In this document: positions 1 to 30,556 of the stretch, one piece after another
Layout of the letters: the number at the start of each line of letters is the position of its first letter
Numbering within the stretch: the first letter of the stretch is position 1
The notes under the pieces: model-generated
What the model was told of the DNA's origin: nothing
Database searches by the model: none
The model's input: the letters and a program-made list of their open reading frames with translations, nothing else
Source: a virus
Lineage: Duplodnaviria; Heunggongvirae; Uroviricota; Caudoviricetes
Strand: one strand, 5' to 3'
Length of the DNA: 30,556 nt
IMG/VR virus record: IMGVR_UViG_3300029886_000071
Program-made: the position numbers and the translations under genes

Positions 1-1
1 G

Positions 2-349
2 GATAAGGCGAAAAAGGTGCTGGCGCTGAAAGTGGATCCGGAGTCGCCGGAGTCTTTTATGTTACGCCCAAAACGTCGCCGCTGGGTTAATGAAAAGTAC
101 ACGCGCTGGGTTAAGACGCAGCCGTGTGCATGTTGTGGAAAGCCTGCTGATGATCCCCACCATCTGATAGGCCACGGTCAGGGGGGAATGGGTACAAAAG
201 CGCATGATCTCTTTGTGTTGCCTTTGTGCAGAAAGCATCACGACGAGCTGCATGCGGATACCATGGCATTTGAAGAGAAGTATGGCTCCCAGCTGGAGTT
301 GATATTTCGTTTTATCGATCGTGCGCTGGCAATTGGTGTGCTGGCCTGA
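2..349 (+). CDS. DUF968-like phage protein with Cys/His-rich HNH-like motif; probably 5'-truncated by the window edge
   Basis: Reading frame is open from the first bases of the window; translation contains CACCGKPADDPHHLIGHGQGG...CRKHHDELH; sits immediately upstream of the Q-like gene as in lambdoid prophages. The ORF track starts it at GTG 17. Confidence 0.5.
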   Translation, partial: DKAKKVLALKVDPESPESFMLRPKRRRWVNEKYTRWVKTQPCACCGKPADDPHHLIGHGQGGMGTKAHDLFVLPLCRKHHDELHADTMAFEEKYGSQLELIFRFIDRALAIGVLA

Positions 350-366
350 TTTTGTGGAGAAAGTTG

Positions 367-723
367 ATGCGTGATATGTATGAAGTAATGGATCGTTGGG
401 GAGCTTGGGCTGCTTCAGACAATAGCGGAGTGGACTGGCAGCCGATAGCGGCTGGTTTCAAGGGACTTTTACCTCATGGCAAAAAGTCACGGATTCAGTG
501 TGATGATGACGAAGGCATCATGATAGACAGTTGTGTGGCTCGGTTGAGAAGGTATAAACCAGAGGAATATGAGCTCATCATCGCCCACTTTGTTATCGGT
601 ATCTCATTACGCACTATTGCGAAGAAGAGAAAATGCTCTGATGGCACAATTAGGAAGGAACTGCAAACTGCAATGGGGTTTGTTGACGGCTGTTTAGCAA
701 TGTTAGCTTATAGTATGGCATAA
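367..723 (+). CDS. Putative late-gene antiterminator (Q-like, small phage-82-type) with C-terminal HTH-like region
   Basis: ORF 352..723; ATG at 367 preceded by GGAGA. Position upstream of the lysis cassette; C-terminal EYELIIAHFVIGISLRTIAKKRKCSDGTIRKELQ resembles a sigma region-4 / LuxR-type helix-turn-helix. Family assignment is from memory. Confidence 0.5.
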   Translation: MRDMYEVMDRWGAWAASDNSGVDWQPIAAGFKGLLPHGKKSRIQCDDDEGIMIDSCVARLRRYKPEEYELIIAHFVIGISLRTIAKKRKCSDGTIRKELQTAMGFVDGCLAMLAYSMA

Positions 724-1917
724 AAAATAAAATAGATTTACTGCCGATTTTTCAAAAAAGACTGGGAACTGTTTATATCCAACGTAAATAAGGCCTCCAT
801 AAAACATGGCTGATGCGAGATATTTAACAGTTCTCATCCTTTTTTTAGCTTTATCAATCAAACCTGTAATGCTACTCTTAATACTATCTGCATTATCTTT
901 GATTTCTTTATTTTCTTCAAACTTTAAATACTTATCGAAAGCGGACTCCACTCGAGAACGTAAGTTGTCGAATGTTTCATTGAATATCTCAATAGAAATG
1001 TAATTGACTTTTTTTATCATCCAAAGTCCTGCGATAATCAATATTGCCTCGGTTGTTTCATTAGCCTTCACTAAGCCACCAGCAGCTATTAATGCACCGG
1101 GAATAGTCAATGCTTTTGTCTGATTAGATGATATGAATTCGTTAATTTTACTCGTGAACTCAAGATTTTTCTCATCGAGTTCGTTAAGAATTTTATTTAC
1201 AGAAAACCTCTTTGTGTAAATCTCATATAGTTCATCATATTTTTTCCTGACGAGTTCAGTAGAGTTAAGCAAGTCAAAGAAATTGAACGTACCATTTGCT
1301 TTAAATACTTCGTTTATGGCTGAGCGTATAACGAGCTTGCGCTCGCTTTTGTGTAAATCATTGATTTTTATTGTGTCGAGAAGCTCCTTTATAATTTCAT
1401 ATTTAAGAGACGAGTTCGATAAGCGATTAATCTCGCTATATTGTAAAAAATGCGTGAGTTCGACTGTATAACTTTTGTCTTCATTGGTGAAAAATAAGAC
1501 AGAGCAGTCACTGTTATGATGATCAGCAATTAATGAAAGGATATCTTTCCACATAAAGAAAATATGGATTTTTTCGATGCTTTCATTCTTAGAAGTAGGG
1601 AGTATTAACGGCGTTCCGATGATATAATTTTTCGGAAGAGCGTTTTGGGTGTTTACTCTAGACCAAAAAGACTCAACATTCTCATAAATTATAGCGTCAT
1701 CCCAAGATGAAGCTTGGCGATCTAGCCAAATTTCATTATTTTCGATGCAGGTTGTTGCCTTTTTATAACCTATAGATTGTAACAGTCTAATTATTTCAGA
1801 ACTATTTACAATAACAATGCTTTCTTCAAGACTTATGACAGTGTAGTAGCCCTCAACTCTGCTTGAGGCTCCGTTAATAATCTGCGCTAATCTTGATAAG
1901 TCATCAGCAATTGTCAT
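703..1917 (-). CDS. Hypothetical protein with C-terminal hydrophobic helices (cargo gene B, downstream gene of a two-gene operon); candidate effector
   Basis: 404-aa ORF, AT-rich; start codon 2 bp downstream of the stop of the 1920..3095 gene on the same strand; hydrophobic segments ALTIPGALIAAGGLV, AILIIAGLWMI and YLASAMFYGGLIYVGY near the C-terminus; K/E-rich predicted helical region. Confidence 0.75.
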   Translation of the reverse strand: MTIADDLSRLAQIINGASSRVEGYYTVISLEESIVIVNSSEIIRLLQSIGYKKATTCIENNEIWLDRQASSWDDAIIYENVESFWSRVNTQNALPKNYIIGTPLILPTSKNESIEKIHIFFMWKDILSLIADHHNSDCSVLFFTNEDKSYTVELTHFLQYSEINRLSNSSLKYEIIKELLDTIKINDLHKSERKLVIRSAINEVFKANGTFNFFDLLNSTELVRKKYDELYEIYTKRFSVNKILNELDEKNLEFTSKINEFISSNQTKALTIPGALIAAGGLVKANETTEAILIIAGLWMIKKVNYISIEIFNETFDNLRSRVESAFDKYLKFEENKEIKDNADSIKSSITGLIDKAKKRMRTVKYLASAMFYGGLIYVGYKQFPVFFEKSAVNLFYFLCHTIS

Positions 1918-1919
1918 TA

Positions 1920-3095
1920 TTAGCTGTCTCTATATCTTTTGAGTTCATCATAATTTGCCTGACTCAATTTTATCACAATTTCGCATTTGTTGTCAGTGAG
2001 AATTACAGGCTTATTTGACTTTTCGTCTCCAATAGCTCCACGCATTATTTTCAACTTAAAATTATTGTCGTTATCTGCCACTTCAATTGTAAGCGCGCTT
2101 TCAGCTGCTTTAGGAGTTGGTTCAAATTGAGGGTCAATCTGGAAACCATTAAGATTAACAAAATCGACAAACGTTCCCTTACATTTGTGTGAATCAGTCA
2201 GGCATGAGTCAATTATTTTTGAAATATCCTCTATCTTAACGGACTTATTTCCGTGTTTATCTTTTGATTTTTTTTCCAGTAAGGATTTAACTTCGTTGTC
2301 AATAGTATCACGCAGTACACGACCGAGTGAGTTTTTACTAGCAAAAATATCTATAGCACTGAATAATTGCTGAATGCTTCTTTTATTGTCCGAATCATGT
2401 CGGCAACCTAATGAGTCTTTGAAAAAATCGCTTTTAGATTTACCTTGCAAGAAATGTACATATGAGTCACCCTTGTTTTCTGGATAACTGGCTTCGAATA
2501 AAGTTAAATCGAACATCGCAGCCTGCCGTAAGGCATCGGTATTAATTGGATTTAATCTTGTTGGGGTCAACTTATCCGAATCAAAGTCATAGGCGCTTTG
2601 TTTATCAACCATTACGATTAGAAGTTTCCCCAAATCCTCTGGTTCGGTAGACTTATAGTGGATGAAAACAACGCTCCCCCCCTGAAGTTGGGCAACTCTC
2701 GATTCGTTATTAGCATTATGTTTAAGCTTCTCTATTATAGCTCTAGATAAATCAATGAATTCATTATTTTTATTAATGTATTTTTTTAGGATCGTAGGAA
2801 TGGATGAAGGGTTGTGATCTGAGTCTAGGAAGTTATGAAATTTGTTTTTTCGGCTAAATTTTTTCTCAATTCTGGTTATGAATTCAGATGTGACTTCATT
2901 TTTTAGATCCCAAACTTCACCTAATCGATAATCAAATGCTCTTGAATCATTTTTTTCAAGATTTGCTGTTACAGCACCAATAGGAAAGTACGATTGTTTG
3001 CCCAGCACTACAACATGAGGCGTGGCACCGCATTTATCGCAAGCTACAGTTGGGTCGTCAAGAACATTGCCACATTCTAAACAAGTTATATCCAT
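1920..3095 (-). CDS. Zinc-ribbon protein with NdpA/YejK-like (NA37) nucleoid-associated domain (cargo gene A, upstream gene of a two-gene operon)
   Basis: 391-aa ORF, AT-rich; N-terminal CLECG...(12 aa)...CDKCG zinc-ribbon motif; motifs GGSVVFIHY and YVHFLQGKSKSDFFKDSLG match my recollection of the YejK/NdpA family ([31 protein letters not shown]). Confidence 0.75.
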   Translation of the reverse strand: MDITCLECGNVLDDPTVACDKCGATPHVVVLGKQSYFPIGAVTANLEKNDSRAFDYRLGEVWDLKNEVTSEFITRIEKKFSRKNKFHNFLDSDHNPSSIPTILKKYINKNNEFIDLSRAIIEKLKHNANNESRVAQLQGGSVVFIHYKSTEPEDLGKLLIVMVDKQSAYDFDSDKLTPTRLNPINTDALRQAAMFDLTLFEASYPENKGDSYVHFLQGKSKSDFFKDSLGCRHDSDNKRSIQQLFSAIDIFASKNSLGRVLRDTIDNEVKSLLEKKSKDKHGNKSVKIEDISKIIDSCLTDSHKCKGTFVDFVNLNGFQIDPQFEPTPKAAESALTIEVADNDNNFKLKIMRGAIGDEKSNKPVILTDNKCEIVIKLSQANYDELKRYRDS

Positions 3096-3212
3096 TATAT
3101 ATCCCGAATTATAAGAATGAATTTTTATGTGGCTGAAAATTCTATCAAAACACTAACGCGTACGCAAAAAGTATTGTATTGTGTTAAGAGTGGTTACTTC
3201 GCCACACAGCTT

Positions 3213-3245
3213 AAACCCGCCGTCGAGCGGGTTTTGTCGTTTCTG
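3213..3245 (+). terminator. Intrinsic terminator-like hairpin upstream of the holin gene; candidate tR'-type late terminator
   Basis: AAACCCGC-CGTCGA-GCGGGTTT stem-loop followed by TGTCGTTTCT on the plus strand. Confidence 0.4.
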
Positions 3246-3386
3246 GGCCTGGGGATTCGTTGGGCCTAGTCTATCCCGCAGTTATCCATTGGCTCGGCTT
3301 CTTTGACGTTTCCGCTTCTGATTTGCGGTACATGATGTTTCCTCAATTTGCACCTGCTGTATCAGCGAGGTGAGAGATAACTACAA

Positions 3387-3713
3387 ATGCCTCATAACCC
3401 AAATACTTGGCTGGAGTTGGTCCAGAGCTGGTGGCGTGGAGACACACCGCTGGGCGCAGTGATTATGTCGATCGTTATGGCTGGCTTGCGCATTGCCTAT
3501 TTTGGCGGTGGTGGTGGCTGGAAGAGAAAAACGCTCGAGATTTTGCTCTGTGGCGCTCTGACGCTGACCTTTGCATCCGCTCTTGAATATGTCGGATGGC
3601 CTAAATCGCTTTCTGTTGCCATTGGTGGTGGCGTGGGGCTGATCGGTGTCGATGCTATTCGTGGGGCTGCAATGCGAGTAATCGGTAACAAATTTGGTAG
3701 CTCGAAGGAGTAA
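3387..3713 (+). CDS. S: Holin, lambda S family
   Basis: 108-aa ORF with hydrophobic helices and charged C-terminus; pattern LRIAYFGGGGGW...ILLCGALTLTF parallels lambda S; directly upstream of the endolysin. Confidence 0.8.
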   Translation: MPHNPNTWLELVQSWWRGDTPLGAVIMSIVMAGLRIAYFGGGGGWKRKTLEILLCGALTLTFASALEYVGWPKSLSVAIGGGVGLIGVDAIRGAAMRVIGNKFGSSKE

Positions 3714-3716
3714 TTT

Positions 3717-4193
3717 ATGCAGGCACTAAATTCCCAGCGTAAAGCTTTCCTGGATATGGTGGCATGGTCAGAAGGAACGGATAACGGGCGACAACCGACA
3801 CGTAACCACGGTTATGATGTTATTGTTGGTGGCGAACTGTTCACTGATTACTCCGATCACCCTCGCAAACTTGTCACGCTAAACCCCAAACTCAAATCAA
3901 CAGCTGCCGGACGTTACCAGCTTCTTTCACGCTGGTGGGATGCTTACCGTAAACAGCTTGGCCTGAAAGATTTTTCTCCAGAAAGCCAGGACGCTGTAGC
4001 TCTGCAGCAGATTAAAGAGCGTGGTGCTTTACCGATGATTGACCGCGGCAGTATTCGTCAGGCAATCGACCGTTGCAGCAATATCTGGGCGTCGTTACCT
4101 GGTGCAGGTTACGGTCAGTATGAACATAAAATCGGTGACCTGATTGCCCGATTTAAAAAAGCTGGTGGGGTAGTAAATGAAGCTGAGATATAA
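3717..4193 (+). CDS. R: Endolysin, lambda R-type lytic transglycosylase
   Basis: Translation (QRKAFLDMVAWSEGTDNGRQPTRNHGYDVIVGGELFTDYSDHPRKLVTLNPKLKSTAAGRYQLLSRWWDAYRKQLGLKDFSP...) is near-identical to lambda R as I recall it; GGAG RBS. Confidence 0.92.
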   Translation: MQALNSQRKAFLDMVAWSEGTDNGRQPTRNHGYDVIVGGELFTDYSDHPRKLVTLNPKLKSTAAGRYQLLSRWWDAYRKQLGLKDFSPESQDAVALQQIKERGALPMIDRGSIRQAIDRCSNIWASLPGAGYGQYEHKIGDLIARFKKAGGVVNEAEI

Positions 4194-4569
4194 GCTGGTT
4201 ATTGTTGCCTTCGTTGTTAGCGTCATTGGTTCCTTCATCTGGTCTGCTGGACATTACTACAGCAAATATCAGCACGAAAAGGAGCGTGCTGATGAGGCTG
4301 TACGAAATGCTGAATCAGCAACTGCCATTACCCGTAACGTTCTGCAATCACTGCAAATCATCAATACAGTTATAGAGGCTAACCAGCATGCAAAACAGCA
4401 GATCGCACTGGAGTCACAGAGAACCCAGGAAGATATCAAAGTGGCTGTTGCGGATGATGATTGTGCTTCAAGTCATGTGCCTGCTGCCGCTGCTGACCGG
4501 TTGCGGAAGTACGCGAACAGTTTACGTGCCGGTTCCGGCGGTACCGCTGCCAACAAGCCTGACCACTGA
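4177..4569 (+). CDS. Rz: i-spanin (Rz-like)
   Basis: 130-aa ORF overlapping the end of R; N-terminal TM helix (LVIVAFVVSVIGSFIW) then coiled-coil-like periplasmic domain; lambdoid position after R. Confidence 0.8.
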   Translation: MKLRYKLVIVAFVVSVIGSFIWSAGHYYSKYQHEKERADEAVRNAESATAITRNVLQSLQIINTVIEANQHAKQQIALESQRTQEDIKVAVADDDCASSHVPAAAADRLRKYANSLRAGSGGTAANKPDH

Positions 4570-4711
4570 AACGCCCCAGCCAGTCATTCCCGACCCGCTG
4601 ACCTATGGGGCCAGTCTGGATCTGAATGTGAGCCTGCTTTCGGCGCTGGGCCAGTGCAACATCGACAAGGCCAGTATCAGGAAGATAGAAACGTCACGCA
4701 ACTCACAGTAG
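4454..4711 (+). CDS. Rz1: o-spanin lipoprotein (Rz1-like), overlapping the 3' end of Rz in another frame
   Basis: ORF 4388..4711 contains MMIVLQVMCLLPLLTGC lipobox-type signal followed by a proline-rich sequence (PVPAVPLPTSLTTETPQPVIPDP) typical of Rz1. Confidence 0.6.
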   Translation: MMIVLQVMCLLPLLTGCGSTRTVYVPVPAVPLPTSLTTETPQPVIPDPLTYGASLDLNVSLLSALGQCNIDKASIRKIETSRNSQ

Positions 4712-4750
4712 CCATTACAAAGCTCATCTGCGGGTGGGCTTTGTAATGGC

Positions 4751-5050
4751 TTATTCGTAGTTGTCACCAGGGAAGTATTCCTGAAACTTTGATTTTGGGA
4801 GCTGGGTTTTCGCGAAGTTCGCAAGCCTTCCTCTTGTAAGCATGTAGTCACACCCACCTTCTTGTTTGAGAAGGTCACCAGCTAATGTCCGATACACAAC
4901 GTCACTTCGCAAAATTTCAATGGTGGAATTCCTGATGAGAAATGTTTCACACATCGGGCATCTAATTAACCAAGCGGTATCACGGTTCTGCCAGGTCGCA
5001 TCTGAATTGCAAGCCGGGCAGCATTTCTGATCTTCTTGTCCTATGACCAT
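4751..5050 (-). CDS. Small hypothetical zinc-ribbon protein (moron candidate) between lysis and packaging genes
   Basis: ORF 4751..5056 on the minus strand; second ATG (5048..5050) has better RBS spacing; CCPAC...(18 aa)...CPMC motif; opposite strand to all flanking phage genes. Confidence 0.5.
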   Translation of the reverse strand: MVIGQEDQKCCPACNSDATWQNRDTAWLIRCPMCETFLIRNSTIEILRSDVVYRTLAGDLLKQEGGCDYMLTRGRLANFAKTQLPKSKFQEYFPGDNYE

Positions 5051-5129
5051 TGTCATGCTCTCGCATAGTGAAGGAATTTTCAGATTAACTCATTTTCAGA
5101 CGCATCGTAATGGCTTAAGGAAACAATTA

Positions 5130-5480
5130 ATGCCACCACGTACACCAAAAGCCTGCCGCGTTCGCGGTTGCCGCCATACCACAACTGACCCGTCAGGCTA
5201 TTGCGAAAGCCACAAAAGCGAAGGCTGGAAGCAATACAAACCAGGCCTGTCACGTCATCAGCGCGGTTACGGTTCGAAGTGGGATACCATCCGTGAACGT
5301 GTGCTGAAGCGTGACAAAGGCCTGTGTCAGTTATGTCTGCGTTCTGGTGTGGTGCGTGAGGCGAAAACCGTTGACCACATCATCCCTAAAGCGCATGGCG
5401 GCACTGATGCTGACAGTAATCTGCAGAGTCTGTGCTGGCCGTGCCATAAGGCGAAGACGGCCCGTGAACGGTTAAAGTGA
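5130..5480 (+). CDS. HNH homing-type endonuclease associated with the terminase
   Basis: ORF 5043..5480; ATG 5130 has AAGGA RBS; cysteine/histidine motifs (CRVRGCRH...CESH, DHIIPKAHGG, CWPCHKAK); position just upstream of terminase as in HK97-like phages. Confidence 0.8.
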   Translation: MPPRTPKACRVRGCRHTTTDPSGYCESHKSEGWKQYKPGLSRHQRGYGSKWDTIRERVLKRDKGLCQLCLRSGVVREAKTVDHIIPKAHGGTDADSNLQSLCWPCHKAKTARERLK

Positions 5481-5506
5481 TAATAATTCTCAACTGTCTG
5501 AGGGGA

Positions 5507-5567
5507 GGGGCGGGTCAAATCCCTGTGACCTGACGTCTTCCGGACTGCCCGCCCCATCGTTTTTTTA
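5507..5567 (+). other. GC-rich 8-bp inverted repeat (GGGGCGGG ... CCCGCCCC) followed by a T7 run; putative cos-region structure and/or terminator
   Basis: Seen in the HNH-terminase intergenic region, where HK97-type phages carry cos. Confidence 0.3.
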
Positions 5568-5605
5568 TACCCGCGAAAAATGAAATTTAACCAGGAGTGC
5601 CGCAT

Positions 5606-6100
5606 ATGGCTGGAACGGCGGGGCGTTCCGGGCGTCGCCCCAAGCCAACGGCGCGCAAGGCGCTGGCCGGAAACCCCGGCAAGCGAGCCCTGAACAAAGA
5701 TGAACCCGTTTTTACGCCCATCAAAGGTGTTGAGCCACCGGAGTGGTTCGCTGAAGAAGAGCTCCCTCTCGCCACGATCATGTGGCAACTGACAACCAAA
5801 GAACTCTGCGGTCAGGGCCTGCTGTGCGTGACTGACCTCGCAGTGCTTGAGCGGTGGTGCGTAGCCTATGAGTTCTGGCGACGTGCTGTGAAAAATATTG
5901 CCAGACAGGGCAACACCATCACCGGTGCAATGGGCGGCATGGTCAAAAATCCGGAGCTGACCGCCAAAAAAGAACAGGAGTCCGAGATGAGCAGTACGGG
6001 GGCAATGCTCGGACTCGACCCCAGCAGCCGCCAGCGTCTGATTGGCCTGGCGGGGCAGAAGAAAGCCACTAACCCGTTTCTGAAAATTATCGAATCATGA
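5606..6100 (+). CDS. Terminase small subunit
   Basis: ORF 5597..6100; ATG 5606 preceded by AGGAG; immediately upstream of and overlapping the large terminase gene; basic N-terminus. Confidence 0.8.
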
Positions 6101-7830
6101 GCCGGAAATCTTACCCCAACGTAAATGCTGCCAATCAGTATGCCCGGGATGTCGTGCGCGGAAAGATTGTGGCCTGCCAGTTTGTGATTCAGGCCTGCCA
6201 GCGCCATCTTGATGACCTGATGGCGGAAAAAAGTAAGTCGTTTCGTTTCCGCTTCGACAAGGACCTGGCTGAACGGGCCGCCAAATTTATTCAGCTGTTG
6301 CCGCACACCAAGGGTGAGTGGGCATTCAAGAGGATGCCCATCACGCTGGAGCCGTGGCAGCTCTTTGTGATCTGCTGCGCGTTTGGCTGGGTCAATAAAG
6401 GCTCCCGGCTGCGCCGCTTCCGGGAGGTGTATACCGAAATCCCCCGTAAGAACGGCAAATCGGCAATCTCTGCCGGTGTCGCCCTGTATTGTTTTGCCTG
6501 TGATAACGAGTTCGGCGCGGAAGTGTATTCCGGTGCCACGACGGAGAAACAGGCATGGGAAGTCTTTCGTCCGGCAAGACTGATGTGTAAACGCACACCC
6601 ATGCTGACGGAAGCGTTCGGGATTGAGGTTAACGCCTCAAACATGAATCGTCCGGAGGATGGCGCGCGGTTTGAACCGCTGATCGGTAACCCCGGTGATG
6701 GTTCATCACCCCACTGTGCGGTGGTGGATGAATATCACGAGCACGCCACCGATGCGCTTTACACCACGATGCTTACCGGGATGGGGGCGCGACGTCAGCC
6801 ACTGATGTGGGCCATTACTACTGCCGGGTACAACATTGAGGGGCCGTGCTACGACAAGCGGCGGGAAGTTATCGAGATGCTCAACGGGTCGGTACCCAAC
6901 GATGAACTGTTCGGGATCATCTATACCGTTGACGAAGGCGATGACTGGACCGACCCGCAGGTGCTGGAAAAAGCTAACCCGAATATTGGCGTGTCGGTTT
7001 ATCGCGAATTTTTGTTAAGTCAGCAGCAGCGTGCGAAAAATAACGCCCGTCTGGCAAACGTCTTTAAAACAAAACACCTCAATATCTGGGTGTCGGCGCG
7101 TTCGGCGTATTTCAACCTGGTGAGCTGGCAGAGCTGCGAGGATAAATCACTGACCCTTGAGCAGTTCGAGGGGCAGCCGTGCATTCTGGCCTTTGACCTG
7201 GCGCGTAAGCTGGATATGAACAGCATGGCGCGACTTTATACCCGCGAGATTGACGGTAAAACGCATTACTACAGTGTGGCCCCGCGTTTTTGGGTACCGT
7301 ATGACACGGTGTACAGCGTCGAGAAAAATGAAGATCGACGGACAGCCGAACGCTTTCAGAAATGGGTGGAAATGGGCGTTCTGACCGTTACCGATGGTGC
7401 GGAGGTGGATTATCGCTACATCCTCGAGGAGGCCAAAGCGGCGAACAAAATCAGCCCGGTCAGTGAGTCACCCATCGACCCCTTCGGGGCGACCGGGTTG
7501 TCACATGACCTTGCTGATGAAGACCTGAACCCCATCACTATCATTCAGAACTACACCAACATGTCCGACCCGATGAAAGAGCTGGAAGCGGCAATTGAAT
7601 CGGGGCGCTTTCATCATGATGGCAATTCCATCATGACCTGGTGTATCGGCAACGTGGTCGGCAAAACCATTCCGGGTAACGATGATGTGGTGAAGCCCGT
7701 CAAAGAGCAGGCGGAAAACAAAATCGATGGTGCAGTTGCGCTGATTATGGCGGTTGGCAGAGCCATGATGTACGAGAAAGAAGACACGCTGTCTGACCAC
7801 ATTGAGTCCTATGGGATCCGCTCGCTTTAA
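6097..7830 (+). CDS. Terminase large subunit
   Basis: 577-aa ORF; P-loop-like PRKNGKS; acidic DEYHEH motif; start overlaps the small-subunit stop (ATGA). Confidence 0.9.
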
Positions 7831-7841
7831 CTGAGGTAATT

Positions 7842-8024
7842 ATGATCATGCTGATTCTCGCGCCTCTGGTGGGCGTGCTGGGGGCGCTTTTGCTGGCGTA
7901 TGGTGCCTGGCTGATTTATCCCCCGGCGGGGTTTGTTGTTGCCGGGGCGTTGTGCCTGTTCTGGTCGTGGCTGGTGGCGCGATATCTCGACCGTACACAG
8001 TCGTCTGTCGGCGGAGGTAAATAG
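7842..8024 (+). CDS. Small hypothetical membrane protein (two predicted TM helices)
   Basis: 60-aa ORF with GAGGT RBS, tightly packed between terminase and portal; hydrophobic [22 protein letters not shown] and [15 protein letters not shown]. Confidence 0.45.
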
Positions 8025-9265
8025 TGTTCTTTTCGGGATTATTTCAACGAAAAAGTGACGCACCGGTGACCACGCCAGCAGAGCTGGCGGATGCTATCGG
8101 GTTGTCCTACGACACCTATACCGGAAAGCAGATCAGCAGCCAGCGGGCCATGCGACTGACGGCGGTTTTTTCCTGTGTCAGGGTGCTGGCGGAGTCGGTC
8201 GGGATGTTGCCCTGCAACCTGTATCACCTGAACGGCAGCCTGAAGCAGAGAGCCACTGGCGAACGTCTGCATAAGCTGATCTCCACGCATCCCAATGGCT
8301 ATATGACGCCGCAGGAGTTCTGGGAGCTGGTGGTCACCTGTCTGTGCCTGCGGGGAAACTTTTACGCCTACAAAGTGAAAGCATTTGGCGAAGTGGCTGA
8401 ACTGCTGCCCGTCGATCCCGGCTGTGTGGTACCGAAGCTTAACAGTAGCTGGGAGCCGGTCTATCAGGTCACATTCCCGGATGGCTCCACGGATGTACTG
8501 AGCCAGGAGGATATCTGGCATGTGCGCACGCTGACGCTGGACGGACTGGTGGGGCTGAATCCCATCGCCTATGCCCGCGAGGCAATATCGCTGGCGGCAG
8601 CGACCGAAGAGCACGGGGCCAGACTGTTCAGCAATGGCGCGGTGACGTCGGGTGTGTTGCGTACAGAGCAGACGCTGTCAGATCAGGCTTACGAGCGCCT
8701 GAAGAAAGATTTTGAGGAGCGTCACACCGGGCTTGGCAATGCTCACCGCCCGATGATCCTTGAGATGGGGCTGGACTGGAAGTCGATGGCGCTGAACGCC
8801 GAGGACAGCCAGTTCCTGGAAACCCGCAAGTTTCAGCTTGAAGAAATCTGTCGTCTGTTCCGGGTGCCATTGCACATGGTGCAGAACACCGATCGCGCCA
8901 CCTTCAACAATATCGAAGAGCTGGGGCTGGGATTTATCAACTATTCACTGGTGCCGTATCTGACCCGCATTGAGCAGCGGATCAACACCGGACTGGTACG
9001 AAAAAGTAAGCAGGGCGTTTATTACGCCAAATTTAACGCCGGGGCCTTACTGCGCGGGGATATGAAGTCCCGTTTTGAAGCCTACGCCACTGGGATCAAC
9101 TGGGGAATTTACTCTCCCAATGACTGCCGCGACCTGGAAGATATGAATCCGCGTCCCGGTGGTGATGTCTATCTCACACCGATGAACATGACCACGAAAC
9201 CCTCCGATGGCAGTAAAGCCGGTAAGCAGAAGGATAACGCCAATGCAGACGAAACAACGTCTTGA
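8024..9265 (+). CDS. Portal protein (HK97-type)
   Basis: 413-aa ORF, GTG start with GGAGG RBS; canonical position between large terminase and prohead protease. Confidence 0.85.
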   Translation: MFFSGLFQRKSDAPVTTPAELADAIGLSYDTYTGKQISSQRAMRLTAVFSCVRVLAESVGMLPCNLYHLNGSLKQRATGERLHKLISTHPNGYMTPQEFWELVVTCLCLRGNFYAYKVKAFGEVAELLPVDPGCVVPKLNSSWEPVYQVTFPDGSTDVLSQEDIWHVRTLTLDGLVGLNPIAYAREAISLAAATEEHGARLFSNGAVTSGVLRTEQTLSDQAYERLKKDFEERHTGLGNAHRPMILEMGLDWKSMALNAEDSQFLETRKFQLEEICRLFRVPLHMVQNTDRATFNNIEELGLGFINYSLVPYLTRIEQRINTGLVRKSKQGVYYAKFNAGALLRGDMKSRFEAYATGINWGIYSPNDCRDLEDMNPRPGGDVYLTPMNMTTKPSDGSKAGKQKDNANADETTS

Positions 9266-9893
9266 TGTACCGCTGAGTCTGAAATCTGTCAGTGATTCCG
9301 GTGAGTTTGAAGGGTATGGCTCCGTCTTTGGTGTAAAGGACAGCCACGATGATGTGGTGATGTCAGGGGCATTTGCCGCTTCCCTGCGGGCGTGGAGTGA
9401 CAGAAAAGCGTTACCTGCGCTGCTCTGGCAGCACCGCATGGATGAGCCCATCGGTGTTTACACCGAAATGAAGGAAGACGATGTCGGGCTTTACGTCAGG
9501 GGGCGGTTGCTCATTGATGATGATCCCCTCGCAAAACGCGCACATGCACACATGAAGGCCGGTTCGTTAACCGGCCTTTCTATTGGGTACGTCCTGAAAG
9601 ACTGGGAATACGACCGGAGCAAAGAAGCCTTTCTGCTGAAAGAAATCGACCTCTGGGAAGTCAGTCTGGTGACGTTCCCGTCTAACGACGAGGCGCGGAT
9701 CAGCGACGTCAAGAACGCACTGGCCCGCGGGGAAATCCCCGAACAGAAAAAAATCGAAAGAGTCCTGCGTGATGTCGGACTCTCCCGTACCCAGGCCAAA
9801 GCATTCATGGCCGGGGGCTATGGCGCACTGTCCCTGCGCGACGCTGAGGATGTGGGCTCTGCACTGAATGCACTGAAAAATCTGAACTTCTAA
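9243..9893 (+). CDS. Prohead maturation protease (HK97 family)
   Basis: ORF 9207..9893; ATG 9243 has AAGGA RBS and overlaps the portal end; position between portal and capsid. Confidence 0.8.
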   Translation: MQTKQRLDVPLSLKSVSDSGEFEGYGSVFGVKDSHDDVVMSGAFAASLRAWSDRKALPALLWQHRMDEPIGVYTEMKEDDVGLYVRGRLLIDDDPLAKRAHAHMKAGSLTGLSIGYVLKDWEYDRSKEAFLLKEIDLWEVSLVTFPSNDEARISDVKNALARGEIPEQKKIERVLRDVGLSRTQAKAFMAGGYGALSLRDAEDVGSALNALKNLNF

Positions 9894-9907
9894 TCAGGAG
9901 AAATACG

Positions 9908-11113
9908 ATGGCGGTTGATATTAAAGATGTCGAACAGGTCGCGCAGGAGCTGCAGCAGAAGTTTGACGACTTCAAGGCAAAGAACGACAAGCGCGTGGAT
10001 GCGATTGAGCAGGAAAAAGGCAAGCTTGCCGGGCAGGTGGAAACCCTGAACGGGAAACTCAGCGAGCTGGAAAATCTCAAAAGCGACCTTGAAAAAGAGC
10101 TGCTTGAGCTGAAACGTCCGGCAGGTGGAGCGCAAAATAAACTGGCCACCGAGCATAAAGAGGCGTTTGTGGGCTTCCTGCGTAAAGGCCGTGAAGACGG
10201 TCTGCGCGATCTGGAGCGTAAGGCATTGCAGGTGGGTACCGATGAAGACGGTGGCTACGCCGTGCCGGAAGAACTGGATCGCAACATTCTTAACCTGCTG
10301 AAAGATGAAGTGGTGATGCGTCAGGAAGCCACGGTGATCACCGTTGGCGGTTCCGACTACAAAAAACTGGTGAATCTGGGCGGTACGGCTTCCGGATGGG
10401 TGGGGGAAACGGATACGCGATCCCAGACTGCCACCTCCAGACTGGAGCTGATTGAACCTCTCATGGGGGAAATCTACGGCAACCCGCAGGCTACCCAGAA
10501 AATGCTGGACGATGCCTTCTTCAACGTGGAGGCCTGGATCAACAGCGAGCTGGCAACCGAATTTGCCGAACAGGAAGAAATTGCCTTTACCTCAGGCGAT
10601 GGCACCAAGAAGCCGAAAGGGTTCCTGGCGTATGAATCCACTGATGAAACCGACAAGGTCCGGGCGTTCGGCAAACTTCAGCATATTGTATCCGGCGAAG
10701 CGACCGCGGTGACCGCAGACGCCATTATCAAACTGATTTACACGCTGCGTAAGGCACACCGCACTGGCGCGAAGTTCATGATGAACAACAACAGCCTGTT
10801 TGCCATCCGTCTGCTGAAAGACACCGAGGGTAACTATCTGTGGCGTCCGGGGCTGGAACTGGGGCAGCCGTCCTCTCTGGCGGGTTACGGTATCGCTGAA
10901 AACGAACAGATGCCGGATATCGCCGCTGATGCGAAAGCCATTGCATTTGGTAACTTCAAACGGGGTTACACCATCGTTGACCGTATCGGCACCCGCATTC
11001 TGCGTGACCCGTACACCAATAAACCGTTTGTCGGTTTTTATACCACCAAGCGCACCGGCGGGATGCTGGTCGATTCGCAGGCCATCAAACTGCTGAAGAT
11101 TGCAGCGGCGTAA
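9908..11113 (+). CDS. Major capsid protein (HK97 fold) with N-terminal coiled-coil delta/scaffold domain
   Basis: 401-aa ORF with AGGAG RBS; N-terminal heptad-rich KFDDFKAKNDKRVDAIEQEKGKLAGQVETLNGKLSELENLKSDLEKELLELK typical of HK97 delta domains. Confidence 0.88.
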   Translation: MAVDIKDVEQVAQELQQKFDDFKAKNDKRVDAIEQEKGKLAGQVETLNGKLSELENLKSDLEKELLELKRPAGGAQNKLATEHKEAFVGFLRKGREDGLRDLERKALQVGTDEDGGYAVPEELDRNILNLLKDEVVMRQEATVITVGGSDYKKLVNLGGTASGWVGETDTRSQTATSRLELIEPLMGEIYGNPQATQKMLDDAFFNVEAWINSELATEFAEQEEIAFTSGDGTKKPKGFLAYESTDETDKVRAFGKLQHIVSGEATAVTADAIIKLIYTLRKAHRTGAKFMMNNNSLFAIRLLKDTEGNYLWRPGLELGQPSSLAGYGIAENEQMPDIAADAKAIAFGNFKRGYTIVDRIGTRILRDPYTNKPFVGFYTTKRTGGMLVDSQAIKLLKIAAA

Positions 11114-11120
11114 TCACTCA

Positions 11121-11150
11121 GGGGCGCGGAACCGCGCCCCCTGTTCTGAC
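11121..11150 (+). terminator. GC-rich hairpin after the capsid gene (partial terminator or RNA stability element)
   Basis: GGGGCGCGG-AA-CCGCGCCCC perfect inverted repeat immediately 3' of the capsid stop, followed by CTGTTCTG. Confidence 0.35.
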
Positions 11151-11162
11151 GGGTGAAGAATC

Positions 11163-11363
11163 ATGATCCTGAAACAAGATCTGAAATGGTCACCGGACGG
11201 TATGCGTGTTGAGGTCATTCAGGCCGGTGAGTATGACGACGGGGCGCTTCCTGCCCGGGTGCAGGAGATTGCACTTCAGGCCGGGTTAGCAGAGCGCGGA
11301 ATCAGTGCAAAAAGCAGTAAAGCGGCAAAAGAGAAAAAAGCCACGACCAGTAAAGAGGGCTGA
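11163..11363 (+). CDS. Small hypothetical head-module protein
   Basis: 66-aa ORF tightly placed between capsid and connector genes. Confidence 0.4.
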   Translation: MILKQDLKWSPDGMRVEVIQAGEYDDGALPARVQEIALQAGLAERGISAKSSKAAKEKKATTSKEG

Positions 11364-11365
11364 GT

Positions 11366-11689
11366 ATGCTTCTGACAATGGAAGAGATTAAAGCCCAACT
11401 CCGGCTGGATGAGGATTTCGATACTGATGACCGCCATCTGCAACTGCTGGCATGTGCGGCACAAAAGCGGACGGAAACGTATCTGAACCGGAAGCTCTAT
11501 GCACCGGATGAAACCATTCCGGACAGCGATCCGGATGGGCTGCACCTGCCGGATGATATTCGTCTGGGGATGCTGATGCTTATCAGCCATTTTTACGAAA
11601 ACCGCTCGTCGGTTACGGAAGTGGAGAAACTCGACATGCCGCAGAGTTTTGGCTGGCTTGTCGGCCCGTACAGGTACTTTCCGCAATGA
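11366..11689 (+). CDS. Head-tail connector protein (gp6-like)
   Basis: 107-aa ORF; N-terminus MEEIKAQLRLDEDFDTDD typical of this family; conserved position after capsid. Confidence 0.65.
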   Translation: MLLTMEEIKAQLRLDEDFDTDDRHLQLLACAAQKRTETYLNRKLYAPDETIPDSDPDGLHLPDDIRLGMLMLISHFYENRSSVTEVEKLDMPQSFGWLVGPYRYFPQ

Positions 11690-12096
11690 AAATTCGTCAG
11701 GCGCAGACCAGCGCAACCTACATTCTGCCGGACCCCGGTGAACTGAATAAACGCGTCCTGATCCGCCTGCGGGTGGATATGCCCGCGGATAACTTTGGCG
11801 TGGAGCCTCAATACCCGGTTACGTTCCGGACATGGGCGAAGGTTATCCAGACCAGTGCCACCACCTGGCAGGAAACCGCGCAGACCGGGGACGCCATCAC
11901 CCATTACATCACCATTCGTTACCGCCGGGGGATCAGCGCTGATTATGAGGTGGTCTGCGGTGACAGTGTGTACCGGGTGAAACGTCAGCGCGATCTGAAC
12001 GGGGCGCGGCGCTTTCTGCTGCTGGAGTGTACGGAGCTGGGCGAATGTAGGCAGAGTCACGGAGGCAACAATGACGACTTCCTTTTTGCACGTTGA
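11686..12096 (+). CDS. Head closure / head-tail adaptor protein
   Basis: 136-aa ORF, start overlaps the previous stop; position in head-completion block. Confidence 0.55.
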   Translation: MKIRQAQTSATYILPDPGELNKRVLIRLRVDMPADNFGVEPQYPVTFRTWAKVIQTSATTWQETAQTGDAITHYITIRYRRGISADYEVVCGDSVYRVKRQRDLNGARRFLLLECTELGECRQSHGGNNDDFLFAR

Positions 12097-12577
12097 TTTT
12101 CAGCAGCCCGCGGAGATACGCTTTAACCGCGCCCGTGTCCGGCGGGCGTTTGTCACGATTGGTCAGCGTCATATGCGTGATGCCCGTCGGCTGGTGATGC
12201 GCCGTGCGCGGTCGGCACCGGGTGAAAACCCCGGTTATCAGACCGGACGCCTGGCTCGTTCGATTGGTTACATGGTACCCAGAGCCAGTAAACATCGCCC
12301 TGGTTTTATGGCACGTATAGCCCCTAACCAGCGTAATGGAGAGGGAAACCGCCGTATCACCGGTGATTTTTATCCGGCTTTTTTGTTCTATGGCGTGAGG
12401 CGAGGGGCAAAGCGTCGTCGCAGCAATCATCGTGGTGCATCCGGTGGCAGCGGCTGGCGACTGGCTCCACGTAATAACTTCATGGTGGAAACTCTTGAAA
12501 AGAACCGCAGCTGGACACGCTATTTTCTGGCGCGGGAATTGCGTAAATCACTGAAGCCGGAGCGACGACACAGATGA
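12071..12577 (+). CDS. HK97 gp10-like neck / tail-completion protein
   Basis: 168-aa basic ORF in the head-tail joining block; assignment by position and size. Confidence 0.5.
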   Translation: MTTSFLHVDFQQPAEIRFNRARVRRAFVTIGQRHMRDARRLVMRRARSAPGENPGYQTGRLARSIGYMVPRASKHRPGFMARIAPNQRNGEGNRRITGDFYPAFLFYGVRRGAKRRRSNHRGASGGSGWRLAPRNNFMVETLEKNRSWTRYFLARELRKSLKPERRHR

Positions 12578-13134
12578 AACTGACGCCTGTTATTGCTGCA
12601 CTGCGTGCCCGCTGTCCGTATTTTGAGAACCGGGTTGCAGGCGCGGCCCAGTTCAAAAATCTGCCGGAGGTCGGAAAGCTGAAACTCCCGGCGGCATATG
12701 TTGTACCGGGTGATGATTCTCCGGGAGAAAACAAAAGCCAGACCGACTACTGGCAGGAGCTGAAAGAGGGTTTCTCCGTGGTTGTCATACTGAGTAACGG
12801 GCGTGATGAGCGCGGTCAGTTTGCCTCGTATGATGTGGTGGGCGATGTCCGGCAGATGCTCTTTAAGGCTCTGCTGGGCTGGAACCCGGAGGCGTGCGGT
12901 AACCCGATTACCTATGACGGCGGCACGCTGCTGGATCTGAATCGTCATGAGCTGATTTATCAGTTCGATTTTTCGGTCATCAGCGAGCTGACCGAAGACG
13001 ATACCCGCCAGCAGGATGACCTGAACAGTCTGGATGAACTGCGAACGCTGGCGATTGATGTTGATTATCTCGATCCCGGTAACGGGCCTGACGGCGATAT
13101 TGAACATCACACCGAAATAACCCTTCCTTCCTGA
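12574..13134 (+). CDS. Mu-like virion morphogenesis / tail terminator-type protein
   Basis: 186-aa ORF overlapping the previous stop, directly upstream of the sheath gene. Confidence 0.5.
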   Translation: MKLTPVIAALRARCPYFENRVAGAAQFKNLPEVGKLKLPAAYVVPGDDSPGENKSQTDYWQELKEGFSVVVILSNGRDERGQFASYDVVGDVRQMLFKALLGWNPEACGNPITYDGGTLLDLNRHELIYQFDFSVISELTEDDTRQQDDLNSLDELRTLAIDVDYLDPGNGPDGDIEHHTEITLPS

Positions 13135-13142
13135 GAATCTTC

Positions 13143-13313
13143 ATGTTTGTGAAACCTGTTAAAGGGCGGTCAGTTCCTGACCCTGCCCGCGGCGACCTTT
13201 TGCCCGCCGAAGGGCGAAATGTTGACGAGAACAACTACTGGCTGCGCCGTGAAGCAGCGGGTGATATCCGGCGCGTGAATAAAAAGGTGAACACCGATGA
13301 CGATAAGCTTTAA
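13143..13313 (+). CDS. Small conserved Mu-like phage protein (DUF2635-like)
   Basis: 56-codon ORF not in the supplied track (MFVKPVKGRSVPDPARGDLLPAEGRNVDENNYWLRREAAGDIRRVNKKVN...), overlapping the sheath start by 17 nt; resembles small proteins that precede sheath genes in Mu-like tails. Confidence 0.4.
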   Translation: MFVKPVKGRSVPDPARGDLLPAEGRNVDENNYWLRREAAGDIRRVNKKVNTDDDKL

Positions 13314-14793
13314 CACCATTCCGTCGAATACGCTGGTTCCGCTGTTTTATGCGGAAATGGATAACCAGGCGGCGAATACTGCACAGGACAGCGGAGCATC
13401 GCTGCTGATTGGTCATGCCAATAACGGTGCAGAGATTGTTGCCAACAGTCTGGTACTGATGCCGTCGGCAGACTATGCACGCCAGATTTGTGGTGCGGGA
13501 AGTCAGCTGGCGCGTATGGTCGAGGCTTATCGCCAGACTGACCCGTTTGGCGAGCTGTATGTGATTGCCGTTCCGGAAGCCACAGGCGCGGCGGCAACGG
13601 TTACGCTGACGGTGACCGGGGCAGCAACCGAAACCGGCACGGTGAATGTGTATGTGGGACGTACCCGCGTGCAGGCACCGGTGACCAACGGCGATAACGT
13701 CACGACGATTGCCGGCAGTATCCAGGATGCCATCAATGCCGTTCCGGCCCTGCCGTTTACGGCCTCATCTTCGGCAGGCGTGGTCACACTGACCGCGCGT
13801 CATAAGGGGCTTTGCGGGAATGAAATTCCTGTCAGCCTCAATTACTACGGCTTTGGTGGGGGCGAAGTGCTGCCAGCGGGCGTACAGATTGCCGTGGCGA
13901 CGGGGAGCGCCGGAACGGGCGCTCCGGTTCTCACCGGTGCGGTGGCTGCAATGGCGGATGAGCCGTTTGATTATATCGGTCTGCCGTTCAACGACACGGC
14001 CTCCGTTAACACGCTGGTGACCGAGATGAACGATACCAGCGGTCGCTGGAGCTATGCGCGTCAGCTGTATGGTCATGTGTATACGGCAAAGATCGGCACG
14101 CTGTCAGAACTGGTGACCGCAGGTGACCAGTTTAACCAGCAGCACATTACCCTGGCGGGATACGAAAAAGACACTCAGACGCCAGCCGACGAGCTGGCGG
14201 CAAGCCGTACCGCCCGCGCAGCGGTGTTTATTCGCAACGATCCGGCACGGCCCACGCAGACCGGTGAGCTGGTGGGTATGCTGCCTGCGCCGAAGGGGAA
14301 ACGGTTCACGATGACCGAGCAACAGACCCTGCTGTCTCATGGCGTGGCAACGGCGTATGTCGAAAGCGGGGGGCTGCGCATTCAGCGTGATGTCACCACG
14401 TACAGGAAAAATGCTTACGGGGTTGCGGATAACAGCTACCTCGACAGCGAGACGCTGCATACCAGTGCGTATGTACTGCGCAAACTGAAATCCGTCATTA
14501 CCAGTAAGTACGGGCGTCACAAGCTTGCCAGCGACGGTACCCGCTTTGGTCCCGGTCAGGCGATTGTCACTCCGGCGGTAATCAAAGGGGAACTGCTGGC
14601 AACCTACCGTCAGCTTGAGCGTGCGGGGATCGTGGAAAACTACGAACTGTTTAAGCAGTACCTGGTTGTGGAGCGTGATGCCAGCGATCCGAACCGCCTG
14701 AACACGCTGTTCCCGCCTGACTATGTTAACCAGTTGCGTGTTTTTGCCGTGGTTAACCAGTTCCGTCTTCAGTATTCAGAGGAGTCTGCATAA
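13297..14793 (+). CDS. Tail sheath protein (Mu-like contractile tail)
   Basis: 498-aa ORF immediately followed by tube, chaperone and tape measure genes. Confidence 0.85.
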   Translation: MTISFNTIPSNTLVPLFYAEMDNQAANTAQDSGASLLIGHANNGAEIVANSLVLMPSADYARQICGAGSQLARMVEAYRQTDPFGELYVIAVPEATGAAATVTLTVTGAATETGTVNVYVGRTRVQAPVTNGDNVTTIAGSIQDAINAVPALPFTASSSAGVVTLTARHKGLCGNEIPVSLNYYGFGGGEVLPAGVQIAVATGSAGTGAPVLTGAVAAMADEPFDYIGLPFNDTASVNTLVTEMNDTSGRWSYARQLYGHVYTAKIGTLSELVTAGDQFNQQHITLAGYEKDTQTPADELAASRTARAAVFIRNDPARPTQTGELVGMLPAPKGKRFTMTEQQTLLSHGVATAYVESGGLRIQRDVTTYRKNAYGVADNSYLDSETLHTSAYVLRKLKSVITSKYGRHKLASDGTRFGPGQAIVTPAVIKGELLATYRQLERAGIVENYELFKQYLVVERDASDPNRLNTLFPPDYVNQLRVFAVVNQFRLQYSEESA

Positions 14794-15149
14794 TGGCCCG
14801 TATCGGGGGAACCTGTTATTTCAAAATTGACGGTCAGCAGCTATCGCTGACCGGCGGCATTGAGGTGCCTATGAACAGGACGGTCAATGATGACATCATC
14901 GGCCTGGACGGTTCAGTGGACCGCAAGGAAACTCACCGTGCGCCTTATGTCAAAGGGACCTTCAAGGTGCCGAAGAATTTTCCGGTGAGCAAAATCACCT
15001 CGTCTGATGAGATGACCATCACTGCCGAGCTGGCGAACGGTCAGGTCTATGTATTGTCGTCAGCCTGGCTGCACGGCGAAGCGAACCATAATGCCGAAGA
15101 AGGTACGGTTGATCTTGAGTTCCACGGTGAAGAAGGGGATTACCAGTAA
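14793..15149 (+). CDS. Tail tube protein
   Basis: 118-aa ORF, ATG overlaps the sheath stop; position between sheath and chaperone. Confidence 0.75.
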   Translation: MARIGGTCYFKIDGQQLSLTGGIEVPMNRTVNDDIIGLDGSVDRKETHRAPYVKGTFKVPKNFPVSKITSSDEMTITAELANGQVYVLSSAWLHGEANHNAEEGTVDLEFHGEEGDYQ

Positions 15150-15418
15150 TGAAAGAGCTTGAGTTAAAGAAACCGATTATCGCTCATGGCGAGACACTCT
15201 CCGTACTGGAGTTTGATGAACCCACCGGGAAGGATGTCCGCGAGCTGGGGTATCCCTACCAGATGAATCAGGATGAGTCCGTCAGACTTCTGGCGCATGT
15301 GGTGTCGAAATACATTGTGCGGCTGGCGAAAGTGCCGCAAAGCTCTGTCGACCAGATGTCTCCGGCAGACCTGAATGCAGCGGCGTGGCTTGTGGCTGGT
15401 TTTTTCCTCCAGGCCTGA
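15149..15418 (+). CDS. Tail assembly chaperone, short (zero-frame) product
   Basis: 89-aa ORF directly upstream of the tape measure gene; contains slippery heptamer near its 3' end. Confidence 0.6.
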   Translation: MKELELKKPIIAHGETLSVLEFDEPTGKDVRELGYPYQMNQDESVRLLAHVVSKYIVRLAKVPQSSVDQMSPADLNAAAWLVAGFFLQA

Positions 15419-15567
15419 CGGCTGAATACCTCACTGATCGCTTCTTTGACTGCGCCAGCTACTGGCGCATTAATCCCTTCGAATTGCTGAATATGCCGAT
15501 CAGTGAAATTCCCTTGCTGGTCAGTCAGGCAAACAGGATAGAGCAGGAGAAACGCACACATGGCTGA
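15385..15567 (+). CDS. Tail assembly chaperone -1 frame extension (expressed as a fusion with 15149..15406 by programmed frameshift)
   Basis: ORF in the -1 frame overlapping the end of the chaperone and ending at the tape measure start. Confidence 0.5.
   Translation: MACGWFFPPGLTAEYLTDRFFDCASYWRINPFELLNMPISEIPLLVSQANRIEQEKRTHG
15400..15406 (+). other. Candidate -1 programmed ribosomal frameshift slippery heptamer T_TTT_TTC
   Basis: Zero-frame codons GGT TTT TTC at the chaperone overlap; the -1 frame stays open to 15567. Confidence 0.5.
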
Positions 15568-17395
15568 ATTTGAGCTTAAGGCGTTGATCACCGGTGTCGA
15601 CAGGCTTTCTCCCGCGCTGTCGAAAATGCAAAAGAAAATCCGGGGATTTAAACGCCAGGCGGAAGAAGCGTCACAGGGTGGGCTGGCGCTTGGTGGCGGA
15701 CTGGCTGCGGGTCTGACGCTTTCCCTGAAATCTTATGCCGATCAGGAAAACGCCGCCACCGGGCTGAAAGTCGCCATGATGGATGCGAACGGCGAGGTTG
15801 GAAAGAGCTTTCAGGACATCAATAAACTGGCTATTGGTCTGGGTAACCAGCTACCCGGTACAACGGCTGATTTCCAGAACATGATGCAGATGCTGGTGCG
15901 TCAGGGGATCCCGGCAGAAAACATTCTGGGTGGTGTGGGTAAAGCGACAGCTTATCTTGCGGTACAACTGAAAAAAACACCGGAAGCGGCTGCTGAGTTT
16001 GCTGCAAAGATGCAGGATGCTACCGGAACGGCGTCAGAAGACATGATGGGGCTGTTCGACACTATCCAGAAGGCGTTTTATCTGGGCGTTGACGATACCA
16101 ACATGTTGTCCTTCTTCACTAAAACCAGTTCTGTTCTGAAGATGGTGAACAAGGACGGTCTTCAGGCTGCACAGAGCCTTGCCCCCATCAGCGTCATGAT
16201 GGATCAGATGGGGATGAACGGGGAGTCGGCAGGTAATGCCCTGCGAAAAGTTATCCAGTCCGGATTAAGCGTTAAGAAAATCAGGGACGTCAATAAAGTC
16301 ATGGCCCGCCAGAAACTCGGGGTACAGCTCGATTTTACTGACGGCAAAGGAAGTTTTGGCGGTCTTGATAACATGTTCAGGCAACTGGCAAAGCTGCGAA
16401 AACTGACCGACGTTAAGCGAACAGGTGTACTTAAGGCAATATTTGGTGATGATGCCGAAACCCTTCAGGTGGTCAATGCACTAATCGATAAAGGAAAGGA
16501 TGGCTACGATCAGATCCAGCAGAAGATGAATAAACAGGCCAGCCTGAATAAACGTGTTCAGGCCCAGCTTGGTACGCTGTCCAACCTGTGGGAGGCAATG
16601 ACGGGGACCGCAACTAACGGCCTTGCGGCTATTGGCGGCGCATTTTCTGGTGACGCTAAAAATATCACGCAATGGCTGGGGGAGTTGGGGGAAAAATTCA
16701 CGAAGTTTGCGGATGAAAATCCCCGGGTTATTCGCGGCGTCGTCGGGCTTGCTGCCGGTCTTGCGATTCTGAAACTGGGATTGATGGGCGTTGGCGGTGC
16801 CATCAGTATTGTCAGCAGGATCATGTCGATGACGCCGATTGGCATGATTGCGACGGCGATAGCCCTGGCTGCGGGATTAATTATCACTAACTGGGATGCT
16901 GTCGGACCTTATTTTAAGAAACTCTGGGAAACCATTGGTCCTTATTTTGAGGCTGGCCGGGAACTCCTTAAGAAAGTTTTTGCCTGGTCGCCGCTGGGGA
17001 TGGTGATCAATAACTGGGGGCCGGTTGTTAAGTGGTTTCAGGATATGTGGGACAAGCTGAAGCCAATTATTGAGTGGTTTACCGACAGTTACGGTTACAC
17101 GGTCGATGCCATTAACTCTGCGCAGTGGGGCGCGGGTGCTTATGATGCTTATGGGACGGGAATACCGGCGCGGGGATACACACCTTATCCGGCGGTGGAT
17201 CCGGCTCAGTCAAACAACGCCTCCGATGCCACAGGCCCGAATCCCTTCATGATTAACAAAGCTTCTGCGCCAAAAGTTGATGGTGAGATCAAGGTCTCTT
17301 TTGTGAATTCGCCTCCGGGTATGCGGGTTATGGAAACGCGATCCAGCGGTTTTGATGTCAGCCATGATGTTGGCTATACGCGCTTTGGCAGGTAA
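15560..17395 (+). CDS. Tail tape measure protein
   Basis: 611-aa ORF following the chaperone pair; Ala/Gly-rich hydrophobic stretches. Confidence 0.85.
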   Translation: MAEFELKALITGVDRLSPALSKMQKKIRGFKRQAEEASQGGLALGGGLAAGLTLSLKSYADQENAATGLKVAMMDANGEVGKSFQDINKLAIGLGNQLPGTTADFQNMMQMLVRQGIPAENILGGVGKATAYLAVQLKKTPEAAAEFAAKMQDATGTASEDMMGLFDTIQKAFYLGVDDTNMLSFFTKTSSVLKMVNKDGLQAAQSLAPISVMMDQMGMNGESAGNALRKVIQSGLSVKKIRDVNKVMARQKLGVQLDFTDGKGSFGGLDNMFRQLAKLRKLTDVKRTGVLKAIFGDDAETLQVVNALIDKGKDGYDQIQQKMNKQASLNKRVQAQLGTLSNLWEAMTGTATNGLAAIGGAFSGDAKNITQWLGELGEKFTKFADENPRVIRGVVGLAAGLAILKLGLMGVGGAISIVSRIMSMTPIGMIATAIALAAGLIITNWDAVGPYFKKLWETIGPYFEAGRELLKKVFAWSPLGMVINNWGPVVKWFQDMWDKLKPIIEWFTDSYGYTVDAINSAQWGAGAYDAYGTGIPARGYTPYPAVDPAQSNNASDATGPNPFMINKASAPKVDGEIKVSFVNSPPGMRVMETRSSGFDVSHDVGYTRFGR

Positions 17396-17455
17396 TGAAA
17401 AATTAATCTGTTAATGAGTCCCACTCCGGTGGGATTTTTTATGTACGGAGTTTAT

Positions 17456-18784
17456 ATGACGTGGAAAGACAGACTTCAGGACGCGTCATTTCGCGGTGTG
17501 CCGTTTAAGGTTGAAGAAGAAAGTGCGGGAACCGGTCGTCGTGTGGAAACGCACGAATACCCGAACCGCGACAAACCCTATACCGAAGACCTGGGGAAAA
17601 TCACTTTCCGCCCGTCCATCACAGCTTATGTGGTGGGAGATGACTGCTTTGACCAGCGCGATCGCCTGATTGACGCGCTGAATAAACCCGGTCCCGGCAC
17701 GCTTGTCCATCCGACTTACGGTGAGCTGAAAGTCTGTGTTGACGGGGAAGTTCGGGTCAGCACATCGAAGAGTGAAGGGCGTATTGTCCGCTTTGACCTG
17801 AAGTTTGTCGAAGCGGGAGAACTCTCTTACCCCACATCAGGTGCGGCGACGGCGCAGACGCTGATGTCATCCTGTTCTGCACTGGATGACTGCATCAGTG
17901 ACAGCTTCAGCGGTTTCAGTATCGATGGCGTGGCAGATTTCGTGCAGAACGACGTTATCGGTAATGCCAGCATAATGCTTGGATATGTTTCTGATGCGAT
18001 GAAAGTGGTGGATTCTGCCGTATCGGATGCTGCCAGACTGTTGCTGGGGGATATCTCGGTACTTCTGCCGCCACCATCGTCAGGCAAAAATTTCGTTGAG
18101 CAGGTGCAGAAAATGTGGCGTACCGGGAAACGCCTTTATGGTAACGCCAGCGACCTGGTCACCATGATCAAAACGCTTTCCGGTGTCAGCCTCGGCAGCG
18201 ATCTGCAACCGCGCGGCGTCTGGAAAACGGACAGTAAAACCACCGCCACGGCGACGCAGCAGCGTAATGTGGTTGCCAGCACCCTTCGTACGACCGCAAT
18301 CAGTGAAGCGGCGTATGCCGTCACCCGATTGCCTGCGCCAACAACTTCCGCGGTGATGCAGAATTCCGCAGTGGGGCAGGCAACAACACCTGCGCAGAGC
18401 ACTGGCTGGCCTTCCGTCACGCATCCGGCACTGAACAATGCACCGGCGGTGAAAAACACGGTTGACCTGCCGACGTGGGAAGAACTGACCGACATTCGCG
18501 ACACACTGAATACGGCAATTGATAAGGAGTTGTCCCGTACAACCAGTGATGCGCTGTTTCTGGCGCTGCGCCGGGTGAAAGCAGATCTGAATGCGGATAT
18601 CAACACGCGCCTTGAACAGTCTGCACGGATCATTCAGCGCACACCGGATGAGGTTTTACCCGCGCTGGTGCTGGCAGCGACCTGGTTTGATAACGCGGCG
18701 CGTGACGCGGACATTATCCGGCGTAATGCCATTACGCATCCCGGCTTTGTGCCGGTGATCCCTCTGAAGGTGCCAGTGCAATGA
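17456..18784 (+). CDS. Mu-like DNA circulation protein (gp42-like)
   Basis: ORF 17414..18784; ATG 17456 has GGAG RBS; N-terminus MTWKDRLQDASFRGVPFKVEE... typical of this family; first gene after tape measure. Confidence 0.7.
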   Translation: MTWKDRLQDASFRGVPFKVEEESAGTGRRVETHEYPNRDKPYTEDLGKITFRPSITAYVVGDDCFDQRDRLIDALNKPGPGTLVHPTYGELKVCVDGEVRVSTSKSEGRIVRFDLKFVEAGELSYPTSGAATAQTLMSSCSALDDCISDSFSGFSIDGVADFVQNDVIGNASIMLGYVSDAMKVVDSAVSDAARLLLGDISVLLPPPSSGKNFVEQVQKMWRTGKRLYGNASDLVTMIKTLSGVSLGSDLQPRGVWKTDSKTTATATQQRNVVASTLRTTAISEAAYAVTRLPAPTTSAVMQNSAVGQATTPAQSTGWPSVTHPALNNAPAVKNTVDLPTWEELTDIRDTLNTAIDKELSRTTSDALFLALRRVKADLNADINTRLEQSARIIQRTPDEVLPALVLAATWFDNAARDADIIRRNAITHPGFVPVIPLKVPVQ

Positions 18785-19860
18785 ACGACAATGTCACGCT
18801 ACGGGTAAATGGCCGGGAGTGGAATGGCTGGACATCGGTGCGCATCGGTGCCGGTATTGAACGGCTGGCGCGGGATTTCAGTGTGGAGATCACCCGCCAG
18901 TGGCCGGGAGATGAGGGTATCACCACGCTTCAGCCGCGCATTAAAAACGGTTCAAAAGTGGAAGTGCTGATTGGTGATGAGCTGGTGATCACCGGCTGGG
19001 TGGAGGCGACTCCCGTTCGTTACGATGCCCGTTCGGTCAGCACCGGTATTGCCGGACGTAGTCTGACCGCTGACCTGATTGACTGTGCAGCCGAACCGAC
19101 ACAGTTTAACGGACGATCGCTGGTACAGATTGCGCAGGCGCTTGCTGCGCCTTTCGGCATTGAGGTGGTGAACAGCGGTGCGCCGTCGGGTGTTATTCCT
19201 GATGTCCAGCCTGATCACGGTGAAACGGTGATTGAGGTAATCAACAAAATACTCGGTCAGCAGCAGGCGCTGGCTTATGACGACCCGCACGGCAGGCTGG
19301 TGATTGGCGGTATTGGCTCAACGCGGGCACATACCGCGCTGGTACTTGGGGAAAACATCCTTTCCTGTGATACGGAGAAGAGTATCCGGGAGCGGTTTTC
19401 AGTTTACCAGGTGGCGGGGCAGCGTGCCGGAAACGACGATGATTTCGGTGAGGCCACCACCACCGCGCTGCGGGCCCGCACAGAGGACGCATTTATTGCC
19501 CGTTACCGTCCGATGTATATCAGGCAGACAGGGCAGGCCACGGGGGCAGGCTGTATTGCCCGTGCTGACTTTGAAGCCCGGCAACGGGCGGCGCGGACGG
19601 ATGAAACTACCTATGTGGTGCAGGGCTGGCGACAGGGTAACGGTACGCTGTGGCAGCCCAACCAGCGGGTGATTGTCTTCGATCCGGTCTGTGGCTTCGA
19701 CAATACCGAACTGCTTGTTTCGGAAGTCACTTTTACTCAGGACCAGAACGGCACCCTGACGGAAATCCGTGTCGGCCCACCTGATGCTTATCTGCCTGAA
19801 CCCGAAGCCCCCGGCGCGCGGAAAAAGAAAAAAGCCAGAGTACAGGAGGATCCGTTCTGA
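18781..19860 (+). CDS. Baseplate hub / tail protein (Mu P-like, P2 gpD-like)
   Basis: 359-aa ORF, start overlaps the previous stop; position in Mu-like baseplate block. Confidence 0.7.
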   Translation: MNDNVTLRVNGREWNGWTSVRIGAGIERLARDFSVEITRQWPGDEGITTLQPRIKNGSKVEVLIGDELVITGWVEATPVRYDARSVSTGIAGRSLTADLIDCAAEPTQFNGRSLVQIAQALAAPFGIEVVNSGAPSGVIPDVQPDHGETVIEVINKILGQQQALAYDDPHGRLVIGGIGSTRAHTALVLGENILSCDTEKSIRERFSVYQVAGQRAGNDDDFGEATTTALRARTEDAFIARYRPMYIRQTGQATGAGCIARADFEARQRAARTDETTYVVQGWRQGNGTLWQPNQRVIVFDPVCGFDNTELLVSEVTFTQDQNGTLTEIRVGPPDAYLPEPEAPGARKKKKARVQEDPF

Positions 19861-20408
19861 TGAGGACGATTGAAGCCATGCAGCGACAACTCCTCGGCCT
19901 GATTGGGCGGGCCGTGGTGAAAAGCATCAGTGCCGCCACGAAATGTCAGACCGTGGATGTGTCCCTGATTGCCGGTGAACCCAAAGCAGGGGTTGAACAT
20001 CTTGAACCCTACGGTTTTACCTCAAGGGCAAACAGCGGTGCGGAAGCGGTGGTGTTGTTTCCGGATGGCGACCGTTCTCATGCGGTGGTTGTTACGGTGT
20101 CGGACCGGCGCTACCGCCTGAAAGGGCTGCAGACGGGTGAGGTGGCTGTCTATGACGATCAGGGGCAGTCCGTGACGCTGACCCGGGAGGGGATCGTGGT
20201 GGACGGTGCAGGTAAAACGATCACGTTTCGCAATTCACCTGAAGCACGTTTTGAAATGGACCTGGAAGTGACCGGACAGGTGAAAGACCTGTGCGACTCC
20301 GGCGGCACCACCATGTCAGCGATGCGGCTTGCCTATAACGGGCATCGTCACAGAGAGAACGGTCAGGGCAGTAACACCGACAAACCTGATAAAGCGATGG
20401 AGGCATGA
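19860..20408 (+). CDS. Baseplate assembly / spike protein (gpV-like, Mu gp45-like)
   Basis: 182-aa ORF in baseplate block. Confidence 0.65.
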   Translation: MRTIEAMQRQLLGLIGRAVVKSISAATKCQTVDVSLIAGEPKAGVEHLEPYGFTSRANSGAEAVVLFPDGDRSHAVVVTVSDRRYRLKGLQTGEVAVYDDQGQSVTLTREGIVVDGAGKTITFRNSPEARFEMDLEVTGQVKDLCDSGGTTMSAMRLAYNGHRHRENGQGSNTDKPDKAMEA

Positions 20409-20833
20409 TGGAACTGTGGCTGACGGTGAACGGTAAACGCACCTGCGCCAGCGCACCGCTGGATCCGCTGACCCGCGCCGTGGTGATTTCCCTGTTTACC
20501 TGGCGGCGGGCGGAGCCTGATGACAACGCCGACGTCCCGATGGGATGGTGGGGGGATACCTGGCCTGCGGTACAGAATGACCGTTACGGCTCCCGACTGT
20601 GGCTGCTTCAGCGCAGCAAACTGACCAATCAGCTGGTGCAGACGGTAAGGGGGTATATCCGCGAATGCCTGCAATGGATGATTGATGACGGCGTGGTGTC
20701 CCGTATTGATCTGGATATCCGCCGCACCGGGATTAATGAACTGGGTAACAGTATCACTCTCTGGCGTCGTGACGGACCGGTAATGATTTCTTTTGATGAT
20801 CTGTGGAGTGCGATAACGCATGGCGGACAGTGA
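20405..20833 (+). CDS. Mu gp46-like baseplate protein
   Basis: 142-aa ORF; overlapping start and stop with neighbours. Confidence 0.6.
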   Translation: MMELWLTVNGKRTCASAPLDPLTRAVVISLFTWRRAEPDDNADVPMGWWGDTWPAVQNDRYGSRLWLLQRSKLTNQLVQTVRGYIRECLQWMIDDGVVSRIDLDIRRTGINELGNSITLWRRDGPVMISFDDLWSAITHGGQ

Positions 20834-21878
20834 ATTTCAGCGCCCGACGCTGGCAGAAAATATCAGTATGCTCCGTAACGATTTATTCGCCAGGCTGGAC
20901 GTCAGCGACACGCTCCGGCGCATGGATGAAGACGTGCGGGCAAAGGTGTATGCGGCGGCGCTGCATACGGTTTACGGGTACATCGATTATCTGGCAATGA
21001 ATATGCTGCCTGACCTGTGCGATGAGTCCTGGCTGGCGCGACATGCTGCGATGAAACGGTGTCCGCGCAAGGGGGCCACGGCTGCCAGCGGGTATATGCG
21101 CTGGGAAGGTGTCAGCGATGGCCTGAAGGTGACTGCCGGGAGCGTGATTCAGCGCGATGACCTGGTTCAGTACACGGCAACTGCCGATGCAACCAGCTCC
21201 GGTGGTGTCCTGCGCGTGCCGATCGCCTGCTCAAGTGCAGGCGCGGTCGGTAACGCTGACGACGGTACGTCATTAATCCTGGTCACGCCGGTGAATGGTC
21301 TGCCGTCTTCCGGCGTGGCAGATACCCTGACAGGTGGATTTGATACTGAAGAGCTGGAAACGTGGCGCGCCCGCGTCATTGAGCGGTATTACTGGACGCC
21401 TCAGGGCGGGGCTGACGGGGACTATGTCGTCTGGGCTAAAGAAGTGCCCGGCATTACCCGCGCATGGACATACCGTCACTGGATGGGAACGGGAACTGTC
21501 GGTGTGATGATTGCCAGCAGTGACCTGATTAATCCCATTCCGGAAGAATCAACGGAAACGGCGGCAAGACAACATATCGGGCCACTGGCCCCGGTGGCAG
21601 GCTCTGATTTGTATGTATTCAGGCCGGTGGCGCATAAAGTGGATTTTCATATCCGTGTGACGCCGGATACACCGGAAATACGAGCCGCCATCACCGCGGA
21701 GTTGCGTTCGTTCCTGCTGCGTGATGGTTATCCGCAGGGAGAACTGAAGGTGTCACGTATCAGTGAAGCGATTTCCGGTGCGAACGGGGAATACAGCCAT
21801 CAGTTGCTTGCCCCGGCGGACAATATCTCCATTGCAAAAAATGAGCTGGCAGTTCTGGGGACGATTTCATGGACGTGA
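20820..21878 (+). CDS. Baseplate J-like protein (Mu gp47-like)
   Basis: 352-aa ORF in conserved baseplate order. Confidence 0.75.
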
Positions 21879-22453
21879 CAAACGATGATTATATCCGTCT
21901 GTTGTCGGCACTGTTGCCGCCCGGTCCGGCGTGGTCAGTCAGCGATCCGGCGATTGCCGGTGCGGCACCGTCATTAACCCGCGTTCATCAGCGTGCGGAT
22001 GCCCTGATGCGGGAGCTGGATCCGCGCACCACCACTGAACTGATAAACCGCTGGGAGCGTCTGTGCGGTCTGCCGGATGAATGTATTCCCGCAGGGACAC
22101 AGACCCTTCGTCAGCGTCAGCAACGGCTGGATGCGAAGGTTAACCTGGCGGGCAGCATCAACGAGAATTTTTATCTTGCACAGCTTGCTGCCCTGGGCAG
22201 ACCAGATGCCAACATCACGCGATACGACAAAAGCACGTTCACCTGCTCATCGGCCTGTACTGGCGCGGTGAATGCGCCGGAATGGCGGTATTACTGGCAG
22301 GTCAACATGCCAGCTGCCACCAACACCACCTGGATGACATGTGGCGATCCCTGTGATTCCGCACTGCGTATCTGGGGCGACACCGTTGTCGAGTGTGTGC
22401 TTAACAAACTCTGCCCGTCGCATACCTACGTAATTTTTAAATATCCGGAGTAA
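21869..22453 (+). CDS. Mu gp48-like tail protein (DUF2313-type)
   Basis: 194-aa ORF directly upstream of the tail fibre gene. Confidence 0.6.
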
Positions 22454-22456
22454 TCC

Positions 22457-23236
22457 ATGCATCGTATAGACACGAAAACCGCGCAGAAGGATAAGTTCGG
22501 CGCGGGTAAGAACGGTTTTACCCGTGGTAACCCCCAGACCGGCACACCTGCCACCGATCTGGATGATGACTACTTTGACATGTTGCAGGAAGAACTTTGT
22601 AGCGTGGTGGAGGCCTCCGGTGCCAGCCTGGAGAAGGAGCGGCACGACCAGTTGCTTACCGCGCTTCGTGCGCTGCTGTTAAGCCGCAAGAATCCGTTTG
22701 GTGATATCAAATCGGATGGCACGGTGAAAACGGCTCTCGAAAACCTTGGTTTGGGAGATGGCTCGGGGCGTTACAGCAAAACTGTCGTTTTTTCATCGTC
22801 GGGTTCATATACGTGGCCAGCTGACGTAAAACGAATTGACGTTATTCTGACTGCGGGGGGCGGCGGTGGCGGTGGATGTAACGCGGAGAACGCAAATCAG
22901 ACATTTTCAGGGGCTGGCGGAGGAGCCGGAGGTACTGTTTTTGCCACTATTTATGCGACAGACAACGATGCCGGGCCAGGGACCTATACAGTGACAATTG
23001 GTAGCGGTGGTAGTGGTGCCAATGGGCCAGGGTCTGGAAATAATGGCGGTCATAGTTCGTTCATGACATTAACTGCGCTCGGCGGCCAGGGTGGGCAATG
23101 GGGCGGCGCTACAAATACCGCTGGCGGGCTCGGTGGTTCAGGCTCTGGCGGTTATAAAACTGAACAAGGCGGAGACGGTTCAGACGGACAGGCGGGCCAG
23201 GCGCTATTAGTAGGCAATGGGGCATCTGAGCGGTAA
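22457..23236 (+). CDS. Glycine-rich tail fibre protein, apparently interrupted by a frameshift near its 3' end
   Basis: 259-aa ORF with runs [21 protein letters not shown]; Gly-rich reading frame continues in the +1 frame to 23354. Confidence 0.7.
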
Positions 23237-23354
23237 TCCTGGAGTTTGCTCTGGCTCCGGCGGCGGGGGTGCATACGATAATAGCTATTCACACACGTCA
23301 GGACGTGGCGGGCACGGAGCTAATGGCGTGCTGGTAATTCGGGAGTACATGTAA
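23217..23354 (+). other. Probable C-terminal continuation of the tail fibre ORF in the +1 frame
   Basis: Frame open from 23214 to TAA at 23352..23354 encoding ...[40 protein letters not shown]; ends 1 nt before the tfa start. Confidence 0.4.
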
Positions 23355-23759
23355 ATGAATGATGTTTATGCAGTTGTTGATAATAACGTTGTTATTAATG
23401 TCATTATCTGGGACGGAATTTCTGAATGGAAACCAGAGGCTGGTAATTTAGTTCCGTTAAACGGCGATGCTGGCATCGGTTGGTCATATTCAGACGGAGT
23501 ATTTACCGCGCCACCTCCCCCAGAACGCTCTCACAACGCGTTAGTTGCGGAGGCTGAGCTGCAGAAATCAGCACTACTGACCGTAGCAAATAACGCAATA
23601 GCACCGCTGCAGGATGCCGTTGATTTGGAAATGGCGACAGACGATGAACAGACGTTACTGCTGGCGTGGAAAAAATACAGGGTACTGCTGAACCGTGTTG
23701 ATACCTCAGCGGCACCCGAAATAGAGTGGCCTACGCAACCGGGGGAGCGGGCCAGTTGA
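23355..23759 (+). CDS. Tail fibre assembly chaperone (Tfa-like C-terminal domain)
   Basis: 134-aa ORF; C-terminus [45 protein letters not shown] matches the conserved lambda/Mu Tfa C-terminal motif. Confidence 0.8.
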
Positions 23760-23880
23760 TATCAGGCGCAGGGGCAGCATCAACTGCTGTCACTGCGTCG
23801 ATGTAGTCGAGTACCGCATTCAGCCGCCTTTTTTCATCATCAGTCAGTTTGCGGCCTACACCTCTCCGTTGACATCTTTG
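23741..23880 (-). pseudogene. Inverted 3' remnant of a second tfa-like gene (no start codon)
   Basis: Minus-strand frame encodes ...[40 protein letters not shown]-stop, a Tfa-type C-terminus, convergent with and overlapping the intact tfa 3' end; frame closed by a stop upstream. Confidence 0.4.
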
Positions 23881-24103
23881 TTATATGGTACAACTGCGCA
23901 GAGGCCTGTCTCTCCAATTGTGCCAGTTGAATACTACGATACAACGCTAGGTCTTCCAATATGGTATAACGTCACAGCATCATCATGGCAGAGAGCAGAT
24001 GGTACTAATACTTAGACTTTAAATTTATTTTCGTTTATTAATCATTGAAGTAAAACAAATTATTAGGCGAAAATGTAGCGAATTTATGTACTTATACATG
24101 TTA

Positions 24104-24144
24104 CCCTGAAGGAGAATTCTTTTAATAAACCTTCTCCTTCAGGG
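24104..24144. terminator. 13-bp perfect inverted repeat hairpin between the tail module and gtrC-like gene; putative terminator for the convergent transcripts
   Basis: CCCTGAAGGAGAA ... TTCTCCTTCAGGG with about 15-nt loop, immediately 3' of the gtrC-like stop. Confidence 0.35.
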
Positions 24145-24152
24145 GCAAATAA

Positions 24153-25610
24153 TTATTTGACGTAAATGTGGTTTCTGTATTTGACAAAAATCACATCACA
24201 CACGCTTTCAATATCTTCAGGTTGACCATAAATTTTCTTCACAATATTCAATTGTTCTTTATTCTCAAGAATAAAGAAATTATTTCCTTTGTTATACCAT
24301 TCGCTATTTGTAAGCCAGTTATCTCTTTTTATTTCATTGTTATTAAAAAGTATATTTGCTATTTTTATGTCTCCATTCACACCAACAGAGTTAGTAAATG
24401 TGAAAGGGGCATATCCATAATTTGCTTTGTGCTCGTTGATTTTTTCTCTAATACATGACATCTGATTGTATCTATTATCAGTGGAGCCATTAATATTTAT
24501 TGTTTTAATTCCTGATATTATACCCAAAAAAGCTATTAATAAAATAATGCTTTTTTTATTAAATTTAGATCTTGACAAAAGAATTACTGCCATAATGAAG
24601 ACGGGAACAAGGTATCTTATTGTCCATATATTTCTTGGGAGGTTACTACCAATATAAGCAGATGTCATGATTAAAATAGACAATGACAAACATATATCAA
24701 TAACGCTTCTGTTTTTAAAAAGATTTCTGAAAGTGAAGTAAATTAATGCAACAACACCAGCAAAGCGTATTGCTTTAGATAATAGATGCAGTGATGGTGT
24801 TATTTGCTCACCAAATATGTTTGCATTAAAAAACAATAAAGTTCCGCTTACTGCAGTATTTATATTAACTAAAATATTGTCATACTCAACAATCTTTACA
24901 TCTGTTAGTCCTGGCAATGTAAAGCTTCCAAGGTTTAAAAACAAAAAACCGATCGCCTTGGAAATTAAATATGAAGAAAACAATCCAGCCATTATAATAA
25001 GGTATTTCTTTTTTCTTTCCTTGTGCAACAAAAATATTGCTGCTAATGTTAGCGGTGCAACGTATATATAGACTGAGATATTATCGCTAAAAATAGCCAT
25101 AGAGGATAGTATGGTTGAAAAGTATACAAATAATATATTTTCTGTTTTAATATACTTTTCTGTAAATATTAAGCATCCAATGATAAATATGTATGTACCC
25201 ATGTGAATGCACGCTGAAAGCATTGATGTAACAGCCATGTCAGCAGGGAAAACAAAGTAGAATATAATTAGCGCTAATGCTAATGATTTATTTGTAGACA
25301 GCCTGTATATCAAAAATATCACAGTAGCATACATCGCTGGTGGTATTATATATGCAAGCTCACTGCTGTAGCCAAATAATATAGAGGCGATCGCATAAAA
25401 AGATACTTCTGTAAAGTAAAAAGGAACCGTGGATAGCATCCATCCATGAAGTAAGTAATTACCTTCTGACATATCCTTACCAAGCAAAAGCACTGTTGCC
25501 GCATCTGTATTTGGTGGGAATATGTTTAAGCTGGCAAAGTGATATAGCATAAACAATGACGCAAATAATAAAATCACGAATATAAATTTAATTTGTTTTT
25601 TGAAAATCAT
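24153..25610 (-). CDS. GtrC-like serotype-specific O-antigen glucosyltransferase (polytopic membrane protein)
   Basis: 485-aa very AT-rich ORF with many hydrophobic helices; third gene of the operon after gtrA and gtrB with 1-nt overlap with gtrB. Confidence 0.7.
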   Translation of the reverse strand: MIFKKQIKFIFVILLFASLFMLYHFASLNIFPPNTDAATVLLLGKDMSEGNYLLHGWMLSTVPFYFTEVSFYAIASILFGYSSELAYIIPPAMYATVIFLIYRLSTNKSLALALIIFYFVFPADMAVTSMLSACIHMGTYIFIIGCLIFTEKYIKTENILFVYFSTILSSMAIFSDNISVYIYVAPLTLAAIFLLHKERKKKYLIIMAGLFSSYLISKAIGFLFLNLGSFTLPGLTDVKIVEYDNILVNINTAVSGTLLFFNANIFGEQITPSLHLLSKAIRFAGVVALIYFTFRNLFKNRSVIDICLSLSILIMTSAYIGSNLPRNIWTIRYLVPVFIMAVILLSRSKFNKKSIILLIAFLGIISGIKTININGSTDNRYNQMSCIREKINEHKANYGYAPFTFTNSVGVNGDIKIANILFNNNEIKRDNWLTNSEWYNKGNNFFILENKEQLNIVKKIYGQPEDIESVCDVIFVKYRNHIYVK

Positions 25611-26527
25611 TATTTATTACCCTTTAATATATACTTTGGACGCTGCTTAACCTCAACGTAGATACGCCCTATGTACTCACCTAGCACTCCAATCCCAATT
25701 AACTGGATGCCGCCAAGAAATAATATTGATACAAGAATTGAAGGGTATCCAGGTACATTATTACCAAAAATTAATTTATCAATTATCATCCATGAACCGT
25801 ATGTAAATGATATACATGCAATAAATAACCCAATATAGGTCCACATGCGAAGCGGGAATGTTGAGAAGCTAGTGATCCCTTCCAGCGCCAAGTTCCATAG
25901 CTTCCATCCATTGAACTTTGTGCTTCCTGCAACGCGTTCTGCTCGCGCATATTCTACGACATCGGTTCGACCACCAACCCAGCTCAGCACACCCTTCATA
26001 AACAGGTTTCGTTCTGGCATGAGCTTAATATTTTCTACTACTTCGCGAGACATGAGCCGGAAGTCGCCAACATTCTCTTCTATCTGAGGGTTGCTGATTT
26101 TGTTATGAAGTTTATAGAACCACTCAGCAGATTTACGCTTCAGCCTGCTGTCAGTGGAGCGGTCAGAGCGTTTAGCCAGAACCATATCTGCACCGGCCTG
26201 CCATTTCTCTATCAAGTGAGGAATAACTTCGATAGGGTCTTGCAGATCAACGTCAATCGGGATAATTGCCTCCCCGGTAGCATGGTCCAGACCTGCGAAC
26301 AGGGCGGGTTCTTTGCCGAAGTTACGTGTGAACGACAGCGAAACCACAAGCGGGTCGGCAACAGCGAGCTCGTTGATTATTGATTCTGTAGCGTCTTTGC
26401 TGCCATCGTTTATGAAGACTATCTCGACTTCATGCTGCTGAAGCCCTTCAAATTCGCGCACAGTTTTATAAAAAATAGGTATCGTGGCCTCTTCGTTAAA
26501 GACCGGAACGACTAAAGAAATTTTCAT
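25610..26527 (-). CDS. gtrB: Bactoprenol glucosyltransferase GtrB
   Basis: 305-aa ORF; N-terminal GT2 domain ([11 protein letters not shown]...INDGSKD...) and C-terminal TM helices; 4-nt overlap with gtrA. Confidence 0.9.
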
Positions 26528-26886
26528 TTCGCATCCCTAAAGACAATGAACTTTGAATAGACGAAACCGCACACCAGGCTGATGGCGGAGAAGGTGACAA
26601 GAGTTATCATCGGGGGAAGTGCGCATCTATCAGCAGCCCATCCAACAGTAGCACTGAGTGTTCCCATGAACCCGACATATAACATGTAGCGCATCGTTGT
26701 AGTTGATGCTTTGAATGTGAATTTTGCATTCGCGAAGAAGCTAAAACTCACAGCCACAACGAAACCTGCGAAGTTTGCCAGAGCCTGATTGGTATGCGCG
26801 GCATAGATACATACACCAAAAACCACCCAGTGTATAAGTGTGTTCAGCACACCAATCGAGGTGTACCTTGCAAATATATTTAACAT
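26524..26886 (-). CDS. gtrA: GtrA flippase-like small membrane protein
   Basis: 120-aa four-helix hydrophobic ORF; sequence closely matches my recollection of K-12 YfdG (GtrA family); first gene of the operon next to attR. Confidence 0.9.
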
Positions 26887-27047
26887 TTATTTAATCAATG
26901 AGTTCTGAAAGGTATGAAGTCTATCATCCAAGTCTCAATCGATCGATACTTGCGGTAGTTGATGAGGAAAACTCTGGTACACAAAGCTTTGCACTGGACT
27001 GCAAGGTGTTGTGCTTCTCTGGAGTGCGATATGTTTGATGACAAAAA

Positions 27048-27084
27048 ATTAGCGCAAGAGGACAAAAAATCACCTTGCGCTAAT
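27048..27084. other. 11-bp perfect inverted repeat hairpin at the inner edge of the attachment-site arm
   Basis: ATTAGCGCAAG ... CTTGCGCTAAT with 15-nt A-rich loop. Confidence 0.3.
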
Positions 27085-27092
27085 GCTCTGTC

Positions 27093-27244
27093 TCAGGTCA
27101 CTAATACCATCTAAGTAGTTGATTCATAGTGACTGGATATGTTGTGTTTTGTAGTATCATGCAGTCTATTTTTTAGACTAAATGTATTTTAACACATTGA
27201 TATTATTGGCTTTTGCTGTTTCGCGTTCAGCTTTTTTATACTAA
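27093..27244 (+). mobile_element. Lambda-type attR: phage P-arm (arm-type Int sites, IHF/Xis region) plus 15-bp core
   Basis: AGGTCACTAATACCATCTAAGTAGTTGATTCATAGTGACTG... through GTTCAGCTTTTTTATACTAA closely follows the lambda attP P-arm as I recall it; followed by bacterial B' arm CTTGAGCGAAACGGGAAGG. Confidence 0.8.
27230..27244 (+). other. 15-bp lambda att core (overlap region) GCTTTTTTATACTAA
   Basis: Exact match to the canonical lambda core sequence. Confidence 0.85.
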
Positions 27245-27303
27245 CTTGAGCGAAACGGGAAGGTAAAAAGACAAAAAGTTGTTTTTAATACCTTTAAGTG
27301 ATA

Positions 27304-27326
27304 CCAGATGGCATAGCGCCATCTGG
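27304..27326 (-). terminator. Hairpin downstream of ybhB (putative ybhB terminator)
   Basis: CCAGATGGC-ATAGC-GCCATCTGG perfect 9-bp stem just 3' of the ybhB stop on the minus strand. Confidence 0.4.
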
Positions 27327-27334
27327 CAGAGTGA

Positions 27335-27811
27335 TTAACTAAACATCGCAGTAATCGAGGCGCTTGCCAGAGAATGGAAATGGACGTTAAACCCGACCAT
27401 CGCGCCGCTGGCACCTTCATCGACATCAATACGTTCTACATCCAGCGCGTGAACGGTAAAAATGTAGCGATGGGTTTCGCCTTTCGGCGGCGCTGCACCA
27501 TCGTACCCGGTTTTACCAAAGTCGGTACGCGTCTGCAAAACGCCGTCTGGCATTGCTACCAGACCAGAGCCAAACCCTTGCGGTAATACGCGGGTATCAG
27601 CGGGTAAATTAACAACTACCCAGTGCCACCAGCCGGAGCCGGTTGGCGCATCCGGGTCGTAGCAGGTGACAACAAAACTTTTCGTTCCCGCAGGAACATC
27701 ATCCCACGCCAGATGCGGTGAAACATTATCGCCATCGTAACCCATGCCGTTAAAGACATGACGATGTGGCAACTTATCGCCATCGCGCAGATCATTACTG
27801 ATGAGTTTCAT
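27335..27811 (-). CDS. ybhB: YbhB, PEBP-family (kinase inhibitor-like) protein
   Basis: 158-aa ORF matching E. coli YbhB as I recall it; chromosomal position next to bioA. Confidence 0.9.
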   Translation of the reverse strand: MKLISNDLRDGDKLPHRHVFNGMGYDGDNVSPHLAWDDVPAGTKSFVVTCYDPDAPTGSGWWHWVVVNLPADTRVLPQGFGSGLVAMPDGVLQTRTDFGKTGYDGAAPPKGETHRYIFTVHALDVERIDVDEGASGAMVGFNVHFHSLASASITAMFS

Positions 27812-27869
27812 GAACCCTCCTTTCTAGTTTGCAGAAAGTGTAGCCAGAAACCCTCACGCTGACTTCCCG

Positions 27870-29159
27870 TTATTGGCAAAAAAATGTTTCATCCTGCACC
27901 GCACGATTAACCGCTGCGGTCAGACGCTGCAACTGTTGCGGGAGAATAATATAGGGCGGCATCAGGTAAATCAGTTTGCCAAAAGGCCGGATCCAGACAC
28001 CCTGTTCGACAAAGAATTTTTGCAGCGCTGCCATATTCACCGGACGAGTGGTTTCGACCACGCCAATGGCCCCTAGCACGCGCACATCGGCAACCATTTT
28101 GGCATCACGGGCTGGTGCCAGTTGCTCGCGCAGTTGTACTTCAATAGCCACCACCTGCTGCTGCCAGTCGCCAGATTCGAGAATCGCCAGGCTGGCGTTT
28201 GCTGCCGCGCAGGCTAGCGGATTGCCCATAAAAGTTGGCCCATGCATAAAGCAACCGGCTTCGCCGTTACTGATGGTTTCCGCAACCTCGCGCGTGGTGA
28301 GTGTGGCGGAAAGGGTCATTGTACCGCCGGTTAAGGCTTTACCGAGGCACAAAATGTCCGGCGCGATATCTGCATGTTCACAGGCAAACAGTTTGCCAGT
28401 ACGACCAAATCCGGTGGCGATCTCGTCGGCAATCAGCAAGATACCTTCGCGATCGCACATTTTGCGGATTCGTTTTAACCATTCCGGATGGTAGATGCGC
28501 ATCCCGCCTGCGCCCTGGACAATCGGTTCAATGATCACCGCCGCGATTTCATGACGATGCGCCGCCATCAGGCGGGCAAAGCCCACCATATCGCGCTCAT
28601 CCCATTCACCATCCATGCGGCTTTGCGGGGCGGGAGCAAACAAGTTTTCTGGCAGATAGCCTTTCCACAGACTGTGCATTGAGTTATCCGGATCGCACAC
28701 CGACATCGCGCCAAAGGTATCGCCATGATAACCATTGCGGAAGGTCAGAAAACGCTGGCGCGCTTCGCCTTTGGCTTGCCAGTACTGCAACGCCATTTTC
28801 ATCGCCACTTCCACCGCTACGGAACCGGAGTCCGCGAGAAAAACGCATTCCAGCGGTTGCGGCGTCATTGCCACCAGTTTGCGGCACAGCTCAATGGCTG
28901 GCGCATGGGTGATACCGCCAAACATCACATGCGACATGGCATCAATTTGCGACTTCATCGCCGCATTAAGCTGCGGGTGATTGTAACCGTGGATCGCCGC
29001 CCACCAGGACGACATACCGTCAACCAGGCGTCTGCCGTCAGACAAAATTAGCTCGCAACCTTCGGCGCTCGCCACCGGATAAACCGGTAGCGGGGAGGTC
29101 ATGGATGTGTATGGGTGCCAGATATGGCGTTGGTCAAAGGCAAGATCGTCCGTTGTCAT
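27870..29159 (-). CDS. bioA: Adenosylmethionine-8-amino-7-oxononanoate aminotransferase
   Basis: ORF 27870..29270; conserved BioA begins [17 protein letters not shown] at the internal ATG, giving 429 aa; divergent from bioB. Confidence 0.95.
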
Positions 29160-29245
29160 AATCGACTTGTAAACCAAATTGAAAAGATTTAGGTTTACGA
29201 GTCTACACCGAATTAACAACAAAAAACACGTTTTGGAGAAGCCCC
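29160..29245. promoter_or_regulatory. bioA-bioB divergent promoter region with bio operator (BirA binding palindrome)
   Basis: CTTGTAAACCAAATTGAAAAGATTTAGGTTTACGAG imperfect palindrome between the divergent bioA and bioB starts. Confidence 0.7.
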
Positions 29246-30286
29246 ATGGCTCACCGCCCACGCTGGACATTGTCGCAAGTCACAGAATTATTTGAAAAAC
29301 CGTTGCTGGATCTGCTGTTTGAAGCGCAGCAGGTGCATCGTCAGCATTTCGATCCACGTCAGGTGCAGGTCAGCACTTTGCTGTCAATTAAGACCGGAGC
29401 TTGTCCGGAAGATTGCAAATACTGCCCGCAAAGCTCGCGCTACAAAACCGGGCTGGAAGCCGAGCGGTTGATGGAAGTTGAACAGGTGCTGGAGTCGGCG
29501 CGCAAAGCGAAAGCGGCAGGATCGACGCGCTTCTGCATGGGCGCGGCGTGGAAGAATCCCCACGAACGCGATATGCCCTACCTGGAACAAATGGTGCAGG
29601 GAGTAAAAGCGATGGGGCTGGAGGCGTGTATGACGCTGGGTACGTTGAGTGAATCTCAGGCGCAGCGCCTTGCGAATGCCGGGCTGGATTACTACAACCA
29701 CAACCTCGACACCTCGCCGGAGTTTTACGGCAATATCATCACCACACGCACTTATCAGGAACGCCTCGATACGCTGGAAAAAGTGCGCGATGCCGGGATC
29801 AAAGTCTGCTCAGGTGGCATTGTGGGTTTAGGCGAAACGGTAAAAGATCGCGCCGGATTATTACTGCAACTGGCAAACCTGCCGACGCCGCCGGAAAGCG
29901 TGCCAATCAACATGCTCGTGAAGGTGAAAGGTACTCCACTGGCAGATAACGATGATGTCGATGCCTTTGATTTTATTCGCACCATTGCCGTAGCGCGGAT
30001 CATGATGCCGACCTCTTACGTGCGCCTTTCTGCCGGACGCGAGCAGATGAACGAACAGACTCAGGCGATGTGCTTTATGGCCGGGGCTAACTCGATTTTC
30101 TACGGTTGCAAACTGCTAACCACGCCGAATCCGGAAGAAGATAAAGACCTGCAACTGTTCCGCAAACTGGGGCTAAATCCACAGCAAACTGCCGTGCTGG
30201 CAGGGGATAACGAACAACAGCAGCGTCTGGAGCAGGCACTGATGACCCCGGACACTGACGAATATTACAACGCGGCAGCACTATGA
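29246..30286 (+). CDS. bioB: Biotin synthase
   Basis: 346-aa ORF; radical-SAM motif CPEDCKYC; sequence matches E. coli BioB. Confidence 0.95.
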
Positions 30287-30556
30287 GCTGGCAGGAGAAA
30301 ATCAACGCGGCGCTCGATGCGCGGCGTGCTGCCGATGCCCTGCGTCGCCGTTATCCGGTGGCGCAAGGAGCCGGACGCTGGCTGGTGGTGGATGATCGCC
30401 AGTATCTGAACTTTTCCAGTAACGATTATTTAGGTTTAAGCCATCATCCGCAAATTATCCGTGCCTGGAAGCAGGGTGCGGAGCAATTTGGCATCGGTAG
30501 CGGCGGCTCCGGTCACGTCAGCGGTTATAGCGTGGCGCATCAGGCGCTGGAAGAAG
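30283..30556 (+). CDS. bioF: 8-amino-7-oxononanoate synthase, 3'-truncated by the window end
   Basis: ATG at 30283 overlapping the bioB stop; translation [26 protein letters not shown]... matches BioF; open to the window end. Confidence 0.9.

Follow-up and report, generated by a model that had tools for sequence, protein, structure and literature searches.

YejK of Escherichia coli (PDB 9be2) is a non-sequence-specific DNA clamp whose affinity grows with DNA length and which can block topoisomerases (PMC11229321). In the PANGU defense systems, a YejK-like protein exits the nucleoid upon degradation of host DNA by phages and switches on its effector partner (Li et al., bioRxiv 10.64898/2026.04.06.716658). 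Type II PANGU consists of the YejK-like protein Pag2A and the effector Pag2B, which has an acidic N-terminal "DNA-mimicking" (DMK) domain and a C-terminal transmembrane region; in PANGU-Ecu, a type II example, both genes were needed, neither was toxic alone and the phenotype was abortive (bioRxiv 10.64898/2026.04.06.716658). A second described pair is DS-1 (DefensePredictor discovered system 1; DeWeirdt, Mahoney and Laub, bioRxiv 2025 / Science 2026; PMC13092281). It is listed as TU D390, a unit of 2393 bp, with both protein accessions given in Tables S6, S8, and S11, and the content of the paper is a phenotype and a YejK domain, without mutation or dissection, a mechanism or a genomic slot (PMC13092281). 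When the cassette was carried on a plasmid in E. coli MG1655, -log10 EOP values of 7.6 for Bas1, 2.7 for Bas26, 1.7 for Bas3, 1.7 for T3, 1.0 for T5, and 0.92 for T7 were recorded and flagged as replicated (Table S7; PMC13092281). With Bas1, protection was about 10^7.6-fold and zero plaques were recorded, and a T4 row is absent among the DS-1 phenotypes recorded in Table S7 (PMC13092281).

Identity and layout of the cassette

The window analyzed here is a 30,556-nt stretch of tailed-phage DNA (IMG/VR record IMGVR_UViG_3300029886_000071). Near its left end, the ORF listing gave two minus-strand ORFs with ATG starts that encode proteins of 391 and 404 aa (Table 1). The gap between them is 2 nt (1918-1919), with the stop codon of the 391-aa gene at 1920-1922 and the ATG of the 404-aa gene at 1915-1917. 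The cassette (703-3095) has a GC content of 0.349, versus 0.491 for positions 1-702 and 0.550 for the late genes (3387-23800), and the gtr cluster (GC 0.373) is the only other stretch of the window that is equally AT-rich. The ORF of the Q-family antiterminator ends at position 723 and is therefore convergent with the 404-aa gene, the two sharing 21 bp (703-723); an identical overlap with Q is found in the RefSeq annotation of an identical locus. These results confirm a preliminary description made from the letters alone, which had reported an AT-rich pair of 391- and 404-aa ORFs 2 bp apart and had placed it between Q and the holin, convergent with Q over 21 bp, as Pfam matches and RefSeq annotation also do. 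Upstream of the 391-aa gene, a putative promoter consists of consensus matches only, namely TTGATA-16-AAAAAT at 3148>3121 and a TATAAT 14 nt ahead of the ATG. An Rfam scan of the window returned no RNA family, and the window has no tRNAs.

Table 1. Coordinates of the DS-1 genes, their predicted parts and the flanking features in the window.
Feature	Position	Strand	Basis
Q-family antiterminator (context)	352..723	+	Pfam PF06530 Phage_antitermQ, E 3.2e-47; RefSeq annotation
DS-1B, 404-aa "anti-phage protein" (WP_000150292.1)	703..1917	-	ORF; NF053869; identity; phrog_5023, 2e-158
DS-1B third hydrophobic helix, residues 366-383	769..822	-	Hydrophobicity scales
Most conserved DS-1B core, residues 220-331: long helix, short helix, long return helix	925..1260	-	Conservation, AF2 model
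DS-1B hydrophobic helical hairpin, residues 269-306	1000..1113	-	Kyte-Doolittle peaks at residues 269 and 290
DS-1B N-terminal alpha/beta domain, residues 1-219, mildly acidic	1261..1917	-	AF2 pLDDT about 87-95
DS-1A, 391-aa YejK-like nucleoid-associated anti-phage protein (WP_000355468.1)	1920..3095	-	ORF; NF053868; sequence identity
NA37/YejK domain of DS-1A, residues 64-376	1968..2906	-	Pfam PF04245, phmmer, Foldseek
N-terminal CxxC...CxxC zinc ribbon of DS-1A (C5, C8, C19, C22)	3030..3083	-	Visible in sequence
DS-1A upstream region, promoter-like hexamers and GGGA Shine-Dalgarno-like motif	3096..3150	-	Consensus scan and sequence
Conserved non-coding element ending in a terminator-like hairpin (3213-3234 plus T-run)	3143..3235	+	Sequence conservation
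Lambda-family holin (context), first late lysis gene	3387..3713	+	Pfam PF05106, E 5.7e-25; RefSeq annotation

The 391-aa protein was found to be identical to WP_000355468.1 (RefSeq CDS) and to the sequence given for DS-1 in Table S8 of PMC13092281. Likewise, the 404-aa protein is identical to WP_000150292.1 (RefSeq CDS) and to the published partner over the 399 residues printed in that table (PMC13092281). We refer to the two proteins as DS-1A and DS-1B, respectively. DS-1A matched the NCBIfam equivalog NF053868 (DS1_1_antiphage) with 451.4 bits (cutoff, 330; profile positions 3-369 of 369), and DS-1B matched NF053869 (DS1_2_antiphage) with 375.2 bits (cutoff, 315; profile positions 1-337 of 337). 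The published unit, cloned from a different strain of E. coli (contig NZ_RRVY01000002.1; PMC13092281), has the same proteins, gene order and length (2393 bp) as the locus studied here, with no difference at the protein level. Judged by its sequence, the locus is with certainty DS-1, i.e., an anti-phage pair that has been rediscovered and not a new system. The preliminary description had taken the pair to be undescribed and had named a confident match to a known defense family as the outcome that would speak against this; such a match was found in the NCBIfam models, and the pair has both a name and its own equivalogs (NF053868 and NF053869). Its proposal that the genes are a candidate defense system was borne out, as identical sequences protect E. 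coli in published assays (PMC13092281). A scan of both proteins against PADLOC-DB v2.0.0 (2023) at E <= 1 matched zero families because that library pre-dates DS-1. Since DS-1 has been published, named and already included in RefSeq annotation, the locus has little discovery value in itself. The cassette is DS-1 carried as antisense cargo of a lambdoid prophage that is serotype-converting and occupies the lambda attachment site.

The YejK-like protein and its partner

DS-1A shares the NA37 fold with E. coli YejK (PDB 9be2; PMC11229321). It matched Pfam PF04245 (NA37) with 84.5 bits (cutoff, 24.6; E 1.2e-23) and, by phmmer, PDB 9be2 with an E-value of 1.2e-9. When the AF2 model of DS-1A was submitted to Foldseek, the predicted structure returned 9be2 as the only significant fold match (E 3.7e-15, probability 1.00). 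The NdpA/YejK (NA37) fold had thus been called correctly from raw sequence, and the two motifs quoted in support of that call, GGSVVFIHY and YVHFLQGKSKSDFFKDSLG, are both found in the 391-aa translation. Against the housekeeping YejK equivalog NF001557, DS-1A scored 81.4 bits, below the cutoff of 341, and its identity to YejK is about 19%; it is a diverged YejK-fold paralogue and not YejK itself. Unlike housekeeping yejK, the DS-1A gene is AT-rich, lies on a prophage, and shares an operon with an effector gene. Within the pore cluster of YejK (R173/R176/K177), which the comparison of basic residues covered, R176 is aligned with K219 of DS-1A, and the conserved residues K221 and K226 lie close by; R173 is opposite an alignment gap in DS-1A.

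DS-1A also differs from YejK in having an extra N-terminal zinc ribbon. The CxxC...CxxC ribbon proposed earlier is real; the Pfam Zn_Ribbon_1 match to this region is weak (E 0.07), and the authors of DS-1 reported an HHpred match of 86% to a NinF-type zinc ribbon over residues 3-26 (PMC13092281). The enterobacterial clade, with P0140 and P0161 among its members, keeps all four cysteines (4/4), and the Pseudomonas-like clade lacks them; the ribbon is a clade-specific addition. In the predicted structure, the zinc-ribbon region is of low confidence (pLDDT 56-69).

For DS-1B, no domain annotation was found in the available portion of Table S8 of PMC13092281, and matches to SWIB and IsdE were discarded as noise (E about 0.06-0.09, far under the cutoffs). 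The N-terminal domain has a net charge of -8 and a pI of 5.16, a mild acidity that falls far short of classic DNA mimics, and it is acidic in 35/35 family members (net -1 to -19). The AF2 model places the helices of the core at residues 220-268, 271-284, and 288-331. Invariant or near-invariant columns lie mostly at residues 226-284, with the motif RFSVNK.LNEL....TSKINE..SS.QTKALTIPGALIA.G. Conserved hydrophobic helical stretches of about 15-18 residues each occur at 269-284, 290-306, and 366-383, and the last of these reaches greater hydrophobicity elsewhere in the family (minimum, -2.4 kcal/mol). DS-1B peaks at 1.56 on the Kyte-Doolittle scale over 19 residues, and its unweighted Hessa sums run from +2 to +8 kcal/mol, values below standard transmembrane thresholds. 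Both features described at the outset, hydrophobic helices near the C-terminus and a K/E-rich helix, are present, and the suggested membrane role is only partly supported, the stretches being short and marginal on two hydrophobicity scales.

An NA37 gene was found directly upstream of the DS-1B homologue in 12/12 genome loci, down to 27% identity, and a 13th, remote pair lies inside a P2-like prophage. Co-occurrence had been proposed as a check on the preliminary description, and these 12 loci and the one remote member show that the genes form a conserved pair. Homologous pairs also occupy contexts of a defense type: one in a Klebsiella prophage has the same Q-holin slot, one in Serratia adjoins BstA_C, and one in Pseudoteredinibacter shares its island with AbiEii, AAA_21, and an SNF2 helicase. 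About 2% of the complete genomes of E. coli carry DS-1 in this Q-holin prophage slot. Searches of 50,697 phage records with the cassette (megablast) and with DS-1B (tblastn) yielded no carrier phage, and for DS-1A the same records contained only NdpA-like genes of Pseudomonas phages with about 20% identity.

Candidate mechanism and alternatives

DS-1 and type II PANGU are alike in being two-gene operons in which a YejK-like gene adjoins an effector gene, in having an E. coli example, and in occurring on mobile elements and in defense islands. The YejK-like core by which type II PANGU is recognized is found in DS-1A (NA37, 84.5 bits; 9be2 fold), and the cassette also has a neighboring gene at less than 40 bp (a 2-bp gap on the same strand, and likewise in 12/12 loci). 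Set against the published description of the type II effector, DS-1B may likewise join an acidic N-terminal part to a hydrophobic or membrane-spanning C-terminal one; in DS-1B, however, the N-terminal domain is only mildly acidic and the hydrophobic helices are marginal. The zinc ribbon of DS-1A is without a counterpart in the PANGU text, in which the word "zinc" has zero occurrences (bioRxiv 10.64898/2026.04.06.716658). Additionally, PANGU-Ecu was assayed on T4, whereas the recorded range of DS-1 is without T4, and the two studies differed in expression (IPTG induction in one, a native promoter in the other).

By analogy, a type II PANGU-like mechanism is probable for DS-1, and we favor with moderate confidence the fuller reading that DS-1 is prophage cargo working by sensor-effector abortive infection of this kind. 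DS-1A dimers would clamp chromosomal DNA until an infecting phage degrades or disrupts the nucleoid, whereupon DS-1A would be released and could bind DS-1B through the latter's acidic N-terminal domain. The module of DS-1B that comprises the long helix and the hydrophobic hairpin would then be freed for insertion into the inner membrane or for oligomerization, and the infected cell would arrest its growth or die ahead of phage progeny. T3, T7, and T5, all within the recorded range of DS-1, degrade host DNA. Being marginally hydrophobic, the hairpin suits an effector that inserts conditionally and does no harm before it is triggered. The earlier proposal of a DNA-binding sensor with a membrane effector matches the published type II PANGU model, its membrane part being tempered by the marginal stretches of DS-1B on two scales. 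A real defense system was thus recognizable from raw sequence, with the YejK fold called rightly and the sensor-effector reading in agreement with the PANGU model, and by this analogy DS-1 can now be linked to the PANGU mechanism.

Abortive infection of the PANGU type has to be weighed against direct exclusion, in which the cell would survive because DS-1A, possibly guided by its zinc ribbon, clamps incoming or replicating phage DNA while DS-1B serves as a membrane anchor. Phage DNA would be sequestered, or its replication and transcription blocked, as might be expected of a relative of YejK, a DNA clamp able to block topoisomerases (PMC11229321). The zinc ribbon, a predicted nucleic-acid- or protein-binding module added to DS-1A and absent from housekeeping YejK, also points this way, but a whole clade without it still keeps the partner. 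Moreover, YejK binds without sequence preference (PMC11229321), which makes discrimination between phage and host DNA hard to explain, and the related PANGU systems act by abortive infection (bioRxiv 10.64898/2026.04.06.716658). The Bas1 result, about 10^7.6-fold protection with no plaques (PMC13092281), fits direct immunity and abortive infection equally. Taken as a whole, we consider direct exclusion unlikely.

A toxin-antitoxin-like nature is common among prophage-encoded abortive systems, and DS-1B could accordingly be imagined as a membrane toxin that is restrained by DS-1A and freed by phage-induced host shut-off or by turnover of DS-1A. The tight coupling of the genes, 2 bp apart, and the hydrophobic helical character of DS-1B would be consistent with this scheme. 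It is nevertheless decidedly improbable: the genes of type II PANGU are singly non-toxic, both are required, and the YejK-like protein is the activator (bioRxiv 10.64898/2026.04.06.716658); a 391-aa "antitoxin" ahead of a 404-aa "toxin" is atypical in both order and size; and Pfam, PADLOC, and NCBIfam searches of both proteins gave no toxin-antitoxin family match. That the identical cassette, when borne on a plasmid, protects a host without this prophage (PMC13092281), and that homologous pairs occur beyond Q-holin slots (in defense islands and a P2-like prophage) make it very improbable indeed that prophage self-regulation is the primary role and defense a side effect. Under such regulation, antisense transcription into the 3′ end of Q would dampen the late genes, or the YejK-like protein would silence the prophage, and it is the convergence of the cassette with Q over 21 bp and its position immediately ahead of the probable late promoter region that suggest it.

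The cargo slot and the probable late-leader element

SfII, Stx2 phages, mEp460, and lambda-like phages share the non-coding element on the right-hand side of the cassette, at 90-96% identity. From its sequence, this element is probably the leader of the late operon, similar to pR'/tR', and it is the right boundary of the cargo slot; in Stx2a_1447 and SfII, a different antisense cassette has the same element on its right. A late promoter inside the cassette was judged less parsimonious and was rejected, because phages with unrelated cassettes share only the right-hand element. The preliminary description had equated this slot with that of stx, which is imprecise: stx sits downstream of the late-promoter/terminator region, and the cassette is probably upstream of it.

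A broader reading combines two proposals, that DS-1 is a lineage distinct from the type II PANGU example and that the stretch from the Q stop codon to the conserved leader element is an unrecognized hotspot of antisense defense cassettes; held jointly, they are possible but doubtful. As a distinct lineage, DS-1 may join a zinc-ribbon YejK paralogue to a conditionally inserting helical-hairpin effector that, like an alpha-pore-former, stays soluble or peripheral before it is triggered. Its trigger would be unlike genome degradation of the T4 EndoII type, because the range consists of Bas1, Bas3, Bas26, T3, T5, and T7, and not T4. The hotspot may extend over SfII-like and Stx lambdoid phages, with DS-1 here, PDC-M53 in SfII, and uncharacterized pairs in Stx2a_1447 and mEp460. 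DS-1 is now placed in a defined prophage slot, antisense between Q and the probable leader, and this interval is a practical place to seek further systems.

In related phages, the stretch from Q to the element was observed to hold other antisense cargo. The proteins of PDC-M53, a PADLOC candidate two-gene system of Shigella phage SfII, are unrelated to those of DS-1, neither of which matched a PADLOC model. Like DS-1, PDC-M53 is a two-gene minus-strand cassette; it fills the same antisense slot, in a phage whose backbone is closely related.

Identity of the locus with published DS-1

By its sequence, the two-gene cassette located between the Q antiterminator and the holin is DS-1, a published and experimentally validated anti-phage system that is already known and present in NCBI naming models. 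The upstream protein (DS-1A) scored 451 bits against NF053868 (DS1_1_antiphage, "nucleoid-associated anti-phage protein"; cutoff 330) and its partner (DS-1B) 375 bits against NF053869 (DS1_2_antiphage, "anti-phage protein"; cutoff 315), both being equivalog models of NCBIfam release 20 made for exactly this pair. The name comes from "DefensePredictor" by DeWeirdt, Mahoney and Laub (bioRxiv January 2025; Science 2026; PMC13092281), in which Table S6 lists DS-1 as transcription unit D390 (NZ_RRVY01000002.1, 220602-222994; 2393 bp), encoding the 391-aa WP_000355468.1 (nucleoid-associated) and the 404-aa WP_000150292.1 (hypothetical). The cassette in the window has the same length of 2393 bp. Its DS-1A translation was identical to the sequence in Table S8, and its DS-1B translation was identical across the 399 residues printed there (PMC13092281). 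Both were also identical to the RefSeq CDS of NZ_CP104371.1 that carry these accessions, which PGAP names "nucleoid-associated anti-phage protein" and "anti-phage protein". PADLOC-DB v2.0.0 (2023) has no model for DS-1A or DS-1B, which makes the pair appear unknown in older catalogues. The preliminary description had called the pair undescribed, a claim that fails on its own terms with both NCBIfam scores above cutoff; its reading of the genes as a defense pair is upheld by their identity to proteins with published protection.

Table S7 of the same study holds seven rows for D390. The -log10 EOP was 7.60 against Bas1, 2.70 against Bas26, 1.70 against both Bas3 and T3, 1.0 against T5, 0.92 against T7 and about 0 against SECphi27, with small plaques recorded for Bas26, Bas3, T3, T7 and SECphi27 (PMC13092281). 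DS-1 was flagged as replicated, and the YejK domain was listed among domains that had no earlier validation in defense; the paper gives no mechanism for DS-1 (PMC13092281).

Coordinates of the cassette and of other features in the window
Feature	Position	Strand	Remarks
Q-family antiterminator	352..723	+	Pfam PF06530, E 3.2e-47
DS-1 cassette	703-3095	-	GC 0.349
DS-1B gene	703..1917	-	404 aa; ATG-initiated ORF
DS-1A gene	1920..3095	-	391 aa; ATG-initiated ORF
Conserved non-coding element	~3122/3143-3235	+	75-115 bp
Terminator-like hairpin	3213-3234		at end of element; followed by T-run
Lambda-family holin	3387..3713	+	Pfam PF05106, E 5.7e-25
101-aa antisense ORF	4751-5056	-	between spanin genes and HNH/terminase genes; CxxC...CxxC zinc ribbon
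gtr O-antigen glucosylation module	24153-26886 (-), 27335-30286		AT-rich (GC 0.373); gtrA, gtrB, type-specific gene, then host genes

The gene layout had been read correctly from the outset. The ORF coordinates confirmed two minus-strand genes with 2 nt between the DS-1A stop codon and the DS-1B start codon, as well as a 21-bp convergent overlap in which the end of DS-1B lies within the plus-strand Q ORF, and the Pfam matches confirmed the position between a Q-like antiterminator and a holin. Both motifs quoted in the preliminary description were found in the window. The cassette is AT-rich as claimed, against a GC content of 0.491 on its left side and 0.550 in the late genes (3387-23800); the gtr cluster, likewise an accessory module, is the sole other stretch of the window as AT-rich.

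The DS-1 proteins and their conserved pairing

Residues 64-376 of DS-1A matched Pfam NA37 (PF04245) with 84.5 bits (gathering score 24.6), and the protein also matched PHROG 3767 ("nucleoid associated protein"). A sequence search of the PDB led to E. coli YejK (9be2; E 1.2e-9), which was likewise the one significant hit (E 3.7e-15, probability 1.00) when an AlphaFold2 model built with 31 homologues (mean pLDDT 83.6) was run through Foldseek. The Pfam and Foldseek matches bear out the NA37/YejK fold that had been proposed. Housekeeping YejK was rejected as an identity for DS-1A, which scored 81 bits against a cutoff of 341 for the YejK equivalog model. The N-terminal zinc ribbon noted earlier was also found, with CxxC...CxxC cysteines C5, C8, C19 and C22, and is kept throughout the enterobacterial clade, to ~40% identity. 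A Pseudomonas-like clade has an acidic tail in its place and retains the partner gene (locus L010); on this comparison of the clades, the ribbon is a clade-specific addition that lies outside the core of the system.

DS-1B has no Pfam family and matched PHROG 5023 (function unknown; 2e-158). Its AlphaFold2 model was confident (35 homologues, mean pLDDT 86.3) and consisted of an alpha/beta domain (residues 1-219) followed by long helices across residues 220-403 (220-268, 271-284, 288-331, 337-383 and 385-403). Conservation in the family was highest at residues 226-284 (motif RFSVNK.LNEL...TSKINE..SS.QTKALTIPGALIA.G), where the first long helix ends and the first hydrophobic stretch lies. The large N-terminal domain and C-terminal hydrophobic helices of the preliminary description were recovered, with the reservation that the three hydrophobic stretches (269-284, 290-306 and 366-383) are each short and of marginal hydrophobicity, with a Kyte-Doolittle 19-residue maximum of 1.56; unweighted Hessa-scale sums were +2 to +8 kcal/mol, reaching -2.4 in other family members. 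The N-terminal domain is mildly acidic (net charge -8, pI 5.16) and was acidic in 35 of 35 members examined (-1 to -19).

At least 80% of window 600-3400 was held by 106 of 5,426 complete E. coli genomes, and the best matches were 100% identical with the same Q and holin flanks. The prophage in NZ_CP104371.1 adjoins ybhC and combines a lambdoid early region with a contractile, Mu/SfV-like tail module. In strain S1-ZIM-01-A (NZ_CP145671.1), the match to window 600-3400 was in two pieces with an IS1 transposase annotated within the cassette region, suggesting an insertion that possibly inactivates DS-1. Two E. coli "plasmids" in PLSDB, CP088862.1 (35,406 bp) and NZ_CP146678.1 (64,057 bp), carry a 100% identical DS-1B beside a Q antiterminator gene; these could be assembly products, or phage genomes in circular or excised form.

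A word-indexed search placed 69 clusters in the family, all from Gammaproteobacteria except one probably mis-binned contig. That contig (L002; JAATEZ010000277.1, 2,641 bp) carries the DS-1 pair at 38-48% identity and was binned as a Lactobacillales MAG; with all other close relatives in Gammaproteobacteria, mis-binning is the probable cause rather than membership of the Firmicutes. When 1.84 billion representatives were searched with a profile, 769 clusters reached E <= 1e-3; 356 of them reached <= 1e-10 and 69 reached <= 1e-30, and almost all measured ~400 aa. In all 12 genome loci obtained with the DS-1B profile, one truncated at a contig boundary and another seemingly degraded, a DS-1A homologue lay directly upstream on the same strand, with DS-1B identity down to 27%. 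The homologues occur in defense-type contexts: the same Q-holin slot of a Klebsiella pneumoniae prophage, a recombinase-bearing island of Serratia marcescens beside a BstA_C protein, and an integrase island of Pseudoteredinibacter with AbiEii, AAA_21/AAA_15, DUF4145 and an SNF2-type helicase. A remote relative of DS-1B (locus L022, 3890-6230; E 2e-21 to the profile), with an overlapping NA37 gene upstream, lies in a P2-like prophage with Ogr-side early genes on one side and tail gene D (gpD) on the other, a neighborhood in which P2-type phages are known to have defense cargo. DS-1B was in no INPHARED phage record, and no homologue was detectable in any phage record. NdpA/YejK-like proteins ~20% identical to DS-1A are encoded by F116-group Pseudomonas phages (F116, H66, LKA5, phiC725A and others) and by two P. 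protegens phages.

Comparison with PANGU and proposed mechanism

PANGU systems were defined in a preprint by Li et al. (2026; 10.64898/2026.04.06.716658). Their YejK-like protein resides on the nucleoid and is released once phage nucleases (T4 EndoII) degrade host DNA, after which it binds the acidic "DNA-mimicking" domain of an effector and activates it. The effector is a toxSAS enzyme in type I; in type II, YejK-like Pag2A is combined with Pag2B, a protein with an acidic domain at its N-terminus and a transmembrane region at its C-terminus. One type II system, PANGU-Ecu of a uropathogenic E. coli, needs both genes, Pag2A binds the acidic domain at 19 nM, and GFP-Pag2A leaves the nucleoid upon T4 infection; according to the authors, the activation route of Pag2B "remains to be determined" (10.64898/2026.04.06.716658).

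In its anatomy DS-1 resembles type II: a paralogue of YejK is coupled at 2 bp to a partner whose N-terminal domain is mildly acidic and whose C-terminal helices are marginally hydrophobic. On this anatomy a type II-like mechanism is taken as the best explanation and is most likely how DS-1 works. However, acidity and hydrophobicity are both modest in DS-1B, and Table S7 records no T4 phenotype for DS-1, whereas the PANGU-Ecu assays used T4 with IPTG induction. DS-1A would act as sensor and DS-1B as effector, with a PANGU-like trigger and action of DS-1B at the membrane. The hairpin that caps the long coiled coil is rich in glycine and marginally hydrophobic and may serve as a conditionally inserting module, which would explain how DS-1B could be harmless until DS-1A binds. 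The reading of a DNA-binding sensor with a membrane-type effector proposed at the outset is largely borne out, its membrane part only partly, with the two roles and the membrane action standing as predictions.

YejK itself is a dimeric DNA clamp with a basic 30-Å pore and no sequence preference, and its affinity increases with DNA length (PMC11229321). Direct exclusion of phage by DNA clamping, with survival of the cell, is an improbable account of DS-1; the phenotype of the type II PANGU example is abortive (10.64898/2026.04.06.716658). Neither gene of that example is toxic by itself (10.64898/2026.04.06.716658), and a toxin-antitoxin-like arrangement of the DS-1 genes is somewhat less probable still. 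A role in regulating the prophage, through antisense transcription into Q, is very unlikely; the plasmid-borne cassette protects a strain lacking the prophage, which counts against it. DS-1 may be a type II PANGU member or a parallel lineage.

The cargo slot and other prophage features

When the query was compared with phages by megablast, the match was confined to its right edge. It corresponds to the non-coding element, which was 82-96% identical in SfII, SfIV, Stx2 phages, mEp460 and lambda-like phages. Neither a plus-strand sigma-70 consensus (simple scan) nor an Rfam family was found in 3143-3235, which is probably a late-operon leader or terminator. Window 724-3142 was compared with the corresponding slots of AP012536.1, KC736978.1 and LR595868.1 (loci L014, L020 and L021). 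Between Q and the element, Stx2a_1447 has two unclassified minus-strand genes (179 and 343 aa, the shorter product membrane-like), and a methylase, tRNAs and stx2A downstream. SfII has two minus-strand genes, SfII_49 and SfII_50, that match PADLOC candidate system PDC-M53 (B 2.8e-54, A 2.1e-32), followed downstream by the holin, and mEp460 has one 308-aa antisense gene, with two small ORFs, a DNA adenine methyltransferase and then the holin downstream. These unrelated cassettes have only the right-hand element in common, and the late promoter and leader are most simply placed within it, judging from position and conservation. On that reading, the DS-1 cassette would lie upstream of late transcription. 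The preliminary description had named stx as cargo of this slot; the Q-holin interval stands, and on the same reading the stx position is imprecise, with stx2A downstream of the element in Stx2a_1447. The stretch from the Q stop codon to the element looks like a cargo or defense hotspot separate from the stx position, and may be a general one for defense.

The 101-aa antisense ORF had only weak, below-threshold matches (Lar restriction-alleviation, E 0.005; YjdM zinc ribbon) and no PADLOC or NCBIfam family; it may be spurious or represent a second, small cargo gene. In the gtr module, gtrA encodes 120 aa and gtrB a 305-aa GT2 protein, and the 485-aa type-specific gene had no Pfam match. At the far end of the window come the host genes ybhB, bioA and bioB; this is an SfII-like, serotype-converting prophage located at the lambda attachment site.

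Follow-up and report, generated by a model that had tools for sequence, protein, structure and literature searches.

A predicted DS-1 defense operon lies reversed between antiterminator gene Q and a putative Q-dependent late promoter in a tailed phage

Results

Gene order between Q and the holin gene

The window (the whole stretch of DNA analyzed here, 30,556 nucleotides, from a virus of the class Caudoviricetes; IMG/VR record IMGVR_UViG_3300029886_000071) opens, according to the map of open reading frames (ORFs), with a fragment of a DUF968 gene on the plus strand (17..349). The plus-strand gene for antiterminator Q follows (367..723), and then two minus-strand cargo genes, the distal one at 703..1917 (404 amino acids) and the proximal one at 1920..3095 (391 amino acids). 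The 3' ends of Q and the distal cargo gene converge and share 21 nt. The first late gene, on the plus strand at 3387..3713, encodes a holin (Pfam PF05106, E = 5.7e-25; RefSeq annotation), and the endolysin gene (3717..4193, plus strand) and Rz/Rz1 come next. This leaves a gap of 291 bp at 3096..3386, which an earlier note on this DNA had singled out as the only non-coding stretch between Q and the holin gene; on the ORF map, too, no other DNA there lies outside the genes listed. Two short plus-strand ORFs are contained in the gap (3117..3269, 50 amino acids; 3181..3306, 41 amino acids). A search of Rfam with positions 1..6000 at a permissive threshold returned no relevant match.

The Q protein, 118 amino acids long, is a member of the Q21/933W family and of the short, QuuD-like type (Pfam, RefSeq). 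It matches PF06530 over its full length (E = 2.7e-47; 115 of 118 profile positions covered), and its RefSeq label is "antiterminator Q family protein." Apart from PF06530, the Pfam scan gave a weak match to an ECF sigma family and returned no other Q family. The match to the Q21 structure 6P18 is weak and distant (E = 1.3e-3). Because PF06530 is the family named Q21/Q933W in the preprint on the Q21 structure (10.1101/651190), this Q is not of the phage 82 type, as had been supposed.

The cargo genes form a predicted DS-1 operon on an AT-rich cassette

Both cargo proteins score above the curated cutoffs of NCBIfam release 20.0 (2026). The proximal protein matches NF053868, "DS1_1, nucleoid-associated anti-phage protein" (451 bits; cutoff, 330), and the distal protein matches NF053869, "DS1_2, anti-phage protein" (DS1_2_antiphage; 375 bits; cutoff, 315). 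DS1 names are given to both in recent RefSeq annotation, and the proximal protein, which is YejK/NA37-like, also matches the Pfam family NA37 (E = 1.2e-23). PADLOC 2023 gave no match for either protein. A defense system with a YejK nucleoid-associated domain was validated experimentally in the DefensePredictor paper (PMC13092281), and from the names we infer that this is the system called DS1 in NCBIfam. The two minus-strand genes are a predicted DS-1 anti-phage defense operon, with DS-1 protein 1 encoded by the proximal gene and DS-1 protein 2 by the distal one.

The operon is carried on an inserted AT-rich cassette whose approximate limits, 688..3150, are given by breaks in homology and by G+C content. 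Homology to other group-A Q loci stops at ~685..690 and restarts at ~3147..3153, and G+C content in 200-nt windows is 0.32 to 0.40 between 601 and 3200, compared with 0.47 to 0.55 in the adjoining windows. The left junction falls within the last ~12 codons of Q, and the right one falls immediately before the late cassette described below. As in a moron, the elements on either side of the insertion point are adjacent in related phages (1720a-02 and five other loci), and the base composition of the cargo is unlike that of the flanking phage DNA. A terminator belonging to the cargo operon, another moron feature, was found on neither strand at its 3' end. The 4.8-kb region is identical or nearly identical in 44 complete E. 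coli genomes.

The promoter of the operon is predicted to lie on the minus strand within 3108..3148, where two candidates lie in DNA that is cassette specific, that is, not conserved among different cargos. One is the minus-strand TATAAT proposed in the earlier note, which we located exactly at 3113..3108. Only 12 nt separate it from the ATG at 3095, and a transcript starting ~7 nt downstream of the hexamer would therefore have a leader of ~6 nt without the GGGA Shine-Dalgarno-like motif. The window as a whole holds no excess of TATAAT (13 copies; 10.7 ± 3.4 expected). The other candidate, TTGATA-16-AAAAAT at 3148..3121, is the sole promoter-like site that the scan found in the gap, and its leader would be ~20 nt long and include the GGGA ribosome-binding motif. 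On the plus strand, the simple sigma-70 consensus scan called no promoter in 3096..3212.

A conserved block at 3153..3245 has the anatomy of a late-promoter cassette

To the right of the cargo, homology between loci begins at ~3153 and delimits a conserved cassette, 3153..3245. We gathered 128 loci by exact match to a 19-nt core of this cassette; they come mostly from E. coli and Shigella prophages, and conservation of the core itself cannot be judged from a sample chosen in this way. Just upstream of the cassette is an A-rich stretch (3143..3152, plus strand; A fraction of 0.60, compared with 0.38 further upstream, in 41 otherwise unrelated flanks), which from its base composition might serve as an UP element.

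Within the cassette is a hexamer, TATTGT at 3177..3182 on the plus strand, whose family pattern is TAnnnT. Positions 1, 2, and 6 are T in 39/41, A in 41/41, and T in 41/41 flanks, respectively, while the inner three vary freely. This conservation pattern typifies -10 elements of sigma-70 promoters, and we assign the hexamer as the putative -10 of the late promoter, pR'. The corresponding -35 matches the consensus poorly (CTAACG at a distance of 18 bp or TAACGC at 17 bp).

Between the -35 and the -10, where the annotated Q-binding element (QBE) of phage 21 also sits, comparison of the loci reveals a palindrome, GCGTACGC, followed by AAAAA (3158..3170, plus strand). Six types of this element occur (GCGTACGC, GCGGTCCGC, GCGGGCCGC, TTTACGTACGTAAA, TTTACAATCGTAAA, and TGTTATAACA). 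All are palindromic, and in all six the dyad center lies 15 to 15.5 bp upstream of the start of the -10. Across 45 distinct Q proteins, the type of palindrome matches the type of the Q helix-turn-helix without exception, and three groups of Q proteins that share the same N-terminal half have different helix-turn-helix regions and different palindromes. Physical linkage, and not selection, could account for part of this association. That every type has kept its dyad symmetry nevertheless points to a protein that binds DNA as a dimer, for which Q is the obvious candidate, and the element at 3158..3170 is most likely bound by Q.

Downstream of the -10 come the discriminator and initial transcribed region (3183..3212, plus strand), assigned by conservation and by homology to lambda and phage 21. 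No other part of the cassette is as well conserved in BLAST hits not anchored there; its first 19 nt are the core by which the 128 loci were chosen. The start site is predicted to lie near 3189. A homolog of the lambda/phage 21 pause element, TAAGAGT at 3185..3191 (plus strand), aligns with AACGAT of lambda and resembles the SDPE of phage 21, TAAGCTG. It straddles the predicted start site and does not have T at hexamer position 6. The alignment to lambda runs through phage phi467, which encodes a lambda-family Q (PF03589) and in which AAAGATGGGTAACTTCG leads into downstream sequence and a hairpin shared with this locus. By way of phi467, the transcribed region of lambda from +1 to +17, including the pause site, aligns to this locus without gaps (AACGATGGGTTAATTCG in lambda; TAAGAGTGGTTACTTCG at 3185..3201 here). 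We take the lambda start to be that of 6S RNA, at 44,587, and the known pause at C16/G17 presumably falls on the last two bases of AACGATGGGTTAATTCG, which would place the homologous pause site at 3200/3201 (plus strand) in the window.

The pause spacing is not the same in the three phages. The start of the -10 and the start of the pause element are 8 bp apart here, compared with 12 bp in lambda and 13 bp in phage 21. This short spacing puts the pause-element homolog across the predicted start, a geometry that does not sit well with the late-promoter reading. Possibly the pause is captured very early, with release at about +12/13; it is also possible that the start site is elsewhere than the rule predicts or that TGTTAAGAG works as a second, extended -10. 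Two other assignments of the -10 were considered. A -10 at 3172..3177, the first copy of TATTGT, would restore lambda-like pause spacing but was rejected, as this hexamer is not conserved (the equivalent is TTGGTT in DLP12-type loci, TATGTC in 1720a-02). A model with the A-tract at 3165..3170 as the -10 and TAnnnT as the pause element was judged unlikely because its position 6 (3170) is A in 31/41 flanks and because there is no conserved -35 upstream, where the DNA is cassette specific.

The cassette ends in a tR'-like intrinsic terminator (3213..3245), and the plus-strand hairpin and T-run that the note had described there were confirmed by both scan and fold. The hairpin, AAACCCGC-CGTCGA-GCGGGTTT at 3213..3234, has an 8-bp stem with five G-C pairs and a 6-nt loop and is followed by the U-rich tail TGTCGTTTCT. 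It is the top-listed terminator-like site in 300..3800 (6 such sites; 2.6 ± 1.4 expected) and the centroid structure in folding. Among 43 variants the stem is kept and the loop is variable, and hairpin and T-run are present in all except the divergent L074, L122, and L125. In a 15-sequence alignment, neither the terminator nor a small 5' hairpin (3190..3205) showed compensatory changes, because the sequences are too conserved. An intrinsic terminator thus stands shortly downstream of the putative pR' and ahead of the late genes, which start with the holin gene at 3387. The leader from the terminator to the holin gene, including the holin ribosome-binding site (3246..3386, plus strand), is 95% identical in SfII, 88% in SfIV, and ~74% in PA-2/DLP12-type phages. 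A motif scan found no promoter-like or terminator-like sites in it.

The space between Q and the cassette is a slot for mostly reversed cargo

Q was found upstream of the cassette on the same strand in 102 of the 128 loci. Cargo separates the two in 96 of these 102 loci, with a size of 0.6 to 2.9 kb, and is missing from the remaining 6. The cargos fall into 26 sequence clusters, all of them AT-rich (G+C, 0.31 to 0.42), and the main ORFs are on the minus strand in 25 of the 26. The cassette is on the late-gene side of the cargo in every locus.

BLAST searches gave the same picture. Approximately 3147..3235 is common to many phages, and in the Stx and cdtI phages the match stops at the hairpin. 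In the Stx2 phage 1720a-02, which has no cargo, the cassette begins 9 nt past the Q stop codon and ends at the same hairpin, followed by co-oriented genes and, further downstream, stx2. Here the cassette is not directly downstream of Q; 2.4 kb of reversed cargo stands between. Differing minus-strand genes likewise separate Q from the cassette in SfII, SfIV, cdtI, PA-2, and DLP12 of E. coli K-12. Immediately past the Q stop codon, the DNA is cassette specific and differs with every cargo type, each cassette replacing the last ~12 codons of Q, and neither a plus-strand promoter-like site nor a conserved sequence was found just downstream of Q. SfV has the flanking DUF968 and lysis genes in common with this locus but a different Q, and it is absent from the BLAST hits to 3096..3386, so the cassette goes with Q and not with the holin gene.

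The cassette is present in 3,721 of 5,426 complete E. coli genomes. Cargo in the slot with matches to known or candidate defense families includes PDC-S20, HEC-04/OLD-like ATPase-Toprim, PDC-M53A, and a distant relative of DS-1; many other cargos match no family.

Discussion

A late promoter beyond the cargo

We consider it highly probable that 3153..3245 is the Q-dependent late cassette of this lambdoid prophage and that the DS-1 operon has been inserted between Q and this cassette, from which it diverges without being crossed by late transcripts. The pR' of the cassette would be a sigma-70 promoter with its -10 at 3177..3182 and a weak -35. It would fire constitutively in the lysogen, where RNA polymerase without Q would stop at tR' and release a transcript of ~50 nt ending at 3238..3245. 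After induction, Q would bind the palindrome, load onto the paused polymerase, and carry it past the hairpin, giving read-through into the holin, endolysin, Rz, and structural genes. The cargo promoter, at the right end of the inserted DNA, would diverge from pR' at a distance of roughly 75 to 90 bp, and the DS-1 operon would be expressed in the lysogen from its own promoter, insulated from the late switch. Since the cargo is upstream of pR' and divergent from it, late transcripts should not cross it.

Of the two layouts offered in the earlier note, the one with the late promoter in 3096..3212 is the one that comparison of about 130 related loci supports. The central claim of the note, that the cargo operon and the late transcript oppose each other, is not borne out, nor is the layout with a promoter next to Q and antisense transcription through the cargo; the cassette lies beyond the cargo.

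A possible addition to the late-cassette reading concerns early rather than late transcription. During lytic growth, readthrough of early rightward transcription past Q would be antisense to the cargo, and in the lysogen the cargo mRNA would in turn be antisense to the 3' part of Q. The arrangement at the junction is suggestive, with the tail-to-tail overlap of the two genes, no terminator-like hairpin on either strand, and a fold no better than that of shuffled sequence (z = +0.9). Phage 21 is annotated with an antisense promoter, paQ, inside Q, and the orientation bias, with 25 of 26 cassettes reversed, would at least agree with selection. Because early transcription must pass Q and meets no terminator at the junction, some convergent interference from early transcripts is plausible. 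Against this, cassettes L083, L094/L111, and L123 appear by eye to carry a junction hairpin, and if these hairpins are real, readthrough is not a general feature. On balance, we lean somewhat against this addition. Cargo antisense RNA in the lysogen may also damp leaky expression of Q, in the manner of the paQ antisense RNA of lambda.

Three rivals to the late-cassette reading itself fare much worse. The hairpin at 3213..3245 could instead end the early, pR-derived Q transcript, with the true late promoter in 3246..3386. Conservation of 3246..3372 in SfII, SfIV, and PA-2/DLP12-type phages would fit, but the Stx phages, cdtI, and 1720a-02, which have the same type of Q, match only up to the hairpin and have unrelated DNA beyond it. 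The TAnnnT hexamer and the Q-linked palindrome are both upstream of the hairpin, the scan of the proposed region was without a promoter-like site, and the annotation of phage 21 puts the terminator downstream of pR'. We regard this possibility as very improbable.

It is even harder to believe that the conserved block is a regulatory region of the cargo, for example, a CRP site, and not an element of late transcription. This idea has a basis in the PA-2 record J02580, where the sequence corresponding to 3189..3209 is annotated as a CRP-binding site of the porin gene lc, and the PA-2/DLP12 type indeed reads TGGTT-N6-TCACA. However, the block accompanies 26 unrelated cargos and persists where a phage has no cargo, and the right half-site is CCACA in this window. 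A CRP site belonging to one cargo would, in addition, leave the TAnnnT pattern, the terminator, and the link to Q type unexplained.

Least credible is a late promoter next to Q, firing antisense through the cargo operon and silencing it during lytic growth. In its favor, pR' does come straight after Q in lambda and phage 21, and the junction of Q with the cargo shows no detectable terminator. This layout is nevertheless very unlikely, because every locus has the cassette on the late-gene side of its cargo (what comes directly after Q in cargo-less relatives stands here at 3153..3245, beyond the cargo) and because the DNA after Q varies with the cassette and has no plus-strand promoter-like site.

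Comparison with known late switches

A close counterpart of the late cassette is that of phage 21 (annotated in OL657228; structural study by Yin, Kaelber and Ebright 2019), whose Q also belongs to PF06530. In the locus coordinates of OL657228, the Q stop codon is at 1932, the -35 at 1939..1944, the QBE, two direct 8-bp repeats, at 1947..1962, the -10 at 1962..1967, the start site at 1974, the pause element (SDPE) at 1975..1981, and the terminator at 1976..2023, ending at +50. Both cassettes are ~90 bp long, have the Q-linked element between the -35 and the -10 and a terminator within ~50 nt of the (here predicted) start, and are followed by late lysis genes. The short leader that the earlier note thought unusual is therefore normal for the PF06530 family, as the annotated distance from start site to terminator in phage 21 is ~50 nt. 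The two also differ. The QBE of phage 21 is a direct repeat with 8-bp subsites abutting the -10, whereas the element here is a palindrome ~15 bp upstream of it; the pause-element homolog is closer to the -10 here; Q is 118 rather than 162 amino acids long, with a weak sequence match (E = 1.3e-3); and the phage 21 cassette follows Q directly, while 2.4 kb of cargo intervenes here.

The layout of the locus, which the note had set apart from lambda and Stx phages, is already known. DLP12 (qsr') of E. coli K-12, with quuD, a reversed nmpC, and essD, has the same cassette core and terminator, and PA-2 has a reversed porin gene, lc, in the same slot. In both, a cargo gene on the minus strand, which has a promoter of its own, lies between Q and the cassette, and the holin gene follows; PnmpC has been demonstrated to be an active promoter (PMC11677980). 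In the record of K-12 strain HMS174, the predicted start maps to ~576,452 and the end of the stem to 576,498. SfII, SfIV, and cdtI also have reversed cargo in this slot. DLP12 and PA-2 differ from the phage studied here in that their cargo is a porin and not a defense operon, their Q is ~50% identical to this one, their palindrome is of the TTTACGTACGTAAA type, and their holin is of a different class. The cargo here is a recently described defense system in a known arrangement.

In lambda, Q is of a different family (PF03589), no cargo lies between Q and pR', and the pR' leader is 194 nt long; there is resemblance in the transcribed region, as described above.

Stx phages with this type of Q (1720a-02, Stx2a_1447, and Stx1 phages) have the same cassette directly downstream of Q. 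The note contrasted this locus with Stx phages, in which cargo is co-oriented with the late genes. In the Stx phages of this Q type, stx and the other cargo genes run in the late-gene direction and follow the terminator, which makes them Q dependent, while the cargo here is upstream of the promoter and reversed. The ~50-nt RNA predicted here has a parallel in StxS, a small RNA that is made constitutively in the lysogen from pR'-tR' of the Sakai Stx phages (PMC7547250), as both would be short lysogen RNAs from an antiterminated late promoter. They are not the same RNA, since StxS is processed by RNase E from a leader of 258 nt that belongs to a different type of pR' (PMC7547250). Literature searches found no mapped start sites for the DLP12 or Stx versions of the cassette.

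A cargo slot bounded by Q and the late promoter

Known defense hotspots of phages resemble this locus in having a fixed slot between conserved phage genes that accepts many alternative defense cassettes. They are found in another phage type and another slot; the one described here reaches from the 3' end of Q to the late promoter, and its cargo shows a strong orientation bias. The Q-cassette cargo slot is not described in PMC11364771 (Tai). The range of cargo that the slot takes up as a hotspot and its orientation bias may be new, as may the replacement of the last ~12 codons of Q by each cassette and the dyad form of the putative Q site.

These features can be combined in a single scheme, which we consider rather unlikely as a whole. 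QuuD-type Q proteins would bind the dyad as dimers, the gap between Q and the dyad would be the cargo slot, and reversal of the cargo would be selected. The dyad, centered ~15 bp upstream of the -10, would be occupied by a symmetric dimer, in contrast to the tandem protomers of Q21. The slot would amount to the few base pairs from the last Q codons to the dyad, filled by at least 26 cassettes, 25 of them reversed. If this scheme is true, reversal would be selected since it keeps the cargo outside the Q-controlled unit, and cassettes without a terminator, this one included, would send antisense transcription into Q, helping the lysogen to hold the late switch off.

For annotation, the practical gain is that the late promoter and terminator can be placed within a few bases, and the defense operon can be read as a probable lysogen-expressed unit outside the late switch. 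Given the presence of the cassette in 3,721 of 5,426 E. coli genomes, one mapped start site and one tested Q site would annotate thousands of prophages. The position of cargo relative to the cassette suggests a simple rule for predicting the timing of its expression: cargo upstream of pR' is reversed and would be Q independent, as with defense genes and porins, whereas cargo downstream of tR' is co-oriented and Q dependent, as with Shiga toxin. The slot between Q and the cassette also offers a cheap hunting ground for new defense systems. Its contents include DS-1, PDC-S20, OLD-like, and PDC-M53 defense candidates and, in addition, porins.

Diversity of cargo between Q and the late cassette

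Across 96 related loci (L003 to L129), the slot equivalent to positions 724..3150 of the window, which lies between the antiterminator gene Q and the late cassette, is occupied by at least 26 unrelated AT-rich cassettes. Reversed orientation was found for 25 of 26 slot cassettes. Matches of these cassettes include PDC-S20, an HEC-04/OLD-like ATPase-Toprim, PDC-M53A (SfII), and a distant relative of DS-1, the gene pair carried by the window; the porins nmpC/lc are also among the slot cargo. When cassette representatives were scanned against NCBIfam, 7 of 10 had no family match.

The cargo cassette has its left junction within the Q gene, approximately 12 codons ahead of the Q stop codon (685..723 in the window), in the window and the loci compared with it, and the C-terminal tail of Q differs with each cargo type. 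The distal cargo gene of the window (703..1917, minus strand) overlaps Q (367..723, plus strand) by 21 nt. By eye, a G+C-rich hairpin with flanking T and A runs is apparent at the convergent Q/cargo junction of three other cassettes (loci L083, L094/L111, and L123), where it could serve as a bidirectional terminator. The DS-1 cassette of the window has no such G+C-rich hairpin at this junction.

A palindrome linked to Q type

The element of the late cassette that is tied to the type of Q (3158..3165 in the window, and its equivalents in other loci) is palindromic in all six types. In phage 21, by contrast, the annotated Q-binding element (QBE) is a direct repeat. This difference in sequence symmetry suggests that short QuuD-type Q proteins bind in a different mode from that of phage 21.

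The initial transcribed region

At its 5′ end (3190..3205 of the window), the predicted short late RNA is expected to fold into a small hairpin (GUGGU/GCCAC). The hairpin is conserved, and no covariation was found in it. In the 1986 GenBank record of phage PA-2 (J02580), a CRP-binding site is annotated at 1531..1551, corresponding to approximately 3189..3209 of the window; here this stretch is interpreted as the late promoter's initial transcribed region. At the half-site, the PA-2/DLP12 type has TCACA but the window has CCACA.

Phage phi467, which encodes a lambda-family Q (PF03589), shares its initial transcribed region and its terminator (approximately 1490..1570) with the Q21-family cassette of the window, but the DNA upstream of them differs. 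This combination places a mosaic joint inside the late promoter region. The same late cassette is also present in Klebsiella phage ST846-OXA48phi9.1, where it adjoins a reversed two-gene cargo (23..1415, minus strand). One protein of this cargo weakly resembles KwaB of Kiwa, at 25.6 bits, just below the cutoff of 26.3. The terminator of the Klebsiella phage is a different hairpin, located a few bases further downstream.

Other features of the window and its relatives

Directly after Rz1, an open reading frame of 101 amino acids (4751..5056, minus strand) has weak zinc-ribbon or Lar-like matches that fall under the Pfam cutoffs; DLP12 carries a reversed bor gene at the same relative position. 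In several E. coli genomes (hits H38 and H52 to H58), O103:H2 strains among them, the match to the 4.8-kb region of the window is split in two, and a transposase of the IS1 or IS3 family is annotated beneath the split matches.

What the first reader, a model, noticed from the sequence alone, without database searches (positions are those of the whole stretch)
4751..5050. Small reverse-strand zinc-ribbon gene between Rz/Rz1 and the HNH endonuclease (second moron position)
Seen: a roughly 99-aa ORF on the strand opposite all flanking phage genes, with a CCPAC...CPMC zinc-ribbon-like motif and lower GC than its neighbours, at the post-lysis position where lambdoid phages carry morons such as bor. 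Function unknown; a small regulator, anti-defence or exclusion factor is plausible.
Basis: partly seen in the sequence, partly recalled or inferred. Interest (0 to 1): 0.45.

Follow-up and report, generated by a model that had tools for sequence, protein, structure and literature searches.

The report
Unannotated zinc-ribbon moron gene in prophage
A real, conserved 99-residue zinc-ribbon gene that RefSeq leaves unannotated sits backwards, as a self-contained about 410-bp add-on cassette, between the lysis and DNA-packaging genes of an SfV/HK97-like E. coli prophage; what it does is still unknown.

Summary
A minus-strand ORF at 4751-5050 (99 aa; an in-frame ATG at 5056 would give 101 aa) fills the gap between Rz1/LysC (stop 4711) and the HNH endonuclease (ATG 5130).

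It is a real gene:
- Homologues of 38-91% identity exist.
- dN/dS is 0.07-0.13.
- Four cysteines are invariant (CPxC...Cx2-3C).
- AlphaFold2 gives a confident zinc ribbon plus a four-helix domain.

RefSeq annotates nothing here in any of the 32 E. coli genomes that carry it.

The gene travels as a block of about 407 bp (4712-5119). The block has about 70 bp of conserved 5' flank and a covarying 3' stem-loop, and GC is 44% against 51-56% in the flanks. In every homologue locus whose flanks could be read (some contigs are too short), the gene lies on the opposite strand between the lysis genes and the first packaging gene. This holds for phages with unrelated terminases. SfV has the empty site, with Rz1 and HNH 26 bp apart. 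That is moron architecture.

Function is unresolved. The only homology lead is a consistent but sub-threshold match of the ribbon to Pfam Lar_restr_allev. The C-terminal domain has no relatives, and no structural match was found. My best guess is a small protein-binding modulator in phage-host conflict, possibly Lar-like restriction alleviation (about 0.2).

This is an ordinary kind of element, but the family is uncharacterised.

The parts
4751..5050 (-). Coding sequence of the 99-aa zinc-ribbon protein (stop codon TAA at 4751-4753). An alternative in-frame ATG at 5056-5054 would add Met-Thr.
   Evidence: ORF list. All homologues start at MVIGQ. dN/dS is 0.07-0.13. C11/C14/C31/C34 are invariant. 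AF2 gives pLDDT 82.8 and pTM 0.65: strands 6-10, 17-23, 26-31 and 35-40, then helices 41-49, 51-63, 73-83 and 86-92.
4710..4751 (-). 3' stem-loop that begins directly after the stop codon (GCCATTACAAAGC...GCTTTGTAATGGC). There is no U-tract on the gene-sense strand. On the + strand it is followed by TTATTCGT.
   Evidence: Inverted repeat I1: 17-nt arms, 94% complementary. MFE is -27.9 kcal/mol, z = -5.4. It is conserved downstream of homologues: 7 of 15 pairs change on both sides, and 83% of cells pair against 27-50% when the partner is slid. It is also present in HK022, mEp235, mEpX2 and HK446, which lack the gene. No Rfam family matches.
5051..5119 (-). Conserved 5' flank of the cassette. 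It holds an SD-like GAGAG (5058-5062, 7 nt before the ATG), a candidate weak promoter (-35 TTACGA 5105-5110, 17-nt spacer, -10 TAATCT 5082-5087), and two copies of TCTGAAAAT (5076-5084 and 5092-5100).
   Evidence: The block is conserved with the gene in four unrelated flank contexts, and similarity stops about 74 nt upstream of the ATG. Direct repeat D3. The strict sigma-70 consensus scan found no promoter, so the promoter is a candidate only.
4743..4753 (+). Left copy of the 11-bp direct repeat GTAATGGCTTA. It lies in the 3' arm of the stem-loop and includes the complement of the stop codon.
   Evidence: the repeat finder family D2 (16 nt, 88% identity, spacing 364). The 11-mer occurs only twice in the 30.5-kb window.
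5107..5117 (+). Right copy of the direct repeat GTAATGGCTTA, at the upstream edge of the cassette and 13 bp before the HNH start codon.
   Evidence: A GCCATTA-like motif lies at the same place in homologous cassettes that have the CATTA/TAATG stem-loop, and is absent in the subfamily that lacks the stem-loop.

Best explanation
The feature is a single-gene accessory cassette (a moron) of about 407 bp, at 4712-5119. It sits between the lysis module (Rz1 stop at 4711) and the packaging module (HNH ATG at 5130) of an SfV/HK97-like prophage, and it is transcribed against the late operon.

It encodes a soluble, slightly acidic 11.4-kDa protein with two parts: an N-terminal C4 zinc ribbon whose sequence is closest to Lar/RalR-type ribbons, and a family-specific four-helix C-terminal domain.

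Shown:
- the gene is real;
- the cysteines are invariant;
- the cassette has discrete boundaries and a covarying 3' stem-loop;
- the slot (lysis | first packaging gene, opposite strand) is conserved in phages with unrelated terminases;
- a related phage has the empty site.

Inferred:
- The gene is transcribed from its own weak promoter, independently of Q-dependent late transcription. That would mean expression in the lysogen and/or immediately on DNA entry. The stem-loop would then define or stabilise the 3' end.
- The protein acts by binding another macromolecule, more probably a protein than DNA, in phage-host or phage-phage conflict.

The only specific role with any homology support is Lar-like modulation of host restriction. 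My rough split is:
- Lar-like anti-restriction or anti-defence: about 0.2-0.25
- prophage-expressed exclusion or defence factor: about 0.3
- regulator: about 0.15-0.2
- something else: the remainder

The confidence of 0.6 is for the whole reading: a real gene, in a moron cassette, with an accessory conflict-related role. For 'real gene in a discrete accessory cassette' alone I would give about 0.9.
For: Real gene: 24 protein clusters and 18 IMG/VR loci, with identity down to 38%. dN/dS is 0.07-0.13. The exact protein was seen on at least 1000 contigs from E. coli, Shigella and Salmonella.

Zinc ribbon: four Cys are invariant, and all five AF2 models are consistent (pLDDT 76-83).

Moron features:
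- GC is 44% against 51-56% in the flanks.
- In SfV, Rz1 and HNH are 26 bp apart. SfI and HK022 carry other fillings in the slot.
- The block is conserved with sharp edges in four different flank contexts.
- The 3' stem-loop covaries. One subfamily member (L020) instead has an A-run/stem/T-run motif at the 3' end, whose predicted fold is not significant (z = -0.5).

Position: wherever the flanks could be read, the gene is on the opposite strand between the lysis genes and the packaging genes. It is directly divergent from terS, HNH or a ParB-like gene in most loci. The terS genes belong to PHROGs 51 and 1206 or the P27 family.

Lar lead: all 23 members have Lar_restr_allev as their best Pfam family (E from 1e-5 to 5e-3). 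PHROG 6422 'Lar-like' matches at E = 0.026. hhalign against K-12 RalR aligns 31 ribbon columns at 49.5% probability.

Protein-binding rather than DNA-binding: pI is 5.43 and net charge -1.5. Only the ribbon hairpin's S16, A18, W20 and N22 are invariant (the rest of SDATWxNxDT is well conserved), alongside few basic residues.
Against: - No sigma-70 consensus promoter and no canonical intrinsic terminator were found, and I have no expression data. Independent transcription is therefore inferred only.
- The Lar similarity is below Pfam's gathering score (17.6 against 28.6 bits) and covers only the ribbon (profile positions 4-33 of 58). Zinc ribbons cross-match easily.
- Lar/RalR itself is described both as a restriction-alleviation factor and as a DNase toxin (PMC4041452), so even membership would not fix the mechanism.
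- No defence-family match (PADLOC).
- RefSeq's pipeline does not call the gene.
Confidence: 0.6

Rival explanations
1. It is a small transcription factor, with a zinc ribbon plus an HTH-like helical domain in the manner of MqsA or IS1 InsA. It would bind the repeated TAAGCCATTAC / TCTGAAAAT motifs and regulate itself or the adjacent packaging and lysis genes.
For: - The gene lies close to the first packaging gene, and directly divergent from it in most loci.
- The cassette has repeated motifs at its ends and in its 5' flank.
- The C-terminal helices 3-4 resemble a unit repeated eight times in an 869-aa protein (P0009), which weakly matches Pfam HTH_32. hhalign gives E = 3e-4 over 25 columns.
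Against: - No HTH family match for any of the 23 members.
- The hhalign probability is only 38.7%.
- pI is 5.4 and few basic residues are conserved.
- The C-terminal domain occurs with no other partner domain.
- The subfamily L020-L026 lacks the repeated motifs yet keeps the protein.
Confidence: 0.17
2. It is a RalR-like toxin (a DNase) of a type I toxin-antitoxin pair. The antisense late transcript, or an unrecognised small RNA, would act as the antitoxin.
For: - The ribbon is Lar/RalR-like.
- RalR is reported to be a non-specific endodeoxyribonuclease kept in check by the sRNA RalA (PMC4041452; K-12 annotation).
- The gene is necessarily antisense to the late operon.
- Occasional frameshifted or truncated copies exist (P0006, P0017, P0018).
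Against: - Similarity is limited to the ribbon. The C-terminal part of the Lar profile is not matched.
- No RNA family was found.
- The gene is intact and nearly identical in all 32 complete E. coli genomes that carry it. That neither requires nor excludes toxicity.
Confidence: 0.07
3. It has a positional role in packaging or lysis. The protein, or its antisense transcript, would tune expression of terminase/HNH or Rz/Rz1, or act at the nearby cos/pac region. On this reading it is not dispensable cargo.
For: The slot is the same across four or more unrelated packaging modules, at 38-91% protein identity.
Against: - SfV, SfI and HK022 are viable phages without the gene.
- tblastn finds no copy in 50,697 sequenced phage records.
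- Only 32 of 5,426 complete E. coli genomes carry it.
- Positional conservation is typical of lambdoid mosaic modules in general.
Confidence: 0.08
4. It is a spurious ORF in an intergenic spacer, which is the implicit RefSeq view.
For: - PGAP annotates nothing there in 32 of 32 genomes.
- Antisense ORFs of about 100 aa are common in this window.
- No consensus promoter was found.
Against: - dN/dS is 0.07-0.13, with saturated synonymous change at 61% identity.
- Homologues at 38% identity keep their length and the Cys pattern.
- Other pipelines call the gene.
- The AF2 model is confident.
Confidence: 0.02

Closest known systems
Lar / RalR of the Rac prophage (Pfam PF14354 Lar_restr_allev; PHROG 6422)
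   Same: Both are small prophage-encoded cytoplasmic proteins built on a CPxC...CxxC zinc ribbon. Lar_restr_allev is the best Pfam family for all 23 members. The ribbon aligns to K-12 RalR.
   Different: The score is below the family threshold. Only the ribbon aligns, and the C-terminal half of the Lar profile is unmatched. This protein carries an extra helical domain of about 60 residues that is found nowhere else. The genomic place also differs: Lar sits in the early recET region, whereas this gene sits between the lysis and packaging genes. Activity is untested.
Lambda bor, and morons in general (HK97 gp15; definition in PMC3594210)
   Same: It is extra DNA between genes that are adjacent in a relative. 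Its GC differs from the flanks. It is a single gene. Like bor (my own knowledge of lambda), it lies just after Rz/Rz1 on the opposite strand.
   Different: Bor is an outer-membrane lipoprotein. This protein has no signal peptide or membrane segment and is unrelated in sequence. Its own promoter and terminator are not demonstrated: there is a stem-loop without a U-tract and no consensus promoter.
Other fillings of the same Rz1 | HNH slot (SfI gp63 DUF6979 plus a 67-aa hydrophobic ORF; the HK022 spacer)
   Same: They occupy the same insertion slot in the same phage group. HK022 shares the stem-loop and an AATGGCTTA boundary motif.
   Different: The cargo is unrelated. The SfI genes are on the forward strand and have a classical terminator.
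MqsA-type antitoxins and IS1 InsA (N-terminal zinc ribbon plus C-terminal HTH); comparison from my own knowledge
   Same: The overall layout is similar: a small protein with a CxxC...CxxC ribbon followed by a helical domain.
   Different: No family match, no neighbouring toxin or transposase gene, and the C-terminal domain is not a recognisable HTH.

Membership tests
Moron (accessory cassette in a temperate phage; PMC3594210) | Extra DNA between two genes that are adjacent in a related phage | tested here: met
   In SfV, the Rz1 stop and the HNH ATG are 26 bp apart. Here they are 418 bp apart.
Moron (accessory cassette in a temperate phage; PMC3594210) | Base composition differs from the surrounding genes | tested here: met
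   The cassette is 44.3% GC, against 50.9% for the lysis genes and 55.6% for HNH.
Moron (accessory cassette in a temperate phage; PMC3594210) | Own promoter | tested here: inconclusive
   About 70 bp of conserved 5' flank holds a weak -35 TTACGA / 17 nt / -10 TAATCT candidate. The consensus scan found none.
Moron (accessory cassette in a temperate phage; PMC3594210) | Own terminator | tested here: inconclusive
   The covarying stem-loop directly after the stop codon has no U-tract on the sense strand. One homologue (L020) has an A-run/stem/T-run motif instead, but its predicted fold is not significant.
Moron (accessory cassette in a temperate phage; PMC3594210) | Expressed from the repressed prophage | not testable with these tools
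   Needs RNA-seq or a reporter in a lysogen.
Lar_restr_allev (PF14354) | Score at or above Pfam's gathering threshold (28.6 bits) | tested here: not met
   The window protein scores 17.6 bits, E = 0.0046. The best member reaches E = 1.3e-5. Seven clusters carry a precomputed PF14354 hit.
Lar_restr_allev (PF14354) | Match over the whole 58-position profile, including the C-terminal half | tested here: not met
   Only profile positions 4-33 align. hhalign to RalR covers 31 ribbon columns.
Lar_restr_allev (PF14354) | Restriction alleviation or DNase activity | not testable with these tools
   Needs plating-efficiency and nuclease assays.
C4 zinc ribbon fold | Two CxxC-type knuckles, each at the tip of a beta-hairpin, with invariant cysteines | tested here: met
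   C11, C14, C31 and C34 are invariant in 23 sequences. The second knuckle is CxxC or CxxxC. In the AF2 model, C11-C14 lie between strands 1 and 2 and C31-C34 between strands 3 and 4. Metal binding itself was not tested.
Helix-turn-helix DNA-binding domain | Significant match to an HTH family or fold | tested here: not met
   No HTH family at E <= 0.01 in any member. No fold match. The only link is a weak one through the P0009 repeats.
Known anti-phage defence proteins (PADLOC 2.0) | Match to a defence-system model | tested here: not met
   Only LmuB at E = 0.036, 10 bits.

The most novel reading that the evidence does not exclude
The cassette may belong to a class of hairpin-bounded, exchangeable cargo units in lambdoid phages. 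The short boundary repeats (TAAGCCATTAC at both ends, the 3' copy forming the outer stem of a covarying hairpin) would be the sites at which different cargos are swapped into the lysis | packaging junction. HK022 carries the same hairpin and boundary motif around a different filling.

The cargo itself would be a new anti-restriction or anti-defence protein: a Lar-type ribbon fused to a new domain. In cos phages it would lie within about 1 kb of the DNA end that enters the cell first, reading inward from that end, so it could be expressed before the rest of the genome is exposed.
Probability: 0.1. Interest if true: 0.6.

Novelty: new member of a known kind. Interest (0 to 1): 0.3.

Why it matters
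This is a conserved protein family under purifying selection, present in E. coli, Shigella, Salmonella and Enterobacter prophages. It has no Pfam, NCBIfam or PHROG model and no structural relative, and current RefSeq annotation leaves it out.

Accessory genes in this slot are a known source of lysogenic-conversion, exclusion and anti-defence functions. The same prophage carries a DS-1 type defence gene in its other cargo slot. The gene is therefore a cheap, well-delimited candidate for functional screening.

The hairpin-plus-repeat boundaries could also say something about how cargo is exchanged between lambdoid phages. On present evidence, though, the element is an ordinary moron whose function is unknown.

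Tried and rejected
Family libraries:
- Pfam, PHROGs, NCBIfam and PADLOC scans of the protein gave only sub-threshold zinc-ribbon matches.

Sequence searches:
- A full HMMER search of 1.84 billion cluster representatives gave four hits, all family members except the repeat protein P0009.
- A word-indexed profile search brought the family to 24 clusters.
- A search with the C-terminal domain alone recovered only the family itself.
- The PDB sequence search gave only generic ribbon matches, E >= 0.18.

Structure searches:
- Foldseek against BFVD and PDB gave no hit with E < 0.2.
- The afdb50 library was unavailable.

Collections:
- tblastn against 50,697 phage records found no match.
- Plasmids gave one match, on a 1.3-Mb replicon.
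- The pattern scan of GTDB species-representative genomes confirmed nothing.

Other tests:
- Rfam on 4300-5500 found nothing meaningful.
- The consensus promoter/terminator scan found nothing.
- The P0009 repeats were tested as a route to annotating the C-terminal domain. hhalign probability was 38.7% and the PDB hits were insignificant, so the lead is left as weak.

Rejected ideas:
- MqsA-like antitoxin or IS1 InsA-like protein: no family match and no partner gene.
- LexA box or integron attC-like reading of the flank motifs: they do not fit the consensus across homologues.
- Spurious ORF: contradicted by dN/dS.

Full report
THE OBSERVATION

The window has a minus-strand ORF at 4751..5056 (101 aa from the first ATG). 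Every homologue begins at the second ATG with MVIGQ. An SD-like GAGAG (5058-5062) lies 7 nt before that ATG and would be too close to the ATG at 5056.

The ORF fills the gap between Rz1/LysC (stop 4711) and the HNH endonuclease (ATG 5130 in RefSeq annotation). The neighbours on the plus strand are:
- lambda-family holin;
- endolysin;
- Rz (DUF2570) and Rz1;
- HNH;
- P27-family small terminase and large terminase.

The motifs CCPAC and CPMC are present. GC is 45.3% for the gene and 44.3% for the cassette, against 50.9% for the lysis genes and 55.6% for HNH.

IS IT A GENE?

Length alone is not evidence, because the window contains many antisense ORFs of about 100 aa. RefSeq annotates nothing here in any of the 32 complete E. 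coli genomes (of 5,426) that carry the sequence at 99% identity or more. GenBank and other pipelines do call it, always as 'hypothetical protein'. The exact protein was seen on at least 1000 contigs from E. coli, Shigella sonnei and Salmonella.

Conservation settles the question:
- The protein database holds homologues at 91, 87, 81 and 61% identity. A profile search extends the family to 24 clusters, down to 38% identity. IMG/VR gives 18 loci.
- Pairwise dN/dS is 0.07-0.13, and synonymous sites are saturated at 61% identity.
- C11, C14, C31 and C34 are invariant, as are M1, G4, P12, S16, A18, W20, N22, I39, A57, L71 and T72. The additional cysteines of the window protein (C10, C67) are not conserved.
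- A few copies are frameshifted or truncated (P0006, P0017, P0018).

THE PROTEIN

AlphaFold2 with the 23-sequence alignment gives pLDDT 82.8 and pTM 0.65, and all five models are alike. The model has four strands (6-10, 17-23, 26-31, 35-40), with C11-C14 between strands 1 and 2 and C31-C34 between strands 3 and 4, which is the zinc-ribbon layout. Four helices follow (41-49, 51-63, 73-83, 86-92). The protein is 11.4 kDa, with pI 5.43 and net charge -1.5.

No curated family reaches its threshold. However, Lar_restr_allev (PF14354) is the best Pfam family for all 23 members (E from 1.3e-5 to 5e-3). It always covers only profile positions 4-33 of 58, which is the ribbon. PHROG 6422 'Lar-like restriction alleviation protein' matches at E = 0.026. 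Profile comparison with K-12 RalR/Lar aligns 31 ribbon columns at 49.5% probability.

The C-terminal domain is unique to the family. A search with it alone returns only family members. The full HMMER search of 1.84 billion representatives found one outsider, an 869-aa protein with eight tandem repeats that resemble helices 3-4 and weakly match HTH_32. Profile-profile probability for that link is only 38.7%.

THE CASSETTE

I aligned the window with three homologous loci whose flanks are unrelated. Similarity starts abruptly about 74 nt upstream of the ATG and ends at the end of a stem-loop that begins right after the stop codon. In the window, the unit is about 4712-5119.

The stem-loop:
- It has 17-nt arms that are 94% complementary.
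- MFE is -27.9 kcal/mol, z = -5.4.
- It is conserved downstream of most homologues. The outer stem (CATTA/TAATG) is constant and the inner stem changes.
- 7 of 15 pairs change on both sides. 83% of cells pair, against 27-50% when the 3' partner is slid. No shuffle out of 500 reaches the observed covariation score.
- One pair is U.G in 7 of 8 sequences. It can only form on the gene-sense strand, a small hint that the structure acts in the gene's own transcript.
- It has no U-tract on that strand, so it is not a canonical terminator, and the scan tool reports none.
- One subfamily member (L020) instead carries an A-run/stem/T-run motif, whose predicted fold is not significant (z = -0.5).

The 5' flank:
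- It holds a weak promoter candidate: TTACGA, a 17-nt spacer, then TAATCT.
- It also holds two copies of TCTGAAAAT.
- No consensus promoter was found.

An unexplained detail: the 11-mer GTAATGGCTTA occurs only twice in the 30.5-kb window, at 4743-4753 and 5107-5117, which are the two ends of the cassette. Homologous cassettes with the CATTA/TAATG stem-loop also carry a GCCATTA-like motif at their upstream edge. The subfamily without the stem-loop has neither.

THE SLOT

In every homologue locus whose flanks could be read, the gene lies on the opposite strand between the lysis genes and the packaging module. In most it is directly divergent from the first packaging gene, 50-100 bp away. The packaging modules themselves are unrelated:
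- HNH plus a P27-family terS in the window;
- PHROG 51 terS (L017, L020);
- PHROG 1206 terS (L026);
- a ParB-like gene ahead of terS (L027);
- Mu-F/portal_3 head modules (L004, L007).

Phage SfV has the empty site, with the Rz1 stop and the HNH ATG 26 bp apart. SfI has other cargo there: a DUF6979 gene and a small hydrophobic ORF with a classical terminator. HK022 has the same stem-loop and an AATGGCTTA motif around a different spacer of about 190 bp. In L020 a DndB-like gene shares the slot.

This matches the published description of morons: extra DNA relative to related phages, different GC, and an independent transcription unit (PMC3594210). The position and orientation are those of lambda bor (my own knowledge).

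FUNCTION

Nothing here shows function. The facts that bear on it are:
- It is a soluble, slightly acidic small protein.
- Its most conserved surface is the ribbon hairpin SDATWxNxDT, with few conserved basic residues. That fits protein binding better than DNA binding.
- It has a Lar-type ribbon. Lar/RalR is reported as a restriction-alleviation factor (King and Murray 1995, cited in PMC4041452) and as a DNase toxin of a type I toxin-antitoxin pair (PMC4041452).
- Its orientation and cassette structure suggest expression independent of the late operon.
- It is dispensable and rare. It is absent from 50,697 phage records by tblastn and present in 0.6% of complete E. coli genomes.

I therefore read it as an accessory, conflict-related modulator. 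My rough probabilities are:
- Lar-like anti-restriction or anti-defence: 0.2-0.25
- prophage-expressed exclusion or defence: about 0.3
- regulator: 0.15-0.2
- RalR-like toxin: about 0.07
- positional role in packaging or lysis: about 0.08
- spurious ORF: about 0.02

VERDICT

The element is a new member of a known kind: a moron carrying an uncharacterised small zinc-ribbon protein family. It is worth a functional screen, but it would not surprise a specialist. Interest 0.3.

Noticed in passing
window 703-3095 (-): A two-gene, very low-GC (35%) cassette lies between the Q antiterminator (352-723) and the holin. The 391-aa protein (1920-3095) has an N-terminal CxxC...CxxC motif and a YejK-like nucleoid-associated domain. 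It matches NCBIfam NF053868 'DS1_1_antiphage' at 451 bits (cut-off 330). The 404-aa partner (703-1917) has no Pfam match. A YejK nucleoid-associated domain is among the domains newly validated in defence by DefensePredictor (PMC13092281).
   Followed up: partly
window 24153-26886 (-): This looks like an O-antigen glucosylation (serotype-conversion) cassette at the far end of the prophage: GtrA-like (120 aa), a family-2 glycosyltransferase that is GtrB-like (305 aa), and a 485-aa protein with no Pfam match that is probably the type-specific Gtr.
   Followed up: partly
window 27335-30286: The right end of the window looks like host chromosome: a PEBP-family protein (YbhB-like), a class-III aminotransferase (BioA-like), and a radical-SAM/BATS protein (BioB-like). 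From my own knowledge, this is the neighbourhood of the lambda attachment site near bio.
   Followed up: no
window 4707-4748; L029 (HK022) 1201-1242 and 1436-1444: The stem-loop after Rz1 is shared at 93% identity with HK022, HK446, mEp235, mEpX2 and mEp506, none of which has the zinc-ribbon gene. HK022 also has an AATGGCTTA motif about 190 bp further on, resembling the window's second boundary repeat.
   Followed up: partly
P0009 (869 aa; from the representative library, origin unknown): This large protein has eight tandem repeats of about 62 residues (consensus ...L.L.EIAE...ETGIEVS..KV...AKEKL.PEEYQ.RFP). They resemble the last two helices of the zinc-ribbon family and weakly match Pfam HTH_32. 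Its C-terminal 190 residues have no match.
   Followed up: partly
L001 5478-5747 (= window about 4177-4446): RefSeq marks the Rz (DUF2570) gene as an incomplete pseudogene in strain CFSAN061770. Other records with the same protein annotate it as intact at 130 aa. The window ORF 4177-4569 is intact. This is an annotation inconsistency, not a sequence difference.
   Followed up: no
L020 8385-10066 (-): In one distant homologue locus, the same lysis | packaging slot also holds a DndB-like (PF14072) 379-aa gene and a 181-aa partner with no family match. This is probably further defence-type or modification-type cargo.
   Followed up: no

Follow-up and report, generated by a model that had tools for sequence, protein, structure and literature searches.

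The window, by which we mean the whole stretch of 30,556 nucleotides analysed here, carries an E. coli myovirus prophage that is SfV/SfII-like, bears gtr genes and is integrated beside ybhB-bioA-bioB. Its genes run from a late-gene regulator region through the lysis, head, tail and baseplate genes to the tail fibre gene, the fibre assembly chaperone gene tfa and then gtrC-like, gtrB and gtrA, after which come the host genes ybhB, bioA and bioB. The baseplate part follows the Mu-like order gp46, J/gp47, Mu gp48-like (PF10076), fibre and tfa, so that a Mu-like baseplate and fibre arrangement is succeeded by gtrC-gtrB-gtrA at the prophage end. This O-antigen-modification cargo (24153..26886), which adjoins the prophage-host junction, consists of three intact genes on the minus strand, encoding a gtrC-like membrane protein of 485 aa (24153..25610), a GtrB family-2 glycosyltransferase (GT2 PF00535; 25610..26527) and GtrA (PF04138; 26524..26886); the gtr genes are annotated as yfdH and yfdG/GtrA in relatives. 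At the left end, two intact minus-strand genes are named by NCBIfam as a DS1 anti-phage pair, and PADLOC returned no match for these two genes. The contig ends inside the prophage, with the early region outside it.

Within this arrangement, the tail fibre (receptor-binding protein) gene is truncated. Its open reading frame (22457..23236, plus strand) encodes 259 aa and closes with a TAA at 23234-23236, while the +1 frame, bounded upstream by a TAG at 23211-23213, is open over 23214..23351 and closes with a TAA at 23352-23354. The tfa ATG follows directly at 23355, so that the DNA reads TAAATG. Both frames overlap by 21 nt, an interval that includes a GGGG run at 23219-23222, and a second run of six G lies in frame further upstream in the fibre gene (22855..22860, plus strand). 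All coordinates given in the earlier note for the fibre ORF, the +1 frame, the tfa start and the G runs are correct to the base. Downstream, tfa itself (23355..23759, plus strand) is intact, encoding a tail-fibre assembly chaperone of 134 aa (PF02413 Caudo_TAP, E 1e-32; PHROG 188) whose translation is identical to that of E. coli SCU-482; as read from the sequence, it has its own Shine-Dalgarno, GGGAG, at 23341-23345. An ATG at 23217 in the +1 frame could open a C-terminal peptide of 45 aa, with no recognisable Shine-Dalgarno upstream of it.

An open +1 frame of 47 codons could plausibly arise by chance alone, and it is by its content, not its openness, that this frame is recognised as genuine and non-random. 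The codons at 23226..23351 specify 42 residues, every one identical to residues 269-310 of an intact homologue of 310 aa, and the DNA from 23226 to 23948 is 100% identical to SCU-482. What the +1 frame contains is the fibre gene's own 3' end, displaced from its frame, stranded at 23226..23354 on the plus strand and comprising the 42 codons for L269-M310 of the intact protein plus the TAA. Aligned to intact homologues, the 259-aa product corresponds to residues 1-257 of the 310-aa protein, followed by an out-of-frame E, R and the TAA. The earlier reading of a fibre gene interrupted by a frameshift, with the glycine-rich +1 frame as its true continuation, is thus borne out by these 42 matching residues.

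The nature of the lesion is different from what had been proposed. The earlier note placed a single-base indel in the overlap, at the GGGG run, and indeed removal of one base there yields an ORF of 298 aa. Alignment of the locus against E. coli SCU-482 and E. coli 042, however, reveals a single gap of 35 bp in the window, the remainder being near-identical. The junction lies at 23225..23227 on the plus strand (23225|23226 or 23226|23227, its placement being ambiguous by one C), and the segment missing from the window is CGAGCTATTGGGGTGGCGGCGGCCGCGCTGGGCAA, with a G+C content of 74%, coding for S258-Q268 plus 2 nt. The ancestral protein therefore has 310 aa and not the 298 aa that had been expected, and a 1-nt correction would still leave out 11-12 conserved residues. 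A megablast search of 5,426 complete E. coli genomes gave full-length matches to 22457..23760 in 66 of them; among the matches listed, all 40 covered a span of 1339 bp, as against 1304 bp in the window, in two pieces.

Direct comparison of the breakpoints uncovered imperfect direct repeats of 7 nt, GGGCAtC and GGGCAaC (6 of 7 positions identical), which are 35 bp apart and each immediately precede one breakpoint, so that the lost DNA equals one repeat copy together with the intervening G+C-rich sequence. When repeats were sought from a seed of 6 nt, none that is exact and direct came up at these positions. Endpoints of this kind are what replication slippage between two short repeats usually leaves behind, and we infer slippage as the most likely event. 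Mechanistically, slippage between GGGCAtC and GGGCAaC would have removed the 35-bp segment; the deletion itself eliminates residues 258-268, including a conserved SxWGGGGR motif, and shifts the frame, ending translation after 259 aa and leaving the last 42 codons unchanged in the +1 frame as far as the tfa start.

Intact copies of the gene present a uniform picture. Each is one ORF of 933 nt, coding for 310 aa, with its TAA directly followed by the ATG of tfa, and all 22 full-length copies among the fetched loci have 933 nt, with no gaps or stops. The best 120 protein homologues, which represent more than 2000 contigs, are likewise full length without exception, at 310 aa save for one of 307 aa. 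We considered this shorter homologue as a possible in-frame deletion in a glycine tract and rejected the idea, since it reflects an alternative start call; the 'partial' members of the 90% cluster, taken as candidate carriers of the deletion, proved to be pieces of the intact allele cut off at contig ends, their sequence running on across the region deleted here. The comparison with intact homologues that had been suggested thus returns a single ORF up to the tfa start. Further afield, a search of 1.84 billion representatives found 4,745 relatives. The diverse relatives with a tip domain, at 44-69% identity and lengths of 276-1405 aa, all align as far as query residue ~309, which is also the subject's own last residue, and their C-terminus is the equivalent of the ...VIREYM end (residue 309/310). 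Had the gene naturally ended where the window ORF does, with an independent small ORF behind it, homologues should share that layout; none does, and the diverse relatives all run to the end.

The truncated allele, on the other hand, is recorded once. The exact 259-aa protein is known from one contig only, the JGI/IMG contig of this window, against 180 contigs that carry the same protein in its intact 310-aa form. Searches for the exact deletion junction gave 0 matches among IMG/VR, JGI metagenome contigs and GTDB species-representative genomes, whereas 24 IMG/VR contigs hold the intact sequence across the deletion site. Nor did a 60-nt junction query match any of the 5,426 complete E. coli genomes by megablast, with the E-value limit set so that the 30-nt halves of intact copies should fall below it.

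To appreciate what the deletion takes away, the architecture of the protein has to be considered. Its first ~100 residues (22457..22760, plus strand) form a conserved StfP / Mu S-like module, predicted to be helical and intact in the window, that is presumed to be the baseplate-docking and trimerisation part. Many PHROG tail-fibre families align with residues 1-~110, and there is a weak resemblance in sequence to Mu fibre protein S (5yvq, E 0.011). In the AF2 model of an intact homologue (P0016), helices occupy residues 34-54 and 65-75 and the last strand residues 303-309, with pLDDT mostly above 90 over residues 105-310, the stranded part included. The profile PF21722 (Gly_rich_2) matches residues 114-307 of the intact protein (E 2e-18), covering profile positions 2-224 of 226. 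In the window ORF the match is confined to residues 114-253 and profile positions 2-134, scoring 62.8 bits against 67.9 bits for the intact homologue (gathering cut-off 24.3). A complete PF21722 domain in one frame up to the C-terminus is not found in the window gene, which makes it a broken member of the family.

Structural comparison of the same model by Foldseek gave the fibre of cyanophage Pam3 as the best match (7ypx, E 7.8e-12, probability 1.00; 7yfw, E 4.5e-10), other matches being Bxb1 tail-tip proteins and the TNF-like plus glycine-rich module of LTK/ALK (E 6e-4 to 1e-2). In the Pam3 fibre, a docking domain of helices is followed by a TNF-like domain and, at the distal end, by a glycine-rich domain that binds the receptor. 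Loops L1 and L6, the first and the last of this distal domain, have the motif GGGGxGG and make up its core; a Tfa-like chaperone grips the distal part of the fibre during folding (PMC9608196). According to the model, the intact protein of our family is organised in the same way as Pam3 gp24, with a helical N-terminal docking module, a TNF-like beta-sandwich and a glycine-rich tip, and the Tfa chaperone encoded downstream assists in its folding. Indeed, gp24 and its chaperone gp25 (7YPX, 7YFW; PMC9608196) share with the window both this three-part plan and the position of a Tfa-type chaperone gene downstream. The sequence match to gp24 is weak, extending over residues 103-308 at ~22-23% identity, and the two systems differ in their host (E. 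coli versus a cyanobacterium), in the StfP / Mu S type of the N-terminal module and in the tip domain, which in the window is cut by the deletion. Pam3 gp24 has been described as resembling T-even gp38 and ALK (PMC9608196). The gp38 adhesin, with its polyglycine-II lattices, is not among the significant Foldseek matches of the intact-homologue model, and the TNF-like plus glycine-rich (TG) ligand-binding domain of ALK/LTK belongs to the same fold class as the fibre tip only as a distant likeness, at 12-15% identity and in unrelated biological contexts.

Conservation within the family highlights the lost region. An alignment of 22 diverse members shows the motif S-x-W-G-G-G-G-R to be conserved within the deleted segment, and the stranded piece contains the invariant glycines G278, G280, G299 and G302, a GSGGGGA loop and the terminal G-x-G-x-x-G-...-I-x-E strand; deleted and stranded parts together account for the invariant or near-invariant glycines G263, G264, G278, G280, G281, G296, G299 and G302. 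By analogy with Pam3, the equivalent of L6 lies in the stranded piece. What the truncated product retains, judged from its sequence, is the docking module; ~40% of the tip domain is gone, and with it both the central GSGGGGA loop and the beta-strand that closes the domain. With the last core loop and the closing strand lost, the tip should fail to form and the product should not provide a receptor-binding tip, a misfolding suggested by the predicted structure of the homologue and by the Pam3 fibre. Induced particles would then be expected to assemble yet to adsorb poorly or not at all.

The locus also preserves traces of an older mode of variation. This fibre family normally switches by DNA inversion, and the Mu S/U G-segment, the P1 C-segment and the e14 P-segment (StfP) are invertible fibre cassettes of this kind. 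In the window, a palindromic Gin/Cin/Pin-type crossover-like site (CTCGAAAACC TT GGTTTGGGAGA, 22738..22760, plus strand; core AAACCTTGGTTT at 22741-22752) lies where the conserved N-terminal module gives way to the variable glycine-rich cassette; it presumably belongs with the crossover sites of invertases. The exact sequence AAACCNNGGTTT occurs once in the window, at 22741-22752, and a second hit with 1 mismatch at 12226 falls inside structural genes, two matches being within chance expectation. It is at this crossover-like site (22741-22764) that homology to SfV-type fibres stops. The Shigella serotype-converting phages SfV, SfI, SfII and SfIV (orf21, 'short tail fiber') and E. coli relatives have the N-terminal module at 95-97% DNA identity over the first ~300 nt (query 1-302/308 only), and SfV-type phages have in common with the window the Mu-like baseplate gene order and adjacent gtr cargo, but beyond the site SfV, SfI, SfII and SfIV carry a different C-terminal receptor-binding module. 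Conversely, one fetched locus (L006) has the same cassette joined to a different N-terminus at the site; a 1-nt gap there, considered as a frameshift, turned out to be an alignment artefact at the cassette junction.

Downstream of tfa and in the opposite orientation lies the fossil C-terminal end of a second tfa' (23731..23856, minus strand; 41 codons), which is common to relatives and is annotated in L001-L003 as a partial tail fiber assembly pseudogene. This fossil is the remnant of a Mu G-segment-like invertible fibre cassette. As in the Mu, P1 and e14 cassettes, a conserved N-terminal part is joined to an exchangeable C-terminal cassette at a palindromic AAACCnnGGTTT-type site, tfa and tfa' converge, and PGAP names the N-terminal part StfP. 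Unlike them, the window has one site, no invertase gene and a second cassette reduced to the 41-codon fossil. No second, inverted crossover site flanking the cassette was found in the window, and the genes between tfa and the host genes are only gtrC-like, gtrB and gtrA, with no invertase among them; neither was an invertase annotated in L001-L003, and an alternative fibre C-terminus with a full tfa' on the opposite strand was not found beyond the fossil. We therefore rejected a functional invertible segment: with one site, no invertase and a fossil second cassette, no inversion switch can operate at the locus, and classical inversion switching of the fibre survives here only as fossils.

The age of the lesion and the quality of the sequence could be judged from close relatives. 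Compared with SCU-482, the window has 2 substitutions in ~4.5 kb around the lesion, 1 in the 3 kb upstream and 1 in the fibre gene (22708), with 0 in the 723 nt from 23226 to 23948. So few differences imply that the lesion is either very young or an artefact without biological origin. The closest relative of the whole prophage is that of E. coli 2021CK-01784, at 98.6% identity. Its alignment with the window is made of one block of 17,388 bp and a following one of 5,821 bp, and these ~23 kb contain no small indel but that at the fibre junction. All 28 CDSs mapped from 2021CK-01784, and the tape measure gene in addition, have start codons, the expected lengths and no internal stops, and of 30 lysis and morphogenesis genes checked only the fibre is broken. 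The absence of other indels or broken genes indicates that the data are not generally error-prone. Neither is the sequence generally unreliable nor the prophage generally decayed; the earlier idea of a decayed gene in a cryptic prophage is only weakly supported, the other 29 genes being intact.

Taken together, we consider the receptor-binding tail fibre gene of the window to be a loss-of-function allele that arose very recently and is private to this E. coli prophage, a reading to which we assign a probability of about 70%. Its main rival is an artefact of assembly, amplification or sequencing, in which the organism would hold the intact 310-aa gene and the 35 bp would have been lost in library preparation or assembly, for instance by polymerase slippage on the stretch of 74% G+C between the short repeats. 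This is a serious alternative, though less likely than a real deletion: no second copy of the allele turned up in any collection searched, the lost segment is rich in G+C and flanked by short direct repeats, the 3' end is stranded without further decay, and a JGI/IMG contig that ends inside a prophage is typical of a draft or metagenome assembly. What lowers its standing is the lack of any other indel over 23 kb against the 98.6%-identical relative, or of any other broken gene, in combination with the direct-repeat signature. In addition, a loss of 35 bp is untypical of base-calling or homopolymer error, and repeats of 7 nt are far below assembler k-mers, so that a collapse of the assembly graph would not be expected.

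Biological readings other than plain loss of function fare much worse. A switchable receptor-binding protein, its frame restored by slippage in the GGGG or G6 run or by ribosomal +1/-2 frameshifting within 23214..23234, is suggested by the 21-nt overlap of the frames at a GGGG run, by the G6 run upstream and by the presence of a crossover-like site with a tfa' fossil, but it is the least probable explanation that we considered. The two-frame layout occurs in no homologue, leaving nothing conserved to be programmed and putting programmed frameshifting out of the question in practice. Inspected by eye, the stretch 23213..23236 (GGC AAT GGG GCA TCT GAG CGG TAA) shows no X XXY YYZ motif. The phase variation proposed earlier would furthermore require the lost sequence to be regained, and this sequence is unique and non-repetitive and could not be recovered by repeat slippage; even a frame-restored product would be without the SxWGGGGR motif. 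Runs of four and six G are short for contingency loci, which we count against phase variation. Nor does the G6 run behave as the slippage site it had been suspected to be, for it is interrupted (GGCGGG or GGCTGG) in 14 of the 22 copies, its length differs in none, and it is no slippage hotspot. The single crossover-like site and the lack of an invertase gene between tfa and the host junction dispose of inversion as well. Hardly more credible is a truncated fibre that still functions, either on its own, as a stub that alters the host range, or paired with a 45-aa peptide whose translation begins at the ATG at 23217, the two pieces reassembling as a split protein. Here the retention of the docking module and ~60% of the tip domain, the ATG in the +1 frame and the intact Tfa are outweighed by the nature of the missing part, for what is modelled with confidence as a single domain loses invariant glycines along with its core GGGG loop and its closing strand; 11 conserved residues are in neither piece, the ATG is not preceded by a recognisable Shine-Dalgarno, and the uniqueness of the allele gives no sign of selection. 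We regard as equally far-fetched the more speculative proposals that the G+C-rich, glycine-codon-repeat DNA of the fibre-tip family is a recurrent hotspot of slippage deletion, exploited by hosts to disarm prophages yet keep the gtr and DS1 cargo, with the window as a first step of domestication, or that the stub fibre is incorporated and changes the behaviour of the particle.

Returning to the preferred reading of a recent loss-of-function allele, the feature is real in the sequence, correctly located and ordinary: a 35-bp frameshifting deletion in a known type of tail fibre. Prophage pseudogenes that arose from deletions between short direct repeats share the out-of-frame loss equal to the repeat spacing and a downstream coding sequence still recognisable in the other frame, and the only difference in the window is the extreme youth of the lesion. 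The locus does not present a regulatory switch; it presents a loss-of-function mutation of an ordinary kind and very recent date or, possibly, an error of assembly. In terms of annotation, it should be described as a pseudogene, the frameshifted form of a tail fibre of 310 aa with a glycine-rich domain, and neither as two genes nor as a phase-variable locus; beyond annotation its importance is small. The case also carries a caution, as a frame break beside a G run may have another cause than a slip in the homopolymer, and intact homologues reveal the true lesion. If the deletion is real, the prophage would release non-adsorbing particles while its host would still gain O-antigen modification and an anti-phage system, and the window would then represent a textbook first step of prophage decay.

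On its right-hand side, the prophage meets the host chromosome between gtrA, which ends at 26886, and ybhB (27335..27811, minus strand). The junction and the host genes that follow it, ybhB and then bioA and bioB, occupy 26887..30286, and by gene order these neighbours presumably place the prophage near the lambda attachment site. Towards the left end, NCBIfam identified a two-gene DS1 anti-phage pair on the minus strand (703..3095), with the Q antiterminator on one side and the holin on the other. Both genes are intact and exceed their cut-offs (NF053869, 375 bits; NF053868, 451 bits), the second carries a YejK/NA37 nucleoid-associated domain, and neither has a match in PADLOC v2 (2023). The closest whole-prophage relative, L003 from E. 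coli 2021CK-01784, includes an additional insert of ~780 bp (24888..25669 of that locus) in the interval between the tape measure and DNA circularization genes, which encodes a 225-aa hypothetical protein and is missing from the window at 17388..17411.

Downstream of the tail-fibre assembly gene tfa, the cargo varies among relatives, as seen by comparing window 23949..25610 with 4637..6118 of the E. coli locus L001 and 32341..33462 of L003. Between strain SCU-482 and the window, identity breaks off sharply at about 23949. The gtrC-like membrane protein of the window is intact at 485 aa, with no match in Pfam or NCBIfam; its equivalent is broken into two ORFs in SCU-482, the version in E. coli 042 has 491 aa, and 2021CK-01784 carries an acyltransferase and intS at argW in place of the gene.

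The region from the 3' end of tfa to this cargo holds one gene remnant and probably a second. A 41-codon piece of a second tail-fibre assembly gene, tfa' (23731..23856, minus strand; PHROG 3792/188), is convergent with tfa and overlaps its 3' end. Common to the relatives, where PGAP labels it a partial pseudogene, this remnant is the vestige of an invertible cassette. On the plus strand, a 48-aa ORF ending in YYDTTLGLPIWYNVTASSWQRADGTNT (23869..24015) resembles the C-terminus of PHROG 20787 (E 5e-11; 'virion structural protein') and is probably a further gene fragment, stranded between tfa and the gtr cargo. Immediately 3' of the stop of the gtrC-like gene, a perfect 13-nt inverted repeat, CCCTGAAGGAGAA / TTCTCCTTCAGGG, with a 15-nt loop (24104..24144) probably acts as the terminator separating the fibre region from the convergent gtr operon.

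Intact homologues of the fibre gene (L001 3001..3933 and its equivalents in L002 and L003) form one continuous 310-aa ORF, which RefSeq/PGAP divides between a 'partial stfP pseudogene' and a 212-aa 'glycine-rich domain-containing protein'. Many GenBank records name the 310-aa protein 'carbohydrate kinase'; this name and the two-feature split both look like annotation artefacts. The start assigned to the 212-aa feature is a TTG within a palindromic crossover-like site, CTCGAAAACC-TT-GGTTTGGGAGA, which in the window lies inside the fibre ORF and is coding (22738..22760). This palindrome is the exact border between the conserved fibre N-terminus and an exchangeable glycine-rich cassette. In the IMG/VR locus L006 (about 5646..5690), an unrelated fibre N-terminus (...ALSYLGLGDG...) is joined to the same cassette at the palindrome. 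The palindrome looks like a crossover site of the Gin/Cin/Pin type that has been re-employed as a joint for shuffling fibre modules.

Follow-up and report, generated by a model that had tools for sequence, protein, structure and literature searches.

The closest described relative of the prophage analysed here is 042p1 (ROD15) of E. coli 042, which occupies 877116-917926, is flanked by a 15-bp direct repeat and carries GtrA and GtrB at its very end, behind the tail genes (PMC2808357). SfV-like elements have already been treated as lambdoid phages with myovirus tails, and closely related integrases lead to the same locus whatever the lambdoid type that carries them (Bobay et al. 2013, PMC3603311). 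It has long been established that heterologous phages such as 434, HK97 and HK106 share the att specificity of lambda, and the records of all three annotate a lambda-type att. The Sf phages, by contrast, combine a serotype-converting gtr operon with a different integration system. In SfII the tail fibres are followed by gtrII-gtrB-gtrA, a putative terminator, attP, int and xis, and the attP of the Sf phages holds the 3' end of tRNA-Thr (thrW) next to the gene for a 387-aa integrase of another kind. Two further integration systems occur with closely similar phage bodies, namely in a prophage of strain CE0007a, of the CPS-53/KpLE1 type, which lies at argW with IntS next to tRNA-Arg, and in vB_EcoM-689R6, which has an e14-like Int next to icd.

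The DNA compared here with these systems is a stretch of 30,556 nucleotides, hereafter the window, whose left end lies in the gene before Q and whose right part is host DNA; attL, int and xis lie outside it. Judged by its sequence, the att region in the window is the attR (P-O-B') of a prophage at attB-lambda of E. coli. The exact 15-bp lambda core that the preliminary description had noted, GCTTTTTTATACTAA, is present in one copy on the plus strand, at 27230-27244, and no second copy was found in the window even with two mismatches allowed (0.04 expected from shuffles). When 26950-27244 was used as a BLAST query against 50,697 phage records, 84 of them matched, nearly all coliphages of the lambda att group. 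The window at 26975-27244 aligns with lambda 27470-27738 at 87.8% identity (270 bp, E 9e-90), 26968-27244 aligns with HK106 at 92.1% (277 bp, E 8e-110) and approximately 27039-27244 aligns with the attP region of phage 434 at 94.7% (206 bp, E 7e-85), while HK97 shows 91.9% identity to the att region. The claim that the P arm closely follows that of lambda is therefore borne out at 88% for lambda itself, and at 92% and 95% for HK106 and 434.

The boundary between phage and host can be placed to the base. E. coli genomes whose site is unoccupied align to the window from exactly 27230 onward, where the core begins. The DNA to the left of the core is therefore of phage origin, and the core and all that follows on the right belong to the host. 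When the empty attB of strain ECCWS199, the attL of a relative, the window and the attP of lambda were aligned together, they gave the arrangements B-O-B', B-O-P', P-O-B' and P-O-P' as expected. The B' arm and then ybhB-bioA-bioB follow the core, as had been noted, and this host flank is 99.6% identical to E. coli chromosomes; the products of bioA and bioB are 429 aa and 346 aa in the relatives L007-L010. The position of attB-lambda is thus read on its bio side in the window and on its ybhC side, towards gal, in three relatives, E. coli 3347558 (L001), L011 and E. coli 042 (L024). The interval 27093-27244 first given for the site proved accurate, since it extends from the P1 arm site to the last base of the core. 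Functionally the unit reaches a little further on both sides, to sib/tI (27040-27091) on the left and through the B' core-type site, which ends at 27248, on the right. The positions of these and other features are collected in Table 1.

Table 1. Features of the window at and around the right prophage end (positions in the 30,556-nucleotide window; identities to lambda, 434 and HK106 in matching bases; att sites are predicted by alignment).
Feature	Position	Strand	Basis or remark
SfV/SfII-type structural module (P27-family terminase, HK97-type head, Mu-like contractile tail)	5481..22758	+	nucleotide identity to Sf phages
gtrC-position gene, putative serotype-specific glucosyltransferase	24153..25610	-	function from position only
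gtrB, bactoprenol glucosyltransferase	25610..26527	-	Pfam Glycos_transf_2, E 3e-30
gtrA, flippase, last phage gene before attR	26524..26886	-	Pfam GtrA_DPMS_TM, E 2e-13
terminator-like block, ~45 bp, at the boundary of gtr module and att-int module	26975..27015		common to lambda, HK106 and argW type
sib/tI hairpin	27040..27091	-	50/52 to lambda 27535-27585; changes in the loop
P1 arm-type Int site CAGGTCACTAATAC	27094..27107	+	14/14 to lambda 27588-27601; inside J02459 'int 1' binding feature
H1 IHF site AATCAACTACTTA (minus-strand reading)	27112..27124	-	13/13 to lambda
P2 arm-type Int site CAGTCACTAT (minus-strand reading)	27126..27135	-	10/10 to lambda; inside J02459 'int 2'
X1 Xis site TATGTTGTGTTTT	27138..27150	+	13/13 to lambda
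X2 Xis site, 434-type variant	27158-27172	+	12/15 to lambda, 14/15 to 434
F (Fis) site, 434-type variant, overlapping X2	27164-27178	+	12/15 to lambda, 15/15 to 434 and HK106
H2 IHF site TATCAATGTGTTA (minus-strand reading)	27190..27202	-	11/13 to lambda, 12/13 to 434
C core-type Int site CAGCTTT, phage-derived half	27228..27234	+	7/7 to lambda, 434 and HK106
overlap O TTTATAC, strand-exchange region	27235..27241	+	7/7 to lambda
B' core-type Int site TAACTTG, host-derived half	27242..27248	+	as in ECCWS199 empty attB; lambda C' differs (TAAGTTG)
B' arm, host DNA from core to ybhB	27245..27334	+	1 mismatch to empty-site E. coli; 100% in many genomes
ybhB, PEBP-family kinase inhibitor homologue, first host gene	27335..27811	-	Pfam PBP, E 2e-42; same annotation in matching genomes
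bioA	27870 to ~29159	-	ORF; E. coli bioA locus, 99.6% identity
bioB	29246-30286	+	ORF; E. coli bioB locus, 99.6% identity

All the elements that serve lambda at attR are found here as predicted sites. The sites were transferred from lambda to the window through the alignment and named after the known sites of lambda attP, for which the 'int 1', 'int 2' and 'int 3' features of J02459 give partial support; the sequence at 27112-27124 corresponds to H1 of lambda attP. The multiple alignment is gap-free from P1 to the core, indicating that the spacing of the lambda sites is preserved. The core, the overlap, C, P1, H1, P2 and X1 are identical to those of lambda and its att group (434, HK97, HK106, HK629/630), and sib/tI is retained in the window, whereas the spacer, X2, F and H2 differ from lambda and follow the 434/HK106 variants, which leaves an overall identity to lambda of 88%. 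Both changes in H2 relative to lambda fall within the NNNN spacer, and the IHF consensus WATCAANNNNTTR is still fitted. Folding of the minus-strand RNA of 26960-27100 gives the long sib/tI stem, at -44.3 kcal/mol with z = -4.6, and we assume from lambda that this hairpin serves in the retroregulation of int and in the termination of transcription. The long stem of tI kept a terminator scan from detecting it; the scan flagged nothing but a weak hairpin within the 45-bp block. A search of the whole window against Rfam at the gathering threshold returned no match.

The other prophage end can be read in relatives that occupy the same site. The prophage of E. coli 3347558, flanked by ybhC and ybhB, shares 97.7-99% identity with the window over the aligned segments (the tape-measure and gtrC regions excluded). 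Its attL consists of the B arm, the core and a P' arm identical to that of lambda; its Int and Xis match those of lambda at 353/356 and 71/72 residues. A second relative, GCA_000352345.1 (L010), has the same GtrC and 99.7-99.9% identity to the window; its 356-aa Int is identical to lambda Int at 351 positions, and the 45 nt at the end of its locus, a run holding P'1-P'3, are exactly those of the lambda P' arm; the locus stops just short of the core and the B arm. This relative also has a large internal deletion, in which everything from the tail gene DNA_circ to the early region is missing. The exact look-up of GtrC led to contigs 99.7-99.99% identical to the window, whose 10-kb flanks end before attL except in this one; the corresponding look-up of the Q protein was unspecific, returning 10,925 blocks that include true lambda-like phages. 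In E. coli 042, ybhC is followed by int (356 aa) and xis, then by an early region of lambda/P22 type and an SfV-like structural half, and finally by gtrABC, attR and ybhB. In every full-length relative examined the other end carries the P' arm and the core, and relatives of the window prophage encode an Int about 99% and an Xis 99% identical to lambda. The integrase of lambda specificity that the preliminary description had proposed for the window prophage, with int and attL beyond the window, is accordingly strongly backed by these same-site relatives, as far as sequence comparison goes.

The body of the phage is of a different kind. By its gene content the phage is predicted to be an SfV-type O-antigen-converting lambdoid myovirus with a lambda integration module. 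Its structural module, from terminase to baseplate, shares 98.0% identity with SfII, 97.7% with SfI, 97.4% with SfV and 97.3% with SfIV. The terminase belongs to the P27 family, the portal, protease and capsid are of HK97 type, and the sheath, tube, tape measure and baseplate are Mu-like. Tail sheath Pfam domains are present in the window itself, and near-identical loci add Mu Gp45, Gp46, Gp48, Baseplate_J and DNA_circ_N. The module is also shared at 97% with vB_EcoM-689R6. Upstream of it lie Q and a lambda-family holin, together with two genes after Q, a 404-aa and NA37 pair, for which PADLOC returned no hit. The structural genes typical of Lambdavirus (Nu1/A terminase, gpE head, gpV/gpJ non-contractile tail) are replaced by this SfII-like module with a sheath; similarity to lambda in the window is limited to the att region, and the head, tail and cargo are unrelated to the siphovirus structural genes of lambda. 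The statement that the prophage carries non-lambda structural and cargo modules therefore holds, the former being of SfV/SfII type and the latter gtrABC. So does the statement that it follows the lambda prophage order, as the window reads Q-lysis-head-tail-cargo-attR-bio, collinear with a lambda prophage. Integration at thrW by an Sf-type integrase does not apply to this prophage, which has a lambda P arm at bio.

The gtr operon differs from that of the Sf phages. The nucleotide identity of gtrB and gtrA to SfI, SfII and SfV is only about 81%, and the gene in the gtrC position is unrelated to theirs. Its product, of 485 aa, is a polytopic membrane protein with about nine hydrophobic segments, encoded at 30.7% GC, and it had neither a Pfam family match nor a tblastn match among the 50,697 phage records. 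Exact copies of this protein are indexed in 586 assembly blocks, and each of the four loci displayed adjoins ybhB-bio. This family-less GtrC may specify an uncharacterised O-antigen modification. The start of gtrA lies 343 bp from the core, and a sigma-70 scan found no consensus promoter upstream of it. Phase variation of the gtr operon by the Dam/OxyR mechanism known in Salmonella was considered and rejected, as there is just one GATC upstream of gtrA.

The same combination of modules is found in 042p1, which lies at the same site; ROD15 ends at 917926 and the core of the window maps to about 917927 in NC_017626.1. The prophage 042p1 has a 356-aa int and xis beside ybhC and an SfV-like structural half, and its gtrA, gtrB and a third gene come last before ybhB, as in the window, with 99.5% identity over the gtrA-attR-bio stretch. 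It differs in its gtrC-position protein (491 aa instead of 485 aa), in its lambda/P22-like early region and in the interval from Q to lysis (locus 17254-17878), where no gene is annotated and where the 404-aa/NA37 pair stands in the window. The preliminary description implied that a lambda-type attR joined to such modules was unusual, and this does not stand. The gtrA-attR-B' junction occurs in 91 of 5,426 complete E. coli genomes (about 1.7%), and the class has been in the literature since 2010 (PMC2808357). In about one third of records, a rough figure from 40 evenly spaced rows, B' adjoins a lambda-type P arm of some kind. The mosaic is real but ordinary and already known, given that 042p1 was described by Chaudhuri et al. 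2010 (PMC2808357), that SfV-like phages were counted as lambdoid in 2013 and that the sharing of att is annotated in phage records. The particular gtrC of the window together with this attR was not found in one record among the 5,426 complete genomes, where the best coverage of the window is 93%, by an argW-integrated prophage whose similarity ends at 27015.

One phage body is thus combined with four integration modules, for thrW, argW, icd and attB-lambda, and because thrW, argW and icd serve sister phages whose body is the same, only the att-int-xis cassette appears to have been swapped. The probable place of the exchange is a block of about 45 bp that is common to lambda (27470-27515, at the end of the b region), HK106 and the argW/IntS-type gtr prophage, and of which SfII has a diverged copy annotated as a putative rho-independent terminator. 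Similarity to the Sf phages ends at 26973, that to lambda and HK106 starts at 26968-26975, and that to the argW type ends at 27015. In CE0007a the DNA of the tail, tail-fibre and gtrCBA region is 98.1% identical to the window up to this last position, the 45-bp block included. In prophages of the argW type gtrA and int remain joined, so that the att site lies on the other side of int. We infer from these limits that the block appears to be the homologous joint of the cassette exchange. Among the deposited phage records no phage genome has gtrA adjoining a lambda P arm, and a scan of IMG/VR for the excised attP, with an exact 45-mer of P arm, core and lambda P', found none of this phage class; in the one contig that it returned, a genuine P-O-P' and a lambda-like int lie among other neighbouring genes, and this contig belongs to an unrelated phage type. 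The class is therefore documented only as prophages.

Taken together, we consider it very probable that 27040-27248 is the attR left by lambda-type Int/IHF integration of an SfV-like gtrABC phage at attB-lambda, between ybhC and ybhB-bio. Support at the sequence level comes from the identity of each site, the host junction, the phage type and the lambda-type Int, Xis and attL of close relatives, and we infer that this copy, too, still has attL and int and is able to excise. A chance or low-complexity resemblance to lambda attP has next to no probability. The att region is AT-rich (37% GC) and a 15-mer by itself is weak evidence, but the similarity of the P arm to lambda, HK106 and 434 is strong (88-95%), with E-values of 1e-85 to 1e-110 over 206-277 bp. 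Moreover, the named binding sites are all conserved in register, the breakpoint between phage and host lies exactly at the core, and the genomic position is the canonical ybhC/ybhB-bio site. The E-values, the in-register sites and the breakpoint refute that reading. A different history of the same structure is that the mosaic formed in situ, by homologous recombination between an SfV-like phage or prophage and a lambda-att prophage that already occupied attB-lambda. The 45-bp block and early or lysis genes common to the two could, for instance, have provided the homology. On this history the SfV part was never itself integrated by Int. Short shared sequences do lie exactly at the module boundary, resident partners would be common if about one third of the sampled records have a lambda-type P arm joined to B', and the early regions at the site differ, being e14/CPS-53-like in E. 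coli 3347558 and lambda/P22-like in 042p1. Yet the identical joint of gtrA, block, sib and P arm recurs in the 91 complete genomes, which come from varied sources and have at least three gtrC alleles and different early regions, and an old joint spread by integration fits this recurrence better than repeated events in situ. We therefore regard formation in situ as improbable, and either history would give the same present-day structure and predicted mechanism.

It is also conceivable that the attR is a fossil, a scar and not a working substrate, because the prophage is cryptic, with int, xis or attL lost or inactive, or because its particles are non-infectious. Decay at this site clearly occurs, as strain 2013C-4282 retains tail and gtr genes only, with an IS3 insertion and a truncated int, and as GCA_000352345.1 has lost the stretch from DNA_circ to the early region; the lack of any free-phage record of the class, in the phage records or in the IMG/VR scan, points in the same direction. 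The window itself has one lesion. Its glycine-rich tail-fibre ORF (22457-23236, 259 aa) lacks 35 bp that are present in L007, and this frameshifting loss removes the last 51 residues of a 310-aa protein; the same break point recurs in the BLAST comparison with E. coli 3347558. This deletion could be an assembly error, or it could be a real defect that blocks infectivity and leaves excision unaffected, and this copy may thus be defective. A tail-fibre defect would, however, be no bar to excision. From Q to attR the window is collinear with full-length relatives and 97-99% identical to them, all other structural ORFs are open, the predicted protein-binding sites of attR all appear intact, and int and xis are intact in the full-length relatives. 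We consider the fossil reading unlikely on balance, though it has an appreciable chance of being right, and we retain integration by lambda-type Int and IHF as the preferred explanation.

If integration took this course, the circular genome would have carried tail fibres, gtrC-B-A, the terminator-like block, sib/tI, P-O-P', int and xis in this order, an SfII layout in which a lambda att-int-xis cassette would stand in place of the thrW-specific one. Following established lambda biology, Int and IHF would have catalysed the exchange between attP and attB across TTTATAC. On the ybhC side we would expect a B arm (…GTTGAAGCCT), the core and a lambda P' arm that contains P'1-P'3, followed by int (356 aa) and xis (72 aa). 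For excision the attR would pair with the attL (B-O-P') at the ybhC end, the exchange taking place across the identical TTTATAC, with Int bound to P2, C and B' on attR and to P'1, P'2 and B on attL, Xis to X1, X1.5 and X2, Fis to F, and IHF to H2 and H'. As the prophage has sib and int at opposite ends, attR and attL respectively, its int mRNA would escape RNase III retroregulation, and lambda-style retroregulation of int should also be preserved.

The preliminary description also held that the prophage would compete with or exclude lambda at this site. Of this, reduced or redirected integration is to be expected from textbook genetics, but exclusion is an overstatement. At an occupied attB the preferred lambda target is gone, but attL and attR remain and Int can recombine attP with either, and heteroimmune phages of one att specificity classically form tandem double lysogens. 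By analogy, an incoming lambda would be expected to use attL, attR or shared sequences such as the att cassette as partners and to form tandem lysogens at a lower frequency; a search of the open-access literature on lambda integration into occupied att sites gave nothing useful.

In summary, the right boundary of the prophage is set to the base, at 27229/27230, which is mainly of value for annotation. The element can be annotated as an SfV-like serotype-converting prophage with a lambda integration cassette, whose excising enzymes and sites become predictable. It offers a clean textbook case of lambdoid mosaicism, with the probable exchange joint visible at a short conserved block. We tentatively suggest, although we think it rather doubtful, that this block is a conserved boundary element, a terminator or insulator that separates the gtr operon from the integration cassette, and also a homologous linker for att-int-xis swaps among SfV-like, CPS-53-like and lambda-like phages. 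If it were such a boundary element and linker, the att-int module of lambda itself would formerly have lain next to a gtr operon.

Exactly where the gtr module meets the integration module lies a block of about 45 bp that is common to lambda (27470-27515), HK106 and argW/IntS-type gtr prophages, the CPS-53 relatives. The Shigella serotype-converting phage SfII differs in carrying a diverged version of this block, annotated as a putative terminator. Elsewhere, megablast of the window against L001, the prophage of E. coli 3347558 at attB-lambda, aligned no segment over the tape-measure gene region, whereas the regions flanking it align at 98%. The same region is near-identical between the window and L007, a relative locus with an identical GtrC-position protein, and these comparisons indicate another mosaic patch within the tail module.

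Features of the window and of the viral contig L023
Feature	Location	Strand	Remarks
Gene pair between Q and holin	703-3095	minus	low GC (34.9%); between Q (367-723) and holin (3387-3713)
Tape-measure gene region	15184-17467		window against L001 and L007
Glycine-rich tail-fibre gene, truncated	22457-23236		deletion point ~23228, by comparison with L007
Stretch matching reversed tail-fibre assembly gene	~23731-23856	minus	annotation in L001, L005, L024
gtrC-position gene	24153-25610	minus	485 aa; ~9 hydrophobic segments; 30.7% GC
~45-bp block (CACAAAGCTTTGCACTGGACTGCAAGGTGTTGTGCTTCTC…)	26975-27015		boundary of gtr module and integration module
Complete P-O-P' attP with lambda-like int and xis	L023 (IMGVR_UViG_2648501797_000001) 3033-4863

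The end of the tail module shows two further irregularities. Relative to L007, the window's copy of the tail-fibre gene is missing 35 bp. Because of this loss the gene is frameshifted and stops early, at 23236, and a gap of 119 nt separates its end from the tail-fibre assembly gene (23355-23759). The deletion point coincides with a break in the BLAST match between the window and L001, and the loss is either a real defect of the window's prophage copy or an assembly error. Near the end of the assembly gene, the counterpart of the reversed stretch is annotated in L001, in L005 (presumably the argW/IntS-type gtr prophage of CE0007a) and in L024 (prophage 042p1 of E. coli 042) as an N-terminally truncated tail-fibre assembly gene in opposite orientation. 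This stretch looks like a remnant of an invertible tail-fibre cassette. There is no invertase between it and attR in the window, in contrast to the relative vB_EcoM-689R6, in which a DNA invertase is present.

The gene pair between Q and holin occupies the position that holds stx in Stx phages. It encodes a 404-aa protein with no Pfam match and a 391-aa homologue of the nucleoid-associated protein NA37, and PADLOC gave no match for the pair. An index look-up of the window's Q protein gives 10,925 blocks; among the matches listed, the gene pair comes after Q in all ten places, which include both SfV-like and true lambda-like prophages.

Decayed forms of the window's prophage occupy attB-lambda in L011 (strain 2013C-4282, NZ_CP027579.1) and L010 (GCA_000352345.1). 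In the former, the whole interval from the tail gene DNA_circ to int has been lost through insertion of an IS3 element, which has also truncated int. In the latter, the tail genes directly adjoin a small group of early genes plus an intact int. The complete attP of the viral contig L023, found by attP pattern scan, has a P arm 97.6% identical to that of the window, but the genes upstream of the att site differ and are not gtr.

The gtrC-position protein belongs to no Pfam family, and tblastn against 50,697 phage records gave no match to it; despite this, 586 indexed assembly blocks carry exactly this sequence. Among relatives at the same att site, the gtrC alleles include at least two others that are unrelated to it.
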